Assembly (NCBI RefSeq): GCF_018375725.1
Contig: NZ_JAHACR010000001.1
Location: 8,721 to 72,720, forward strand
Origin: Burkholderia sp.
GTDB lineage: Bacteria; Pseudomonadota; Gammaproteobacteria; Burkholderiales; Burkholderiaceae
Reading direction: 5' to 3'
DNA: 64,000 nt
Positions 1 to 64,000 of this stretch are shown piece by piece. The notes under the pieces are model-generated. The model saw nothing but the letters and a program-made list of their open reading frames with translations. It had not been told where the DNA came from and searched no databases. Position 1 is the first letter of the stretch. Each line of letters starts with the position of its first letter. Both the position numbers and the translations under genes were made by a program.

Positions 1-399
1 GACGAGCAGGTCGACCAACTGCGTGTGATTCCTGGTTTGGCTGTTTCGCGCGTCCTGACCTATATCGTAGCTGTGTGTTTCGATGGCGATGCCGCGGCAC
101 TGCAGTCGTTTCTTGCCGGAACAGCATGGGACCCGGGTTGCATCGGGAAGAGCCGGACGTATCGTCTTCAGACGTTCGTGGGGCCGGTCTCAGCGCGGCG
201 TGGCGCCATCAACGATAGGCCGCAACTCGACGACGTCCTTATGCGGTTTGCGACTGAAACGAGCCTACCGACGCGAGCCCATCTGTATCGCTACCTTGAG
301 GCGTTTCCGCAGTTTCGTCAGGAACTCATCGAGTTCGCGGTCTCGCTTGTTGAAGATCAGTTTCACCCTGAGCCTGTGGACCCCGGCCAGGCCGACTGA
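1..399 (+). CDS. hypothetical protein, 5' end probably outside window
   Basis: Frame 1 is open from base 1 and stops at 397-399. A hairpin terminator follows. No motif recognised. Confidence 0.4.
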   Translation, partial: DEQVDQLRVIPGLAVSRVLTYIVAVCFDGDAAALQSFLAGTAWDPGCIGKSRTYRLQTFVGPVSARRGAINDRPQLDDVLMRFATETSLPTRAHLYRYLEAFPQFRQELIEFAVSLVEDQFHPEPVDPGQAD

Positions 400-493
400 C
401 CGCCTGACGCAAGATGCGAATCTCCTCGAGCATACCGGTCGCCACCGGCGGCGCGGGGATCCAGAGCGCCTGCAAAATTCGTATGCCCCCCCC

Positions 494-540
494 AAAAAAA
501 TTAGCCCCGGTGATCGTCAGATCCCGGGGCTAATTCGTTT
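494..540. terminator. bidirectional rho-independent terminator between convergent genes
   Basis: 10-bp perfect stem TTAGCCCCGG (501-510) / CCGGGGCTAA (524-533). Flanked by an A7 run (494-500) and T-rich sequence (534-540). Confidence 0.6.
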
Positions 541-547
541 ACCGCCA

Positions 548-808
548 CTACGCTACTTCTTCGGCTGTCTGGCGATGCAGCTCGGTTACCACTGCACCAG
601 ATACTCGCCAGCCTTCAAACTCACTCTCCATCAGCCGGTGAACGACGCGATCGAGGACCACGCGTGTGACCTCTCCCTTGTCGTCCATGAACTGCCCGAG
701 AATGCCGGCGATGATCGGGCTGGACTGCCCCGAACGCCGGATTACCACCGAATCCGATCCGACCGAGACGGTAGGCAAGACCGGCTTAAGCCGCGATACG
801 CTGGACAT
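548..808 (-). CDS. small hypothetical protein (86 aa)
   Basis: ATG at 808-806 overlaps the 3' end of the methylase-helicase gene by 23 nt. It is the last gene before the terminator. No motif recognised. Confidence 0.45.
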   Translation of the reverse strand: MSSVSRLKPVLPTVSVGSDSVVIRRSGQSSPIIAGILGQFMDDKGEVTRVVLDRVVHRLMESEFEGWRVSGAVVTELHRQTAEEVA

Positions 809-3800
809 GCGATGTCTCCTTTTCGAGATGCTTGCGAAGGTCGTGGCTGTGAACCCCAATCAGCTCCGACAACTCACGGCAGAAGCGCCGGAAAATGACG
901 TCCAGATGCAGGAACTCCTCGTCGGAGGTCGTCGGCGTGCCCCAATCGAAACCGGCGTTGAAGCTGTCGGCCTTGAACGAGACTACCTGCTGCATGTAGG
1001 TGTCGATCGAGTGTTCCGTAATGACATGATGCGCCTGCACGTCCCACTCGTTTTCCCCGCGCAACGCACGCGCGATCGCCTGGCTTTCCTTGCGGGCAGA
1101 CCAACTCTTGTCTGCCAGCAGGACATCGCTGCACTGGGGAATATTGGTGCCTTCCCCGATGCTGCCGTACGTCACCAGCGCGACCGGAACATCTCCTTGA
1201 CGGTACTTCGATTCGAACTCGGCGTTTCGACGTTTAATCGTCTTGCCGCCGTGGACCACGACCGAATCGATATCCCGTTTGGCGAGGTGCCGGGCAACCA
1301 GCTCCGCATTACCGGGGTACCCGGTGAACATCAATGGGCGCCGGCCGGCTTTAACCAACTCCTCGAGCTTGTCGATACAGAACCGTTGCTTCCGCGTCAG
1401 CTCAGCATAGACCTTGGCCGCCTTCGGATGCTGCGGGAAGTTGTTCGCGATCTCCACGGCCTTGATGCGCGCGAGGATGGCCACGAGGTTGTTCCGCTTG
1501 CCTTCATCCAGTCCTGCCATGTACCAGCTCGAGAAGTCCTCCGACACAACCAGGTAGTGCAGCAAGTGGCTCATGTCGAACTCGATCAGGTGCTGGATAT
1601 GCGTCGGCTCGGGAATCGTGACGCACGAAGCTACGTCCGGTTCCTTGGGTACGCGGCGCTTGACCCACGGAGCGAGCATCTGGCGATACTCCGCCAGATT
1701 GGCGATCCGGGGCACTTCACGCTTGGCACCCTTCAACTCGTCTTCGAATTCTCTGGTTACCCAGACGAAGTCGCAGAACGTGTTCAGAACGCGATCGATT
1801 CCACGTTCGGCCAGCGCCATTGAATGACGCAGACCGGGGTCGAGATAGTAGCGGCGATACCCGTAAGGCTGGGCTGCCGTACCATCCCCTCCGGCGAATG
1901 CCAGAAGCCCGTGACAGTCCCGCGGGTAATTGCCGGCGGGCGTTCCCGTGAGCGGGAATCGTCGCTTGGCCGATACCTGCCAGACTGCGTTCGACTGCTC
2001 CGTGTCGATATTCCCGAGGAAATGAGCCTCATCGGGAATGATCGTGCCGACCCGGCGCCGCAGCTTCTTTGCGTACGTGATGCGAGGATGCGCGCTCGTA
2101 AGTGGCCCCTTGAGACGATCGACCGAGATGATGTTCACCGGGCGCAGCGACTGCAGCTGCTCCGGCGACTCGATCACCTGCCAGACGGCGGGATCGAGCT
2201 TGATCTTGCCGATCTCGATCAACATCTCGTCGACGAGAGCCGACTTCAGCACGATCAGCGCACGCTTGCCGCCAAGGAGCAGGGCGATAGCGAGTGCTGC
2301 ACGCGCCTTGCCGAGCGCCATCGACCACGCCACAACACCGGCACGCTTAATCGCGAGCTCGACCAGGTCATCGATCTGGTAGCCGCGGTTCAGCCACGTG
2401 TCGATGCCGAGTTCCTGTATCTGGCGGCGCCAAGTTGCGGCAAGGCCGGGGAACTGCATAGCGAGACCGGAATAGACCTCTTTCCACTCGCTCTGGGCTT
2501 CCGGCTGCTTCAGTTCGAATCGCGCGAGGATGTCTTCGTACGGCAGGTTGAAGGACTTCCCGTTGTGCTCGAACTGATAGCGGCCGTGCTCGACCTCGGT
2601 GAAGGTGACTTCAGTCCCGGCCTTGATGACCGGAGATCCCCAGCGCGTCGGATCGATCAGATGATCCTTCTTCGCTGTACCTTCCGTGGCCGACCCCTTT
2701 CCGCTTCCCGCCCCAGGCATCAGGACGGTGTGACGGAACGGCGCCTTCTGGCGGGCGGTAACCCGGATCTGGCGCCGCAGGTAGCTCATCAGGCCGGCAT
2801 CGACATGCGGTGTTCCGCCGGCGCGGCCGATATCCGAAATGAAGGCCCAGAAGCTGGCCATCGGATCGGGCTGTGCCAGGTGGATCTGCAGATCGAGTAC
2901 GCCTTGTCCCACGTACGAGACACCCTTTGGATAGCGGTGCTCGGCGTGGGGGCGGTGCGCCCCGATCCTGTCCTGGTAGATCGCGTTCAGAACCATTGCT
3001 TCCGTCAGGCCGCACTGGAACTTGAGGCGGATCCACCGTCCGTCGTGGCACACTCGGACCGTTGAGTCACCCGTGACCGGCCGGGTGATGGCAGGCTGGG
3101 ATACCTCGGCAGACAGGTGAGCGAGCGTCGGCTGGCGCCGCGCTGCGATCGTCAGGTTCGGCGTCGCAACCGGTTCCTCCAGCTTGTACACGCGCTGACG
3201 GTTCGGAGCATCGGTGCGCACTGAGACATCGAACACGGCAACACTGACCCTCACCGTCGCATTTTCCTCCCGGAAAACGTCGAGCGGCATGTCGTACAAC
3301 GCGACGAGACGCTTGAACGGATGCGATTCCTTCCCGCATGCGGTCATGAACACCTCGTCGGCCAGGGTCGTCGGTAGAATGGCGACCACCCACTTCGCTG
3401 CATCCAGCGCCTGATACAGAGCATACGCATCGCTGCGTGTGCTCGTGTTCGGCCCGAACCGCCCGTACGACGTGCATTCGTACGGGGAGAGCAGGGCGCT
3501 CTGCAGGTTGATGGAAAACGGTGGGTTGGCAAGACAGAAGTCGAAATGCCGAGGCCGCACATCCTCCATGCCGGCATGGATGAACTCGTAGGTAAAGCCC
3601 GCGTTCATCGCAGCCTGACTGAGCGAGGCGATACACCCCTCGTCGACGTCCACCCCGTACAGAGAGTGGATATCGGGAGTTGCCCAGTGCAGAAGCCGGC
3701 CACTGCCCACGCTGTTGTCCAGCACGCTGATTTTGTCGATACCTGACGCCCGCACCTGCTCGCGGGCGGCGATACGCTCCATCAGCGGCTGTACGAGACG

Positions 3801-3944
3801 CCAGCAAAAATGCGACAACGACAGCGTCGTGAAGAACTGACTCTGGTGAGCCTGTCGTGCTTCATGCAAGCCCGCGAGGGAGCCCGCCTTGGCCGTTGTC
3901 GAACCCTTCGACTGAATCTCCAGCAGACCGTCAGCCCAGCTCAT
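786..3944 (-). CDS. N6-adenine DNA methyltransferase fused to SNF2-family helicase (1052 aa)
   Basis: N-terminus carries SAM motif VLDNSVGSGRLL and catalytic NPPF (3516-3527). C-terminus carries DEAHFLGN, LTGTPAGN and the helicase-C block GEGTNIPQCSDVLLADKSWSARKESQAIARALR. ATGA start/stop overlap with the upstream gene at 3941-3944. Confidence 0.9.
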   Translation of the reverse strand: MSWADGLLEIQSKGSTTAKAGSLAGLHEARQAHQSQFFTTLSLSHFCWRLVQPLMERIAAREQVRASGIDKISVLDNSVGSGRLLHWATPDIHSLYGVDVDEGCIASLSQAAMNAGFTYEFIHAGMEDVRPRHFDFCLANPPFSINLQSALLSPYECTSYGRFGPNTSTRSDAYALYQALDAAKWVVAILPTTLADEVFMTACGKESHPFKRLVALYDMPLDVFREENATVRVSVAVFDVSVRTDAPNRQRVYKLEEPVATPNLTIAARRQPTLAHLSAEVSQPAITRPVTGDSTVRVCHDGRWIRLKFQCGLTEAMVLNAIYQDRIGAHRPHAEHRYPKGVSYVGQGVLDLQIHLAQPDPMASFWAFISDIGRAGGTPHVDAGLMSYLRRQIRVTARQKAPFRHTVLMPGAGSGKGSATEGTAKKDHLIDPTRWGSPVIKAGTEVTFTEVEHGRYQFEHNGKSFNLPYEDILARFELKQPEAQSEWKEVYSGLAMQFPGLAATWRRQIQELGIDTWLNRGYQIDDLVELAIKRAGVVAWSMALGKARAALAIALLLGGKRALIVLKSALVDEMLIEIGKIKLDPAVWQVIESPEQLQSLRPVNIISVDRLKGPLTSAHPRITYAKKLRRRVGTIIPDEAHFLGNIDTEQSNAVWQVSAKRRFPLTGTPAGNYPRDCHGLLAFAGGDGTAAQPYGYRRYYLDPGLRHSMALAERGIDRVLNTFCDFVWVTREFEDELKGAKREVPRIANLAEYRQMLAPWVKRRVPKEPDVASCVTIPEPTHIQHLIEFDMSHLLHYLVVSEDFSSWYMAGLDEGKRNNLVAILARIKAVEIANNFPQHPKAAKVYAELTRKQRFCIDKLEELVKAGRRPLMFTGYPGNAELVARHLAKRDIDSVVVHGGKTIKRRNAEFESKYRQGDVPVALVTYGSIGEGTNIPQCSDVLLADKSWSARKESQAIARALRGENEWDVQAHHVITEHSIDTYMQQVVSFKADSFNAGFDWGTPTTSDEEFLHLDVIFRRFCRELSELIGVHSHDLRKHLEKETSHVQRIAA

Positions 3945-4765
3945 GCCGCCTCCGCGAGTTCGGTGAAACCATACTCGCCGAGGAACAGTTGCAGCTTCTC
4001 GGAGACCTTCGCGTCGAACACGAACTCGAACCGGGAATGGAAGGTCGTGACCTTGATCTGACCATCTTCCGGGTTTCCGAATGTGTACGACTCACGTGAC
4101 TCGACGTAGCCTTGACCGAGCTGGAATTCGCGTACCAGACGGTCGAGGCTGAATTGCAGCGTCAGCATTTCGGCCCATGATGCAAACGACTTCAGTGCCC
4201 GAACTGTGCGGCCAATGGTTTCCTGGCAGCCGTACTGTAGTCGGTAGCGTTTGTCCCATTTCGAGTTCGTTGCATATACGCCCAAATCGAGCACGATGCA
4301 GCCCTTGCGCCGGGCAATACCCGCTTCCGGTTTGATGCGAAACAGCTTCACGAGCTCTGATCCTGCCTGCCTGAAGGCCGTCTCGACGCCTTGGTTGCCA
4401 CCGAATCGCGACTCCAGGCACGTCCAGAACGTGAGGGCATTGAACTTTCGGAAATCGTTGCCATCGCAACCTGCAGACACGGCGATTTCCTTGTCCTCGA
4501 TCCTGATCGGCGCCGCCGCACTGGGAGAAAACTCCCGCACGGCCACCTCAACCAGATGCCTCATCAGCCCCTGAGCCACGCGCTTGAGATGATCCTCTTG
4601 CTTGTAGTCCGGATAGTCACGCAGGCTGACCATGTAGCTTTCGCAGCCGAAGAGTTCCTGTTCCGCTTCTCTCAAGCGGGCATTTTCTGCGGCATACGCC
4701 GTGATTGCCTTGCACACGTCATCCCAGTATTTCTGGGTTGCGGCAACGAGGTCACGAATTTCCAT
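3941..4765 (-). CDS. hypothetical protein, 274 aa, paralogue of 4879-5703
   Basis: GGAGAAAG RBS precedes ATG 4765. C-terminal block RESYTFGNPEDGQIKVTTFHSRFEFVFD..LQLFLGEYGF aligns with the upstream gene. Translationally coupled to the methylase-helicase. Confidence 0.75.
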   Translation of the reverse strand: MEIRDLVAATQKYWDDVCKAITAYAAENARLREAEQELFGCESYMVSLRDYPDYKQEDHLKRVAQGLMRHLVEVAVREFSPSAAAPIRIEDKEIAVSAGCDGNDFRKFNALTFWTCLESRFGGNQGVETAFRQAGSELVKLFRIKPEAGIARRKGCIVLDLGVYATNSKWDKRYRLQYGCQETIGRTVRALKSFASWAEMLTLQFSLDRLVREFQLGQGYVESRESYTFGNPEDGQIKVTTFHSRFEFVFDAKVSEKLQLFLGEYGFTELAEAA

Positions 4766-4878
4766 GTCTTTCTCCATCAGCAAAGTGGAAAAACACATGG
4801 CCCCCAAGGGCGCATGTGTTCCCCCGGGGTTATGGTGCTAGGCACCTCAGAGTGTCCGGCGGGAAAGCCCGCCCAGAC

Positions 4879-5703
4879 TCAGGCTGCCATCTCTGGCAGC
4901 GTAAAGAAAAACTCACTCAAGAAAAGGGTGAGCGGTTCAGCAACAGCAGGCTCGAACGTCCACTCAAACGACGTGTGGTACGTGACAAGCTTGATGCGAT
5001 CGTCTTGCGCGTTTCCCATCAGGAACGATTCGCGGGAAACGACATCGGCAGGGTATGAAAACCGCGTCGCGATTGGCGCAAGCGCCTCGGCCAACGCCGG
5101 TTTGCCAGCCCAAGCCGCGAAGCTGATCAATGCCGGGATCAGGTCGCGCCGCATGGTTTCGCAGTGAGACGATCCCAGCCGGATGCGAGAGCTGAATTTC
5201 TCGACGTATGCGCTTTGCGTCAGGACAAGTCGCCCGTTCTTCATCGTCATCGGCTCGTCGGCCGATATCCGAAAAGTCCTGGCGATTGCCTTGGCGCGCT
5301 TGCGGTACGCGAGCAAATGGCCAATCCCGTCTCCGTAGTGCGTTTCCAGTTCGGCCCAAAGACGTGTCGGACTGAATGTTTTCGGATGGCAGGGGTGACC
5401 GACTTGGTAGTTCTTCTCCCTTTCCTCGATGTCCACTGGCGTGAAAGCATTGGGAGAGAAGGTCGATACGGCGAACTTGAAAAGGTCATTGATCAGGGAA
5501 CTCGCGCATTCTTCGACAGCACCTTGCGCAAGCTCTGCAGCGACTTCATCCAGCGGACGAAGCGGCTTTTCCGGGGTGGAATCGGTATTGGCACTACGGT
5601 ATTGCCGGCCAAGCTCAATCCGTTCGCGGGCATGTCTGAGCGCGAGTGCCTTGTAGGCGGCCCAGTACTGCTCCATCCGAGCAATGAACTGCGGGGGATT
5701 CAT
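4879..5703 (-). CDS. hypothetical protein, 274 aa, paralogue of 3941-4765
   Basis: GGAGA RBS precedes ATG 5703. C-terminal block RESFLMGNAQDDRIKLVTYHTSFEWTFE..LTLFLSEFFF. Same length as its neighbour. Confidence 0.75.
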   Translation of the reverse strand: MNPPQFIARMEQYWAAYKALALRHARERIELGRQYRSANTDSTPEKPLRPLDEVAAELAQGAVEECASSLINDLFKFAVSTFSPNAFTPVDIEEREKNYQVGHPCHPKTFSPTRLWAELETHYGDGIGHLLAYRKRAKAIARTFRISADEPMTMKNGRLVLTQSAYVEKFSSRIRLGSSHCETMRRDLIPALISFAAWAGKPALAEALAPIATRFSYPADVVSRESFLMGNAQDDRIKLVTYHTSFEWTFEPAVAEPLTLFLSEFFFTLPEMAA

Positions 5704-5779
5704 GGGTGTCTCCAAAGAAATTTGGAGGCATCCTGCGCGCCTGTGGGGGCGGACAGGATGCCCCCAGGGACGGCGATAT

Positions 5780-5794
5780 GGCAGTTGAACTGCC
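5780..5794. promoter_or_regulatory. 15-bp palindrome in divergent promoter region (candidate operator)
   Basis: GGCAGTT-G-AACTGCC, perfect 7-bp arms. Lies between divergent operons. A 9-bp stem GGCATCCTG/CAGGATGCC lies at 5727-5762. Confidence 0.3.
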
Positions 5795-5998
5795 GGGAAA
5801 ATGACAGGCTAGGTACGGTCCAGCTACCGGATCAGAGATCGGAGCCAAGTATAGCAGGGAATTCCTGACGGGAAATTCGGTGATGAAAATTCGCAATATT
5901 TGCCAGTTTCAGCGCTGAAAGATGGCAGGGATGGGCTCTGTTTCCCGATAGTTCGCGAGAGCGGCCGTCAGGATAATCCGTGGGTGCTCAATGTGCCC

Positions 5999-6673
5999 AT
6001 GCGGGCAGCACTCACCTCATTCGATATCGACATGGACTTCGACGACGAAATCACGCTCCCCGATCCGATTCGCTGGAAGGTACTTGGCCGCACGATTCCC
6101 ACGAATCTGCCCCTGACGGCATTCCTGGTGATCGCCGTGCTCGTGGTGTCGTGGATGACGTATTTCGGCGTGCGTGCCAATGTCACACTCCCCACTGGCA
6201 GAGTTCCGTCGGCCGCAGCTTCCGGGCTGAAGGCAACGGCGCAGCCGCAACCATCGTCGGGGATTCCGAAGATCGGTAGCAACTCGTCGCTCCCGCCACA
6301 AGGTAGCGCTCAACTGCGGCGCCAATTCTATTTCGCCTACCTCGCAGCCTGCCAGGCAAATGCCAAGGCGGGTAGGGCGCTGTTCGACAGTGACATAAAC
6401 AGCCAACTGGCTAGCCAGAAGCTGAATACGGTCTTCAACATGGGAATCTCGTATTCGCGCATCGACGACACGGCGTTCAGTCTCACGCTGACCGGCAATA
6501 TTCCGCCAGACGTCCTCTCGTCGGCAGAGTACGCGGAGATTTCGCAGTACGGCCAGCATGTAACGCCAAATTTGTGTGCCGACGTGAACAGTCAGATTCA
6601 TGACCTGGCGGAGCAGCAGGGTGCCGGAACGCCCTCAGAGCGCGCTGCGCCGGCGCCGAACTCACGATCGTAG
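5999..6673 (+). CDS. membrane protein, hypothetical (about 224 aa; start uncertain)
   Basis: Long ORF with one clear TM helix (LPLTAFLVIAVLVVSWMTYFGV). First gene of a tightly spaced plus-strand operon. The ORF opens at TTG 5900; the first ATG is at 5999. Confidence 0.6.
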   Translation: MRAALTSFDIDMDFDDEITLPDPIRWKVLGRTIPTNLPLTAFLVIAVLVVSWMTYFGVRANVTLPTGRVPSAAASGLKATAQPQPSSGIPKIGSNSSLPPQGSAQLRRQFYFAYLAACQANAKAGRALFDSDINSQLASQKLNTVFNMGISYSRIDDTAFSLTLTGNIPPDVLSSAEYAEISQYGQHVTPNLCADVNSQIHDLAEQQGAGTPSERAAPAPNSRS

Positions 6674-6682
6674 GGAGCCAAG

Positions 6683-6883
6683 ATGTCCGTGATGGAAGCG
6701 ATGAAGGAAGAGGACGTGCGTTGCGGCCGCGAATATCAGTGCATGGAAGAGGACTTCGTGGGCATCGTTAAGGTGACCGAGGTCGGTAGCGGCTTGGTCC
6801 ATTACACCGGTGATGCTGACGGCTTCGCGGTGATGAGTGAGTTCATGCGGGCCTATCGTCCGTACCACCGGAGCAAGAACTGA
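6683..6883 (+). CDS. small hypothetical protein (66 aa)
   Basis: Starts 10 nt after the upstream stop. Its TGA (6881-6883) lies 1 nt before the next ATG (6885). No motif recognised. Confidence 0.45.
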   Translation: MSVMEAMKEEDVRCGREYQCMEEDFVGIVKVTEVGSGLVHYTGDADGFAVMSEFMRAYRPYHRSKN

Positions 6884-6884
6884 C

Positions 6885-7742
6885 ATGCTGCTCCGCCGGC
6901 TGCTGAACTGGAGTGCAACGACTTCCGGCGTGATGGAGCCGGAGATCTACGGCGAAGCGCGTGAGCGCTACGAGGACATCTGTCTGGAGCTGGGTATCCG
7001 CAATGCACCCACGCTTCGGCTTGCAAAGAAGGTGACCCTTCTGAGCAAGATCGTCATCGGAGACTGGCGCCGGTCGAAATCGATCCGCGCGGCGGCGCGC
7101 AAGACCATCCCGACCGACCATTTCTTTCTGCACGAGCTCGCCCATGCCCTTTGCCTGAAGTATGTTGGCTACCGGGGATACCACGGCGCTCCGTTTCTTG
7201 TGTTGCTCCAACTGCTCTACGAATTCCACTGGGAGGGCGATCTTCCGGATGTGATCGTGGAAACAGTTCGTGAGGATTGGCCTCGATACGTTTCCAGCGA
7301 GGACAAGGGCAAGACGATTTTCGCAGCATGGGAAGCCGTCAATACGATCAAGGCCGATCTTGAGGCGCGGGAGATATTCCGGCCGAGCGCCGACCTGCTC
7401 ACGCACGAAGTCCGCAAATCGTTCCCCGATCAGGTGTCGGTGCTTGACCGGCGGTTCGAGCCGGATGTGTTGCGCGACATGGTTCGGACGCAACGCGACG
7501 GGCTTTTTTCGCTCGCGCTCTGGTCTAGCGGCGCGGCCGCGCTGACGTTCGGTGCGCTATATCACTTTCTCCCGAGTGCCGCGACCGCATGGACGGCTGT
7601 TGGCTTTGGGCTTCTTCTGCTGGCGGTCCTTGCGACGATCGCAGTTTCGGACATGTCGAGGCGCATCGGACGTCTCTGGCATCGCCTGGTCGATCGGTTC
7701 AGCCGGAAGACGATCGACGACATCGGAACGCCGGATATCTAA
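6885..7742 (+). CDS. SprT-like zinc metalloprotease with C-terminal transmembrane anchor
   Basis: HELAH at 7131-7145 followed by YHGAPF (HExxH..HG pattern of SprT-like proteases). Two C-terminal hydrophobic helices: LFSLALWSSGAAALTFGALYHFL and AWTAVGFGLLLLAVLATIAV. Confidence 0.7.
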   Translation: MLLRRLLNWSATTSGVMEPEIYGEARERYEDICLELGIRNAPTLRLAKKVTLLSKIVIGDWRRSKSIRAAARKTIPTDHFFLHELAHALCLKYVGYRGYHGAPFLVLLQLLYEFHWEGDLPDVIVETVREDWPRYVSSEDKGKTIFAAWEAVNTIKADLEAREIFRPSADLLTHEVRKSFPDQVSVLDRRFEPDVLRDMVRTQRDGLFSLALWSSGAAALTFGALYHFLPSAATAWTAVGFGLLLLAVLATIAVSDMSRRIGRLWHRLVDRFSRKTIDDIGTPDI

Positions 7743-7764
7743 TCAACGCTGCGGGGGGGAGTAA

Positions 7765-8439
7765 ATGTCCGTGCTGAACGGCTACGGCGATAAACGAAAT
7801 CCGACGATCAGCAATCACGGCGTGGATATCGCCGCGCAACGTGCTGACGATCTGGACGGCATGGCGCTTGATCACCTGCGGTCGATCAAGGATCAGGCTC
7901 GTGCACTGGATGTGGCGAGCGCCTCGGGTGGGCAGGCCATTCGTATGGCGCTGGTAGGTGCCGACGTGCTCGCCCTCGATATCGACGACTACTCGGAGGC
8001 GTTCCATACCGCGGCGAGTTCTGCCGGCGTGGAACGGCGATGTGGGTTCGTGCAGCAGGACATCACGGAATATGACGTCGCTGAGAAGCTTGGGCGCTTC
8101 GACGTGATCGTGTGTCAGCGGATGATCCACTACGTCCCGTACGGTGTCGCGATCGACATCGTGCGGACTTTCAAGGAGGCGCTGAAGCCCGGGGGCCGGC
8201 TCTATCTTTCCGCATCCGGTCTGCACAGCGAGCTCGGAACCGACTACCCGGGTGCGCAGCAGCCCATCGACCAGCGGTACGAACTGCTGTCGGACGCGAT
8301 GGTCGAGAAGCACGCGATTATGGGGCTTGTCTGCCTCTACAGCCAGGATGAACTGGTCTCGTTGCTCGAGACGGCGGGTATGCGTGTCGAGCAGTCGTTC
8401 ACGTCGGCGTTCGGAAACGTCAAGGCGGTGGCGCGATGA
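7765..8439 (+). CDS. class I SAM-dependent methyltransferase
   Basis: GGGGGGAG RBS. Motif I LDVASASGGQAIRMAL, acidic loop VLALDID, post-motif PGGRLYLS. Confidence 0.85.
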   Translation: MSVLNGYGDKRNPTISNHGVDIAAQRADDLDGMALDHLRSIKDQARALDVASASGGQAIRMALVGADVLALDIDDYSEAFHTAASSAGVERRCGFVQQDITEYDVAEKLGRFDVIVCQRMIHYVPYGVAIDIVRTFKEALKPGGRLYLSASGLHSELGTDYPGAQQPIDQRYELLSDAMVEKHAIMGLVCLYSQDELVSLLETAGMRVEQSFTSAFGNVKAVAR

Positions 8440-9809
8440 AGCACACGCTCGTCGCTGGATCGGCGCATCTCGATATCCTCGCCCGCCCGCTGCAGAATAC
8501 CGGTTATCGGGATCGAATCGGGTCGGTGCAGCTGGCGGCGGGCGGCACGGCCTGCAACGTCGCATTCAACCTGCGCAAGCTGGGTCGACCAGTCCGCCTG
8601 ATGACTGCATGGGGTACTTCGCCGATCGATCGCATGTTGGCCAGTCACATCGAGTCGATGGGCGTCGATCTGATGGTGGACGAATGCGCTGGGATGGGTG
8701 TGGCAGCGTTTGCCGCCCAACTGACCCCGGAGGGGGATCTGGAATCGGCCGTGTCCGCGATGTGGGTGGACAAGCACACGTTTTCGCCGCTGCGCATCGC
8801 ACAGGCAGTGGCCGGCACCGACCTCATCATCGTGGAAGCGAACCTGAATTCCGAGACGATGTGCGCGATCGCAAAGGCGGGGCGCGAGGCGGGTTGCCCG
8901 GTCTTTGCGATGGCCGTGTCGGAGGACAAGGTCGAGCGCCTGATTCCGGCGCTCCCGCTGCTGACTGCCCTGTTCGCCAACGGCGTGGAGTGCGAAGCCC
9001 TGATGGAAAAGATGGGTGCCGCGGATCCGTCGGATATCGCCGAGTCGAGTGGCGTGCGGCTGATCGTGACACGCGGCGAGCGGGGTGCTGTGGTGTACGG
9101 GCCAGATGGCTCGCGTATGAAGATTCAGCCGCCGATCCTGCAGGATATGAAGACGCTGCTCGGCGTCGGCGACGCATTTTCGGTCGGAATAATCGACGGG
9201 GTTGTCAGGCACGGGAAGTCGTATGCGGAGGCCGCAGAGCACGCCCACGAACTGGTCAAGGAAATCGCCTGCCGAGATACGTGCAATGCGCTCTCCCTGC
9301 ACACGCTGAGCGACATGGTCGACGCGCTTGACGGCACGGCGCGATACGACGCACTTACCGGTCTAATGCAGCGAGCCGCATTCGAGCGGGAGTACAAGCG
9401 ACTGGAAGAAGCAGGTGAGCACGCGCTGCTCCTGATCGATTGCGACCACTTCAAGCAGGTCAATGACAAGCATGGTCACGATGTGGGCGACAGCGTCCTT
9501 AGGGGCGTGGCCGGCATCATCGCCGGGAGCATCCGCAAGGGGGATATACCGTGCCGATGGGGCGGTGACGAGTTCGCTCTCGTGCTGCCGCCTGGCTCGG
9601 ATGCACAAGTCGTGGCAGAGCGGATCCGGATCTCCGTCGCAGAAGCGCGGCTGTATGGCGTAACGCTATCGGTGGGAGTTGCGTTCGCGGAACCCGGCGA
9701 GAAACTCGAATCCGTCTTGAAGCGAGCCGATGCAGCGATGTACCGCGCCAAACGCAAGGGCCGGGATGCGGTCGTGTTCGAGGCCGAGGCGTTGAGCAAC
9801 GAGTCGTGA
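8436..9809 (+). CDS. PfkB-family (ribokinase-like) kinase fused to GGDEF diguanylate-cyclase domain
   Basis: ATGA overlap with the methyltransferase stop. The N-terminal domain has AAGGTACNVAFNL and LGVGDAFSVGII (PfkB signatures). The C-terminal domain has intact GGDEF (9561-9575), I-site RKGD (9534-9545) and DxxHFKxxND. Confidence 0.9.
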   Translation: MKHTLVAGSAHLDILARPLQNTGYRDRIGSVQLAAGGTACNVAFNLRKLGRPVRLMTAWGTSPIDRMLASHIESMGVDLMVDECAGMGVAAFAAQLTPEGDLESAVSAMWVDKHTFSPLRIAQAVAGTDLIIVEANLNSETMCAIAKAGREAGCPVFAMAVSEDKVERLIPALPLLTALFANGVECEALMEKMGAADPSDIAESSGVRLIVTRGERGAVVYGPDGSRMKIQPPILQDMKTLLGVGDAFSVGIIDGVVRHGKSYAEAAEHAHELVKEIACRDTCNALSLHTLSDMVDALDGTARYDALTGLMQRAAFEREYKRLEEAGEHALLLIDCDHFKQVNDKHGHDVGDSVLRGVAGIIAGSIRKGDIPCRWGGDEFALVLPPGSDAQVVAERIRISVAEARLYGVTLSVGVAFAEPGEKLESVLKRADAAMYRAKRKGRDAVVFEAEALSNES

Positions 9810-9854
9810 TTCAAATTTCCCCGGCGAGTTCGGTACCGGAATCAGGGCATTGAA

Positions 9855-10592
9855 ATGGATGTGTCGTCCATCATGGAAGCAACACTACTTGGACTGCTGA
9901 CAGGCGGATGCAGCGTGATGCTTGCGGGTTGGTTGCCGCGCTTTCTCGAAGCACACTACAGCCTCGACGAGGACCGGATCGGCGCAGGCTTGGGCGAGTT
10001 CATGAGCGCGCTCGCCGGCATGAAGCCGGCCAGCAATGAGGTCGCGTGGATCACGGGCAGCGTGGTGTGCTTGCTCTTGGGTGCGGCCGGCTTCTATGCT
10101 GAGTTGGAGTGGGGCACGACGAGCCAGGCTGGCGCGTTCATCCTCTTCGCCGGTGCGCTGGCTTCGGCTGCGCTTATCGACCTCGAGCACGAGATTATTC
10201 CCGACATTCTCATCATCCCGTTGCTCTGGGCCGGCCTGATCTTCAACGCGTCGGGGATGTTCGCGCCATTGTCGTCGGCCGTGTTCGGCGCGGCGGCGGG
10301 CTATTGCTCAATGTGGTTGCTGAACTTCCTCTTCCAGATCGTCGCTGGGCAATCCGGCATGTACGGCGGGGACTTCAAGATGTTCGCGGCAATCGGCGCG
10401 TGGGCAGGACTTAGTGCGCTGGTGCCGACGTTGATCATTGCCCTCGTTGTTTTTGCGCTCACGGCCGGCGTGCGAGTGATGACGAAAAGCACAAACAGGG
10501 AAACGCCCTTCGGACCATATCTCGCAATTGGCGGCGCGGTTTCGCTGGGCCTCGGAGAAAGTACGAGATTCTTCATTCACCTGTTGCGGTAG
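9855..10592 (+). CDS. A24-family (prepilin peptidase / TadV-CpaA-like) membrane aspartic protease
   Basis: Polytopic membrane protein. First catalytic Asp context is LIDLEHEIIPD and the second is GGDFKMFAAIGAW. It has no N-terminal methyltransferase or Cys region. Confidence 0.8.
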   Translation: MDVSSIMEATLLGLLTGGCSVMLAGWLPRFLEAHYSLDEDRIGAGLGEFMSALAGMKPASNEVAWITGSVVCLLLGAAGFYAELEWGTTSQAGAFILFAGALASAALIDLEHEIIPDILIIPLLWAGLIFNASGMFAPLSSAVFGAAAGYCSMWLLNFLFQIVAGQSGMYGGDFKMFAAIGAWAGLSALVPTLIIALVVFALTAGVRVMTKSTNRETPFGPYLAIGGAVSLGLGESTRFFIHLLR

Positions 10593-10769
10593 CACTCTTA
10601 CCTCTTCTAGAATGACACCAGTTTCTCGACTGGAAGCAGTACTTTCCACGTCGAAAATCGCAGCTGGGCGTAACTAGCCACGACGGTCATCCGTCATTTT
10701 CCAACCCGGGTGGGATCCTTGATCCCGCAGCGGGGCATGGATTCTGCCATCGTTTCATCAGGAGAATCC

Positions 10770-12557
10770 ATGCAAGTCAGTACCGAAATTTCGCAGTCTC
10801 AATCCCTTCCGCCGGTGATCGCTGGCGACGTTCAGTCGTCGTCGAGTATCGTGGAGGTCGTGGAACGGGATGTATGTGCGCCCGAGTATGAGAATCTGGT
10901 GGTTCGTATTGGAGACGTACGTGTGGTCTACAACCCGCGGACGTACTTCGAGCCGAAGGCAATGGCTGAGCTGGCCGCCTCGATGCGGGCTCAGGGCCTC
11001 TTGCAACCACTCCTGGTTCGCAAGATGGACGATCACTACGAGCTCATCGCCGGCGAAAGACGTTTGCGCGCGGCGCACGAGGTGTACGGGCCGGACGGCG
11101 TCATTCCTGTCCTCTCCCGGTACATGACCGATGAGCAAGCGGCTCTAGCGGCCGTCACCGAGAACATCCAGCGGGAGGACATGTCCCCCACTGAAGAATC
11201 GGCAGGCGCGCTGCAGGCGATGGCCCTCTACGGGGGCGATCGCGACGAGGTCGCGCGACGCATCGGCTGGTCGCGTTCGAAGCTGGATAGCCGCCTGGCT
11301 CTCCAGAACTGCATTCCTGCGGTCCAGACTGCGTTGAACGAGCGAAAGATCATGCTCGGGCACGCGGAGCTCCTGGCGGCCGTGGTGAAGAAGGTTCAGG
11401 CGGAGATCCTGCCGATGATCATCGAGCGCAACATCTCGGTGGCTGATCTGAAGGCAGAAATCGCGGCGCAAGCCTTGCGTCTCGACACCGCCCGCTTCGA
11501 CAAGACCGAGTGCCTCACCTGTCATCACAACTCGTCCAATCAGCGAACGCTGTTCGCTGAAGCGATCGACGACGCGCGATGCACGCAGAAATCGTGCTTC
11601 GACGCGAAGAACGACGCGCTGATCGAGTCGGTGAAGAAGAGCCTCGAGGGGCAATACCAGCGCATCCAGGTGGTGCGCCCGGGGGACAACCTCACGGTTA
11701 TTGCTCTGAAGCCGGATGGCGATACGGGCGTTGGCGCCGAACAAGCAGAGGCCTGCAAGGGCTGCGCGAACTTCGGCGTGCTCATATCGGCCACGCCGGG
11801 CAAGGTCGGCCTTTCCTATCCGAACTACTGCATGGATGTCGCGTGCAACAAGGAGAAGAACGCTGCCTATCTGGCCACGATCAATCCGCCGGCAGCAAAG
11901 GCGGGTTCGACCGGTGGGTCGGGTAAGAAGGCGGCGGGTCAGCCAGCCAGCAAGGGTTCGTCTGCCGGCAAGTCGGCGTCGAGCGCCAAGCCTGCCGTTT
12001 CCGCCGAGTCCAATCGCGTGAAGGAGTATCGCGAGAAGACGTGGCGTGAAGTGGTTCGCACGGTGATGGTTCGTAGTCCGGCCAAGACCGAACTGCTGAT
12101 CATCACGTTGGCGTCGATGGGGCTGTTGCGCCACATCGACACCACGGCGCTGGCCGAGCAGATCGAGAAGGCTGGCGGGAAGCCGGTTGGCGCCGGTATC
12201 GGTCTGTTTGACAGTTTGACAGTCGTGGCCGGCCTCGAGGAAACGCCGCGAGGCCGTATCCTCGATCTCGTCGCATCGTCGGTCGTGGGCGATATCCAGA
12301 TGCGGGATGTCAAGGATCTCGCGACGTTCCTCGATGTCGATCTTGCCGCTCATTGGCAAGTCTGCTCGGGTCTGCTGGATGTCATGACCAAAGCCGAAAT
12401 CGAGGCCCTGTGTCAGGAAATCGGTCTGAAGGAATTCCTCGGCAAACAGTTCGCCAAGATCATGTCGGGCAAGCGCGACGAGATGATCAAGGGGCTGCTC
12501 AAGGCTGAAGGATTCGAGTTCCGCGGCAGGATTCCTGCCGTCATGCTGCTGAAGTAA
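10770..12557 (+). CDS. ParB-like nuclease-domain protein (PRTRC-type ParB homologue)
   Basis: AGGAGA RBS precedes ATG 10770. ParB N-domain LLQPLLVRKMDDHYELIAGERRLRAA. About 595 aa with a low-complexity Lys/Ala/Gly linker. Confidence 0.9.
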   Translation: MQVSTEISQSQSLPPVIAGDVQSSSSIVEVVERDVCAPEYENLVVRIGDVRVVYNPRTYFEPKAMAELAASMRAQGLLQPLLVRKMDDHYELIAGERRLRAAHEVYGPDGVIPVLSRYMTDEQAALAAVTENIQREDMSPTEESAGALQAMALYGGDRDEVARRIGWSRSKLDSRLALQNCIPAVQTALNERKIMLGHAELLAAVVKKVQAEILPMIIERNISVADLKAEIAAQALRLDTARFDKTECLTCHHNSSNQRTLFAEAIDDARCTQKSCFDAKNDALIESVKKSLEGQYQRIQVVRPGDNLTVIALKPDGDTGVGAEQAEACKGCANFGVLISATPGKVGLSYPNYCMDVACNKEKNAAYLATINPPAAKAGSTGGSGKKAAGQPASKGSSAGKSASSAKPAVSAESNRVKEYREKTWREVVRTVMVRSPAKTELLIITLASMGLLRHIDTTALAEQIEKAGGKPVGAGIGLFDSLTVVAGLEETPRGRILDLVASSVVGDIQMRDVKDLATFLDVDLAAHWQVCSGLLDVMTKAEIEALCQEIGLKEFLGKQFAKIMSGKRDEMIKGLLKAEGFEFRGRIPAVMLLK

Positions 12558-12669
12558 GCAGCCGTCGTCTGTTCGCTGGCCGTCGTTCTGGTGGCCAGTA
12601 TCCATCTTTCCGTTCGCGGGTGCTGTCCCTTGCGGGGCAGGCATTCGCATTTTCATTCCAGGAGTTCTT

Positions 12670-13152
12670 ATGTCCACGCTGTTCAAGCAGTTGCACGCTC
12701 TCGTCTGTCAATCGGACGGCGGTCTCATGATGTCGATCGTTGCAGGCAAGGCTGGGAAGATGACGGTAGCAGTCATGCCGAAGTCGAACCAGAAGGAAGC
12801 GAGTGAAAGTGGGCTTCTGACGCCGCTTGCGCTGACCGGCACGCCGGAAGAGCTTGATGCGGAGTTCGTTCGCTGTCTGGGCGAGTTCACTGGCCAGCGT
12901 CAGTCGCTCGTCGATCAGCTCGCGGCGACCACCGCGGCGCTGGAGGCAGCGAAGGGCAAGGCAGTGGCCAAGGGTAAGCCTGCTGGCAAACCGGCGGCGC
13001 TGCCGGCGCCGACAGCGCAAGCTGGTGTCACGTCTGCGTCCGATCTGATCGACGCGGACGAGGAGTCGGATGAACCGGGTAATGCTGCCACCGAGGCAGC
13101 TCAATCGGGTTCGACCGGCAGTCTGTTCGGTAACGCGGCGCTCGTGGGCTAA
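12670..13152 (+). CDS. PRTRC system protein E-like
   Basis: Position (first gene after parB) and size match the PRTRC gene order. Acidic, Ala-rich C-terminus. AGGAG RBS. Confidence 0.65.
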   Translation: MSTLFKQLHALVCQSDGGLMMSIVAGKAGKMTVAVMPKSNQKEASESGLLTPLALTGTPEELDAEFVRCLGEFTGQRQSLVDQLAATTAALEAAKGKAVAKGKPAGKPAALPAPTAQAGVTSASDLIDADEESDEPGNAATEAAQSGSTGSLFGNAALVG

Positions 13153-13164
13153 GGGGAGACGGAC

Positions 13165-13377
13165 ATGGCATTGGAAGTCTCTCTGATCAAGCGTGTCTTC
13201 ATGTACCACGGCACGCAGTTCGCAGATCCTGGTCCGTCGTTGTCGATCCAGCAGGTTCAGGATGTGCTTTCCATGGCACACCCGGACATTGCAACGGCTG
13301 AGTTCGAGCAGAGCGAGGTCCGTCAGGATGGCACCGTCGTCTACAACGTCCGCCGCAAGGTGGGTCAAAAGGGCTGA
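13165..13377 (+). CDS. ubiquitin-like (beta-grasp) small protein, PRTRC protein C-like
   Basis: 70 aa, ends ...RRKVGQKG-stop with a C-terminal Gly. Sits in a cassette with E1, E2-like and JAB genes. Confidence 0.7.
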   Translation: MALEVSLIKRVFMYHGTQFADPGPSLSIQQVQDVLSMAHPDIATAEFEQSEVRQDGTVVYNVRRKVGQKG

Positions 13378-13379
13378 CC

Positions 13380-13607
13380 ATGAAACCGGTGATGTTTGAC
13401 GCCTGGCTTGCCAGGGCAAACGGCTCATCGGTGGAAGTGGTCAAGGGGGCATCGGGTTCGGAAGATCCCGGTGCCCCTACGCCTATCCCACTTGAGGAGG
13501 TCTACGGATGCGCATGCATTCTGAAATCCATGATCGATCGATCGCAGCAGGATCAGCCGGCCGGCCGATTAAGTCTGATGCCGTTGGATCTGCCCATTCT
13601 TGGATGA
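13380..13607 (+). CDS. small hypothetical protein (75 aa), translationally coupled
   Basis: ATG lies 2 nt after the Ubl stop. Its TGA overlaps the next ATG (ATGA at 13604-13607). Not a named PRTRC component. Confidence 0.4.
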   Translation: MKPVMFDAWLARANGSSVEVVKGASGSEDPGAPTPIPLEEVYGCACILKSMIDRSQQDQPAGRLSLMPLDLPILG

Positions 13608-14650
13608 GGTTGCCGGTGCTCGATCGGGATATCCCGGTCGAGCAAAACAGCCAGCGAAGTCTTTGCTGGCTGGAGGCCGCCAAATCCCTGCATGCGTGCG
13701 GACTGGTCGTCCCATCGGACATCGAAGGTTGGAACTCGCCGGGCAAGGTAGTCGAATCGGCGCTGTCCCGATGGTTTGCGAAACGGACGGACGGGGTAGC
13801 GGCGCTTGAGCTCGATATCTGCTTTGCTTCGGCCACCAACATGGTCGATGAGGGCTCGATGGAAGAGCCTGAAGAGGACGAGCTCAACGATCTTGGCGTA
13901 TGGGTCGAAGTGTCTCGTGACCAGCCGAATTTCCGGAGTCTGCGACGCGGATTTCTGGAGTTGGAGGGGATCGCGGAAGGCCTCGGTATTGCCGCGACCA
14001 CGATTCTTTCGCTGGCTGGGCACATGATCGGCTTTACCTTCGATCATGATTACGTGACCCATTCTGCAGGGTTGCACATCTACGGCTGGGAAGATTGCTG
14101 GCCGGATGGCACCTACGATCCGTCCGAGTTCGGACCGGAAAACGAGGATGGTTCCAGCGAGTACTTCGCCTATACAAGGCCGGCATTCGACCGGGACTGC
14201 CCGCGACGGGAACTGCTTCGGCACCCACCGATTCGCGACATGGAGAAGTTCATTCTTGCCGTCGCGAAGCACAACGCGGAGATGGCGCCAGTACTGGAGG
14301 ACGTGGTTCGACTCGTGAAGGCGAGGCGGCATCGCGATGCGATGTGGCCCACGCTGAGCGGGACTGACTACAACTCCATGATTCCGGCGTTTTCGCTCGC
14401 CTGGGATGCACCGGGCGAGGCAAAAGATGGGAAAGAGGACAACATTTACCGTGTCTGGGACGACTACGCCAACATGCTCCGCAACGGGGGTGAAGGGTGG
14501 GCGTACGGCCTCGGCTCGGAAGTGTTGGCCTGTCGAACCCCGGAGCTTCTACGGGGGACTTTGAAACGTTGGGATAGTCGTCTTCGACTGCTGAGGGCGA
14601 CTGATCGCCTGCTGCATTCGATGACGGATCCCGTTATCTACGGTGGGTGA
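13604..14650 (+). CDS. PRTRC system protein F-like
   Basis: 348 aa from the coupled ATG 13604 (the ORF track opens at 13508). Position in the cassette matches; no catalytic motif recognised. Confidence 0.65.
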   Translation: MRLPVLDRDIPVEQNSQRSLCWLEAAKSLHACGLVVPSDIEGWNSPGKVVESALSRWFAKRTDGVAALELDICFASATNMVDEGSMEEPEEDELNDLGVWVEVSRDQPNFRSLRRGFLELEGIAEGLGIAATTILSLAGHMIGFTFDHDYVTHSAGLHIYGWEDCWPDGTYDPSEFGPENEDGSSEYFAYTRPAFDRDCPRRELLRHPPIRDMEKFILAVAKHNAEMAPVLEDVVRLVKARRHRDAMWPTLSGTDYNSMIPAFSLAWDAPGEAKDGKEDNIYRVWDDYANMLRNGGEGWAYGLGSEVLACRTPELLRGTLKRWDSRLRLLRATDRLLHSMTDPVIYGG

Positions 14651-14651
14651 C

Positions 14652-15392
14652 ATGATCAATACGCAAGTTGTTGGTTCCGGGTCGTCGTTGAAGCTGGAAC
14701 ACGCCATCCTCCTTTACTCACGTTCCGGGCATCCGGGAAGTGCTTCGGGGAATGGCTTTGTCACGATCAATCCTGTCCGGATTGAGAAGGGAAACGCAGT
14801 GATCGGTCCCGGGCAGCCGGCAAGCCGGGCGGCACTGGTCGACGCACTTGATCGGCTTGCAGAACGGGAGCAGACACGAGCGCTGTTTCACCCGCGCCTG
14901 CTTGGCCGTGGGGCGGACTATGCAGTCTGGTACGTCCCGCCCGGAAAGCGCCACCTTGCCTTCAATCACCCCTCCGTGGGGGGAAAGAAGGCTGGGACGT
15001 GCGCGTTACCGGGCCTGGTGTTCTTCCTCGTACGCGACGATTGGTACGTGTTCGCATACCGGGGAAAGCGACGTCCGTCCGCGCGGACGCCGCTCTACCG
15101 CACGCCGTTTTACAACGTGTGGCAGGAGGGGCGGATCTGCGTCGGTAACATCGATCTCCCGAAGCAGGGGACATCGGCGCCGCTGGAGCAATGGGAGGAC
15201 GCGTTTTTCGGAACGTGGTTCACACACCCGAACATTCCGGAGGCGCAGCTCCTGCGCAAGGGGGAGAACTGCGGGAAGCTGTGGAAGGCACTCCTTGCGG
15301 GAAAGCATGAGACGTTTCCGTCGGGGTTTCTGGCACGGACGGGCATGCGACTCGAGGACGCGTTCGGGAAGCTGGTTGGAGGGGGTGTCTGA
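14652..15392 (+). CDS. E2 (UBC)-like protein, PRTRC protein B-like
   Basis: FYNVWQEGRICVGNIDLP resembles the UBC HPN...G.IC.L loop. The candidate catalytic Cys codon is at 15138-15140. TGATG overlap with the next gene. Confidence 0.7.
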   Translation: MINTQVVGSGSSLKLEHAILLYSRSGHPGSASGNGFVTINPVRIEKGNAVIGPGQPASRAALVDALDRLAEREQTRALFHPRLLGRGADYAVWYVPPGKRHLAFNHPSVGGKKAGTCALPGLVFFLVRDDWYVFAYRGKRRPSARTPLYRTPFYNVWQEGRICVGNIDLPKQGTSAPLEQWEDAFFGTWFTHPNIPEAQLLRKGENCGKLWKALLAGKHETFPSGFLARTGMRLEDAFGKLVGGGV

Positions 15393-16030
15393 TGGATCAC
15401 CGTGACATGTTTCTCCAAACCACATTCCCGACGATCCCGGTGCCGCGGTTTGGCCCGCTCGAGGAGCTGGCGTCGAACGGACACCGGTTCCTTGTCGGAA
15501 GCAACGGCGTGGCGCTGGAAGTCCGCCGGCCATGGCTGTACATGCGGCAGATCGCGATGAAGAACGAAAGCGGTCTTGCGCTCCCGTATGGCCGTATGTC
15601 GGAGGTGTTCGAACTCCGCTGTGGCCCGATTCCACGAGAGTTGCTCTTGGAGTTTGCCAGCCAGGCGAAGGCAGGGGGTGAGATCGAAACGGCCGCGTGG
15701 ATCACGTGGCGTGAGAGCACCCGTTCCTTCGTCTTTCGACGACTCAGTGAGCGGACTGCGTCCGCGCACTCCGTAGTTGTGGACCGGCCGGAACTGGACG
15801 CGGACGAGCACCTGGTTGTGGACCTCCATAGCCACGGTCACGCGGACGCGTTTTTCAGTCCAACGGACAACGAAGACGATCAGGGGGAGGTCAAATTCTC
15901 CGTGGTTGTCGGCTCTTGTCACCGTGATCGGCCGGAGGCGTTTGACGTCGTCGCGCGGCTTTGTGCGCTGGGATTGATAGTCCCTGCGAATGAGGCGTTC
16001 TCCTTGAAGGAGGTGCAGCATGCAGCGTGA
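15392..16030 (+). CDS. JAB/JAMM metalloisopeptidase, PRTRC protein A-like
   Basis: Complete JAMM motif H-S-H-x7-S-x2-D (HSHGHADAFFSPTD, 15827-15868). Upstream Glu in GGEIETAAW. Confidence 0.85.
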   Translation: MDHRDMFLQTTFPTIPVPRFGPLEELASNGHRFLVGSNGVALEVRRPWLYMRQIAMKNESGLALPYGRMSEVFELRCGPIPRELLLEFASQAKAGGEIETAAWITWRESTRSFVFRRLSERTASAHSVVVDRPELDADEHLVVDLHSHGHADAFFSPTDNEDDQGEVKFSVVVGSCHRDRPEAFDVVARLCALGLIVPANEAFSLKEVQHAA

Positions 16031-16775
16031 GCACATGGTCCATTCTTCGCTTCTGAAGAGCGAGCCCCATATCGTGGTGATTGGTGCCGGCGGTAATGGC
16101 AGTGCGATGCTGGCTTCGCTTGCGACGCTCAATCATGCGATGCAGGAACTCGGTCACCCGGGTTTGCGCGTGACGGCCGTCGACGGCGACACTGTATCCC
16201 CTTCCAACGTTGGGCGGCAGGGGTTCTATCCGTGTGATGTGGGCCAGTTCAAAACCGATGTTCTGATCCAGCGGATCAACATGGGGTTTGGCACGCGATG
16301 GTCTTCCATGCCAACCATGTTCACCGGGAATGATTCCGGGGAGCTGGACGCTGACATGGTGATTTCCTGTGTGGATTCGCGCCGCGCAAGAAGTGTTATC
16401 GCCAAGTCCTTTCAGCAAGGGTACTACGTGGATCTGGGCAACAACGCGGCGACTGGGCAGGTGGTCATCGGGGAGTTCGGAGCGCGTCGTGGGAACGACT
16501 TTCGTCTGCCCCATGCCGTCGATCTCTTTCCTGAGATTGCCGATACCTCGCTTCCAGAGGACGATCAGCCATCGTGTTCGATGGCTGAAGCGCTCGAGCG
16601 GCAAAACCTGTTCATCAACCGGATGATCGCGGGTTGGGCGGCCGAGTTGCTATGGCAGATGTTTCGTAACGGCAAGTTGAACTTCCACGGCAATTTCGTC
16701 AATCTGGTCTCGGGGCGTGTTGCGCCGATCCCGGTCGACGAAGAGGTGTGGTCGAGGATGGGATACAAAGCCTGA
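16020..16775 (+). CDS. ThiF/MoeB/E1-like adenylyltransferase (PRTRC ThiF family)
   Basis: Rossmann loop VVIGAGGNGSAM and DGDTVSPSNVGRQ. GGAGG RBS. 11-nt overlap with the JAB gene. Confidence 0.85.
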   Translation: MQREHMVHSSLLKSEPHIVVIGAGGNGSAMLASLATLNHAMQELGHPGLRVTAVDGDTVSPSNVGRQGFYPCDVGQFKTDVLIQRINMGFGTRWSSMPTMFTGNDSGELDADMVISCVDSRRARSVIAKSFQQGYYVDLGNNAATGQVVIGEFGARRGNDFRLPHAVDLFPEIADTSLPEDDQPSCSMAEALERQNLFINRMIAGWAAELLWQMFRNGKLNFHGNFVNLVSGRVAPIPVDEEVWSRMGYKA

Positions 16776-16798
16776 CGAGAGAAGCATCACGCAGTTCC

Positions 16799-16842
16799 GA
16801 AGCCCCGGCCCTTCCATTACGGAAGAGCCGGGGCTTTTTTTT
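16799..16842 (+). terminator. rho-independent terminator of the PRTRC operon
   Basis: Stem AGCCCCGGC (16801-16809) / GCCGGGGCT (16827-16835) with inner stem CTTCC/GGAAG, followed by a T8 run. Confidence 0.75.
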
Positions 16843-17055
16843 GGTTCTTCGGGGATTTCCGGGGAGGCTGCATGTGGACAGGCTGTAGTTCGGTGCAGCC
16901 GAATAGCCGTCGATGAACAGGTGAGGATGAGCGGCGCCCTTTCGGGGCGACTGACTAACGGCAGCCCGAGTCGGTCGGCCACGCCGATCGCGATGCGGCC
17001 GGCGTGTCGGCGTGGTACCGTCGCCAAGTGAGAAACACACCGACGACCCACTCGA

Positions 17056-18087
17056 ATGGAAACACCAGAAGACGCAAAAGCCGCCGGCGAAAGGCTGAGA
17101 GAGATACTCCTCCACGTCGCTATGGCGTACGAGGATGCCGCCTCCATGCTTGATGCTGGATCCGCGCGGGAGAGGCTCGCCGCCCACGTCGAACAGACGA
17201 TCGAATTCGTGCGCGAGAAGATCCTGCCAACGTATAGCGGGAAAAAACTGCTGTTGTACGACGAGGGACGGGCGGTTCGCAGCTTCGATTTCGAGTGGAC
17301 GCGCCTATGGGAAAAGGCGATCACCCTTTATTTGAGAAGCGCCGGGAGACTTTCCGGGCCTGACGTCGAAACGTATCTCTCAGATCCGGCACATGCGAGC
17401 ATCTTGAAGGAATTGCAGAACGACTTGCGAGCGCAAATCGAGACCTTCACAGTTCCGCTGCTGGAGGACTTCGAGACACCCGGCGACGACTTTCTCCTTT
17501 ATACCTATACGCGGATGGTCGCTACCGACGAGAAGACCACGATTGACGATATCGCCGGTGCGGGATTGACGCCCCCTGAACGAATCGAAGCATTTTTCGG
17601 GATGTTCGGGCTTCTCATCGAGGCCACGCGCGCCAAACAGCAAGGCGCCATGGACCGCGCTTACTCATTCCTCCTTGATGCCAGTCACATGATTGGCATG
17701 CATGAGAGCGCGCGGTATGTAATGAAGTTCTCGCCGGAAGTAGCGAAAAAACGTCGGGCGCAGCTCAATTCCGAGAAAAGTCGGGAACAAGTCAAGAAGG
17801 CCAAGCTCCGCGTGTGCGAACTGTTCAATGAGCTTCGCCCGACCAGCGCAGACGGCAAGCCTCAACGCTGGAAGAAGGCGAATGACGCGGCCCACGCGGT
17901 ATGGGGCGCGCTTGAAAAAGAGGCCTACGCCGATGGCGGGCGAGCCCCGGACATCAGTGACCGCACCGTCCTGTCGCTGTGCCAGAAGCTGCACAAACGT
18001 GACAAGAACGGTGGGGTGTTTCATATCCGGGTCGAAGTAGTAGAGCGGTTGCCGGACGGTACGGAGGGCAAAGTGGTGAGCGATTAG
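17056..18087 (+). CDS. hypothetical protein (343 aa)
   Basis: Long ORF with ordinary amino-acid composition; no motif recognised. Confidence 0.6.
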   Translation: METPEDAKAAGERLREILLHVAMAYEDAASMLDAGSARERLAAHVEQTIEFVREKILPTYSGKKLLLYDEGRAVRSFDFEWTRLWEKAITLYLRSAGRLSGPDVETYLSDPAHASILKELQNDLRAQIETFTVPLLEDFETPGDDFLLYTYTRMVATDEKTTIDDIAGAGLTPPERIEAFFGMFGLLIEATRAKQQGAMDRAYSFLLDASHMIGMHESARYVMKFSPEVAKKRRAQLNSEKSREQVKKAKLRVCELFNELRPTSADGKPQRWKKANDAAHAVWGALEKEAYADGGRAPDISDRTVLSLCQKLHKRDKNGGVFHIRVEVVERLPDGTEGKVVSD

Positions 18088-18437
18088 TCGCTCTCGCCAC
18101 CGCAAGGCACGTCCGAGATATCGAGGTACCAGTTGCCCACGGTGACGCCGCCGACCTGCCTGTCCGGCTCGTACTGCGCCGGGTTCAAGGTGGCATGGAA
18201 GCCGTGGCGCGTCATCGTGTTGAGGGCGCGGCGATCGGGTTCGCCGTCCGCCGTGCGAGCGTACTCGTAAACGACGGCCGCGGCGTGGCGAACCAGCTGC
18301 GCGTGCTCCGCGGACAGATACGGCAAGACGCTGTCGCCGTTGATCGGGTCGCCCTCATTGTCGGTGTAGGGGCGCGGGATATGGGCGAGCGGGGCGAGGG
18401 CGTCAATGACGTCTCGAATGGTAGGGCGGTCAAACAT
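18084..18437 (-). CDS. hypothetical protein (117 aa)
   Basis: GGGAG RBS precedes ATG 18437. Convergent with the upstream gene, with a 4-nt stop overlap. Confidence 0.55.
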   Translation of the reverse strand: MFDRPTIRDVIDALAPLAHIPRPYTDNEGDPINGDSVLPYLSAEHAQLVRHAAAVVYEYARTADGEPDRRALNTMTRHGFHATLNPAQYEPDRQVGGVTVGNWYLDISDVPCGGESD

Positions 18438-18684
18438 GACTGGCTCCCGTGTTGGGTTGAGGGTTGAACACGGAAGAGATAATGTCGACCCCGGGCCCAA
18501 ATTGCGATCGGTTTGCTAGCAGAATGACTTTTTGGCTGCTGCGTCGGGCAACTTGCTGCCTCACCAATGAGGCGCCGAGCGCGTTTCGCGCATGGGCTCC
18601 TGCCGCGTGCACTCGATCTCCGAAGTGGTAGCGAGGTTGTTTCGTCGAACGTATACTCGCGAGCTTGGGAGGAAGAGGTCAAAT

Positions 18685-19122
18685 ATGCGGCGCATTGCAG
18701 TATGTCAGTCGAGCGTTCATGGACGCGGGGTATTCGCCCTGCGTGATATCCCGTCAGGCGAACGGATCATCGAATACAAGGGGCGGGTCATGTCGTGGCG
18801 GTCCGCGATCGCGGGACACCAGAAGCTGGCGTGCGAGGATGGTCACACGTTCTTTTTCGGGCTGACCGATGGCCGGGTCATCGATGGCGGCGCGGGCGGC
18901 AACAGCGCCCGATGGATCAATCATGCCTGCACGCCGAATTGCATCGCCGAGGAAGATGAGGGCCGCGTGTTCATCTTCGCGAGCCATGCGATCCGAGCTG
19001 GCGACGAGATATCGATCGACTATCAGTTGAGCGTCGACGGCCGGCATACAGCCGCGGTACGGGCCACCTATGCCTGCCGCTGCCAGTCCCTGCAATGCCG
19101 CGGGACCATGCTGGCGCGATAG
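18685..19122 (+). CDS. SET-domain protein (putative protein lysine methyltransferase)
   Basis: GGAAGAGG RBS. HGRGVFALRDIPSGERIIEY, NSARWINHACTPNC (NHxCxPN), GDEISIDY (ELxxDY-like) and a post-SET Cys cluster CRCQSLQCRG. Confidence 0.85.
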   Translation: MRRIAVCQSSVHGRGVFALRDIPSGERIIEYKGRVMSWRSAIAGHQKLACEDGHTFFFGLTDGRVIDGGAGGNSARWINHACTPNCIAEEDEGRVFIFASHAIRAGDEISIDYQLSVDGRHTAAVRATYACRCQSLQCRGTMLAR

Positions 19123-19128
19123 AGCCGC

Positions 19129-20448
19129 TCAGGCCGCCGTCCGCTCGATGCGGGGAGGAAGTGCCGGCATCTCGCGTGTCCTGGTCAGATCCCATTCCCA
19201 AATTTCGACGCCATTCTGCCGGTAGATGTGCTGCTTTTCACGCTTGCGGACGTCGTATTCCTCGCGACCCTCCACGCCGTACACTTCCATGTAGCAGCGA
19301 CGCGATGCCGTGTCGTAAAGGATGAAGTCGGCCAAAACCTTCCCGTCCAGCGAGTCGGTGCCGGTCTCGATCTTGACCGGCTTGGAGAAATCGCGGTTCG
19401 CCATCACGAGCGCATCGGCAACGACTTCCTCATAGGACGAGTCGACCGGAATGAAGCGGCTCGACACGCGCATCAATCCAGCATCGAGTAGCTGGAGATG
19501 ACCGCGTGGCGTGCCCTCGACGTGGAATATGCCGATCACATGGCCGTGCTCCGCGTTCAGTGTGTTGAGCACCCGGCCGAACCTGCGCTGCAGACGCTGC
19601 ATGAGGGACGCCTTGCAGTAGACGGGTTGGGCGATGTGGCCAAGCTGAATCTGGTAACTGTCGAACTGTGACTCTTTCACGCCGCGTAGTGGGGCGATGA
19701 TGAACAGCGTCTCGCGCACTGCTGACGCAGCTTTTCCCGCGGCAATCCGGTTCTGAGCGTCGATAAACTGACGCGCGCTCGTGAAGAGTGGCTCCTGACG
19801 CGCGGTGAACTCGGCCTTGTTCCTGTCGGCGGCTGCCGGCGTGTAACGAGGCGGGATGTAGAGCACGTCGGCGAGAGGTCGCTTTCCGATCTGGCCGTCC
19901 TCAACCTTGACCATGAGCTCGTACCGGACACGGCCCCAATCGCGGTTCCATCCCGCTCTCCAGCGGTGCAGCCCGGTCTCGTTCCAGAGATACTGCAGCA
20001 TGGCGAGCAGCGTAGCGCCGCGCGTCGATTCAGATGGACGGGGCGATGCTTCGATCGCGTCCTTCTTTCGGACAACGGTGTCGACCTTCAGGGACACGGA
20101 AAACTGCGGCGTGATCCGGAATGTCCCGTCAGCGCCTTCCTCGAAGCACGACTTGCTCTCGGATGATTTACCGGACTCGTCCTCCGGCTCCTTGAAGAAC
20201 GGACAGTCAATATCGTGCGCCTCTCCGCCTTCTGGCCAGCCGGCGAGGAAGAATGCAGCCGCGGTGCCGGCGTGGGACTTCCGGCGGATGACAAGTCGCT
20301 GGGGAGTGGAGGAATTGCAGAGACACCAGGCGTGGCCGGGTTCGACCCGCGCCTGCTCAAAATCGCGGGAATAGGACGCGGGTGCCTCGCGCACAGCCGA
20401 AAGTCGGACGCGCCGCGAGGCAATGCGAACATCGGGATCTAAGGACAT
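19129..20448 (-). CDS. hypothetical protein (439 aa), possibly DUF1173-like
   Basis: N-terminal Cys/His cluster (GHAWCLCNSS ... HDIDCPFF). The C-terminus ADFILYD..CYMEVYG..EEYDVRKREKQ is loosely reminiscent of a PD-(D/E)xK fold. The family call comes from memory only. Confidence 0.7.
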   Translation of the reverse strand: MSLDPDVRIASRRVRLSAVREAPASYSRDFEQARVEPGHAWCLCNSSTPQRLVIRRKSHAGTAAAFFLAGWPEGGEAHDIDCPFFKEPEDESGKSSESKSCFEEGADGTFRITPQFSVSLKVDTVVRKKDAIEASPRPSESTRGATLLAMLQYLWNETGLHRWRAGWNRDWGRVRYELMVKVEDGQIGKRPLADVLYIPPRYTPAAADRNKAEFTARQEPLFTSARQFIDAQNRIAAGKAASAVRETLFIIAPLRGVKESQFDSYQIQLGHIAQPVYCKASLMQRLQRRFGRVLNTLNAEHGHVIGIFHVEGTPRGHLQLLDAGLMRVSSRFIPVDSSYEEVVADALVMANRDFSKPVKIETGTDSLDGKVLADFILYDTASRRCYMEVYGVEGREEYDVRKREKQHIYRQNGVEIWEWDLTRTREMPALPPRIERTAA

Positions 20449-20536
20449 ACCTCCTCCTGCCAGCCTAGAAGGCTGTTAGCCAGTCATACCGGACGTGCAC
20501 TGGCAGGCAGAGAGGACGCGCGAAGCGCCCAATCGG

Positions 20537-20887
20537 TCAAGCCAGAGGCACGTGTGCGTTGGGATCGTATTCGCGAGCGAAATAGTTCTCGATATCCTGA
20601 ACCGGCGTGCCGTACGGGAACGTCCGGGTGATGAAGCGCATGTCATCTTCGAAGGCGAGGCAATACGCGCCTTCGGCCAAAATGGTGGTCGAGTTTTCGT
20701 TCAGGCTGAACGTCAGGTCGATCGCATACACAATGCGACCCTGCGAGCGGACGTGCTTGATGAGGCCGATGGCGGTCGAGTTTTCGCGCAGAACGCTGAA
20801 GCCCCGTGCCTTAAACGGCGCGCAGTGATCGACGTCGCGCTGTGGCTGAGCCAGGTGCTGACCCGGCAGTGCCCCCAGAGCCGGCAC
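20537..20887 (-). CDS. hypothetical ORF with unclear start (possible frameshifted extension of upstream gene)
   Basis: Protein-like composition from about 20830 downward, but no ATG or RBS. The only in-frame start is GTG at 20887, which overlaps the upstream gene's low-complexity tail. Confidence 0.3.
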   Translation of the reverse strand: MPALGALPGQHLAQPQRDVDHCAPFKARGFSVLRENSTAIGLIKHVRSQGRIVYAIDLTFSLNENSTTILAEGAYCLAFEDDMRFITRTFPYGTPVQDIENYFAREYDPNAHVPLA

Positions 20888-21698
20888 CGGTTGCGGTCGA
20901 ATTGACGCCTGACCGTTGCGCAGAGTATTGAGAGACTCGGATCGTGCAGCCTTGAGAGCGGGCAAGTTCGACGGTTTCTTCGTCGGGAGCTGTGCCTTCG
21001 CGAGTGAAGATGACGACGTGAGTGCTTTTCTTGATGAGTTGCAGTACAGCATCTTGGTCCAGTCCTTTATTCGAGTTCGTTCCTACGTAATGCACTGGGA
21101 ACAGCTTTTCAGCTGCCCAACGATGGACCCCCGAGTCCATCTTTCGACCCGCAAACGCAACGTACTGACAATCCTGGCGGTTGCCGATCAAGCGCTCAAG
21201 CGTAGCTTGAACGTGTGCAGACGGCGCCGCCTCAGAACCAAGTGCTAGCAATCTGAATGGTTCGTCAATTTCGCGTCGTACAGCTACCAACTCATTTTTG
21301 ACGAACGCGTCAGGAATTCCCCAATTCCGGCATGCGTTCGTCAAGCCAAACGGCTCGACCAGTTCGCGCAGAAGATCTGGATGTCCATCGAGAGCGTAAA
21401 GCAATGCACTGCGAAAGACCCGGCCACGCACCTGCTTCCAGTCGCTGCGCCATGTATCGGGCAAGCGCTTGAGCATCTTCCGCAGCTCGCGGATGGTGGG
21501 CACCGCCAGAATTTCCTGTCGAACTTGTTCGTCGACGCCCCGCCACTTCTCGCTCTCCCAATAGTGAAAGATCGAGCGATACCCCTCGCGACAGTTAGAG
21601 GTGGTATCGAGCAAGCCCATGAAGAAAAGCTCTGACGTAATCATGGAGTCGATTGTGTCAGGCACCGGACTTCGGAGAAACGTCGAAATGATGGCCAT
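20811..21698 (-). CDS. putative NADAR-like / SLOG (DUF2493-like) two-domain protein
   Basis: N-terminal half: FHYWESEKW...TIRELRKMLKRLPDTWRSDWKQVRGRVFRSALLYAL..HPDLLRELVEP fits the NADAR pattern. C-terminal half: LLALGS..YVAFAGRKMDSGVHRWAAEK..HVVIFTREG..ARSQGCTIRV fits the SLOG/YpsA-like pattern. The last 40 aa are Gly/Ser/Ala-rich low complexity. Confidence 0.65.
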   Translation of the reverse strand: MAIISTFLRSPVPDTIDSMITSELFFMGLLDTTSNCREGYRSIFHYWESEKWRGVDEQVRQEILAVPTIRELRKMLKRLPDTWRSDWKQVRGRVFRSALLYALDGHPDLLRELVEPFGLTNACRNWGIPDAFVKNELVAVRREIDEPFRLLALGSEAAPSAHVQATLERLIGNRQDCQYVAFAGRKMDSGVHRWAAEKLFPVHYVGTNSNKGLDQDAVLQLIKKSTHVVIFTREGTAPDEETVELARSQGCTIRVSQYSAQRSGVNSTATGAGSGGTAGSAPGSATARRRSLRAV

Positions 21699-22473
21699 GT
21701 GGGGGGGTATTCCCGCGACCTTACCCTCGACCCTTTGAGTCGGCGGTTCATCTGAATGATGCCTATGCCCTACAGGGAGTTAACGGCAGGCTCTTCAATT
21801 TCTTGATGAAAAAAACAATCAGTCGCAACGATTCTTTGAGGGTAGCGCTGTGCGAAGCAGGTTCCTGCCAGGAATTGAATCTCCGGATGCGGTTGCATAC
21901 CCAACAATCGAGGAAAAACGAGGGATTTGCTCGTGTTTCCCGTGCTCTTCGATGAATAAAGTTCTCGTTAGGAAATTGAAAGAGTGGGTTTCAGGTAACT
22001 GTTTCCTGTTGCACCTGCCAAGCGCTTCCCAGTGGTTCACGAGGTTGGCGATGATGACGCCCTTCGCGCTGTTGAAGGCACAGATGGCGCGAGGGATGGA
22101 CCGGTTGATGACGCTTTTACTCCGGCCCAACCTACGAATCGCCCACCTTTGCGAACAAGGCCATCAAGGGTGTATGGAGGGCGATCTTTAGAGTGGTTCG
22201 GCGGCTGCGGAGGCGGAGAGAACCTCCAATCCGATTCGTTGACGATAGTTGGCACCGTGCGGTATCCTTCTGCCATCTCAAGTGGTATTTCCACTTTGAT
22301 ACTAGCTAGGGTTGCTAGCCGAAACCGTGGTAGTTCTGCGGTTGACCTGAATATCTTGCCGGGGCGCGTGTCGTATGTGGTTGTAACCTCAACGGCTCTG
22401 CGTTCTACTCACCCAAGCGGGGAAGTCATTCCCCGCGCAGGGACTGGTTTCTTCGCGTCTATCTGGAGAAACC

Positions 22474-23058
22474 ATGTCATCCTCCCAGCGTCCTTCGCTC
22501 ACCAAGTTCAAGCCGCTGTGCCCCCGTACCGGGCGCGTCAATCGTACCGATATCCAGTCGATGATCGACGAGCTGTCCGGTTGGTTGGCGCTTTATCCGA
22601 AGCGTGCCGACTACGTGTGGCATCCTGGCGTCCCTCAGACCCGGAAAAGTCTGGCGCGAGCCAAGCGACGCTTGCGTCATCTCAAGCGTGCGTTTAAGAC
22701 CGCCCCGTTCGAAATCAATCAACGTGGCAATCGCGTGGACCGTGCGTTCCGCCAAACCGGTAGCTACGAGCTGGCGAGCGCGCTTTCCGCACTGGGGTTT
22801 CAGCAATACCCGACGGATCAGGACGCCGCGTGGTTTGGCGTCTGGATCAACCTCTCGGACCGCAAGGTTTTCACGTTCGCTGAGGGCGACTGCATCACGG
22901 TCACGTGCGCGACCCATTCGAGTTTCGTTGCGGAACTCGAGTATCTGAAGTCGTGCTACGGCCCGCCGAAAGCGTTCATGTGGACACTGGATCACGACGG
23001 CACCGTTAAGCGATACGTCGAAGCGATGCCGGCGGTCGAACTGCTCGAAGCGGCTTGA
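22474..23058 (+). CDS. hypothetical protein (194 aa)
   Basis: ORF with normal composition after a 775-bp gap; no motif recognised. Confidence 0.65.
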   Translation: MSSSQRPSLTKFKPLCPRTGRVNRTDIQSMIDELSGWLALYPKRADYVWHPGVPQTRKSLARAKRRLRHLKRAFKTAPFEINQRGNRVDRAFRQTGSYELASALSALGFQQYPTDQDAAWFGVWINLSDRKVFTFAEGDCITVTCATHSSFVAELEYLKSCYGPPKAFMWTLDHDGTVKRYVEAMPAVELLEAA

Positions 23059-23309
23059 TGCCCTGTTGTAGTCACCTGTTGCTCAGAAACTGAGTTTTTG
23101 TGATGCGAACCCGATCGGGTTCGCCAATGATCTTTCCTCAAGGACCATTGGCGAACCGGATCTACTGGCCTAAGCCGGTATCTGGGGCCTCATTTTTGGA
23201 CGCTCTGTCCGAAATGCGAGCTGACGCTTTCAGAAAATCCCCACGGGAGATCCATTTCCCGTGCGGGGAGTGGGTCTGCCTGTGGAGTCATCACAGGAGG
23301 ATCAATTTC

Positions 23310-23582
23310 ATGCTGTTTCAAGACGTCCATAGCGCGGCTAAGCGTGCGGATGACGAAGGGGAGACCCTCGTTATGGGCTTCAAGTTCGGTAAGGTGATCG
23401 GAGATCAGGGCATCGTTAAGCCGGAAGGCGACTTCCTGCGATTCCACTATGTGGAAGACCTGGAGGCAAGCCTCCAAAGCTCGATCTTGCTCGATGAGGG
23501 CAAGTTCACGAGCGGCGGTTTCGCGAAAATGGTCCCGACGTCTCCGTTTGCTGGCTACTTCAAGGAGGCTCAATGCCTGTAG
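23310..23582 (+). CDS. hypothetical protein (90 aa)
   Basis: AGGAGG RBS precedes ATG 23310 (the ORF track opens at 23100). Confidence 0.6.
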   Translation: MLFQDVHSAAKRADDEGETLVMGFKFGKVIGDQGIVKPEGDFLRFHYVEDLEASLQSSILLDEGKFTSGGFAKMVPTSPFAGYFKEAQCL

Positions 23583-24025
23583 CTCAAGCAGTTGTTAAAC
23601 CCAGGACGAAGCTGTCCGGCTACAAAGCCGAACTGCAACGTCGTGATCCCGCGGTACGGAGAGACTTCTTTCCGGCGACGACCGTGGCGATGAGCGTGCC
23701 GAACTACGACCCCGATCCGTACTACGCGACGATCAGCAAGGACTTCGGCAAGCAGTACGAGAAGGTGCATCGCAAGATCGAACGGGAAGCTCGTGCCGCA
23801 GCCCGCGCTGAGAAGGCTGCGGTGAAGGCGCTGGAACTGGCGAAGGCGCAAGCGAAAGCCAACGGCCAAGCGATGCCGGAGGTTCGCTCGCAAGAACCTG
23901 CTCCGGAGCGTCAGACCGCTGAAATCCATGCATTCATCGCGCCGGAGGAATGCGCCTTTGCCGCTCCGTGGGAGGACGTTCCACCCCTCTCGGAAGAAGA
24001 AGCTCGTCGTTTCGCTGCACGATGA
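23573..24025 (+). CDS. hypothetical protein (150 aa)
   Basis: AAGGAGG RBS. 10-nt overlap with the upstream gene. Lys/Ala-rich central helix. Confidence 0.6.
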   Translation: MPVAQAVVKPRTKLSGYKAELQRRDPAVRRDFFPATTVAMSVPNYDPDPYYATISKDFGKQYEKVHRKIEREARAAARAEKAAVKALELAKAQAKANGQAMPEVRSQEPAPERQTAEIHAFIAPEECAFAAPWEDVPPLSEEEARRFAAR

Positions 24026-24312
24026 GCGCCGCTCCGATGTCTCATTGGGGCGGCCGCATCAAGCAAGGTATCGCGACACTAAAGGCTCGACCTCTCCTGC
24101 TCGTTGAGTGGGGCGCGGCGATCTCCGGTGTAGTGGGATCGGAAGTGTTGGCACAGAAGACGGATTACTCGCCGTACGGCTGGTTGATCTGGATTCTGTC
24201 CAATGTTCTCTGGATCACGTTCGCGATCAAGCGGCGGGCCTTCGGCCTGTTGGCGATGCAGGTTTTCTACACCGGCATCTGTATTCAAGGTGCCATGAAC
24301 TGGCTGCATTGA
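24022..24312 (+). CDS. small three-TM membrane protein (96 aa)
   Basis: ATGA coupling at 24022-24025. Three hydrophobic helices. Confidence 0.55.
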   Translation: MSAAPMSHWGGRIKQGIATLKARPLLLVEWGAAISGVVGSEVLAQKTDYSPYGWLIWILSNVLWITFAIKRRAFGLLAMQVFYTGICIQGAMNWLH

Positions 24313-24380
24313 TAGCTTTAACCCTTGCGGGGACCTGCTCCTCGCAAAGGGGCAGGTCTTCGCACTCCCTGGAGGTGTGT

Positions 24381-24482
24381 ATGGATCTGAATCTGGTTTG
24401 GGGTTGGCTGACGGCGTTCGGTTTCCCCATCGTTCTCGCGATCGCATCGGTATGCGAGGGCATGATGAAACCCAAGCTGTAA
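24381..24482 (+). CDS. 33-aa hydrophobic peptide
   Basis: GGAGG RBS 5 nt upstream. Single TM (WGWLTAFGFPIVLAIASV). Confidence 0.4.
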   Translation: MDLNLVWGWLTAFGFPIVLAIASVCEGMMKPKL

Positions 24483-24543
24483 AACACTCACATGTTCTGT
24501 CTGGGGCCGACGTTGTCAGCCCTTATTTTTTGGAGATTCGGAG

Positions 24544-25314
24544 ATGTCCGACATTTTTCAAACGTACTTTGCGTTCATCCTGGCCAGCCTCGGCTATCCG
24601 GTCGACGATATTCGCTGGAGTCTCGGCTACTGCCAGGGTGACGGCATGCGTTTCACCGGATGCGTCGATGCGAAGGTTGTGGCGCGTCGCCTGCTGGCCG
24701 ACAAGCCGGTCTTCATGGGTCTGGTGTTCAGCGCGGTGGGAAAGGGCGAGCGGATCAACATCACCGCGAGCGAACATCGCTATGTTCACGAGCACACGAT
24801 GACGGCCGATCGTAGCTACGACACCGACTTGACGCTGGCAGAAGACAAGGCGATGTCGCTGCTGCTGTCGCTCGTCGAGGAGGACATCGTCAGCATTTCG
24901 CAACGACTCAGGGATGACGGCTATTCGTGCATCGAAGCTGCACCGAGCGACGTCAGCGTTGTTGTCGATCGCACGTTCGGTGACTTCGGATTGAGAGTCA
25001 GCGTCCAACAGGAAGAGGCGCAGTATCTTGCCGACAGCGGCGACCGGCTTTACGACCTCCTCGACATGATCGAGGTCGCCAAAGGCCGGCAAGGCGCAGT
25101 GATGGTCTCCGTTCAGATCAAACACGACGGGGAAGAGGTCGGTTCGCCGCAACTGGGTGGATTTTCCTTCACGGGCGACTGGCATGCGCTGCCCAGTCAA
25201 CGAGACTTCCGAAGCTACGTGCGCGAGCTGCTGGGCGGCGCGTGTGCGGAAGTGCGGGAGATTCTCGGCATGGAAAAGCGGGGGCATCAGACCGCATTGA
25301 TCATGGCGGCGTAA
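24544..25314 (+). CDS. hypothetical protein (256 aa)
   Basis: GGAG RBS. Normal composition. A terminator follows. Confidence 0.7.
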   Translation: MSDIFQTYFAFILASLGYPVDDIRWSLGYCQGDGMRFTGCVDAKVVARRLLADKPVFMGLVFSAVGKGERINITASEHRYVHEHTMTADRSYDTDLTLAEDKAMSLLLSLVEEDIVSISQRLRDDGYSCIEAAPSDVSVVVDRTFGDFGLRVSVQQEEAQYLADSGDRLYDLLDMIEVAKGRQGAVMVSVQIKHDGEEVGSPQLGGFSFTGDWHALPSQRDFRSYVRELLGGACAEVREILGMEKRGHQTALIMAA

Positions 25315-25361
25315 GCTGTTCGTCGACCCTTGGTCAGGAAGGATGTTTCCGGCAGTTCAAA

Positions 25362-25394
25362 AGCCACCCTCGAACCGGGGTGGCTTTTTTATTT
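25362..25394 (+). terminator. rho-independent terminator
   Basis: Stem AGCCACCC (25362-25369) / GGGTGGCT (25378-25385), then TTTTTTATTTT. Confidence 0.75.
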
Positions 25395-25516
25395 TCCGCA
25401 ACAGAAACGGAAACAGGCCGCACATTGAACATGTTTCGAGATAGCTGAGAAGCGTTCCCGGTGCGAATATCCTGGCAGGATCCTGCCAACGAGCAGGACA
25501 AATTCAATGTACGGCC

Positions 25517-26173
25517 ATGGATCACGCCAAATATATGACGACGGCTCTACGTTCCCAGGTGGATGCAGCAACGCTCATTCGGAAGGGCTTCAGCGAGGAG
25601 GATCTGGCGCGCTGGCCGCAGAAATCCTTGCCTCAATTCATGCTCGAGGACATGGCAGACCAGGAACTGGACCTCCTGGGAATCAAGCGAGGGCATCGGG
25701 TGTACCAGCAGAGACGAAAGAGCATGCTTGAAGAGTTGAGTCAGCCCCTTCCGACAATCGAACTGTCCTGGGGAAGAATCATCGCGCGTTACGACGATTC
25801 GGATTCCCCCCTCTCGTTCTCTCTGGTGTTTGCTTTCAATTCGCCCGACGGCTTTCCCAACCGTCAACGCCCCGGCCTTGGAAGCGAGTGTGATATCGAA
25901 GCGATCCAGTTCGCGATCGGGAAGGTTCTCGAAACGAAGTTCGCCGATATCGAGCGTGCAGGAGCCGAACTAACCGACAGCTACGTGGCAGGTGAAATTC
26001 TCAAGTTCGAGGTTCTGGACGCGTCTCGGGCGAATTTCAAGGTGCTGAGCGAAAGCATCGCCGACTTCGTCGAGCATTACGACATGGTCGGCATGCTGGC
26101 CGACGAGTCCGTTGTTGTGCACGGGAACGAGGCATCTGCGCGGCGCTACGTTGCTCACGGGTGGGTGGCGTAA
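25517..26173 (+). CDS. hypothetical protein (218 aa)
   Basis: ORF with normal composition; no motif recognised. Confidence 0.6.
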   Translation: MDHAKYMTTALRSQVDAATLIRKGFSEEDLARWPQKSLPQFMLEDMADQELDLLGIKRGHRVYQQRRKSMLEELSQPLPTIELSWGRIIARYDDSDSPLSFSLVFAFNSPDGFPNRQRPGLGSECDIEAIQFAIGKVLETKFADIERAGAELTDSYVAGEILKFEVLDASRANFKVLSESIADFVEHYDMVGMLADESVVVHGNEASARRYVAHGWVA

Positions 26174-26321
26174 GCCGGCAAGGCGGATTCATAGCGAGAA
26201 TCCCAGTACGGCACCAGTGATTACGGGCGCTTGTTTTTCATTGGTCGTTCAGCATCATTCGTTGACGGCGTGTCACGCCCAGGCACGCAAGGATTAATTC
26301 ACATTGTGAAGGAACCAAGGT

Positions 26322-27104
26322 ATGCGCGGGAAAGTGAAGGTCGTCTGGGTGGCGACCGCTATCGCGATGATGTCGTTGCTTACGGCATGCGGTCCGGATC
26401 CGTCCATTCAGCTTCGCGCCAATGCCGAGGCCGCCGTCAAGCGTCAAATGGGCAAAGATGTCGACCCGGTCAAGAGCTTCACAGGCATTCGCATCGCGCG
26501 TGAATCCGTTGCGGAGCAGTGCGACGACTACAACGGGATCTATCACTTCTCGATGCAGAAGGCGTGCTCGGAAGAGCTGGAGTTGATGAAAGCTGCCGCA
26601 ATTGGCCCGCTCCAGGACGCACTCCTTGCCGGGAACGTCGGCGCCGGCCGAATCGCCTTCGTGGCGCTGTCAGCCAATGCAACCGATGATCTCAGCGAGG
26701 ATATCCGGAACATCATCGCGCGGCCGGAGGTGGCTACAAGCATCGTCTCGACGGCCGGCTCGCTAGACGGGCAAGTGACGGACCAAGCGAGGACGTATGA
26801 GATGCTTGCGGCGGCCGTGCTGGTCGCGGGCCAGGGCGTGCCGGCGGATCGCGTGCGCGGCGTGCAACTCTACGACGCAGCGTGGTCGGCCGGCGAGACC
26901 TCGGCCGCAGCGATGCTCGCGAATGCGTACGTGCAGGGCAGGGACAGCGTGAACGCGTACCTCTGGAGCCTTCGCTGTACGGACGCCTGCCAAGCCGGAC
27001 TGACGCCCGAAGCCGCAAGGGTTGTGCTGGAGAGAACGCTTGATCCGCAAACCGTCCGCAACATTCAGCAGAAGGCAAAGGACCAAACCGTCTTGAACCT
27101 GTAA
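26322..27104 (+). CDS. lipoprotein, possibly with Sel1-like repeats
   Basis: Signal peptide with lipobox LLTAC. C-terminal GVQLYDAAWSAGETSAAAMLANAYVQG resembles a Sel1/TPR-like repeat. Confidence 0.65.
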   Translation: MRGKVKVVWVATAIAMMSLLTACGPDPSIQLRANAEAAVKRQMGKDVDPVKSFTGIRIARESVAEQCDDYNGIYHFSMQKACSEELELMKAAAIGPLQDALLAGNVGAGRIAFVALSANATDDLSEDIRNIIARPEVATSIVSTAGSLDGQVTDQARTYEMLAAAVLVAGQGVPADRVRGVQLYDAAWSAGETSAAAMLANAYVQGRDSVNAYLWSLRCTDACQAGLTPEAARVVLERTLDPQTVRNIQQKAKDQTVLNL

Positions 27105-27246
27105 CCGGCTAACCGGCAGGAGGCGGGGATTTTTGTTACGAAATTTGAGTGGGTTATATACGCATAGGCGATTAAAATCCACGAGAATGCGAATCTGCGA
27201 TTCGCCAAACCCCGTCTGCAAGAAGAGGGCCGAGGAGGGCTCGAAC

Positions 27247-28257
27247 ATGGCAGAGCCGACAGTCAACTGGGATAGCGTGAATCCCGCCGCGTTCGTCGAA
27301 TGGCAACGAGAGCTCGTCGACGGCCGTGGGAACCCCTTCAGTTCGCAGACGCTGAAGCAGCGTGCCTCGATGTACGGCAAGTTCCTGAAATTCCTCTACG
27401 GTCGGGACGAACCGGCCTCCGTTCTGTCGGTCGGCCCCGACGAGATACAGTTGTTTCTGTCGACGCTGGCAGGGAAGCGTGAAGCTGGCGAGGGCAACGC
27501 GACCAGAAAGGTAGCGGCTGAGCGCGGTACCGCGCAGAGGTACGTTCGGTTGATCAACGACGTGTTCGAGCACCTGGTTGATCTGGGCCTTCGAGAGGCC
27601 AATCCCGCGGCCGCGTTGCTGGCCGAATTCAGCAAGCGCACTGGAGATCGGTCAGAAGGCAAGCTTCCCGAGTGCCTCGATTCGATGCAAGATGCTCGCT
27701 TGCGCGAGAGAATCCTTTCGATGCCAACGAACACTTGGACTGGATGCCGAAACAGGGCAATGCTGGCTCTTTTCTCTGGGGCAGGCCTCACGCTGTTCGA
27801 AGGCATCCACATCGAACTCGAAAAGGTTGAGATCACGAACGAGCGGCTGGTCACGCCAGGTACGGCGAGTGGTTCGCGCCGTGCTCACGTTGTGCCCCTC
27901 GCCAGATTGTGTGTCGAGCCTCTGACGACGTGGATCCGATGCCTTGAAGAACGGGGCGGAGAGTGGCGCTACCTGTTTCCATCAAGCGCGGGCGGCGGCG
28001 ATCCCGTGCCGTCAGATGAGCCCTTGGCCGAGAACAGCGTGTACTCACTGATCAGCGCCGCGCTCGAGGCGGTCGGATTCGACGGACAGGACAAGGGCGC
28101 TGCGGTGCTTCGCAACACCTATGCTTTGCGGAATCTCATGGCTGGCACGAACCAGAACGATCTCCGCTCATGGATGGGTCTCGAAACCGACTACCAACTT
28201 TTTCGTATTGCGCGGCTTCGAGGGCTATGGAGTACCGGGGATCGCCGTCCTGTTTGA
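27247..28257 (+). CDS. tyrosine-recombinase-like protein with degenerate catalytic residues
   Basis: GAGGAGGG RBS. Integrase-like layout, but box I reads GAGLTLFE (Arg replaced), box II reads AVLRNTYA (both His replaced) and the tail reads MGLETDYQLF. Compare the intact LRTSE / HWLRHSFA / LGHADVNTSLVY in the integrase at 61968. Confidence 0.65.
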   Translation: MAEPTVNWDSVNPAAFVEWQRELVDGRGNPFSSQTLKQRASMYGKFLKFLYGRDEPASVLSVGPDEIQLFLSTLAGKREAGEGNATRKVAAERGTAQRYVRLINDVFEHLVDLGLREANPAAALLAEFSKRTGDRSEGKLPECLDSMQDARLRERILSMPTNTWTGCRNRAMLALFSGAGLTLFEGIHIELEKVEITNERLVTPGTASGSRRAHVVPLARLCVEPLTTWIRCLEERGGEWRYLFPSSAGGGDPVPSDEPLAENSVYSLISAALEAVGFDGQDKGAAVLRNTYALRNLMAGTNQNDLRSWMGLETDYQLFRIARLRGLWSTGDRRPV

Positions 28258-28506
28258 TCATTCAAGAAGACGCATCCTGGCAATTCTCTCAGTGCCGGTC
28301 CTCGATTGACAGAATGCTGACTGGCATCAGACAGGCAGTTTTTGTTAATTTTGGTCAAATGCGGACGATGTCTGGGCAAGGACGCCCATAAAAGTCAGAC
28401 TATCTGCACAATTTTGCTATCCTCTCTGCCATTACCCGGTGGTGCGACCATGCCGTGACGCGAGTCGCGCAGCCGAATTCAATACGTTTTCAACAATATT
28501 GAGAGA

Positions 28507-31293
28507 ATGGCTGTGTCGCTAAGCGAAACAATAAGCAGCTTCGCGTCGGGGGCGGTCGACTGGAACCGTCGGCCGATCGCATTGAATTTCGGACGGTTGC
28601 AAGGCAGCTTGGGACGCTTGCTTGCGCTTCAGCACGCAAACGTTCGCGAGGGGTTGATGACCGGCATCCGTGGGCATTTAACATGCGTGTCGACGAGACA
28701 CGATCTGTCGCCGCGTCTATTTATTGGCGTACCCGTCTCGGTGCGACTCGTCACCGACCGCGGCCACCTGCACTTCATCAACGCCATTATCCAGAACGTG
28801 CAGATCGGCCAAAGCGATGGCGAACTGTGCGTGTATCAGCTGACCGTGTGCGACGCGCTCTCGCTGATGGACAAGCGCACAAACTCGCGTGTGTTCCGTA
28901 AGCAAAGCGTTGTCGACGTCCTAGCGGTGATGTTCAACGAGTGGCGGCAGCGTAGTCCCGCCCTCGCTCGCGCGTTTGAGTTCGACTTGTCCTTTCTGAA
29001 TCGCGATCGCTACCCGCCCCGCGAATTGACTCGACAGGTGAATGAGTCGGACGCCGCGTTTGTCCGCCGCCTGTTGCGCCGCGAAGGGATCTCGATCTTC
29101 GTCAAGGCCGGTGCCGCAAAGGGCGGCTCGAGCACACAAGACGATACACCGGTCCACACCCTGGTGTGCTGCGACAACCCCGACTCGTTGCAGGAAGCAC
29201 CGGCCGGGACAGTACGCCTCCACCCACGCGATGCCGGCACCGAGGAGCGGGATACCGTCACGTTGTTCGCGATGCACGCACGACTGGTGCCGGGCTCAGC
29301 CAGCCGCCCGTCGTGGGACTATAAAAAGGCACGTATTGACGAGTCGACCGTCACCGGGACTGTCGATCAAGGCGAGACTGGCAACGATCTGGCAACGCTC
29401 TTGACCGACGTGGCGATCGACATCCCGCACGCTGGGGACTCGTGGGACGATCAAGAGCGCCTCACTCTCTCGAGAATGCTCGCGCATCAGTTCGAAGCCG
29501 AGCAGTTCGACGGCGCGAGCGGCATTCGCGACCTCGCCGTCGGGACGTGGATCACACTGACCGGCGATCCCGAACTGGACATGCAGTCGATTGATAAGCG
29601 GCAGTTCGTCGTCACGTCAATTCGACACGACGTCTCGAACAACCTGCCGAAAGGGCTGACTGAGCGTGTGCACACGCTGTTCGCAGCAAGCAGGAACCTT
29701 GCGTTTCCATCGCCCACACCAGCACTGCAGTCATCCGCCGAATCCGACACGCGCTACGAGAACACGTTCACATGCGTGCGACGCGGCATCCCGATCACGC
29801 CGGCGTACGATCCGAAGATCGATCTCCCTCCTGTCCATCTGTTGACTGGCGTCATCGTCACACGCGATGGCGACGAGGTTGTTAGCGACGAGCTCGGTCG
29901 GGTCTACGTGCGAATCCACGGCCTGGATCCCGCTGATCACTCACATGCACAGGGAGCCGGCACGAACGACAATGCCGGGGACAGCGCACCGATCCGTGTG
30001 GCTTCGAGTTTAGCGGGAACGCAATTCGGCGCGTCGTTCCTTCCGCGCCGCGGAATGGAAGTCCTGCTCGGCGCGATCGGTGGTGATCCCGACCGGTTGG
30101 TGATTATCGCAGTCCTTGGAAACGGTGCGAATCCGCCGGCGGCGTTCACCCACACCGGTTCGCTGCCAGGCAATCGGTATGTGTCTGGCATCAAGACAAA
30201 GGAAATCAAGGGTCAGCGCTATAACCAGCTGCGGCTCGACGACACGCCGGGCCAAATTTCCAGCCAGCTAGCGAGCGAGCATGCGCATTCGCAGCTGAAT
30301 CTGGGCTACCTGACGCAGCCGCGCCAGGACGGTCAAGGGAAGGATCGCGGCGAAGGCGCGGAGCTGCGTACCGACGCGGCAGCCGCTCTTCGTGCAGCGC
30401 AAGGCATCTTGCTAACGACCTATGCTCGCTCGCAGGCGAGTGGAGGACAGCTTGACCGCGATGAGCTGCTGCAGCTGCTCGGCGAGTGCACCGAATTGTT
30501 CAAGTCGCTGGGCGACTATGCGGGCGAGCATGGCGGACAGGTTGCCGATACTGCCGGCCAGCAGGCTATCGCCGCGGCGTTCAAGAACTGGGCGCCCGCC
30601 GGCGGTGGATCGCAAACCGGGACCGGCGCCGCGAGCGGCTCGCAGGCGCTGATGGCGTTCGGCGCGCAGGCCGGCTCGGTCGCGATCACACCGAAGACGC
30701 ACGTGACGTATGCGGGCGAAAACATCGACCAGGTCGCGCAGCAGCACGTGCAACTGACCAGCGGCCAGCGCATCAATCTGCACGGCGGCCGCGGCGTCGC
30801 GATGTTCGCCCACAGCGATGGCGTATCAGCGATCGCGAACCAGGGCAGGGTCACGCTGCAGAGCCAGAACGACGACACGCATATTGAGTCTGCGAAAAAC
30901 ATTCAGTTCGCGGCCGCCGACGGCAAGATCACAGGTATGGCGAACGACCAAGTGGTCTTCACGACGTCGGGCGGGGCGTACCTGAAGCTCCACGGCAGCG
31001 ATATCGAGCTCGGGTGTCCGGGAAAATTCACAGTGAAGTCCGCTGGCCATTCGTGGCAAGGTCCAGCGAGCATGGGCACGGACATGCCAAAGTTTGATCG
31101 AGCACCACTAGGGCGTGTGCCGAAACTGGTGCGAGCGTCCGACGGAAATCCGATCGAGGGTTATATGGGCGAGGTGCATTCGGCGTCAGGGGAAATAGCG
31201 AAGGAGCAGACGAGCAGCGCCGGCACGATGACCCCAATCGACCATGACCAGTTCGAACAGGTTGTCGTCAAATTCTTCGAGAAAGACGCGTAA
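28507..31293 (+). CDS. vgrG: type VI secretion spike protein VgrG
   Basis: 928 aa. Typical VgrG core, e.g. YVSGIKTKEIKGQRYNQLRLDDTPGQISSQLASEHAHSQLNLGYLTQPR, plus a repetitive beta-helix C-terminal region. Confidence 0.92.
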   Translation: MAVSLSETISSFASGAVDWNRRPIALNFGRLQGSLGRLLALQHANVREGLMTGIRGHLTCVSTRHDLSPRLFIGVPVSVRLVTDRGHLHFINAIIQNVQIGQSDGELCVYQLTVCDALSLMDKRTNSRVFRKQSVVDVLAVMFNEWRQRSPALARAFEFDLSFLNRDRYPPRELTRQVNESDAAFVRRLLRREGISIFVKAGAAKGGSSTQDDTPVHTLVCCDNPDSLQEAPAGTVRLHPRDAGTEERDTVTLFAMHARLVPGSASRPSWDYKKARIDESTVTGTVDQGETGNDLATLLTDVAIDIPHAGDSWDDQERLTLSRMLAHQFEAEQFDGASGIRDLAVGTWITLTGDPELDMQSIDKRQFVVTSIRHDVSNNLPKGLTERVHTLFAASRNLAFPSPTPALQSSAESDTRYENTFTCVRRGIPITPAYDPKIDLPPVHLLTGVIVTRDGDEVVSDELGRVYVRIHGLDPADHSHAQGAGTNDNAGDSAPIRVASSLAGTQFGASFLPRRGMEVLLGAIGGDPDRLVIIAVLGNGANPPAAFTHTGSLPGNRYVSGIKTKEIKGQRYNQLRLDDTPGQISSQLASEHAHSQLNLGYLTQPRQDGQGKDRGEGAELRTDAAAALRAAQGILLTTYARSQASGGQLDRDELLQLLGECTELFKSLGDYAGEHGGQVADTAGQQAIAAAFKNWAPAGGGSQTGTGAASGSQALMAFGAQAGSVAITPKTHVTYAGENIDQVAQQHVQLTSGQRINLHGGRGVAMFAHSDGVSAIANQGRVTLQSQNDDTHIESAKNIQFAAADGKITGMANDQVVFTTSGGAYLKLHGSDIELGCPGKFTVKSAGHSWQGPASMGTDMPKFDRAPLGRVPKLVRASDGNPIEGYMGEVHSASGEIAKEQTSSAGTMTPIDHDQFEQVVVKFFEKDA

Positions 31294-31314
31294 GCGCGCG
31301 ACAAGGTACAGATC

Positions 31315-33543
31315 ATGTCCACAACACACCGCAGTCCGGTCGCAACCGCCAAGGGTACCGTGCTGCCGAACAAGAAAAAGGAACTCATCGCGGTCAAGCC
31401 GATGCCGTTGCCTGGCGTCGTGATTTTCGTCCACGGAGTCAACTCCGAGGGCGAGTGGTTCGGTCCAGCCGAAGAGGGTCTCTGCCGCGGATTGAACCGG
31501 CGCCTTGGGCGGCTCGACGACCAGATGATGTTCAAAGGACCGGAAGGTGGACAACTCACCCCGGCCAAGTACATCAAGTTCCTCACGAAGGACGGCTTCA
31601 TCAATCCGAAGATGACGCCGCAAACCTACGTGCAACCCGACCCGTCGTGGTCACCGGTCATTCATTTCCGCTGGGGACATAAGGCGAACAAGGAAGAACT
31701 GCAGGAGTTTGGCGGCAACATTTTTCTGAATGAACAAAATTACTGGGGTGGTGGGCCGTTCGCAAATGGGTGCTCGAGTCTTGCGGATTTGTGGAATGTC
31801 GGGGTCAACGACCGACTGTTCCTCTGGCTATCGGTCCAGGATTTGAATCCCGTTGACGCCCGCATGGTGTACTCGACACCAAACCGCCAATACGGTGTGA
31901 TGGCTGCGCTGCGCCTCGCAAAATTGATCGAGTCGATCAGAAAAAAGCAAGCGGATTGTCCAATCACCGTGGTTTGTCATAGTCAAGGCAACATAGTCGG
32001 GCTCACCGCAGCGTTTCTGGGCGACCAATTGCCGGATGTGAAGGATGGTCAGGGGAAGTCCGGCCGTTGCGTCGCCGACGCCTATGTATTGGCAAACGCG
32101 CCGTACAGCTTGGTCGCCAGCAACGTGCCCGATTCCTGGACTCAACGCCGTGCAAAAGATTCAGAGGGTCGACGCGGCCGCGAGACATGGGAGGCCCGGG
32201 TCCACACCCTGTCGAACTTCTTCGACATCATCCGTGCGCGCGCAGCCCTCGAACCTATGCCGGGCGATATCGATCCAGAGATGTCAAACGTGTGCACGTC
32301 GTCGAAGGGCAAGCCGTACACGGCCGCCGCGGATCGCGAGGCCCATGGCCTTCAGGTTTGGGGTAAGACGTCAATGGGGCCGACGGGTTACGGAAACATG
32401 TACCGCACATATGGCCGCGTCACGCTCTACTGCTGCCCGCATGATCAAGTAATCTCGGCAACAACCGTCCAGGGGATCGGCTGGCGTGGCTTGAGCGAGT
32501 ACGAGATAGAAGTCACAGGCGGTGCTGATTGCTTCACGCAGCGGGTGTTCGCTTCGGGCTACCTTGTAGGCCAAAAGCCCGGCGAACTTTACGATTACAC
32601 GAAGAATGACTGGCGCTACAAGAAAGGAAAGACGAAGGGCTTCTGGTATCCCCCGTCGCCCGAGGCACGATTTTCGATCGCCAAATCATTGCAGAACCGA
32701 ACGACTCTTCACGACATGTGGGGGATCTGGCAGATGCGAGGTATCGGCTCGCTGATAAACCTGGCAGGACCGGCTGTCAATGCGACGCCACCCGACTGGT
32801 GGGCAATTCCGATCGACGCTCCAAAGCTGGACCACCCGTTCACCCCTGTGGCAATGAAATTCGGAAGCCCGCTCGCACCAGTCCATGACGGCCCGGCCGC
32901 GACCAGCGTCTTTAATGAGGGCAATGACCCGGTGGCGGCCGCTCGTGATAGAGACAAGGCTGCTGCTGACAAAAAGCCAGGAGACGCGATCGACAACTAC
33001 AAGGGCGCCACGCCGCTTGGGAACGAGGATAGCGAAGCAGATATGCGGTACGAATTGCACGCGGTTGTGCGACAGACCGTCCGCCAACGTGAGCAAGGAA
33101 ACGGCGCGCTCATTGACGCAGATGGGAATGTGACCTCGGAGCAACCCGGTTCCAATGCTGACGGCAAGGCGAGGCAGTATTCGTCGTCCACCGTGACGGC
33201 TTATCTCGGGGCGACAGAGAAGAACAATCCGACAAACCATTCGACGATCATGACGAACGCGATGCACGCGGAGCACGCTCTCGCCTACGACATCGCGATC
33301 GGCGTGTGCAAACTGACGCCAGAAGACTGGAAGGATCTGCGTATCGAGGCGGACTGGCGCTTCGTTAAGGGACTCGACAAGAGCAATCCGCACCAGAAGT
33401 ATGCGGAGTATTTCGTTTGGGGAAGAATGAACGGGCAATTCCTATCACGCTGGGTGAAATCGGACCCCGAAGCACACATGCCGAAGAAGATCGTTGACGA
33501 GCGAGATGGCGGGATGATCCTCGGTGCGACGCACGCCCTATGA
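31315..33543 (+). CDS. T6SS lipase/phospholipase effector (alpha/beta hydrolase, probably Tle3-like)
   Basis: Directly downstream of vgrG. VVIFVHGVNSEGEWF oxyanion region and nucleophile elbow VVCHSQGN (GxSxG variant). The family assignment is from memory. Confidence 0.75.
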   Translation: MSTTHRSPVATAKGTVLPNKKKELIAVKPMPLPGVVIFVHGVNSEGEWFGPAEEGLCRGLNRRLGRLDDQMMFKGPEGGQLTPAKYIKFLTKDGFINPKMTPQTYVQPDPSWSPVIHFRWGHKANKEELQEFGGNIFLNEQNYWGGGPFANGCSSLADLWNVGVNDRLFLWLSVQDLNPVDARMVYSTPNRQYGVMAALRLAKLIESIRKKQADCPITVVCHSQGNIVGLTAAFLGDQLPDVKDGQGKSGRCVADAYVLANAPYSLVASNVPDSWTQRRAKDSEGRRGRETWEARVHTLSNFFDIIRARAALEPMPGDIDPEMSNVCTSSKGKPYTAAADREAHGLQVWGKTSMGPTGYGNMYRTYGRVTLYCCPHDQVISATTVQGIGWRGLSEYEIEVTGGADCFTQRVFASGYLVGQKPGELYDYTKNDWRYKKGKTKGFWYPPSPEARFSIAKSLQNRTTLHDMWGIWQMRGIGSLINLAGPAVNATPPDWWAIPIDAPKLDHPFTPVAMKFGSPLAPVHDGPAATSVFNEGNDPVAAARDRDKAAADKKPGDAIDNYKGATPLGNEDSEADMRYELHAVVRQTVRQREQGNGALIDADGNVTSEQPGSNADGKARQYSSSTVTAYLGATEKNNPTNHSTIMTNAMHAEHALAYDIAIGVCKLTPEDWKDLRIEADWRFVKGLDKSNPHQKYAEYFVWGRMNGQFLSRWVKSDPEAHMPKKIVDERDGGMILGATHAL

Positions 33544-35039
33544 ATACCCTTCTCTCGACTTGGCCGCGACGTGTTGGCGTCGCGCTCGCCGTTCTGCTCT
33601 TGTCTGTCGCAGTAACGGCCTCGTGGACGTATTATGCTCAGCAGGCTGCGACGCAGCCGCTCTCGGTTGAGGAATGGATGAAACGATTGATTGTGTTGCC
33701 GCTCCTAGTTGTGGTTGCCGTATTTGCGCTATGGGCGGGGCTTCGGAAATCCGGCATAGAAAAGGCTGCGGTGACAACGACGGCCACTGCGACAAGTGTT
33801 GCAGCGGCAGCTGCCGTCCCTGATCGACCGTTCCGTGCACAAGTCGTCGGACTGGCGTGGCTAAACCCGCTGCAGCGGCGCGACTATCCAACCGAATGGC
33901 AGTTGCTTTGGACGATGGGCCTTGCCAAGCCCAATGAGCACGACGACATGGTGAAAGAGGATCCGAAGGGCTTCACCGCCGTTCAACCGGTTGCTGGTGT
34001 CGCGTACGGTAATGATGGCCGTGAGACGTTCGATGGGTTCTACGAGAAATATGTTGAACAGCTGCTCGTCTTGTTCGGCGAGACTTACGTCACGAATCCA
34101 TCGTACTTCTACAACGTTCACTCCAAGGACCGGAAGAATTGGCGAGAACTCGCAGGCATGCATATCGAGTTCGCAATTCCCGAGAAACGCCTCGATCCGG
34201 AAGCATCACGAAAATTCCTGGTGAAAGACTTTACGTCTGCGTTCGAAATTGGAAACGTGGACGCACCTACTCTTTGGAGTAAAGACACCCCGCCTGATGT
34301 CCATGTCACGCCGGGCGGCCCGAACGCAGGCTTTACTTCGCTGAATCGCGCGCTCGACTATCTGCAAGCGCATCCTGATCAAAGCGTATGGGTGATGAAC
34401 TGGGACGCGCCGAGCTTTCCGCCGAAGGACAACCAGATGAACGAGAACATGGTGCTGCTCGTTCTGACGGGCCCGGCCTTTGAGACGGGGCGAGAACCGC
34501 TTGCCTGGATTGGACGAGCCGCCGTCGGCAACGTGAACGACTTCGAAAAGAAGTCCGGTACAACCCGCGCGGTTCAGGCCTGGAAATCGACCATCGAGCA
34601 GGCCGCGCACAATGCCGGTGTGGAGACGACCGACCTGCATTATGTGGTCCACGACGCCGGCAAGGGGAGTGACGCCGCGTCCGCTCGCCTTGGCGCTTTG
34701 TCGCAGACGCTGACCGAGGTGCTGCCGGAATACGATTACCAGAAACAGACATTCAATACGCCGGCTCTGCTTGGCGAGATGGGCGCCGGTACCGCGTTGA
34801 CGGACGTGGCGCTGGCGATCGGCCGTGCAAACCATCTCGGTGGGAATATGCTGGTGGCCGGCACGACCGACGCCGAGCATCCGACCGCGGTCGTCGTGGT
34901 GCCGCCGGCGAAGTTGAATCCGATCGACCCCAAAAAGCCGTGGTTCCGTGCGGCAGGCGAGGGCAACGCTTATCTGCCCTGGTGGGGGAAACGGCACGAC
35001 GTCGATTACAGCCGGTACGGGCAAGGCTATAGCTTCTAA
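33540..35039 (+). CDS. putative effector immunity/adaptor protein (DUF2875-like), two N-terminal TM helices
   Basis: ATGA coupling to the effector gene. Two N-terminal TM helices. The position matches Tli/Tla partners of Tle3-type effectors. Confidence 0.6.
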   Translation: MNTLLSTWPRRVGVALAVLLLSVAVTASWTYYAQQAATQPLSVEEWMKRLIVLPLLVVVAVFALWAGLRKSGIEKAAVTTTATATSVAAAAAVPDRPFRAQVVGLAWLNPLQRRDYPTEWQLLWTMGLAKPNEHDDMVKEDPKGFTAVQPVAGVAYGNDGRETFDGFYEKYVEQLLVLFGETYVTNPSYFYNVHSKDRKNWRELAGMHIEFAIPEKRLDPEASRKFLVKDFTSAFEIGNVDAPTLWSKDTPPDVHVTPGGPNAGFTSLNRALDYLQAHPDQSVWVMNWDAPSFPPKDNQMNENMVLLVLTGPAFETGREPLAWIGRAAVGNVNDFEKKSGTTRAVQAWKSTIEQAAHNAGVETTDLHYVVHDAGKGSDAASARLGALSQTLTEVLPEYDYQKQTFNTPALLGEMGAGTALTDVALAIGRANHLGGNMLVAGTTDAEHPTAVVVVPPAKLNPIDPKKPWFRAAGEGNAYLPWWGKRHDVDYSRYGQGYSF

Positions 35040-43493: not shown

Positions 43494-44807
43494 TCAGCGC
43501 CAATACCTATCTGCGACAGGATCGTGCAGCACCGCCTCAGCCATGCAGTTACACATCTCCGCAGTAAAGTGGATTTCGCCGAGCAGTTCCTCGATCGCCG
43601 CTTCCAGTTCGGCTCCGTGTGCAAACGGCATGGTGATCTCGTATCGCGTGCGCTGCCGGTTGACGCAACGCATCTCATATAGGGAATGACAGAAATCTTC
43701 GATCCAGCGGCGCGCCTTGGACATGCCTCGCACGAATTTGCTGTTGCGCTCGATGACCAAATGCAGGTTCAGGTGGGTGTGCGGCGTCGACGATGTCGTT
43801 ACCTCGTCCGCCAACAACTGAGTTTTTGCGGGTTCGGTGATCGCGGGCTGCGTGGGTGCCGGTGGCGGCATCGTTGTAAGTGCCGACTCGATGCGATGTT
43901 GTGCGAACGGATCGGCCGCATCGATGTAACGCATTGCCGAACGCACATCTTTCCAGCCGACATATTCCATCAGCATTTTCAGGTCCCAACCGTTCGAGTT
44001 GGCCCAGGTCGCAAAGCCCCGCCGCAGTGAATGGCTGCTGTAGCTGTCGGGCGCCGGTAGCCCCGCCGCACGAAACAGGGTGCGCAGAAGTGGCACGAAG
44101 CTGCCGGCATGCAGACCTGCGTCGCTCACGTTCCCCCAGCGGTCGACGCTGCGAAAGACCGGGCCTTCGGTCAGGCTTGACGCGGCAATCCACGCCTCAT
44201 ATGCGGCTACCGGACAGAGACGAGAGAGCGCCGGGGCCTTGAATGTCGTGCCGAGTTGCGCGCGATCGCCCTTCGTGCGCGGCAGGAACAGCGTCATGCC
44301 TCGGGCCGGCTCGACGGCGATGTGCTCGATTCGCAGGCGGCTCAACTCGTCAGAGCGAAACCCCCGCCAGAAGCCAAGCAGCACCAGCGCCCGGTTGCGA
44401 AGGTGCGTCAAGCGCATGCGCGTATCACCGTGTTCCTCGGCTTCCCTGATCTGTCCGTCGAGCCAGGCCGCGAGGCGCTCGAGCTGCGCGAGTTGCAACG
44501 GTCGGGCACGCTTCTCGGTCACCGGATGCAGCGCCGCGATGCCCTTGATCACCTTGCGAACATGGGGCGTCTTGGTCGGGTCCGGAAAACCTTGCGTCTG
44601 GTGCCATTGCGCCAGCGCCGCAAGCCGGGCGCGCAGCGTGTTGACCGACAGTGACTGCGCGTGGTCCGCGAGGTACCGCGCGATCTCGTCGGCACTCGCC
44701 GGCAGAAAGCCACCCCATTCGACCTCAAAATGCCGGATCGCGGATTGATAGCTGCGCCGCGTGTTTTCGCGTGTGGCGGCCTCAATGTAGCGATCGACGG
44801 CGGACAT
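43494..44807 (-). CDS. tyrosine site-specific recombinase (probable transposon resolvase) with about 110-aa C-terminal extension
   Basis: RGFRSDELSRL (Arg), TKGDR (Lys), HSLRRGFATW (His/Arg) and VGWKDVRSAMRYID (Trp/Tyr). The extra C-terminal domain has no recognised motif. Confidence 0.85.
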   Translation of the reverse strand: MSAVDRYIEAATRENTRRSYQSAIRHFEVEWGGFLPASADEIARYLADHAQSLSVNTLRARLAALAQWHQTQGFPDPTKTPHVRKVIKGIAALHPVTEKRARPLQLAQLERLAAWLDGQIREAEEHGDTRMRLTHLRNRALVLLGFWRGFRSDELSRLRIEHIAVEPARGMTLFLPRTKGDRAQLGTTFKAPALSRLCPVAAYEAWIAASSLTEGPVFRSVDRWGNVSDAGLHAGSFVPLLRTLFRAAGLPAPDSYSSHSLRRGFATWANSNGWDLKMLMEYVGWKDVRSAMRYIDAADPFAQHRIESALTTMPPPAPTQPAITEPAKTQLLADEVTTSSTPHTHLNLHLVIERNSKFVRGMSKARRWIEDFCHSLYEMRCVNRQRTRYEITMPFAHGAELEAAIEELLGEIHFTAEMCNCMAEAVLHDPVADRYWR

Positions 44808-44923
44808 GGGACGTGATGGCGTGCGTCAAGCGTGGGTGCATGCATGATACCGAAAGCGGCAGCGTTCTCGGATCGGGTCACCGTCGGCGGTATCCGCATG
44901 CATGCGTCATTGTGCCAGTGGCA

Positions 44924-45128
44924 CTACCCATCCGAACAGCTACCGGAGCGCAACCGGTCGAACGACTCGGAGCCCGGTTTGCCTGAGGTGGCTGGCCCGG
45001 ATCGAAGCCCGCCGGCGCATGAAATGCTCGCTTCCAGCGCGGTGAGCATCGGACAGGCATCGAGCGGAGCATCCGCGACCGCACAGGTGTCGATCATCGC
45101 ATCCAGCGCGTGTGCCATGACTTGCAGC
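44924..45128 (-). pseudogene. MerR-family metal-responsive regulator, 3' fragment (split by IS66 element)
   Basis: Encodes ...LQVMAHALDAMIDTCAVADAPLDACPML..., a Cys-rich metal-binding tail. Joins in frame to 48362-48654, giving 166 codons in total. Confidence 0.8.
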
Positions 45129-45169
45129 GTAAGCGATCGAATAACGACGCCCTTGTGTAGAAATCGCTG

Positions 45170-45213
45170 CACTCTGATGCTACGTGTCCACGTGGACAGC
45201 TGGCATCAGAGTG
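45170..45213 (+). promoter_or_regulatory. nested hairpin immediately upstream of IS66 orf1 start
   Basis: 11-bp arms CACTCTGATGC / GCATCAGAGTG enclose the 12-bp palindrome GTCCACGTGGAC (45186-45197). The structure ends 1 nt before ATG 45215. Confidence 0.45.
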
Positions 45214-45214
45214 T

Positions 45215-45703
45215 ATGAGTGAAAAACAAGACTTGCGTAGCCGACTGGTTGTTGGCCGAAAACGAGATGGCCGTCGAGAATACGACGATGCTGCCCGCGA
45301 CGAGTTGGTGCAACTTTGTCTGCAGCCTGGTGTGTCGATAGCGCGAACGGCAATGGAGCACGATCTAAATCCAAATCTGCTGCGCAGCTGGGTCGCCCGC
45401 CATCAAAAGATACAGGCCCAGATCGAGCACGATCGGGTAGCTCGGTCGCCTGCAATTTCCGACGGCGTCACAATCGATATTCCCAATACATCACCAGCAT
45501 TCGTGCCAATCGCGTCGATTTCCGCATTGCCGCCAGCACTCCCGCCTGATCCACCACCTTTGGAGAAATCGATGGCGCTCTCCTTGCATGTGCGCCTGTC
45601 CAATGGTGTCGAATTCGATCTTGGCGAGGCGGGCGTCGATGAACTGGCCACGGTGATCCAGATGCTGGGGAGGCTGCCTTGTTCCGGTTCGACGAAGGGC
45701 TGA
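45215..45703 (+). CDS. IS66-family accessory protein (orf1/TnpA)
   Basis: 162 aa. N-terminal HTH-like region. First of the three IS66 genes. Confidence 0.85.
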   Translation: MSEKQDLRSRLVVGRKRDGRREYDDAARDELVQLCLQPGVSIARTAMEHDLNPNLLRSWVARHQKIQAQIEHDRVARSPAISDGVTIDIPNTSPAFVPIASISALPPALPPDPPPLEKSMALSLHVRLSNGVEFDLGEAGVDELATVIQMLGRLPCSGSTKG

Positions 45704-46029
45704 AGGTCTACCTGCATCGCGACCCGGTCGACTTCCGAATGGGCATCAACGGACTGTCGATTCTGGTCGAACAGGCGATGCGTCTGAACCCGATGACCTC
45801 GGCGCTGTTCGTGTTCGGCAATCGCCGTCGTGATCGCATCAAGATCCTTGGCTGGGGTGGCAACGGCTTCTGGTTGCTGCTCAAACGACTCGAAGCCGAC
45901 CGCTTCATCTGGCCGAACGGAGGAGACACAATCACGCTCAGCGCCGAACAGTTGCACTGGCTGCTCGACGGCATTGACCTGGCCGTGATCCAGAAGCATC
46001 CCCAGCGATATTACGCGCGGATGAGCTGA
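45679..46029 (+). CDS. IS66-family TnpB
   Basis: KVYLHRDPVDFRMGINGLSILVEQ...FVFGNRRRDRIKILGWGGNGFWLLLKRLE is typical of IS66 TnpB. There is no ATG: the candidates are TTG 45679, or CTG in a CTGA overlap at 45700-45703. Confidence 0.8.
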   Translation: MFRFDEGLKVYLHRDPVDFRMGINGLSILVEQAMRLNPMTSALFVFGNRRRDRIKILGWGGNGFWLLLKRLEADRFIWPNGGDTITLSAEQLHWLLDGIDLAVIQKHPQRYYARMS

Positions 46030-46060
46030 ACACCACGCAGGTGGCATGGTCTAATCGGCC

Positions 46061-47653
46061 ATGCCGAATAGACCCGTCATGTTGAGCGCGGAGGAGTACG
46101 AAGCGCTGATTGCCGCGAGCGCCGAACGCGATGCGCTGCGTGGTGAGCTTCGACTCGTGACGGCCCAGCGCGATCTGGCCGAAGAGAAGCTGCGGGCCTA
46201 CAAGCACGAACTGTTCGGCGCCTCTAGCGAGGCGCGCCATGCCGACCAACTCGGCTTGTTCAACGAAGCTGAAGCATTGGCCACCACTACCAATGCGCCC
46301 GCGCGCGAGGACGCGCCCGGCACGTCTGTCGCCGCCCACACGCGAGGCAAGCGCGGACGCAAACCACTCGATCCGAACTTGCCGCGCGAGGTCGTGCGGC
46401 ACGAACTACCCGAGTCTGAACGATTCTGCGCGCACGACGGCTATGCCCTCGTGGAGATCGGCGTCGAGACGAGCGAACAGCTTGACGTGATCCCCGAGCA
46501 GGTCCGCGTCGTTCAGCACCAGCGTGTCAAGTACGCGTGCCCGTGCTGTGATCTCGGCATCAAGGTCACGCCGGCGCCAGCGCGTATCATCCCGCGCGGG
46601 TTGCTCACGGAATCCGCGCTAGCGTGGATCATCACTGGCAAGTACCAGTATGGTATGCCACTGTATCGCCAAACCTCGCTGCTGCGTCGCTTCGGCGGCG
46701 ACATCTCGTCGAACACGCTGGCCGCCAGCGTGGTGCGGGTGGGACTGGCCACGCAGCCGGTGATCAACCTGATGCGCGACGCGCTGCTCGAATCGGACCT
46801 GATCTACGGCGACGAGACAACGTTCCAAGTGCTGAAGGAGCCAGGACGCAGGCCGCAGGCGAAGAGTTACCTGTGGGCGCAGGTCAACGGCTCGGGGCCG
46901 CCAGTACGGATGTTCTCGTACTCGCCGGGGCGCGGCGCCCAGCACGCGCAGAAGCTCTATGCTGGCGTGCACCCTGGCACCGTGCTGATGACTGATGGGT
47001 ACGAGCTCTACAACGGAATCGCCCACGATCACCAGCTCGTGCATCTCGGATGCTGGGCACACGTGCGCCGCGGCTTCATCAAGGCCGAGGAGTCGGTGCC
47101 GAAGGCTGCACGCTCGCCGGATCTGCTGGCCACGCGCTTCGTCGTGCTGATCGGCAAGCTGTTCGCGGCCGAGGCGCGCAGCGCGAAGTGGAAACCCGAA
47201 TGTCGGCGGCGACTGCGTGCGCGATACAGCACCCGCGTGCTCGGCATCATCGAGCGCATGCTGGTCGAGCATCTACCGGGCGTCGTGCCGTCGAGTCTGC
47301 TCGGCAAGGCATTGCAGTATCTAAGCGGACAGTGGCCCAAACTGGTTCGCTACGTCGAAAACGGTACCTGGCCGATCTCGAACAACCTGTGCGAGAACGC
47401 GATCCGACCGTTCGTCGTCGGACGCAAGGGCTGGCTGTTCTCCGATACGGTAGCCGGCGCACAGGCCAGCGCCAATCTCTACTCACTGGTCGAGACCTGC
47501 AAGGCGAATGGCATCGACCCATACCGCTATCTCGTCTGGCTGTTTGCTAATCTGCCGCACGCTTCAACCGCTGACAGCTACGCGGCCCTGCTGCCTTGGG
47601 CGTCACCATACAATAACCAACCGACTGGCGAGCCACCGAGTACGAGCCCTTAG
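46061..47653 (+). CDS. IS66-family transposase (TnpC)
   Basis: 530 aa. Leucine-zipper-like N-terminus, CxxC...CPCC zinc region and a DDE core. C-terminal ...[17 protein letters not shown]. Confidence 0.92.
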
Positions 47654-48228
47654 CAGTGAACGATGGTCACGCGAGGCCAGCGATTGCGATACTGCTTCTC
47701 TTGTACCCGCTGCCGATACGTCGCGACACTGACTCGCTCGGGATTCCGACGAACCACCATGGCGAACAAATCATCCAGCCCATACGGTGCAAGAACCTTG
47801 ATCGTGTCATCAGGAAGTAGAGTCAACCCGACTGCGGTTGCATACTCTGGCCACGACGCGACGGCGGCCTCCAGCGACTTCAATGGTGGCACGGCGTAAC
47901 CAAAAGCCGCCTCGAACCAGGTATGAACGGCGGCTTGATTGGTGACCTCCCATGGCAATTGGGGGTGCATCCTGCTTAGATGAGACTGAAACGTTGCGTC
48001 GCGCTCTGCAGAAAGATCAGCGCCATCAAAGTACGCAACATCGACGTCACGCAATGCTGACGATGTCTCCAATCCATGCAAAGAGTCCCAGACGAGGTTC
48101 CGTACGGCACCAGCACCAATGCACCAGGAGGGTAGATTCAGGGACCGGACTGCAACCAGTGCAGGCCAAAACCATGAAGACTCTCGCGCAAGGGCAACGA
48201 GGTGTGCTTCGAAATCAGTTGATGGCAT
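47650..48228 (-). CDS. nucleotidyltransferase-family protein (passenger gene inside IS66 element)
   Basis: 192 aa from [21 protein letters not shown]...RDVDVAYFD pattern. Lies wholly inside the IS. Its stop overlaps the tnpC stop tail to tail. Confidence 0.7.
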
Positions 48229-48353
48229 GGGCGAAGAGTCCGCTGGGTAGAGGCGACGATCTGCCGCTGAGCAAACTCGCCGCTCACGGCAAGTCGATCT
48301 TAACCGAGTGTGACGCAGATGGAGGAGAGAGGCGTCCTTTACCGACCGCTTAC

Positions 48354-48654
48354 CTTGCAGCGAACGAATTTTCTGTTCCAGTTGCAGCTTTTTCTCGAAC
48401 GCATAGCGACGGATATCCTGGCAATGGGAATCAGTCCGGCTCGTGAGTGCGAGCAATTCCCGGATATCCCAGAGCGATAACCCGCAGTGCTGGGCATGCT
48501 TGATGAAATGCAAGCGGCGCACCGCCTGGTCGTCGTAAAAACGGTAACCGTTCCCGCTTCTCCCGACAGGCGCCAACAGCCCCTCTTTCTCATAGTAGCG
48601 AACCGTGTCGATGCTCACGTGAGCCTGCGCGGCGACTTTGCCGATGGTCAGCAT
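48354..48654 (-). pseudogene. MerR-family regulator, 5' fragment (HTH domain)
   Basis: [27 protein letters not shown].. is a MerR HTH. The reading frame runs into the IS66 IRR at 48353. Confidence 0.85.
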
Positions 48655-48687
48655 GGTGGTTCTCCCGTCTCAGGGCGGCGCACACTG

Positions 48688-49857
48688 CTAAGCTGGGGTG
48701 TCAGCTTCACGATCAGCCTCCGCGGCCCAGTGAGCATCGATCTTTTCGGTCCGGTCCGTCGGTCGCAGGTGGTCGTCAGTGCCCCCGCACCCTGCAAGCG
48801 TCTCCGCGAAGGAGTGGGACAGCTCACCGTCCGCCCGCCAGCTCGTGAGGCGAGGCCAGGACGGCGGGCCGGCCTCCGGGCGAGCGTGACTGCCGAGCGG
48901 ATCTCGCGGCGGGGTTGCTTGTGCCTGCATAGCAGCGACACGTAAAGCGGGATATGCGCCCGCTGGCTGCAACGCGAATTGCTCAATCAGGTGATCGATG
49001 AACGTGCGCACTTTTGCCGGCAGGTAATGCCGACTCGGATAGGCGATGTGCACGTCCACACACGGCAGTTGGTACTCGGGCAGCAGACTGACAAGTCGTC
49101 CGCTCGCGATGTCGCGTTCGATCAGATAGCTCGGCAGGATTGCGATGCCGTGGCCGAGTAGCGCCAGTTGTCGCAGCATCTCGGCGTTGTTCGCGAACGC
49201 CACATTGGTCGGACGCACCCGAACCGCTTCGCCGCCCGGGGCGGTGAAGATGTATGCGTCTCCGCCCTGATCGGCCGGCAGCGACAGACACTGATGCTCG
49301 AGCAGCTGTTCCGGCCGCTGCGGCACACCATGCCGTTCGAGGTAACCGGGTGTCGCACACACGGCGATGCATCCGCTCGTCAATCGCCGCATCACGACAC
49401 TGGCACTGCGCACGCGCTCCGCGATCACGATCCCGACGTCGAAGCCTTCTTCGACCATATTGACCTCGCGGTCGACCAGGGTCACATTGGGCACGACCCT
49501 CGGATAGCGCTGTGCGTAGGCATGCAGCGCAGGCGCGAGGTTATTCAGGCCGAACACGACCGGGGCGACGATCCGCAACGTGCCGACGGGCTCGTGGTTG
49601 CGGGCAACGAGGCTGTGCTCCAGCTCGTCGAGATCGTCGAGAATCTGCGTTGCCCGCTCCAGGTACACCTGGCCGGACTCGGTCAGCGACAGCGAGCGAG
49701 TGGTGCGGTTCAGAAGCCGCGCGCCAAGGCTTCGTTCAAGCTCGGCGATATGCCGGGTCACGACGGAATTCCCCATCTCCAGCGCTATGGCGGCCTTGCA
49801 GAAACTGCCAAGCTCCGCGACCTTAATGAAGACGCGCATCGACTGTAAACGATCCAT
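48688..49857 (-). CDS. LysR-family transcriptional regulator (with unusual about 90-aa C-terminal tail)
   Basis: N-terminal HTH MRVFIKVAELGSFCKAAIALEMGNSVVTRHIAELERSLGARLLNRTTR. The ORF runs about 90 aa beyond typical LysR length. Confidence 0.85.
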   Translation of the reverse strand: MDRLQSMRVFIKVAELGSFCKAAIALEMGNSVVTRHIAELERSLGARLLNRTTRSLSLTESGQVYLERATQILDDLDELEHSLVARNHEPVGTLRIVAPVVFGLNNLAPALHAYAQRYPRVVPNVTLVDREVNMVEEGFDVGIVIAERVRSASVVMRRLTSGCIAVCATPGYLERHGVPQRPEQLLEHQCLSLPADQGGDAYIFTAPGGEAVRVRPTNVAFANNAEMLRQLALLGHGIAILPSYLIERDIASGRLVSLLPEYQLPCVDVHIAYPSRHYLPAKVRTFIDHLIEQFALQPAGAYPALRVAAMQAQATPPRDPLGSHARPEAGPPSWPRLTSWRADGELSHSFAETLAGCGGTDDHLRPTDRTEKIDAHWAAEADREADTPA

Positions 49858-50040
49858 GGATCACTCCCGCGTCAATCGACGTTGGTGGTTGCACTGCGCA
49901 TGTGAGTGCTGCCGCGCAAGAGGGAGCGCCGTTCATCGCGGCCGGTGCCCCGCTCGCGCTGAATCTCCTCACTCTGCCTTGATGCTAGACCCTGGTGCTA
50001 ACTCCAGAGTCAAGCAGAACTGGCGTGGCATCCCGATTCC

Positions 50041-50922
50041 TCACGATGACGCGCTTCGGTCGGTCAAAGGAAGCTGTTCAAGAGCACGGCGTGTCTGGCG
50101 GTAAGCGACCTCGATCAGCTCCACGCTGTGCCGGAAATCCAGCAGGTCGATCTCGTCGGTGAGCTGCGGACGCACCACGAAGACCTCGAGTCGGCCGTGA
50201 AAATGTTCGCGTTCGGCGGCGTATTTTCCGGCGAGCGCAATCGAAAAGCTGCGCATCAGAATATCCGCCCAGCCGCGCGGCGGTCGCGGACAACGCTGCG
50301 CACAGGCGCACTCGATCAGATAGACGGCTCGGGCGCCGAGTGCTTCGGCTTTCGCGAATGGCACATCGTTCGCGAGGCCGCCATCGACGTGCGGCCGACC
50401 GCCTAGTTCGACGGGGGGAAAGATGCCGGGCAGGCTCATCGAGGCGATCAGGGGCTCAATCAGATCCCCCTGTCCGGACCAGTAGCACGCGGAACCCGAC
50501 TGCAGATCGGTGGTGACGATCGTGAGCGGGATCGCGAGCTGCTCGAATCGCGTGGCCGGCAAGGTTCGGCGCAGCATGGCCCGTAGCGGGTCGAGCCCGA
50601 GCAGGCCCGCGCTGCGGCCCCCATGGCGCAGCCAGTCCCAGTTCAGGGACACGGCCTGACGCAACCGGAACTCGCGCCACAGTTCGATAAGCCGGGGTGC
50701 CGCGATGCCGCCGGCGATATACGCGCCGTTCAGCGCCCCGATCGAGCTGCCGAGCACCATGTCTGCGCGCACGCCGCATTCAGTCAAGGCCTGGTAGAAC
50801 CCCACCTCCATGGCGCCCCGGCTGCCCCCGCCGCACAGCAGCAAGGCCTTGCGCCCCGGACCAATACCGGCTAACGGTGGTTCCGTTGCGAGCCCTGCGT
50901 GCATTGTCATGGGACGCCTCAA
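50041..50922 (-). CDS. patatin-like phospholipase
   Basis: CGGGSRG oxyanion loop, GSSIG nucleophile elbow, HVDGG catalytic Asp. Start uncertain. Confidence 0.8.
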   Translation of the reverse strand: MRRPMTMHAGLATEPPLAGIGPGRKALLLCGGGSRGAMEVGFYQALTECGVRADMVLGSSIGALNGAYIAGGIAAPRLIELWREFRLRQAVSLNWDWLRHGGRSAGLLGLDPLRAMLRRTLPATRFEQLAIPLTIVTTDLQSGSACYWSGQGDLIEPLIASMSLPGIFPPVELGGRPHVDGGLANDVPFAKAEALGARAVYLIECACAQRCPRPPRGWADILMRSFSIALAGKYAAEREHFHGRLEVFVVRPQLTDEIDLLDFRHSVELIEVAYRQTRRALEQLPLTDRSASS

Positions 50923-50924
50923 TT

Positions 50925-51980
50925 TCAGTCGATCGAGTCCGAAGGTGCTGGCCGTTCACGCGACGAGCTGGCGCGAGCCGCCACCGGCCGCCAGGCCGAT
51001 AGTTCAAGTGTGGTCCTGCACCCCAGGTCGGCGAAGTGCTCTGTGAGCCAGCGCCCGGCGGCTTCCCGGCCGGAATCGCGCAGCCGGGCAAGGAACGCCG
51101 GGTGCGTGTCGAGCTTGGTGCGACTGCCAAGGTCTCTGAACACCTCCTCGGCGGCTATGCGATGAAAATACACGCACCGATATCTCGGGTCCTTCACCAC
51201 GCCGGCCGCGATCAGCCGCGTGATGCCCGCGATCGCGCGGATCTCTCGCATCAGGCTGGCGTTGAAGCTGATTTCGTTGACTCGGCTTGCGATCTCCTGC
51301 GCGGTGCGCGGCACCGCGTCGCGCCGGAACGGATCGACCTGTACCAGCACGATATCGGCAAAGTCCGTACAGCCGTCAACGAGCGGCTCGAGCACCGGGT
51401 TCCCCAGAAAGCCGCCATCCCAGTAGTACTCGCCGTCGACCGCGACAGCCGGATAGATCTGCGGCAGGCAGGCCGAAGCCAGCAGCACCTCGACGGAGAG
51501 CTCCGCGCCGGTGAAGAGACGCAGGTTGTTGGTCCGCACGTTGGTGGCCGAGACGTACAACCGGATCTTCTGACAGCGCCTGACACACGCGAAGTCGATC
51601 GTCTGGGACAGCACCTCCCGGAGCGGATTGAAGTTGAACGGGTTGAGCTGATAGGGCGAGAACGCCTGGCTGATCCAGTCCCACCACTGCGCGACGGGTG
51701 ACCAGTCCGGTCCCAGCGGATTCAGGGGCCCCGATCGATAAGGGCTGAAGGTGCCGGCCCTGGCCATCGCGGTCCAGAACCGGGAGAGCGCCTCCCTTGC
51801 GCCCGGGGCCCCGCCTTTTTCAAAGCCGTCGGCCAGGACGGCGGCGTTCATCGCGCCCGCGCTGGTGCCGCTAATGCTTTCGATGACGAGCCGCTCGTCT
51901 TCGAGCAGGCGGTCGAGCACGCCCCAGGTGAAGGCCCCGTGGGACCCGCCCCCCTGCAGGGCGAGCGCAATTTTTTTCAT
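50925..51980 (-). CDS. patatin-like phospholipase
   Basis: QGGGSHG, GTSAG and YWDGGF motifs. Start taken at MKKIAL. Confidence 0.85.
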   Translation of the reverse strand: MKKIALALQGGGSHGAFTWGVLDRLLEDERLVIESISGTSAGAMNAAVLADGFEKGGAPGAREALSRFWTAMARAGTFSPYRSGPLNPLGPDWSPVAQWWDWISQAFSPYQLNPFNFNPLREVLSQTIDFACVRRCQKIRLYVSATNVRTNNLRLFTGAELSVEVLLASACLPQIYPAVAVDGEYYWDGGFLGNPVLEPLVDGCTDFADIVLVQVDPFRRDAVPRTAQEIASRVNEISFNASLMREIRAIAGITRLIAAGVVKDPRYRCVYFHRIAAEEVFRDLGSRTKLDTHPAFLARLRDSGREAAGRWLTEHFADLGCRTTLELSAWRPVAARASSSRERPAPSDSID

Positions 51981-52016
51981 GGATCGATGGCGCACCATCC
52001 GTCCTCTCCCGCGGCG

Positions 52017-52235
52017 CTATGCTTTGGACACGCCGCCACTACCCACAGCGTCGCGCCCATTTCCGGACAGGAGCCGGGGGCGGTCATGTGCGGCGCGTTC
52101 GGTGAACCGGCGATAACAGTCCAGTCCGCAGAAATGCATGACGTAGTCGGCTCCCTCCGGCGTGAATGCCGCATCGAGCGGGATCTCCCTGCAACAGACG
52201 CCGCAATCAACGGTGCTTGCGTTGCCAGTCTTCAT
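52017..52235 (-). CDS. small Cys-rich protein (DUF3330-like) commonly found at the distal end of mer operons
   Basis: [19 protein letters not shown]...[11 protein letters not shown]. The family name is from memory. Confidence 0.55.
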
Positions 52236-52320
52236 GATCGAATCCCTCCTTCGCCCGCGTCGCCTGAGGCAGGCCACCGAGCGCCCGATTGACAGGCCAG
52301 TGGTCCAGGGCCGCAACCGC

Positions 52321-52554
52321 CTATGGAAGCTGGCGTGCCCGCCCCAGCGCGTTCAGCAGCGCGAAGACAAACAGCGCGAGCAGTACGAGCAGGGCAATGC
52401 CTTCGTGTTCGGTGACAAACGCCCCGACCATCGTCCCGGACAGCAGCGCGATGAGAATGGGCAGGTGGCACGGGCAGGTCAGGACGGCCAACGTTCCCCA
52501 CATCCAGGTACGCCAGCGTGGGCGAGGCGATGCAGTTGGATCAGGACTACGCAT
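52321..52554 (-). CDS. merE: mercury transporter MerE
   Basis: 77 aa, two TM helices, LTCPCHLP motif. Confidence 0.85.
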
Positions 52555-52918
52555 GATGGCTCTCCAGTTCGGTCGCGGATCGCGCGGCGCGGATCATCCC
52601 GGCAAGTTGCTGGTCGAGTGCCTCCAGGCCTGCACGCCGCGCGACAATCAACGACCGCAGGTGCGCCAGGGATTCGACGGCGGCGTCGCTCCCTGTGTCG
52701 AGTTCGCGACACAGCCGGATCAGGTCGTTCAGGCCGATGCCGGCCTCGAATGCCGCGCGCACAAAACGCAGGCGCGTCAACGACTGGGCGTCATAGAGGC
52801 CGTACCCGCTCGCAGTGCGCTGTGCAGGGCGGAGCAGCCCGCGCAACACATAGTCGCGCACGACATGGATGCTGACGCCAGCCTCGCTGGCGAGATGGGA
52901 GATGGTGTAGGCATTCAT
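52547..52918 (-). CDS. merD: mer operon co-regulator MerD
   Basis: [29 protein letters not shown] is a MerR-like HTH. ATGA overlap with the merB stop. Confidence 0.9.
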
Positions 52919-53556
52919 GATGATTCGACTCCCGCATGCCCGAGCAGCTGGTTCCCGACCGCCCGCCCGAATTGAAAGGCTTCGTCGACGCTCATGAGCA
53001 GCTCGGCTTCTCCGGTCTGCGAGATCCACCGCTCGCCTGCCGGACGAGAGGCGAAGAAATGCACACAGCAGCAGAACGCCTGGCGAATGCTGGCCGTGGT
53101 GTGCGGACGCCGCAGTGAGATGACCGCACCCGGCGGCTCGATTCCCGTGACGCGCTCGGGGGTCACGACGAGGGACACCGGCCTGCCGGTTGCCGGGCAA
53201 CTCGACGCCACGCGAGCGCGCTTGCCGATCATCGCCGGGAACATCAGGGCGTCCAGCGCGCACCACACGTACAGCCGGTGGCCATCGACCTCGAACGTGT
53301 GCGGTGTCTCGCGAAGCGTGATGCCGTAGCCGGCTATATGGCCCCGATCGTCGTACTCGATATCGGGCATCCCGTCGAGCATCGCATTCACGCGCCCCGC
53401 CGACCAGCCGAGCGCGGTGGACAGGGTCTGCCGCGATACCGCCGTCCCTTTCGCGAGTTCACGAAGCAGCACAACAAAAAGCTGGGCAAACCCCTCCCGG
53501 CGATTGACCATCGCGAGTCCGTCGACAATCTCCGAGACGTAATTGGCGGTGTTCAT
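52915..53556 (-). CDS. merB: organomercurial lyase MerB
   Basis: 213 aa. [15 protein letters not shown] and SSCPATG blocks. Confidence 0.9.
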
Positions 53557-53624
53557 CCTTTCGCACCTCGCATACTTTGAATGTCACTGCTTCGATAATC
53601 GGCGTGGGCCTCGTCGCGGGCGGG

Positions 53625-55343
<1,719 letters not shown>

Positions 55344-55769
55344 TCAACCGTGTTTGGGTGGAAGTTCGCAGCCATCGGGGCCGCACCGGCGAGTTGCTGG
55401 GGCGCGGAGATCCCAGATCGACATGCCGACCATAAATACCAGGCCAACGTAGAGCAGCGGCGCGGTCGGCAGGCCATAGAACCGCATCAATACCGCGGCG
55501 GACAACACCAGCAACGGCCCGATCACGCCCAGTGCCGTACGGTGCCATTGGCGGTGACTGAACCAGCCCAGCCCGTTGGCGAGCAGCGCCAGCGCCGCGA
55601 ACAGCGGGATCAGCGTGGTGATGAAAAGTCCCTCCCATCGGGCGAGGAAACCGAGTCCGATCGCCGCCCCCAGGCTGGCGAGGGCGGGAAAGCACGCGGC
55701 ACAGCCCATTGCAGAGGCGATACTGCCGAGTACTCCCGCCTTGTCGGCGATGCGTGTAATCAGTCCCAT
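55344..55769 (-). CDS. merC: mercury transporter MerC
   Basis: 141 aa. AMGCAACFPALASLGAAIG motif, four TM helices. Confidence 0.9.
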   Translation of the reverse strand: MGLITRIADKAGVLGSIASAMGCAACFPALASLGAAIGLGFLARWEGLFITTLIPLFAALALLANGLGWFSHRQWHRTALGVIGPLLVLSAAVLMRFYGLPTAPLLYVGLVFMVGMSIWDLRAPATRRCGPDGCELPPKHG

Positions 55770-55794
55770 GATGTCGCTCCCGAGTGTATGGCCG

Positions 55795-56070
55795 CTACTG
55801 CTTGACGCTGGACGGATAACCGGCGTTCTTCGTCGCGTTGATGAGCGCAGCGACGTTGGTCCTGGCATCGTCATACGTCACCTGGATATCCGTCTCGCCG
55901 ATCACGGCGATGTCCTTGACGCCATCGACGCGCTTAAGCGCAGCCCGAACGGTGACGGGGCAGGATGCGCAGGTCATGCCGGGCACCGAGAGCGCCACGG
56001 TCTTCATGGCGGCCCAGGCCGGGGCGCTGAGGGTAGCTGCGAGGGCAGCCAGGACAACGAATCGCTTCAT
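55795..56070 (-). CDS. merP: periplasmic mercury-binding protein MerP
   Basis: Signal peptide plus GMTCASC. Confidence 0.95.
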   Translation of the reverse strand: MKRFVVLAALAATLSAPAWAAMKTVALSVPGMTCASCPVTVRAALKRVDGVKDIAVIGETDIQVTYDDARTNVAALINATKNAGYPSSVKQ

Positions 56071-56082
56071 GACAATCTCCTT

Positions 56083-56448
56083 TTAATAAAACAGCGGCAT
56101 GACGTAAGGGAAGCCGAGCGCGATCAGCATCAGGGCAGCGACGACCCAGAAAATGAGCTTGTAGATGGCGCGCACCTGCGGTACCGCGCACACCTCGCCG
56201 GGCTGGCAGGCGTGTGCCGGACGGAAGATGCGGCGTCCGGCAAATAACAGTGCGACGAGCGCCACGCCGAGGAAGACGGGGCGATACGGTTCCAGTGCGG
56301 TTAGGTTGCCGATCCAGGCACCGCTGACCCCCAGTGCCACGAGCACCAGCGGCCCCAGACAGCAAGTCGAGGCGAGAATGGCGGCGAGGCCACCGGCCGC
56401 GAGCGCACCACGACTGGTCTTCAGTTCGTTTCCGGGTTCCCCCTGCAT
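56083..56448 (-). CDS. merT: mercury transporter MerT
   Basis: LAAILASTCCLGPLVL and the conserved PGEVCA pair. Confidence 0.95.
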   Translation of the reverse strand: MQGEPGNELKTSRGALAAGGLAAILASTCCLGPLVLVALGVSGAWIGNLTALEPYRPVFLGVALVALLFAGRRIFRPAHACQPGEVCAVPQVRAIYKLIFWVVAALMLIALGFPYVMPLFY

Positions 56449-56483
56449 CGGCGTCTCCTTTCAGATGATTGGACGATGATGTA

Positions 56484-56514
56484 ACCTTAGTTCCGTAGTC
56501 CAGTACGGAGTCAA
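56484..56514 (-). promoter_or_regulatory. mer operator/promoter (PmerT with 19-bp spacer, overlapping MerR dyad)
   Basis: Minus strand reads TTGACT(56514-56509)-19 nt-TAAGGT(56489-56484). Dyad TCCGTAG-TCCA-GTACGGA at 56492-56509. Confidence 0.9.
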
Positions 56515-56519
56515 GGAGT

Positions 56520-56939
56520 ATGTTCAGCGATCCGCAAAGCCTGACCATTGGGGCCGTTGCCAGGGCGGCCAACGTCAATGTGGAAACGATCCGGTTTTAT
56601 CAGCGCAAGGGGCTGCTGCCCGAGCCGGACAAGCCCTACGGTGGCATTCGCCGCTATGGCCCGGCCGACGTGGCGCGGGTGCGTTTTGTCAAATCGGCCC
56701 AGCGGCTCGGCTTTACGCTGGATGAGGTTGCCGACCTGCTCCGGCTCGAGGACGGCACGCACTGTCATGACGCAAGCAGCCTCGCTGAACACAAGCTCAG
56801 CGATATCCGGGCGCGGCTCGCGGACCTCGCGCGGATGGAATCCGTGTTATCTCAGTTGGTGTGCGCCTGTCATGCGAGCAAAGGCACGATTTCCTGCCCG
56901 CTGATCGCGTCGCTTCAACATCAGTCGTCGCAAGCCTGA
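56520..56939 (+). CDS. merR: mercury-responsive regulator MerR
   Basis: [29 protein letters not shown]. Metal Cys residues C..(VCACH)..CPLI. Divergent from merT. Confidence 0.95.
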
Positions 56940-57221
56940 GTAAGGTAGAGTCGATCGAACCCGAGGCCGCTTCCACCTGTCCCGGCAGGTAGTCGGCCGA
57001 TGCGTGCTGTAATCACAGCGTGCCGGCACGACGGGCACCCGTCGGCGGGGCGAGGCCGATCTCATGCGGGACCGGCTCGCCGCCACATCAGGCGCCGCGA
57101 CAGACCCGACGCGCGGCTGGCAACATGGGCCGCGTGCTCAATGCGACGCAGGCAAATGCTCATTGCGGCCATGTCGGCTGACCGCCGGCATAGCCGAATG
57201 ACGTGCACACGTTGTCGATGG

Positions 57222-57632
57222 TCAATGGCCTCGGTAGAGACCGCACTTTGGATCCATCGAGCATGGCATTGCGCCATGCTGCCACGTGCCTCGAGCATCC
57301 GCCGGCGAGCCGGCCTCGGATTTTTCCGCGGCTTTGCCGCCGTAGGATTCATCCGTTACAGCCGCCGTTCCCGCCTTCGCCGCCCCGGTGGCCTCCCGTT
57401 CCCGTTGCGCGAGCGCCTCATGCCGTTGCTGAACGATACGCTCGGCAGCCCGAATATCGGCCGGGTAATAGGGATCATTAGCGCGCCCCGGCTGGTAGCC
57501 GGCCTGCTCCAGCTCGATGAGTTCAGCGCGCACTTGCGCGCGTGTCACGGGGCCGCTCGATTGTTGCGCGAATGTCATGGCCGGGACGGCCAGGAGCGAT
57601 GCCGCGACTGCTGCATGGATCAGCGATTTCAT
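57222..57632 (-). CDS. secreted DUF4148-like protein
   Basis: Signal peptide MKSLIHAAVAASLLAVPAMTFA, then VTRAQVRAELIELEQAGYQP, typical of the Burkholderia DUF4148 family (from memory). Confidence 0.7.
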   Translation of the reverse strand: MKSLIHAAVAASLLAVPAMTFAQQSSGPVTRAQVRAELIELEQAGYQPGRANDPYYPADIRAAERIVQQRHEALAQREREATGAAKAGTAAVTDESYGGKAAEKSEAGSPADARGTWQHGAMPCSMDPKCGLYRGH

Positions 57633-58018
57633 GATGATGATCTCCACGACTTTGCGCTGCCGGCGTCAAACACAGCGCCAGAAGCTGAGACTCGGCCACG
57701 CGAGGTGTTGGCAGTCGGCGCCGTACTCCGATGAGTTCAATCGCGCCCTGGTGGCTGATTCCAGCTTATGTCCGGAGCAATGTACGGTTTCAAGACTAAT
57801 CTTGCGGCTGCATCGGATAATGCCGAGCGATACAAGCCCGCCGGCGCAGCGATGGCGTACGGTCTGGCTCTCGCCACCGTTTCCCGATAATCCCGCGGAC
57901 TCCTTACGATTGCCGTGTCGCCTGGCCACGAAGTGCGCAGGTATCCGCAGGCGCTCGACCCGCGGCGCAAGATTGCGACTGCCCCATCCCGACCGATTCG
58001 GTTCACGATCGCGTGCCG

Positions 58019-58441
58019 TTAGCCACGGCTGTTCGGTGGCAGTTCGCAACCGTCCGGCCCGCAGCGGCGACGAGCGGGCGACATGAAATCCCAGATTGAC
58101 ATGCCAACCATCAACGCAAGACCGGCATAGAGCAGCACCTCACCGCGCCAGCCATAAGTCAGATACACCGCGGACAACACCAGCAGTGGCCCGATGACCC
58201 CGAGTGCCGTGCGACGCCATTGGCGGTGACTGAACCAGCCCAAGGCATTGGCCAGCAACGCCAGCCCAGCGAACAGCGGTAACAAAAGGGTTATAAACAC
58301 GCCCTCGAACTGGCTTAGAAAACCCAGCCCGACCGCCGCCCCGAGGCTGGCGATTGCGGGGAAGCACGACGCGCAGCTCATCGCGGAGACGATGCTACCC
58401 AGGATCCCCGTGTTGTCTGCAAGGCGAGTGAACAGTCTCAT
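58019..58441 (-). CDS. merC: second MerC paralogue
   Basis: 140 aa, collinear with the MerC at 55344 (AMSCASCFPAIASLGAAVG). Confidence 0.85.
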   Translation of the reverse strand: MRLFTRLADNTGILGSIVSAMSCASCFPAIASLGAAVGLGFLSQFEGVFITLLLPLFAGLALLANALGWFSHRQWRRTALGVIGPLLVLSAVYLTYGWRGEVLLYAGLALMVGMSIWDFMSPARRRCGPDGCELPPNSRG

Positions 58442-58469
58442 GATGTCTCTCCCCGGATTAGTCCGCTGA

Positions 58470-58655
58470 CTACAGCTTGAGGCTCGACGAATAGCCCGCC
58501 TCCGCGGTCGCTCGAGTCAGTTTCTCGACGCTGGTTTTCGCCTCGTCAAACGTGACGACGGCCTCGCGTTTCTCGAAAGCGACGTCGACCCTGGCCACGC
58601 CGTCAACCTTGGCGAGCGCCGCTTTGACGGTGACGGGGCACACAGCGCGGATCAT
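58470..58655 (-). pseudogene. merP: 5'-truncated merP remnant
   Basis: Begins ..AVCPVTVKAALAKVDGV, i.e. inside the GMTCxxC loop. No signal peptide. Confidence 0.8.
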
Positions 58656-58676
58656 GCTGCCGAATGGCGATGATTA

Positions 58677-58707
58677 ACGTTACTTCCGTAGTCCGGTACA
58701 GAGTCAA
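58677..58707 (-). promoter_or_regulatory. relic mer operator/promoter
   Basis: Same geometry as 56484-56514: AGTCAA (58702-58707), dyad TCCGTAGTCCGGTACAGA (58685-58702), ACGTTA (58677-82). No merT or merR is attached. Confidence 0.7.
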
Positions 58708-58980
58708 GCGGCACATCCCGACGCGCGGCACCAGCGCGGCTATAGGGGGCGCCACATCGCGTGCCGGGAGATGCATTCCATCTGGCCACTCGCCTGAAAT
58801 CGGGTGGCCAAACCGCTTTTCGTACCGTTTCCGGCTGACCGAGGCAATTTTCGGGGCTTCACACTGGATAACCCATCTTTATCGCATATAAAAAATTCCA
58901 ATTTCACACCATCCTTGACCGGCAGTCTTGGTACATATATACATGGTATGTAATACAGTACGATATTCGAAGGAGGCCCC

Positions 58981-59973
58981 ATGGCTCGCGCCGGCCTGAC
59001 CCGTGTGGACATCAAGCGTGCGCGCGATTCGCTGATCGCGCAGGGTATGCACGCGTCGATCGATGCGATACGTATCGCGCTTGGCAATACCGGTTCGAAA
59101 ACCACCATCCACCGCTACCTGAAAGAGCTGGAGGAAGAAGAAGGCGCGTCGCTGACGCGCGCGGCGTCGCTGTCCGACGCCATCCAGGATCTCGTCGCCC
59201 GCCTCGCGGCCCGCCTACACGAGGAAGCGCAGGTGCGCGTCGATCAGCAGGCGGCCGCCGCAGCCGCCCAGCGCCAGCAGGCCCACGCCGAGATCGCTAA
59301 GCTCACTGGCGAGCTCGCCGCGCTGCAGGCGCAACTGGCCAACGCGACCGCCGCGCTCTCGAGCGAACAGGATGCGCACGCCGATACGCGCTTGGCGGCG
59401 CAGCAACGTGCGATCGACATCGAGCGACTCTCGCAGCAGGTGCATGATCAGACCGTGCGGTTGGCCGAGCACGAAAGCTTCCGCCAGTCACTCGAGGAGA
59501 AGCTGAAGCACGCGCACGACGCGCTGGAACACTACCGGAGCGCCAGTCGCGAGCAGCGCGAACAGGAAGCGCGCCGGCACGAGACGCAGGTCCAGCAGCT
59601 GCAGGCCGAACTGCGCCAGGCCAACCAGACAGCAATCGTGAAGCAGAACGAAATTACCCAACTGAACAAGGACAACGCGCGGCTGGTCGCCGAGTCCGGC
59701 GCGGCGAGTAAAAGTCTGCGAGAAGCGCGGGCACACGGTGAGCAGATACGGGAGGCGCTCGACCGGATGCGTGCCGATCACGTCCGTCTCGAGACCGAAC
59801 GCGATGCCCTACGCGCGACGGTCAGCGCGCAGTCGGGGGAACTGGAAAGCGCACGTGCGTCGCTCGGCGTAGCGACGGCGGAGCGGACAAAGCTGGCGGC
59901 GCAGGTCGACGCCCAGATGTTGCTGCTGGCTGACTACCGGGTGCGGTTAGGTCTGGGCGGCGCTGCGGGCTGA
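58981..59973 (+). CDS. KfrA-like DNA-binding coiled-coil protein
   Basis: GAAGGAGG RBS. N-terminal KRARDSLIAQGMHASIDAIRIALGNTGSKTTIHRYLKELEEE, then about 270 aa of Ala/Gln/Glu/Arg coiled coil. Confidence 0.75.
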   Translation: MARAGLTRVDIKRARDSLIAQGMHASIDAIRIALGNTGSKTTIHRYLKELEEEEGASLTRAASLSDAIQDLVARLAARLHEEAQVRVDQQAAAAAAQRQQAHAEIAKLTGELAALQAQLANATAALSSEQDAHADTRLAAQQRAIDIERLSQQVHDQTVRLAEHESFRQSLEEKLKHAHDALEHYRSASREQREQEARRHETQVQQLQAELRQANQTAIVKQNEITQLNKDNARLVAESGAASKSLREARAHGEQIREALDRMRADHVRLETERDALRATVSAQSGELESARASLGVATAERTKLAAQVDAQMLLLADYRVRLGLGGAAG

Positions 59974-60054
59974 AGCGCCAGATTTTGCATCCGGAGGACA
60001 CAGTTTCGCGAAATCGGCCTCTTGCTAAGCCTATGATTTTGCGTGGAATTTCGA

Positions 60055-60094
60055 ACGAAACCGCCAGATTTTGCACGAAAAGGACGATTACCCC
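60055..60094. repeat. Tn3-family right terminal inverted repeat
   Basis: The reverse complement GGGGTAATCGTCCTTTTCGTGCAAAATCTGGCGGTTTCGT matches IRL at 39 of 40 positions. A subterminal copy of GCAAAATCTGGCG lies near 59975-59990. Confidence 0.9.
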
Positions 60095-60099
60095 ATATG
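60095..60099. repeat. target-site duplication ATATG (right copy)
   Basis: Identical to 40310-40314. Confidence 0.9.
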
Positions 60100-60700
60100 G
60101 CGCGTCGACCTGCTTGCCGATGATCCCCTCGAGGCCGATCTCGCATGCGGATGCCAACATCGCATCAGGGGCAGCTTCGATCGCCTCGGAAAACCGCACC
60201 TCGGCACCGAGTATTTCGGAGACGACATCGCTTAGCGCCGCTCGCCGCTCTCGCCACGGGCGCGGCCGCAGATCAACCTCGTCAAGCCACATCAAGTCAA
60301 AAATCACCAGCGAAATGCCGGCGGTCCGCCGCCGATTGAATGCGTTCTGCAGGCCGTTGAAGCTCGGCAAGCCACTTGCATCAAACCAAACGGCTTCCGC
60401 GTCCAGCCAAGCACTTTGCACGGGCAGGCCCGCAAGCGCCGCCCGAAGGTGCGGTAGCCGTGCCGTCCAGTTGTGGCCGTTCCTGGTGAGGATCCGCACG
60501 TCGCCGGCGTCTATCCGCGCGAGCATGCGGTACCCGTCGAACTTGATTTCATACGCCCATGCGCCTGCTGACGGAGGCCTTGTCGCCAGGGTGGCGAGCG
60601 CCGGCTCGATGAATGCGGGCATGCCTCCAGCTTGCGCACTGGATAAGCGACTGCGGGATTCGCTCGACTTCGTCCACCGGCCCATGTCTCCTCCTCGCAT
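60095..60700 (-). pseudogene. ATP-dependent DNA ligase, 5' fragment (adenylation domain)
   Basis: Motif I EIKFDGYR, LDAEAVWFD, LVIFDLMWLD and LEGIIGKQVDAPY. The ORF then reads through into the transposon IR. Confidence 0.88.
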
Positions 60701-60772
60701 TCCACTGAGAACGCAAAGGGTGTTCCCAGGGGGGCGAATTTTACTGAGTCATGCTCAACCGACTCCTACGCT

Positions 60773-61606
60773 CTAATTTTCTGGAGATTGGGTCCGAGTT
60801 GCCAAGATTCGGCGCATCGCGTCGATCTGCGTCCTTTCCGCCGCAAGTGCCTTTTCAGCAGCTTCGGCCCGGGCCTTATACAGATCTCGCTGCTGGCCAA
60901 GATCCTGACGTAGCGCATCAGTCTGGAGGAGAAGATGCCGCTCAAGCCCCGAAAGGCGGGTGACAGTCGCGCTCATCTCGCCAAGTTGATCGGTCAACGC
61001 CTTGGCCTGCGCCGCGTGCTCGGTACGTTCGCTCTTGATCTGTTCGCCAGCAACCCTTGCTGCAGCTTCCGCGGTCGTGGCTCGCTCGAGCAGCGCCGCC
61101 CGCTGCGCTTCCAATGCGGAGATTCTGGCGTAAGCATCTCGAAGCGCCGATTCCGCCACCTGCACCCGAGTTTTCAGCTCGAGGAGTTCGTCCTCGGGAA
61201 TCTGTTGTCCTACGGCGAGCGACGGCGCCGGGGTCACGACAGCCGGCATAAAAGCCTGCTGGTCGGTGGGGCGCGTAAGTGCTGCCGCGGGTCCGGGCGT
61301 TGGTGCGATCAGGGCGATGCCAGAAGCGTGTGCACGCTGGATGGCCTTGCTCCATGTCTGTGCCGACGGGCGGCGCCGGATCTGGAAAGCATCAAGAAGC
61401 CTCTCATAAGTGGTCTGACCGTAGATGCGCCCCGTGCAACGTGCAATTCCGGCGATGAGTTCAGCGAGAAAGGTTGGGTTGTCGGATGGTGCGAACGCAT
61501 GAGCAGCTTCGGCAACGGCAATCATCCCGCGCATTTGATCGTCGCTGAACTCGATTCGGGAACGTGCCACAGCGCCTCTGAGAAGGTGGAAGGAAAGTTG
61601 TCCCAA
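60773..61606 (-). CDS. hypothetical coiled-coil protein (possible DNA-binding; start uncertain)
   Basis: 277-aa ORF. The C-terminal 150 aa are Ala/Glu/Arg/Gln coiled coil, similar in style to the gene at 58981. Confidence 0.6.
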   Translation of the reverse strand: MGQLSFHLLRGAVARSRIEFSDDQMRGMIAVAEAAHAFAPSDNPTFLAELIAGIARCTGRIYGQTTYERLLDAFQIRRRPSAQTWSKAIQRAHASGIALIAPTPGPAAALTRPTDQQAFMPAVVTPAPSLAVGQQIPEDELLELKTRVQVAESALRDAYARISALEAQRAALLERATTAEAAARVAGEQIKSERTEHAAQAKALTDQLGEMSATVTRLSGLERHLLLQTDALRQDLGQQRDLYKARAEAAEKALAAERTQIDAMRRILATRTQSPEN

Positions 61607-61967
61607 TCCTGCCGAAGATCAAATGTGACGCATCGGCCGTCGGTCCGTGGAACTGAAGTCTGCCCATCGCCGCGGAGCCTTCATCCAGCTGCGACAAGGG
61701 TTTGCGGGCGCGCCTCGCGAGCGGTGGATCAAATTTTCTTCCACGAATTTTGGCGCAAAGCCTTGCTGGATGCGGGATCCAGCGAACCGGTGACATTTAG
61801 TTCCTCGGACTGTCGGACTGTAGTATACACTCAGAGTAGGATTTTCGTAGTTTTAACTACCCGTTTCCTCTACTTTGCATCATTATTTGTATAATGGTGC
61901 GTTTTGTACGAATTCACTTTAAACCAGAAAGTCTACCCTCTACGCGCTGGCCAAAGCAAAAAGAACC

Positions 61968-63218
61968 ATGACCAACGAACTTGCGATCGATGCCTACGTA
62001 CTCGAGCACCTGCCCAGCTCGGCACCGCCCAACCGCGCAACAAGCCCGATCCTGCCGTCCGGACTCACCGAACAGGAAGTCGTGATCCAGTGGCTGAAGA
62101 CGAAGGAAGCTGGCGACGGCCGCCTAGCCGAGACGACGCTCGCCCAGTACGTGGTCGAGGCCCGGCGGCTCTTCTGGTATGCGCGATGGATCGACACGCC
62201 GATCTCGGAATGGACCCTCGAGGAAGCCGGCGACTATCTTGCGTTCCTGAAAGCTCCAGACGAGGCGGCGATTTGCGCCGTGCGTGTGCCACGCGGCGAT
62301 CCGCGCTGGACACCGTTCCGCAAGGCCCTGAGCACGGCATCCGCGCGGCAGAGCCAGGTCATCGCCGGCAGCCTGTTCAAGTGGCTGGTCGCCGTCCAAT
62401 ACCTTCGGGCGGACCCGTTCGCGGGCTATGGGCTTGCGGGAAAGAAACGCCAGCGAGCCAAAAAACAGAAGCGCTTCGTCGGGCAGGACGGGATCGAACT
62501 TGCCCGCGACGCGATCGCCGGTCGGGAATGCCGGACCGACCGGGAACGGGCGAAACGAGCTCGCGATCTTTTCGTCGTGGACCTGTTTACCAAAACTGGC
62601 TTGCGGACTTCCGAGGCAATCAGCGCGACGATGGGGTCGATCCAGTACGCGCGCTTTACCGCGGCGCAGCGGGCGAAGAATCCAGACTATCCCGAGGGTG
62701 TCTGGGTCATCGAAGTCGAATCGGGAAAAGGCGGCCAGCCACGAACGGTTTCGTGCGCTGCCGTCATGGGTAGCCTCCAAGATTATCGGATCGCCTACGG
62801 CCTCTCCTCTTTACCGGTGCCGGGAGAAACGACCCCTCTCATCCTTGGTGCCCGACGGCGCACGCCCGATCTCAACAGGAAGGTCAGCGAGCGCGGCCTG
62901 CGCGCTCTGCGCCGGGATCTCGGCACCATCGACGGCATCACAGACCGGTCCGCGCTGTACCGGCTGGTCAAGGCGATTTTCAAGGAGGCGCTGGCGTGGT
63001 GGGATGCTCGCGACCCGGTCGAAGCGGACAAGCTCGAACGCGCCTCCACGCACTGGTTGCGTCACAGTTTTGCCAAAAGTCTGGTCGCATCAGGCGCCGA
63101 CCTGATCACCATCGCCCGAAACCTTGGGCATGCCGACGTGAACACCAGCCTCGTGTACATCGACGACGAGGAAACGTCTCGGGCCCTCGAAACCGAGAAG
63201 TTGCTGGTGAACCGATAA
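61968..63218 (+). CDS. tyrosine site-specific integrase (intact catalytic residues)
   Basis: GLRTSEAI (Arg), SGKGGQPRTV (Lys), THWLRHSFAKSL (His-x-x-Arg-His), LGHADVNTSLVYID (His, Tyr). Confidence 0.9.
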   Translation: MTNELAIDAYVLEHLPSSAPPNRATSPILPSGLTEQEVVIQWLKTKEAGDGRLAETTLAQYVVEARRLFWYARWIDTPISEWTLEEAGDYLAFLKAPDEAAICAVRVPRGDPRWTPFRKALSTASARQSQVIAGSLFKWLVAVQYLRADPFAGYGLAGKKRQRAKKQKRFVGQDGIELARDAIAGRECRTDRERAKRARDLFVVDLFTKTGLRTSEAISATMGSIQYARFTAAQRAKNPDYPEGVWVIEVESGKGGQPRTVSCAAVMGSLQDYRIAYGLSSLPVPGETTPLILGARRRTPDLNRKVSERGLRALRRDLGTIDGITDRSALYRLVKAIFKEALAWWDARDPVEADKLERASTHWLRHSFAKSLVASGADLITIARNLGHADVNTSLVYIDDEETSRALETEKLLVNR

Positions 63219-63422
63219 GGTCGATCATCCGGTGGGAAGCCAGTTCCCATCGGAAACCTCATATATCCCCTCTCCCCTCTACTTTTCCTATCTGTTACGG
63301 TAATCCGACACCTCCTCGTTTTTGGAACTGCCTCCTTTATACTTCCTGCCAAGAAGTCACGGCATTCAAAAACAATGTCCGTGACCCTTGGTTGTTTCCA
63401 AAACGAGTCGGAGTGTCTAACA

Positions 63423-63893
63423 ATGAAAAAGTGTTTGCTGGCGCTGGCAACAACGGCGTGTTGCTCGATCAGTACGCTTGCCTACGCATCGCTCGGGGGC
63501 AGTGTTTCCACCGTATCGGACGATCAAATTAGGCTGGTCGCGAACCACCAGGCCGTGAAATTCCAAGCTACGCCTAGCGTGGGCTACACCGTCAACGAGA
63601 TGGTGTTGCCGAGTACAACTGTTGTGCGGGAATACGTTACCGGCGGAAAGGTCTTCGCAGTGACCTGGAGCGGCCCGTCTGCGCCGAACGTCCGGCAACT
63701 GCTGGGCGCGTACGTGGATCAGGCCAGCGCAGACGTAAAGGCGTTTCGCGAGGCGCACGGCGGCATCGGACCGGTCTCAGTCTCATCCGGGGACTTCGTA
63801 TTCCAGTCGAGCGGCCACATGGGTTTCTATGCCGGCCGTGCCTATATCCCGAGTGCAATTCCAAGCGGCGTCTCGATCTCGGACATTCGATAA
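63423..63893 (+). CDS. secreted hypothetical protein (DUF2844-like)
   Basis: Signal peptide MKKCLLALATTACCSISTLAYA. The family name is from memory, low certainty. Confidence 0.6.
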   Translation: MKKCLLALATTACCSISTLAYASLGGSVSTVSDDQIRLVANHQAVKFQATPSVGYTVNEMVLPSTTVVREYVTGGKVFAVTWSGPSAPNVRQLLGAYVDQASADVKAFREAHGGIGPVSVSSGDFVFQSSGHMGFYAGRAYIPSAIPSGVSISDIR

Positions 63894-63904
63894 AGGACAC
63901 GACA

Positions 63905-64000
63905 ATGCGCAAAATCCTCATGATCTCGGCGGCCTCGTGCCTTTTCGCCTTGATGACAGCTTGCGGCGGAGGCGGTGGAGATTCGAAGTCCCCTGCCCCG
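63905..64000 (+). CDS. lipoprotein, 3' end outside window
   Basis: MRKILMISAASCLFALMTACGGGGG has lipobox LMTAC. Truncated by the window edge. Confidence 0.6.
   Translation, partial: MRKILMISAASCLFALMTACGGGGGDSKSPAP

Follow-up and report, generated by a model that had tools for sequence, protein, structure and literature searches.

We analysed a 64,000-nucleotide stretch of Burkholderia sp. DNA (hereafter the window), focusing on a run of six genes at 5999-10592. The reading that we favour, with somewhat better than even confidence, is that this run is a composite of two modules, in which a portable two-gene cassette (module B, 7765-9809) would act as sensor-cyclase cargo within a membrane-protein set (module A, 5999-7742 and 9855-10592). 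The whole would lie in the accessory or establishment region of a conjugative plasmid or integrative element of the Burkholderiaceae, between a SNF2-helicase block and a PRTRC (ParB plus ubiquitin-like conjugation) cassette, and the position of module B, flanked by the HExxH and A24 genes of module A, appears to be a variable slot.

Organisation of the gene run and its surroundings

The six ORFs are all encoded on the plus strand and neighbours are separated by 1-45 nt or overlap by 4 nt. Reading of the junction sequences gave, in order, 9 nt, 1 nt, 22 nt, an ATGA overlap (8436-8439) and 45 nt, in agreement with the tight packing proposed in the preliminary description. The features discussed below are as follows:

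786-3944, minus strand: SNF2-family helicase (context)
3941-4807 and 4879-5715, minus strand: two paralogous 280-aa genes of no named family (context)
5716-5998: intergenic region separating the plus-strand run from the divergently transcribed minus-strand paralog
5999-6673, plus strand: module A gene 1, TM protein, 224 aa from ATG (maximal ORF from 5900)
6683-6883, plus strand: module A gene 2, soluble protein of 66 aa, assigned to no known family
6885-7742, plus strand: module A gene 3, putative HExxH membrane protein, 285 aa (maximal ORF from GTG 6837)
7765-8439, plus strand: module B gene 1, class I SAM methyltransferase, 224 aa (Pfam)
8436-9809, plus strand: module B gene 2, PfkB::GGDEF fusion, 457 aa (Pfam, NCBIfam)
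9855-10592, plus strand: module A gene 4, A24 aspartic peptidase, polytopic membrane protein, 245 aa (Pfam, 2e-18)
10710-16775, plus strand: PRTRC cassette, i.e. ParB-like, E, ubiquitin-like C, F, E2-like B, JAB-like A and ThiF/E1-like (context)

The HExxH protein was taken as 285 aa from ATG 6885 because gene calls in relatives begin at the equivalent Met. The PRTRC cassette was identified with NCBIfam TIGR03734 (8e-183) and other PRTRC models, Prok_Ub being matched as well, and with Pfam labels in relatives. As the run goes on in the same direction, with ParB about 117 nt further on and the remaining PRTRC genes behind it, a 'six-gene operon' ending at 10592 is an arbitrary cut. On the other side, the SNF2 helicase and the two paralogs are divergent from module A and accompany it in every relative examined.

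The intergenic region includes a block conserved from Paraburkholderia to Ralstonia elements. It holds a 15-bp palindrome (7+1+7), GGCAGTTGAACTGCC, at 5780-5794, where re-reading of the sequence placed it exactly as first described, and a perfect 14-bp palindrome, TTTCAGCGCTGAAA, at 5907-5920; both are partly kept in Paraburkholderia relatives. Since no sigma-70-like promoter was found across 5600-10800 and terminator-like sites in that interval were at chance level, the promoter and the operon status of the six-gene run are predicted from spacing only.

Distribution of the two modules among relatives

Neighbourhoods were sampled from about 18 lineages out of at least 123 clusters of the fusion family, and co-occurrence was counted with a local HMM scan over all fetched loci. 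In two Ralstonia insidiosa loci (L090 and L091) and in plasmid pB1902 (L093), the SNF2 gene, the two paralogs, module A and PRTRC follow one another in unchanged order, with identities of 45% (TM protein), 37% (small protein), 54% (HExxH protein) and 55-60% (A24 peptidase), and neither the methyltransferase nor the PfkB::GGDEF gene is present. The slot between the HExxH and A24 genes is filled by an unrelated 108-aa ORF in L090 and L091; the corresponding slot of about 400 nt in pB1902 is unannotated. A24 orthologs adjoin the PRTRC ParB gene in Ralstonia elements devoid of the cassette.

The converse was observed for module B. In 15 of about 18 lineages the fusion is directly preceded by the methyltransferase gene, and at least 15 other contexts contain the pair with neither protease present; the A24, HExxH, TM and small proteins were found by the same scan only in the PRTRC-element lineage. 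Wherever the contig was long enough, these other contexts were all different mobile-element backbones (ArdC/T4CP, Tn3, DUF1173, SNF2, DNA methylases). The pair is found beside ArdC-N/Toprim and a VirD4-type coupling protein in Trinickia, beside a Tn3 transposase in Herbaspirillum, and elsewhere next to SNF2 and a DNA ligase, to RecD2, CsrA and a DNA methylase, to an Eco57I-methylase/SNF2 giant protein, or to DUF1173 and a Mutator transposase. No third conserved gene was detected around the pair among the fetched loci. The identities of methyltransferase and fusion move together (86/88, 63/63, 44/42 and 40/36%), and a start/stop overlap or a gap of at most 3 nt recurs in independent pair loci for which gene calls exist. 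The partnership is strong, yet not obligate, since two fusion lineages (L086 and L087) carry the fusion without the methyltransferase and a 46-47% identical relative of the latter is chromosomal with no fusion nearby.

Synthase and proteases are therefore separable in both directions, contrary to the initial proposal of a single system, and the tighter unit to which synteny points, one not picked out in that proposal, is the methyltransferase with PfkB::GGDEF; the mobile-element setting assumed from the start was borne out. Four Paraburkholderia-type relatives keep all six genes together, down to about 55% identity, and because of this a lineage-specific functional link between cassette and proteases may exist in the Paraburkholderia lineage.

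Predicted role of the methyltransferase-fusion cassette

Pfam profiles matched the first protein of the cassette to Methyltransf_23/25/11 (5e-12 to 2e-9). Its AF2 model (pLDDT 95.7) had SgvM, RdmB, DnrK, CcbJ and NmbA as top Foldseek matches (prob 1.0, TM about 0.6), all natural-product or small-molecule methyltransferases, and no DNA-methylase signature was found; by its predicted fold, the enzyme is probably of the small-molecule type. The fusion combines PfkB (residues 3-273, 7e-22) and GGDEF (residues 302-444, 2.7e-37) domains in Pfam, NCBIfam cyclase models matching the latter at 1e-36 to 1e-40. The GGDEF motif lies at 9561-9575, the position first given for it, and the I-site, RKGD, at 9534-9545. 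The domain calls made initially for both proteins stand. The fusion family is large (at least 123 clusters when grouped at 50% identity). Of 124 diverse members, 123-124 have GG[DE]E, 123 and 124 have the guanine-reading Asn343 and Asp352, respectively, and 121 have RxxD. Judged by these residues, the GGDEF domain bears all the marks of a diguanylate cyclase specific for GTP and subject to product inhibition.

The best PDB matches of the PfkB domain were 2nwh, an uncharacterised Agrobacterium kinase (3.5e-19), and the pseudouridine kinase PsuK (7vkp, 1.3e-10). Like them, it displays GG, NxxE and GxGD at the expected spacing, although identity is low (E 1e-10 to 1e-19), and stand-alone PsuK proteins are not known to carry a signalling output domain. 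The kinase motifs (GG, NxxE-Glu and GxGD-Asp) are intact in 106 of the 124 members (85%), so that by its motifs the domain retains ribokinase catalytic features and stands nearest to pseudouridine/nucleoside kinases. Relatives of this PfkB clade have a nucleoside-2-deoxyribosyltransferase-like domain or a wHTH as fusion partner. No description of a PfkB::GGDEF fusion was found among the titles and abstract openings covered by a literature search, and within that coverage a travelling cassette of methyltransferase and PfkB::GGDEF appears not to have been described before.

From these motifs, the fusion is predicted to produce c-di-GMP in the host. PfkB would serve as the input domain and dimerise, and its occupancy by ligand (a nucleoside or sugar, together with ATP) would set cyclase output. 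The methyltransferase, translationally coupled to the fusion, might have that same ligand, or the kinase product, as its substrate.

It would be unusual for a domain that only senses to remain an intact kinase, and kinase and methyltransferase could make, rather than sense, something. Module B would then be a small biosynthetic or modification pathway and not a sensor-cyclase: the kinase would phosphorylate a nucleoside or sugar, the methyltransferase would methylate it or its phosphate, and the GGDEF domain would use the product or be gated by it, with a non-canonical signal or an (anti-)defence function on host entry as outcome. We regard this as unlikely, albeit the most serious of the alternatives. 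Kinase-plus-methyltransferase tandems acting on one substrate exist, e.g. WbdD, a protein that is also among the weak profile matches. The conservation of the kinase residues, the coupling of the two genes with covarying identities and a neighbourhood of establishment or anti-restriction type (ArdC, SNF2, DNA methylases, ParB-like proteins, Topo III) are all consistent with such a pathway, as is the degenerate GxGD motif of the kinase in the methyltransferase-less L087; the equally methyltransferase-less L086 nevertheless keeps an intact kinase. The GGDEF active site and I-site are moreover fully canonical for conversion of GTP to c-di-GMP, PfkB kinases yield monophosphates, which GGDEF domains do not use, and the defence-database search with PADLOC gave no system-level match.

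The membrane-protein set and the place of the cassette

The TM protein (5999-6673) has a single TM segment at residues 40-58 according to hydropathy and no match in Pfam, NCBIfam, PADLOC or PHROG. Orthologs at the same position are 71-73% identical in L001 and L092 and 45% in the Ralstonia loci L090 and L091; those of the 66-aa protein reach 73-79% in Paraburkholderia and 37% in Ralstonia. In an alignment of the four true orthologs of the TM protein, G30, just N-terminal to the TM segment, does not vary.

The third protein carries HELAH at 7131-7145, the coordinates first given, within the full pattern HELAH-x12-HGxxF, and none of the 11 members of its small family (only 10 clusters) departs from H83, E84, H87 and H100. 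It has at least one strong C-terminal TM segment by hydropathy and two long terminal helices in the AlphaFold model, in line with the HExxH membrane protein proposed at first; its SprT-like nature is putative, being read from the motif only. The invariant His-Gly-x-x-Phe about 12 residues past HExxH resembles what we take to be the third-ligand motif of SprT/Spartan/WLM. Unlike these minimal zincins, the protein had no profile match in Pfam, NCBIfam or PDB and no structural match (nothing at E<1 in Foldseek), and it shows a predicted all-helical fold of modest confidence (AF2 pLDDT 66.7) followed by C-terminal membrane helices. It is best described as a putative membrane-anchored zinc-peptidase-like protein.

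The A24 assignment stands: both Asp residues are present, in LIDL (10173-10184) and GGDFK (10365-10379), with D109 and D173 invariant in 5 orthologs, hydropathy indicates several TM segments, and no pilin is encoded nearby. It is a polytopic A24 protein borne on a mobile element, as are PilU from the thin-pilus loci of IncI plasmids and the A24 peptidases of Pseudomonas megaplasmids. In contrast to plasmid prepilin peptidases, it lacks the N-terminal methyltransferase domain, and it resembles them only in its C-terminal half, which shares 41-43% identity with A24/prepilin peptidases from Pseudomonas and E. coli plasmids; genes for pilins, pilus assembly or Tad are absent from the window and the flanks examined, and the A24 gene is instead linked to the HExxH membrane protein and PRTRC. 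Module A represents a lineage-specific backbone set of this element family, most likely with a putative membrane-proteolysis function serving the element itself.

The emphasis could be placed on module A instead, with A24 maturing a protein that is processed at its N-terminus, type IV pilin-like or other, for transfer or surface exclusion, HExxH acting as a second processing or regulatory protease and the cassette being irrelevant cargo. Conjugative-plasmid A24 peptidases related to this one do process thin-pilus prepilins, Paraburkholderia and Ralstonia elements share all four genes as a conserved set, and G30 ahead of the TM segment is invariant. This option is nonetheless rather improbable, slightly more so than the pathway discussed above: a prepilin-leader motif was found nowhere in the 64-kb window, the sequence following G30 is unlike a canonical prepilin site, the Ralstonia plasmid with the module has an MPF_T secretion system, which uses no type IV pilins, and module A is absent from the more distant PRTRC elements examined.

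Two further explanations have little left to recommend them. Adjacency of methyltransferase and fusion by chance cargo accretion, the fusion being just one more sensor-cyclase, would fit the mosaic nature of mobile-element accessory regions and the partnerless copies of either gene; it is hardly credible given the immediate adjacency in the same order on unrelated backbones in 15 of about 18 lineages, the recurrent overlapping or near-overlapping stop-start codons and the parallel divergence. An immune or abortive-type system of six genes, in which a signal from PfkB::GGDEF (with the methyltransferase) activates two membrane protease effectors, accords with the tight unidirectional spacing, with the four relatives that keep all six genes and with the location on a mobile element, as such elements often carry defence genes, and is just as remote: it is largely refuted by the two-way separation seen in synteny, and the idea of a signal synthase with membrane effectors gained no support from PADLOC, which gave no system-level match but only generic methyltransferase-domain and weak Cas10-palm matches, the latter being expected for any GGDEF domain. 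Neither the HExxH nor the A24 protein has a recognisable nucleotide-sensing domain in Pfam or NCBIfam. The likeness to CBASS, Pycsar, type III CRISPR ancillaries and mCpol/Panoptes is superficial, i.e. a palm-domain cyclase beside membrane proteins on a mobile element; unlike in those systems, the synthase is not inherited together with the membrane proteins, these lack sensor domains, and the cyclase is by its motifs a canonical, housekeeping-type c-di-GMP enzyme with I-site rather than a CD-NTase or mCpol-like one.

The favoured reading, a sensor-cyclase cassette carried as cargo, has closer counterparts. DgcK and DgcL of SXT/R391 ICEs are diguanylate cyclases encoded on mobile elements. Dgc137, from a genomic island of Vibrio alginolyticus, is a mobile-element cyclase that alters biofilm and motility of recipients (PMC10672970). 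Like these three, the present protein is a canonical GGDEF cyclase borne as cargo by a conjugative or integrative element, and its expected effect would be raised host c-di-GMP with consequences for biofilm and motility; unlike them, it has as input domain a PfkB kinase with intact catalytic motifs and forms a fixed travelling pair with a SAM methyltransferase. The preliminary description had offered a c-di-GMP module on a conjugative element as its second choice, and the sequence comparisons favour that option. In response to a metabolite cue, the element would thus adjust host c-di-GMP, and with it biofilm, motility or a mating-friendly state, as is paralleled by other element-borne cyclases.

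Gene layout of the locus and its element setting

The segment 5999-10592 had been described as six tightly packed genes on the plus strand, and both ORF calling and reading of the junction sequences confirmed this layout, with intergenic gaps of 9, 1, 22 and 45 nt and a single ATGA overlap.

Open reading frames at 5999-10592, with the evidence for each
5999-6673, plus strand: TM protein (ORF calling)
6683-6883, plus strand: small protein of 66 aa (ORF calling)
6885-7742, plus strand: HExxH protein, maximal ORF from GTG 6837 (ORF calling)
7765-8439, plus strand: methyltransferase (ORF calling, Pfam)
8436-9809, plus strand: PfkB::GGDEF fusion, PfkB residues 3-273 and GGDEF residues 302-444 (ORF calling, Pfam)
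9855-10592, plus strand: Peptidase_A24 (ORF calling, Pfam)

The preliminary domain calls of a methyltransferase, a PfkB domain fused to GGDEF and a Peptidase_A24 were borne out by Pfam, and the positions of the HELAH (7131-7145) and GGDEF (9561-9575) motifs were exact, the I-site being RKGD at 9534-9545. The TM, 66-aa and HExxH proteins gave no match in Pfam, NCBIfam, PADLOC or PHROGs. Ending the set at six genes is arbitrary, since ParB and the PRTRC genes continue the co-directional run beyond 10592.

In the divergent intergenic region, the 15-bp palindrome reported previously is present (7+1+7, 5780-5794), together with a second one of 14 bp (5907-5920), and both are partly kept in close relatives. 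A non-coding block of the same region, at 5808-5860 (GGCTAGGTACGGTCCAGCTACCGGATCA...GTATA.CAG), is kept between Paraburkholderia and Ralstonia elements despite coding-gene identities of only 37-60 %; this block may be a regulatory site. A search of 5600-10800 gave no sigma-70-type promoter, and its terminator-like matches were at chance level. Riboswitches and other RNA elements were searched with Rfam over the whole window (gathering threshold) and over 5600-10800 (E<=1), with no match.

Directly downstream and on the same strand (10710-16775) lies a complete PRTRC cassette, i.e. ParB-like, E, C, F, B, A and ThiF in a row, identified with the NCBIfam PRTRC models. ParB matched TIGR03734 at 8e-183, PRTRC C (13165-13377) is ubiquitin-like (Prok_Ub match), B is E2-like, A is a JAB/DUF2016 protein and ThiF is E1-like, while PRTRC F scores under its NCBIfam cut-off (36 vs 58 bits). 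This cassette is a mobile-element ubiquitin-like conjugation system. Upstream, the minus strand carries a SNF2 helicase and two paralogous 280-aa genes (786-5715), whose products are about 30 % identical to each other and match no family; all relatives of the element from Paraburkholderia and Ralstonia keep this trio. The closest relatives are contigs of Paraburkholderia fungorum and P. humisilvae and plasmids of Ralstonia insidiosa. The locus belongs to the accessory DNA of a conjugative plasmid or ICE from Burkholderiaceae.

Other features of the window were recorded. A SET-domain protein (6e-21) adjoins a DUF1173 protein at 18592-20448; one metagenomic locus (L120) also has DUF1173 immediately upstream of its methyltransferase-fusion pair, and pMOL28 and pPHS1_P have it near PRTRC. 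Just past a tyrosine recombinase gene (27133-28257), an island at 28507-35039 encodes VgrG, then a Tle3-type T6SS phospholipase effector (1e-96) and a 499-aa protein without known family. Finally, TelA (toxic anion resistance), a Tn3-family transposase, a second tyrosine recombinase and an IS66 transposase were found at 36509-47653, a mosaic region that is probably outside the element carrying the six genes.

Distribution of the six genes among relatives

Neighbourhoods of fusion homologues were inspected at falling identity, covering about 18 lineages out of at least 123 clusters at 50 % identity. All six genes were found on a common backbone in the 88 % relatives, as well as in a relative whose HExxH protein is 55 % identical. 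On other backbones, the methyltransferase was the sole constant companion of the fusion, and in a local HMM scan of all fetched loci it directly preceded the fusion in 15 of the roughly 18 lineages. The pair lies between ArdC-N/Toprim and a VirD4-type coupling protein in Trinickia, beside Tn3 in Herbaspirillum, and with SNF2 and a DNA ligase in metagenomic elements. Its further contexts were (i) topoisomerase III, DUF1643 and a DNA methylase; (ii) RecD2, CsrA and an intein-bearing DNA methylase; (iii) an Eco57I-methylase/SNF2 giant protein; and (iv) DUF1173 and a Mutator transposase. In all cases where the neighbouring genes allowed a judgement, the pair was on a mobile element. Two lineages have the fusion without the methyltransferase, one by Rep3/ParAB/KlcB/Mom and the other by TraH/TraG/T4CP. 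Methyltransferase and fusion identities co-vary, and no third conserved gene was found around the pair, the additional clusters being antisense shadow ORFs.

The same scan found the TM protein, small protein, HExxH protein and A24 peptidase in the PRTRC-element lineage only, with the methyltransferase-fusion cassette present or absent. Ralstonia insidiosa loci with HExxH members show the order SNF2, paralogs, TM protein, small protein, HExxH protein, A24 and ParB/PRTRC, with neither methyltransferase nor fusion. An unrelated 108-aa ORF without Pfam match (L090:10888-11214) replaces these two genes in two R. insidiosa contigs (L090 and L091), and the finished plasmid pB1902 shows the same backbone arrangement with the cassette missing. 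The expectation that the SprT-like, methyltransferase, PfkB-GGDEF and A24 genes would travel as a quartet thus failed in both directions: Ralstonia has the proteases but not the synthase, and at least 15 other contexts have the synthase but neither protease. Synteny across backbones therefore resolves the locus into two parts, a lineage-specific backbone module of four genes and a two-gene cassette that occupies a variable slot within it. As this slot is filled by the unrelated 108-aa ORF in Ralstonia, the interval between the HExxH and A24 genes appears to be a cargo insertion hotspot. No compositional trace of cassette insertion was found, GC and GC3 of the cassette being those of its neighbours.

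We also considered A24 and HExxH as general partners of PRTRC, and rejected this since the more distant PRTRC elements pMOL28 and pPHS1_P lack both; an N6 DNA methylase and hypothetical genes stand upstream of ParB there.

Domains of the cassette and of the membrane proteases

In an exhaustive profile search, the fusion architecture was found in at least 123 of the best 150 clusters at 50 % identity and was still full-length at the end of this list. The metagenome scan used an alignment of the PfkB domain only; a scan of genome contigs with the full-length fusion alignment returned only ordinary GGDEF proteins. Each of ten fusion clusters looked up had 1-5 members, from metagenome or read-archive assemblies. 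Among PLSDB plasmids, there was no nucleotide match to 5800-10700 and no fusion protein match at 1e-40, so the cassette is rare in finished plasmids; the IMG/VR viral contigs scanned held no PfkB-domain relative. Judging by the titles and abstracts of the nine papers in which 'PfkB' and 'GGDEF' both occur, we found no paper on a PfkB-GGDEF fusion, and a paper on leading-region anti-defence mentions neither term.

The GGDEF domain of the fusion scored 128.5 bits with both PF00990 (cut-off 23.8) and TIGR00254 (cut-off 37.4). It contains GGDEF at residues 376-380, the metal-binding D335/D337 and the guanine-reading N343 and D352, with residue roles as in PleD-type structures. Its active-site residues are invariant or near-invariant both among 34 close family members and among 124 diverse ones. 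The RxxD inhibitory site (RKGD, residues 367-370), five residues upstream of GG[DE]EF, is kept in 121 of the 124, and NCBIfam groups the domain with ordinary cyclases. By its sequence, the domain is a fully canonical diguanylate cyclase, and the fusion is predicted to convert GTP to c-di-GMP.

The PfkB domain (PF00294, 78.5 bits vs a cut-off of 25.8) carries the GG switch (G36-G37), the NxxE motif (N182-E185) and the GxGD anion hole (G243-x-G245-D246), which includes the catalytic Asp, and these ribokinase motifs are intact in 106 of 124 members; on these motifs, it is probably catalytically active. Its closest PDB entries are 2nwh and pseudouridine kinase, and the best-matching kinase models, pseudouridine kinase and ribokinase, all scored far under equivalog cut-offs. 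Other members of the same PfkB clade bear different partners: a C-terminal nucleoside 2-deoxyribosyltransferase-like domain (1.5e-5, under the Pfam cut-off) replaces GGDEF in two loci (L110:1347-2681 and L116:1065-2390), and a third (L117) has a wHTH-PfkB arrangement. Such variation suggests that nucleoside-kinase-like input domains form a modular family, and these partners point to a nucleoside-type ligand for the PfkB domain. In one fusion from a lineage without the methyltransferase (P0033, L087:10001-11416), the kinase GxGD motif is lost (HEHAQDYSF); this single case hints that methyltransferase and kinase activity go together.

The methyltransferase exceeds the cut-offs of Pfam Methyltransf_23/25/11, and its AF2 model (pLDDT 95.7) matched many class I methyltransferases in Foldseek with probability 1.0. 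It is thus a class I SAM-dependent methyltransferase with a Rossmann-like SAM-binding fold. Its best structural neighbours are small-molecule and natural-product methyltransferases (TM ~0.6), none of them specific; PDB sequence, PDB profile and structure searches gave only generic class I small-molecule methyltransferases with no substrate-specific match, and no NCBIfam equivalog was reached. One relative, 46-47 % identical, is chromosomal, in a metabolic operon with no fusion nearby.

The HExxH family is tiny (10 clusters). H83, E84, H87 and H100 are invariant in 11 sequences, and hydrophobic C-terminal helices are present. The layout HELAH-x12-HGxxF, with H100 within YHGxPF, recalls SprT/Spartan. 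The protein gave no Pfam, NCBIfam, PHROG, PDB sequence or PDB profile match, and the best Foldseek E-value was 1.3 for an AF2 model of only moderate confidence (pLDDT 66.7, built from 11 sequences), so that this missing structural match is not a firm exclusion. The earlier label 'SprT-like' therefore stands for the HExxH motif with its downstream third-ligand His, i.e. as a motif-level resemblance, and not as a family match by profile or structure. Peptidase_A24 (PF01478, 67.2 bits vs a cut-off of 26.5) has both catalytic Asp residues, D109 and D173, the latter in GGDFK, invariant in 5 orthologs. The similarity to prepilin peptidases of plasmids is in its C-terminal half. When the window was scanned in six frames, no G-[FMILV]-[TS]-L-x-E prepilin leader was found, no pilus genes were found in the flanks of the relatives examined, and a Ralstonia plasmid with the backbone module has an MPF_T system. 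The description 'orphan A24 aspartic protease' is thus fair. This four-gene membrane-protease module beside a ubiquitin-like PRTRC cassette is a small puzzle in its own right.

Interpretation of the methyltransferase-PfkB::GGDEF cassette

Plasmid- and ICE-borne diguanylate cyclases reprogramme host behaviour, and their control is, to our knowledge, mostly not known. The cassette belongs with these cyclases. A c-di-GMP module of a mobile element, put forward at first as the alternative, is the best-supported explanation, and a portable methyltransferase-PfkB::GGDEF cassette is its sharpened form.

Less probably, kinase and methyltransferase together constitute a new small-molecule step of which mobile elements make use. 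In the full form of this reading, which we regard as unlikely, the pair would be a previously unrecognised and widespread two-gene mobile-element system, in which a catalytically active kinase for nucleosides or sugars would work with its dedicated methyltransferase to make or transform a small molecule gating, or combined with, c-di-GMP synthesis; plasmids and ICEs would use it at establishment in a new host, e.g. for detecting or countering a nucleoside-based signal of the host.

The preliminary reading of all six genes as one cyclic-nucleotide system with membrane effectors was not supported. PADLOC returned no defence-system proteins, its hits being weak Cas10 palm matches (4e-4 to 4e-3), which are expected distant homology, and a generic methyltransferase match (mad2) spanning the SAM-binding core only. 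With no PADLOC system and no synthase-effector co-inheritance, a CBASS, Pycsar or type III-like defence system is not supported. The 'synthase plus two membrane proteases' layout being a product of cargo insertion, a false lead is removed for defence-system discovery.

The proposed element-borne c-di-GMP cassette represents a sizeable uncharacterised family (at least 123 clusters at 50 % identity), in which a PfkB kinase, enzymatically intact by its motifs, takes the usual place of a sensor domain, with the methyltransferase as a near-constant, translationally coupled partner. It gives a concrete entry point for experiments on the way in which a metabolite cue is linked to host c-di-GMP by mobile elements.

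Follow-up and report, generated by a model that had tools for sequence, protein, structure and literature searches.

A PRTRC cassette of Burkholderia sp. as a candidate mobile-element-borne pathway for ubiquitin-like protein conjugation

Results

Gene organization of the PRTRC cassette

The window, i.e., the whole stretch of 64,000 nucleotides from Burkholderia sp. that was analyzed (GCF_018375725.1 NZ_JAHACR010000001.1:8721-72720), carries eight genes on one strand (+) and a strong terminator at their 3' end between positions 10770 and 16842:

10770..12557, + strand: PRTRC-type ParB homologue, 595 aa (TIGR03734; Pfam ParB_N, HTH_ParB)
12670..13152, + strand: PRTRC protein E, 160 aa (TIGR03741; Pfam PRTRC_E)
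13165..13377, + strand: PRTRC protein C, 70-aa ubiquitin-like protein (Ubl) (TIGR03738; Pfam Prok_Ub)
13380..13607, + strand: small conserved gene, 75 aa, outside the curated families (conserved position, codon-position signal)
13508..14650, + strand: PRTRC protein F, alpha-helical protein of operon type 6d (TIGR03742, below cut-off; position in 63 loci)
14652..15392, + strand: PRTRC protein B, 246 aa, Prok-E2_D family (TIGR03737; Pfam Prok-E2_D)
15392..16030, + strand: PRTRC protein A, 212 aa, N-terminal DUF2016 and JAB/JAMM metallopeptidase domain (TIGR03735; Pfam DUF2016, Prok-JAB)
16020..16775, + strand: PRTRC ThiF-family E1-like adenylyltransferase, 251 aa, single adenylation domain (TIGR03736; Pfam ThiF)
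16801..16842, + strand: intrinsic terminator closing the operon (GC-rich hairpin 16801-16835, then U8 to 16842)

Seven of the eight products matched curated PRTRC models. Six exceeded the respective cut-off, namely ParB (608.9 bits; cut-off 278.6), E (83.5; 37.95), C (56.7; 45.95), B (204.6; 131.45), A (211.7; 101.8) and the ThiF protein (307; 144.75), and F scored 36 bits, below its cut-off of 58.4. In addition, the Pfam families Prok_Ub (E = 5.7e-15), Prok-E2_D (149 bits), DUF2016 with Prok-JAB, and ThiF were matched. The PRTRC label and the Ubl, E1, E2-like, JAB and ParB assignments of a preliminary description were thus confirmed by curated HMMs. The region is an intact copy of the PRTRC cassette, which is common and already catalogued on mobile elements, and represents operon type "6d" of Iyer, Burroughs and Aravind (2006). 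With the catalogued PRTRC (TIGR03734-TIGR03742) and type 6d (PMC1779556) it shares the protein families, the gene order, a Ubl with terminal Gly and an alpha-helical protein F; it differs in that protein D (TIGR03739) was not detected and F lies under the curated cut-off. Database entries from the Burkholderia cepacia complex match its proteins at 98–100% identity, so this cassette was already known. The earlier reading as a Ubl-conjugation toolkit holds as far as the families are concerned, but is not new, as it was published for type 6d in 2006 from computer analysis (Iyer, Burroughs and Aravind; PMC1779556).

A sample of 68 related loci was compared, and residue conservation in E1, B and A was derived from 53–62 distinct homologues. 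The gene order E-C-F-B-A-ThiF was conserved in at least 50 of these loci. A distinguishing feature of the Burkholderia, Ralstonia and Paraburkholderia clade is a gene for an A24 prepilin peptidase immediately before ParB. Within the window, a longer array of genes on this strand begins near 5900 and has the cassette at its distal end. Next to the cassette lie genes for a prepilin peptidase, for a GGDEF protein and for hypothetical proteins. The 64 kb around it form a strong mosaic that includes Tn3 and IS66 transposases, three integrases, a mer gene and a T6SS VgrG/Tle3 module.

The array of eight same-strand genes with its terminator was verified on the sequence and by fold calculation. The 85-nt terminator stretch folds with −36.8 kcal/mol (z = −3.86), and none of 200 shuffled sequences was as stable; a simple scanner overlooked it because the stem contains bulges. 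The gene junctions described earlier were all recovered: ATGA at 13604-13607, where the stop codon of the 75-aa ORF overlaps ATG 13604 of F, TGATG at 15390-15394, and the 11-nt overlap of the genes for A and ThiF at 16020-16030 (ATGCAGCGTGA). Between ParB and E lie 112 nt with a weak hairpin and a T-run (12631-12649), so the coupling of ParB to the remaining genes is not tight.

The ubiquitin-like protein C and the ThiF-type E1

Protein C ends in VGQKG, with the stop codon immediately after. The end of the Ubl domain, VG[TQ]KG, was invariant in every homologue recovered (n = 62). It was the end of the protein in 32 of them, and in the other 30 an extension of 50–152 aa followed, these extensions being variable and unrelated to one another. 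The terminal Gly noted before is thus present in every homologue, whether or not an extension follows. Since an invariant motif is followed by either a stop codon or unrelated sequence, this is the pattern of a modifier that needs an exposed Gly carboxylate. The Lys-Gly end, instead of Gly-Gly, counts against conjugation. A beta-grasp fold of protein C is suggested by Pfam membership alone, profile tests for a beta-grasp relationship having yielded no match.

In the E1-like protein, the key residues G22xGGxGS, D55, R66, K78, D119 and Cys186 were at least 95% conserved (53–62 distinct homologues). Its family profile matched best, among PDB entries, the active adenylation domain of Uba1 (1.7e-9) and UBA3 (2e-9), followed by ThiF (4e-8), MoeB (1e-5) and Cap2 (7e-5), i.e., the eukaryotic adenylation domains scored slightly above ThiF and MoeB. 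As in type 6d (PMC1779556), this E1 is small and lacks a rhodanese domain.

The E2-like protein B and the JAB peptidase A

The codon at 15138-15140, named before as that of the catalytic Cys, is TGC and encodes the putative carrier Cys163 of protein B. N155, C163, H192 and N194 were at least 95% conserved (62 homologues), in keeping with the conservation at this level (53–62 distinct homologues) of the catalytic residues pointed to previously. As in type 6d (PMC1779556), the His of the HPN motif is missing and a conserved His lies downstream of the Cys. The UBC fold suggested earlier was not confirmed: the AlphaFold2 model (mean pLDDT 85) had no match in the PDB (best E 0.25, TM ≤ 0.16), and hhalign of the B profile against four human E2s aligned only the Asn...Cys loop, with a probability of 3.8%. 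In this best local alignment, N155 was paired with the Asn of HPN and C163 with the catalytic Cys of the E2s. Given these structural and profile results, the label "E2" is based on Pfam, the classification in the literature and one motif. Prok-E2_C, another "prokaryotic E2" family of Pfam, proved to be an inactive adenylation domain (PMC10557695).

For protein A, the JAMM motif described as complete was confirmed, since positions 15827-15868 translate to HSHGHADAFFSPTD. The JAMM residues E99, H146, H148, S156 and D159 were at least 95% conserved, as were R32, R46 and W48; an N-terminal domain with conserved Arg and Trp ahead of the JAB is also a feature of type 6d (PMC1779556). A sequence search for PDB relatives of protein A found none.

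Proteins E and F and the 75-aa ORF

The N-terminal domain of protein E (about 95 aa) is conserved; a basic patch comes next, and then an acidic tail of low complexity that has an aromatic tip. The tail architecture was compared across 60 distinct homologues. The homologue alignment revealed no conserved Lys in its folded domain.

The 75-aa ORF starts 2 nt past the stop codon of the Ubl gene and extends as far as the LxLP motif at the N-terminus of F. It matched no NCBIfam, Pfam or PADLOC model. An ORF of 60–75 aa is present at the corresponding place in 57 related loci, which span all clades, and in phage BgVeeders33, and in the last 100 nt of this frame the differences by codon position (962/1200/2526) are concentrated at the third. 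Position and substitution pattern indicate that it is a real, uncatalogued core gene.

Protein F is tied to its family by its position (63 loci) and by iterated HMM searches, and its distant homologues bear Pfam PF14456. Its start is ambiguous between ATG 13508 (380 aa), which is preceded by GAGGAGG and would overlap the 75-aa ORF by 100 nt, and ATG 13604 (348 aa). E153, G158, G160, W194, D311, D318 and D319 are conserved, and natural F-B fusions occur in two divergent proteins (P0082 and P0159). The structure model of F reached a pLDDT of only 44.6.

The ParB homologue

Translation of ParB most likely starts at ATG 10770, preceded by AGGAG, in preference to GTG 10710 (615 aa). A ParB N-domain with GERRLRAA is followed by an HTH, two CxxC...Cx4C modules, a linker rich in Lys, Ala, Gly and Ser, and a conserved C-terminal domain. 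Cys 248/251/271/276/329/332/354/359, G95, R98, E131, N132 and R135 were at least 95% conserved (41 homologues).

ParB of the TIGR03734 clade was matched in 44 of the 68 loci, and in 38 loci, which show the commonest gene order, it stands before E. No match was obtained in 24 of 68, about a third, and 12 of these 24 were ordered E-C-F-B-A-ThiF. In addition, ParB was not annotated beside the core in the two phage copies examined (Dina, BgVeeders33). Since ParB is unmatched in these loci and unannotated in these phages, the core appears to work without it, and the earlier wording that the cassette is coupled to a ParB homologue was too strong. Comparison of the loci indicates that ParB is dispensable to the cassette.

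Distribution and genomic context

The cassette occurs on 337 plasmids and, among phages, in 4 genomes. Ralstonia phage Dina and Burkholderia phage BgVeeders33 carry the core in an operon that diverges from the regulatory/replication-gene region, which is where the early genes of such phages lie. In several lineages, the cassette points in the same direction as recT, ssb, ardC-N, radC and genes for a PDDEXK nuclease, a primase and an SNF2 helicase. Among the 18 lineages left after dereplication, only 2–3 showed the association with recT, ssb and ardC, so that a role in establishment leans on the two phage genomes and some ICE lineages.

Discussion

Proposed conjugation pathway

From residue conservation and homology, the following pathway may be proposed. 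The 251-aa ThiF-type E1 would bind ATP and adenylate the free C-terminal Gly70 of the Ubl. The acyl group would move onto the conserved Cys186 of the E1 and then to Cys163 of B, which Asn155 precedes by eight residues, an arrangement known from the HPN...Cys loop of E2s. Together with its operon partner F, a candidate substrate adaptor that is fused to B in some genomes, B would pass the Ubl to an amine of a target protein, and the JAB metallopeptidase A would remove the modification. In relatives with an extension of 50–152 aa beyond the Gly, A would mature the precursor as well. E and the conserved 75-aa protein are further core components, and the ParB homologue, with its CTP-type motif, HTH and two zinc-ribbon-like modules, is an optional accessory that would place the system on DNA. 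To our knowledge, no E3, target or conjugate is known for PRTRC.

Comparison with characterized systems

Conjugation was shown biochemically for the Bil (6c) and Bub (6e) operons (PMC11601596, PMC10557695). Like PRTRC, Bil (BilABCD) has a separate Ubl, an E2-type Cys protein, a JAB peptidase and an E1 and encodes no E3, and some of its Ubls are precursors that its JAB must trim (PMC10557695). The Bil E1 is large, with inactive adenylation, active adenylation and mobile Cys domains, whereas the PRTRC E1 is a single adenylation domain of 251 aa; the Bil E2 belongs to the CEHH family and B to Prok-E2_D. Beyond Bil, PRTRC comprises E, F, the small protein and often ParB, occurs in another context and has no known defence phenotype.

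Type II CBASS Cap2/Cap3 (6b) and 6A-MBL share E2-type Cys chemistry and a JAB peptidase with PRTRC, and their E1 adenylation domain is weakly related (NCBIfam 6A-MBL cap2_3 8.6e-6; PADLOC E1-E2 3e-4; PDB Cap2 7e-5). In contrast to the cassette, Cap2 is an E2-E1 fusion, and the cassette has no cyclase or effector gene. CBASS has no Ubl because the CD-NTase itself is the substrate. Operon type 6b has likewise reportedly been shown to be a real conjugation pathway. Bub (6e/DUF6527) resembles PRTRC as a Ubl/E1/E2 operon that is borne by mobile elements and has no assigned biological role; it proceeds through Tyr and Ser oxyester intermediates, has no catalytic cysteines and encodes the DUF6527 serine protease, whereas PRTRC has conserved Cys in E1 and B and a JAB.

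Among the five E1/E2/JAB operon types 6a–6e, 6d is the only one for which the literature search found no experimental study. No paper giving PRTRC a function was found, in agreement with the preliminary description, and a 2026 paper states explicitly that this function has not been studied.

Alternative explanations

PRTRC could be defence cargo of mobile elements that attaches the Ubl to an invader protein, as in Bil, or regulates an effector, as in CBASS Cap2/Cap3, and acts against phages or plasmids. All characterized bacterial E1/E2/JAB operon types act in or are linked to anti-phage immunity (PMC11601596, PMC10557695), the cassette is patchily distributed and mobile-element-borne, and the LexA/CI-like S24 repressor upstream of some ParB-less loci recalls DNA-damage-responsive regulators of defence operons. 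We nevertheless regard this role as unlikely. The eight proteins matched no PADLOC defence model apart from a marginal likeness of E1 to Cap2. Phages with genomes of 33–39 kb spend about 5 kb on the cassette within the divergent operon, and not as a separate moron, and the cassette is accompanied by integrases and by genes for recombination, ssDNA and anti-restriction functions instead of defence islands. Since phage protection has not been demonstrated for Bub operons either, homology alone fails to predict a defence role.

A maintenance or regulatory module centred on ParB is less probable again. In this reading, the cassette would modify its own ParB, E or F with the Ubl and thereby switch a DNA-bound complex of the element, e.g., in partition, silencing or a transfer decision. 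The dedicated ParB clade and its frequent place before E fit this, as do the conserved CTP-motif residues, the two zinc-ribbon-like modules and the Lys-rich linker. In addition, a function outside partition is known for HerB/YfjB, an orphan ParB-like protein from plasmid leading regions (PMC13370423); HerB is likewise a ParA-less, mobile-element-borne ParB homologue with CTP motif and HTH. The homology considered is that of the ParB core. HerB has no Ubl machinery, and the PRTRC ParB has zinc-ribbon-like modules and a C-terminal domain of its own. Against such a module stand the loci and phage copies lacking a recognized ParB and the folded domain of E with no conserved Lys. Furthermore, HMM searches of the cassette and its neighbours found no ParA in or adjoining it, and no repeated parS-like palindromes were found nearby.

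A role of ThiF in activating the small protein for sulfur transfer, on the model of ThiS, MoaD or CysO, or for other C-terminal chemistry is improbable; B would then be a different Cys/His enzyme. ThiS-ThiF, MoaD-MoeB and CysO-Mec+ do share with PRTRC a minimal E1 of ThiF/MoeB size and a small protein with C-terminal Gly, the CysO system also has a JAB peptidase, and sets of JAB, Ubl and E1 that perform sulfur chemistry exist (Iyer 2006, PMC1779556). The single-domain E1 also matches ThiF and MoeB, the model of B matches no E2 structure, and Cys163...His192-x-Asn194 could suit another thiol enzyme. However, no rhodanese, cysteine desulfurase or sulfur-acceptor enzyme is present in the cassette or among the window neighbours matched by Pfam or NCBIfam, Uba1 and UBA3 are the closest structural relatives of E1 by sequence, and in half of the Ubls a long extension of variable sequence makes the protein a precursor. 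Sulfur carriers typically end in Gly-Gly and not in Lys-Gly, PRTRC is set apart by the Cys protein B and by F, its partner, and a mobile-element and phage context offers no metabolic rationale. That this copy is an inactive remnant, as its mosaic surroundings might suggest, is very improbable, since all eight ORFs, every conserved catalytic residue, the coupling junctions and the terminator are intact and other genomes of the Burkholderia cepacia complex encode the proteins with 98–100% identity.

Proposed role of PRTRC

With a probability of roughly 0.5, judged from sequence comparison, PRTRC would be a compact mobile-element-borne Ubl conjugation pathway with an early-expressed role in establishment or host takeover. 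The role is the weaker part of this proposal: since two phage genomes hold the core in an early operon, establishment or host takeover is favoured over host defence. PRTRC may thus be expressed early to aid the establishment of a plasmid, ICE or temperate phage and the takeover of its host, rather than provide immunity that protects the host.

Organization and Family Assignment of the PRTRC Cassette

The PRTRC (ParB-Related, ThiF-Related Cassette) region comprises eight genes and a terminator on the + strand of the window (10770-16842):

10770-12557, +, ParB homologue (alternative GTG start at 10710)
12670-13152, +, protein E
13165-13377, +, protein C, a 70-aa ubiquitin-like protein (Ubl)
13380-13607, +, 75-aa ORF
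13508 or 13604 to 14650, +, protein F
14652-15392, +, protein B, E2-like
15392-16030, +, protein A, JAB family
16020-16775, +, ThiF, E1-like

All coordinates of the preliminary description, which had been made by a model from the sequence alone, were found to be correct. The junctions are ATGA at 13604-13607, TGATG at 15390-15394 and an 11-nt overlap of the genes of A and ThiF at 16020-16030. The Cys codon assigned to B is TGC at 15138-15140, and the JAMM stretch at 15827-15868 encodes HSHGHADAFFSPTD. The strong terminator proposed to close the cassette is a hairpin at 16801-16835 with a run of eight U behind it; the folding energy of the 85-nt stretch is -36.8 kcal/mol (z = -3.86), a stability that no sequence among 200 shuffles reached. 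It was absent from the output of the consensus scanner because its stem is bulged. The gap of 112 nt between ParB and E holds a weak hairpin and a T-run; thus, tight coupling begins at E or C and not at ParB.

The products were identified with curated NCBIfam/TIGRFAM models and their curated bit cut-offs, and with Pfam. The PRTRC label was borne out, since six products passed the curated cut-offs: ParB (TIGR03734; 608.9 bits, cut-off 278.6), ThiF (TIGR03736; 307 bits, cut-off 144.75), A (TIGR03735; 211.7 bits, cut-off 101.8), B (TIGR03737; 204.6 bits, cut-off 131.45), C (TIGR03738; 56.7 bits, cut-off 45.95) and E (TIGR03741; 83.5 bits, cut-off 37.95). The genes of A, B, C and E are contiguous on the + strand. 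With 36.0 bits, protein F scored under the cut-off of its model (TIGR03742; 58.4), with a full-length match (E = 3.6e-9); its homology is backed by its kept position, by an iterated HMM covering 63 loci and by matches of PF14456 to distant homologues. Protein D (TIGR03739) was matched neither among the cassette and flanking window products nor among the candidate genes of ten related loci and is evidently not universal in PRTRC. The Pfam matches were ParB_N and HTH_ParB, PRTRC_E, Prok_Ub, Prok-E2_D (149 bits), DUF2016 with Prok-JAB, and ThiF. B shares 98% identity with the entry 'PRTRC system protein B [Burkholderia cepacia complex]', and for F a database protein with 100% identity exists; therefore, the exact cassette is already in databases. 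The observation is confirmed; the cassette is not new, being catalogued and, in this copy, identical to database entries.

Conservation of the Predicted E1, JAB, Ubl and E2-Like Components

A scan of one genome per species yielded 68 related loci. The order ParB-E-C-F-B-A-ThiF was found in 38 of them, and E-C-F-B-A-ThiF without ParB in 12 further loci. Residues were scored as conserved when 95% or more of the distinct homologues (53-62) had them, and the catalytic residues named in the preliminary description reached this level. Conserved in the E1-like protein were G22xGGxGS, D55, R66, K78, D119 and Cys186 (PSC motif), and in protein A E99, H146, H148, S156 and D159 together with R32, R46 and W48. 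When the E1 family profile was compared with the PDB, the active adenylation domains of yeast Uba1 (1.7e-9) and UBA3 (2e-9) scored best, followed slightly lower by ThiF (4e-8), UBA5, MoeB (1e-5) and Cap2 (7e-5). The profile of protein A gave no match in the PDB.

The terminal Gly of the Ubl, noted before in the window copy, proved to be kept throughout, either as the protein end or before an extension. The Ubl domain ends with VG[TQ]KG in every homologue recovered (62), and the Gly is present in all 43 distinct domain sequences. In 32 of the 62 homologues, including the window copy, the ORF stops directly after this Gly; in the other 30 and in the phage copies, the Gly is followed by 50-152 further residues, and these extensions are unrelated between clades. 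This pattern is the signature of a modifier that needs a free Gly carboxylate. The extensions offer the predicted JAB peptidase A an obvious maturation role, as in Bil, where a JAB peptidase matures Ubl precursors (PMC10557695). A beta-grasp fold of C is predicted via the Pfam Prok_Ub match. Comparison of the C profile with the PDB gave chance matches only, and hhalign gave no match to Ub, NEDD8, ThiS or MoaD, four beta-grasp sequences that were entered by hand and not drawn from a database.

In protein B, N155, C163, H192 and N194 are at least 95% conserved. Its AlphaFold2 model (20-row MSA) had a mean pLDDT of 85, and residues 81-240 scored above 88. In a Foldseek search against the PDB, the best match had an E of 0.25, TM was at most 0.16 and no E2 was among the matches; the B profile did not match any PDB sequence either. 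Against the predicted viral structures of BFVD, all matches were to phage proteins without characterisation, two of them at E = 2.6e-6 and 4.1e-6. The alignment of the B family with four human E2s by hhalign gave one local alignment, of B 144-169 to UbcH5 69-91, which pairs N155 with the HPN Asn and C163 with the catalytic Cys at E 0.011 and a probability of 3.8%, the four E2 sequences having been entered by hand and not drawn from a database. The model runs from a helix through a beta-meander and the Cys loop to further helices. This order is compatible with a much-elaborated UBC topology and does not establish the fold. Another Pfam 'prokaryotic E2' family, Prok-E2_C, is an inactive adenylation domain (PMC10557695); therefore, 'E2' as used here for B denotes its family and its active-site motif, not a verified fold.

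Protein F and the 75-aa ORF

A search of 1.84 billion representatives gave the B family 3,224 clusters at 50% identity (E <=1e-3). Two of its members, P0082 and P0159, diverge from each other and both join F and B at full length in one protein, which argues that F works physically with B. The AlphaFold2 model of F, from a shallow 11-row MSA of close relatives and two distant ones, had a pLDDT of 44.6, and helical content was seen solely in this low-confidence model.

The 75-aa ORF listed in the preliminary description is upheld as a gene: ORFs of 60-75 aa occupy the same position in 57 loci from all clades and in Burkholderia phage BgVeeders33. They start a few nt from the Ubl stop codon, end at the N-terminal LxLP motif of F and share an N-terminal amphipathic motif (e.g., SLKERLQA), a central helix-like CVxALxxLV and a hydrophobic LPxL end. 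No NCBIfam or Pfam model matched the 75-aa ORF. In the last 100 nt, read in the small ORF frame, 962/1200/2526 differences fell on codon positions 1/2/3; these counts come from non-independent homologue pairs, and representative pairs trend alike. Thus, the small ORF and not the overlapping F frame is the constrained frame there. The small ORF was also considered as a split-off counterpart of the Ubl extensions; this was rejected, since extension-bearing loci also have the small ORF.

The junction of the small ORF and F has the form xTGA, with ATGA in the window and some clades and CTGA in others. In the CTGA clades, an ATG with GAGGAG in front lies about 100 nt upstream of the junction. Because the window carries both start signals, the start of F, 13508 or 13604, is ambiguous from sequence. 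The ATGA junction of F at 13604-13607 stands, and a start at 13508 alone was not upheld. The GAGGAGG and the N-terminal extension common with Ralstonia had spoken for the latter. It was dropped because the frame of the extension is without protein-level constraint, the GAGGAG...ATG coincides with the conserved Glu-Glu...Cys of the small ORF, and clades with the ATGA junction are without an upstream start.

Within the 5' end of F, just past the stop codon of the small ORF, lies a 28-nt near-perfect palindrome (13617-13644; TGCTCGATCGGGATAT/ATATCCCGGTCGAGCA, 94% complementary), which occurs once.

ParB and Protein E

The preliminary description had regarded the conjugation genes as coupled to a ParB homologue. 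This was too strong: ParB gave no match in 24 of the 68 loci, among them the 12 counted here, and is not annotated in two phage copies. ParB is optional in PRTRC. Where present, the ParB homologues share conserved CTP-motif residues, an HTH, a Lys-rich linker and a conserved C-terminal domain. No member of the ParA family was found among the cassette genes or their neighbours with NCBIfam and Pfam, and no repeated palindromes resembling parS sites were found in 9500-18200. In these two respects, the cassette differs from a ParABS partition system.

Residues 248-359 of ParB (window 11511-11846) contain eight conserved Cys, arranged as two similar, zinc-ribbon-like CxxC-x19-21-Cx4C modules. After them come a linker rich in Lys, Ala, Gly and Ser and a conserved C-terminal domain in which several Lys are kept. 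To our knowledge, such features have not been described for partition ParBs.

Protein E (12670-13152) and its homologues from the related loci begin with a folded domain of about 95 aa. A basic patch comes next, then a long acidic linker of low complexity, and last a hydrophobic-aromatic tip. In 54 of 60 distinct homologues, the protein ends with [LIMV][FW] plus at most two residues, and 54 of the 60 have at least eight Asp/Glu within the last 45 residues. The window copy ends ...GSLFGNAALVG, with eight residues after LF. The tail of E resembles the acidic C-terminal tip of bacterial SSB or T7 gp2.5.

Comparison with Known E1/E2/JAB Systems

The window cassette matches, point for point, the operon type that Iyer, Burroughs and Aravind described in 2006 as 6d (PMC1779556). 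First, the Ubl of type 6d is small, has a conserved Gly at its C-terminus and is predicted to adopt a beta-grasp fold. Second, its helical protein is fast-evolving with invariant charged residues (PMC1779556); F is only 15-20% identical between clades, with D311, D318 and D319 invariant and E153 near-invariant. Third, the E2-like protein of type 6d has a conserved Cys, is without the HPN His and has a conserved His downstream (PMC1779556), and the counterparts in B are C163, N155 (in FYN instead of HPN) and H192, at the conservation given for the B family. Fourth, the JAB protein carries an N-terminal alpha+beta domain with conserved Arg and Trp, and the E1-like protein is without a rhodanese domain (PMC1779556); A combines DUF2016 and Prok-JAB, with R32, R46, W48 and the full JAMM motif conserved. 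Type 6d was already proposed to be an Ubl-conjugating/deconjugating system of mobile elements that serves addiction or protection against invaders (PMC1779556).

The sister types have since been studied, namely 6a as an MBL system, 6b as CBASS Cap2/Cap3, 6c as Bil and 6e as Bub (PMC11601596, PMC10557695). The cassette differs from each of the last three. In PRTRC, the E1 has 251 aa with one ThiF domain and B belongs to Prok-E2_D, which sets it apart from Bil. In type II CBASS, Cap2 is an E2-E1 fusion, whereas E1 and B are separate genes in PRTRC; moreover, NCBIfam, Pfam and PADLOC revealed neither a CD-NTase nor an effector family of type II CBASS in the cassette. Bub is without the catalytic Cys in E1 and E2, whereas PRTRC keeps C186 in E1 and C163 in B, and the DUF6527 serine protease of Bub had no Pfam match in the cassette.

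No experimental work on 6d/PRTRC was found in full-text literature searches. Text matches to 'PRTRC' were mostly the plasmid name pRtrCIAT899, and other papers do no more than list the cassette on islands, ICEs and plasmids. No PDB entry lies within sequence reach of B, A or C. The reading of the cassette as an Ubl-conjugation toolkit is partly supported, and it was published before, as type 6d in 2006. Families, residues and comparative patterns support the predicted toolkit well; its folds are unproven, and so is its chemistry, with ATP-dependent adenylation, a thioester relay and an isopeptide product predicted from residue conservation and homology.

Genomic Neighbourhood in the Window

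The cassette ends a same-strand array of hypothetical genes, a SAM methyltransferase, a PfkB-GGDEF protein and an A24 prepilin peptidase, and the same upstream arrangement is found in Ralstonia insidiosa plasmid pRI-1 and in Paraburkholderia humisilvae. The A24 (prepilin/type IV leader) peptidase is encoded directly upstream of ParB (9855-10592, +; locus L001, 7403-8143; locus L002, 5210-5947); it was found upstream in the window, in pRI-1 and in P. humisilvae, and not in the other 66 loci. The SAM-dependent methyltransferase gene (7765-8439, +) overlaps by 4 nt that of the PfkB-kinase-like/GGDEF fusion (8436-9809, +), which also gave a weak Cas10/Cmr2 palm match. Further upstream, 786-3944 (-) encodes a 1052-aa protein with an N-terminal methyltransferase domain and an SNF2 helicase, similar in PADLOC to the DpdE, ZorD and DrmD helicases. 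A 'helicase-related protein' of pRI-1 lies in the same relative position.

The first gene after the terminator (17056-18087, 343 aa) had no family match. About 2 kb downstream of the cassette, the gene of a bacterial SET-domain protein of 176 aa (18592-19122, +) adjoins that of a DUF1173 protein (19129-20448, -). A block on the + strand (27133-35039) holds a tyrosine recombinase (27133-28257), a T6SS VgrG (28507-31293), a Tle3 phospholipase effector (31315-33543) and a 499-aa gene without a known family that overlaps the effector gene. This block may be an island boundary or a T6SS effector module within the island. Mobile DNA forms a mosaic across the window, with mobile and resistance genes in 36509-63218:

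37576-39470, two TelA-family genes
40477-43410, Tn3 transposase
43494-44807, integrase
46061-47653, IS66 transposase
47650-48654, MerR-nucleotidyltransferase fusion
53625-55331, MerA-like HMA/pyridine-nucleotide-disulphide oxidoreductase
61968-63218, integrase

Distribution on Plasmids and Phages and Likely Role

Homologues of B were found on 337 of 72,556 plasmids, 141 of them from Pseudomonas, and many of the Pseudomonas carriers are P. aeruginosa plasmids of 320-520 kb from clinical samples. Four distinct phages (five records, Ralstonia phage Dina occurring twice) also encode B homologues. The genomes of Dina (39 kb) and BgVeeders33 (33 kb), both small temperate phages, contain a ParB-less core of about 5 kb with a precursor-type Ubl of 129 aa:

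Ralstonia phage Dina (L071), 947-5299, PRTRC core
Burkholderia phage BgVeeders33 (L072), 25952-30438, PRTRC core

In both, the core lies in an operon that diverges from a regulatory or replication-gene region. Such phages keep early recombination and host-takeover genes in that diverging position. In Gallionellaceae and in Rhodocyclales-type elements, ssb, radC, recT, ardC-N and the genes of a PDDEXK nuclease, a giant SNF2 helicase and a primase run in the same direction as the cassette. A general 'leading-region' signature was considered on raw counts of RecT (21 loci), ArdC-N (17) and SSB (14) and rejected, as dereplication reduced these to 2-3 of 18 lineages; the neighbours are kept as lineage-specific support only. 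After dereplication, integrases, S24/HTH repressors and genes without assigned function were the commonest neighbours, and Peptidase_S24 and HTH_3 the top Pfam families. An LexA/CI-like S24 peptidase repressor is encoded upstream of ParB-less Paraburkholderia cassettes (L038, 1014-1778; L039, 6046-6804). The S24 repressors hint at SOS or induction-linked control.

In PADLOC, no defence model matched the cassette beyond a marginal similarity of the E1. Judged from gene position only, a function that would serve the element soon after its entry or induction is favoured over host immunity. With a probability of roughly one in four, PRTRC may be a mirror image of Bil: incoming plasmids, ICEs and temperate phages would express an early Ubl system that tags host proteins, e.g., defence or DNA-processing factors, and that would be recruited to entering or replicating DNA by the SSB-like acidic tail of E or by ParB.

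Of the five E1/E2/JAB operon types predicted in 2006, types 6a, 6b, 6c and 6e were taken up experimentally in 2023-2024, which altered views on the origin of ubiquitination, and 6d is left. The window copy is standard and intact, with nothing unique compared to thousands of other copies. Its value lies in a tractable question and in comparative details, namely precursor and mature Ubl forms, F-B fusions, an unnamed small gene and a dispensable ParB. PRTRC is common, and its setting differs from that of the sister types in being mobile-element backbones and early phage operons and not defence islands. If the mirror image of Bil is true, PRTRC would be the first counter-defence or host-takeover Ubl pathway from a bacterial mobile element, with at least one core component without a database name, the 60-75-aa protein between C and F. 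If PRTRC serves the element and not the host, it would represent a new use of ubiquitin-like chemistry in bacteria and could bear on the spread of resistance plasmids.
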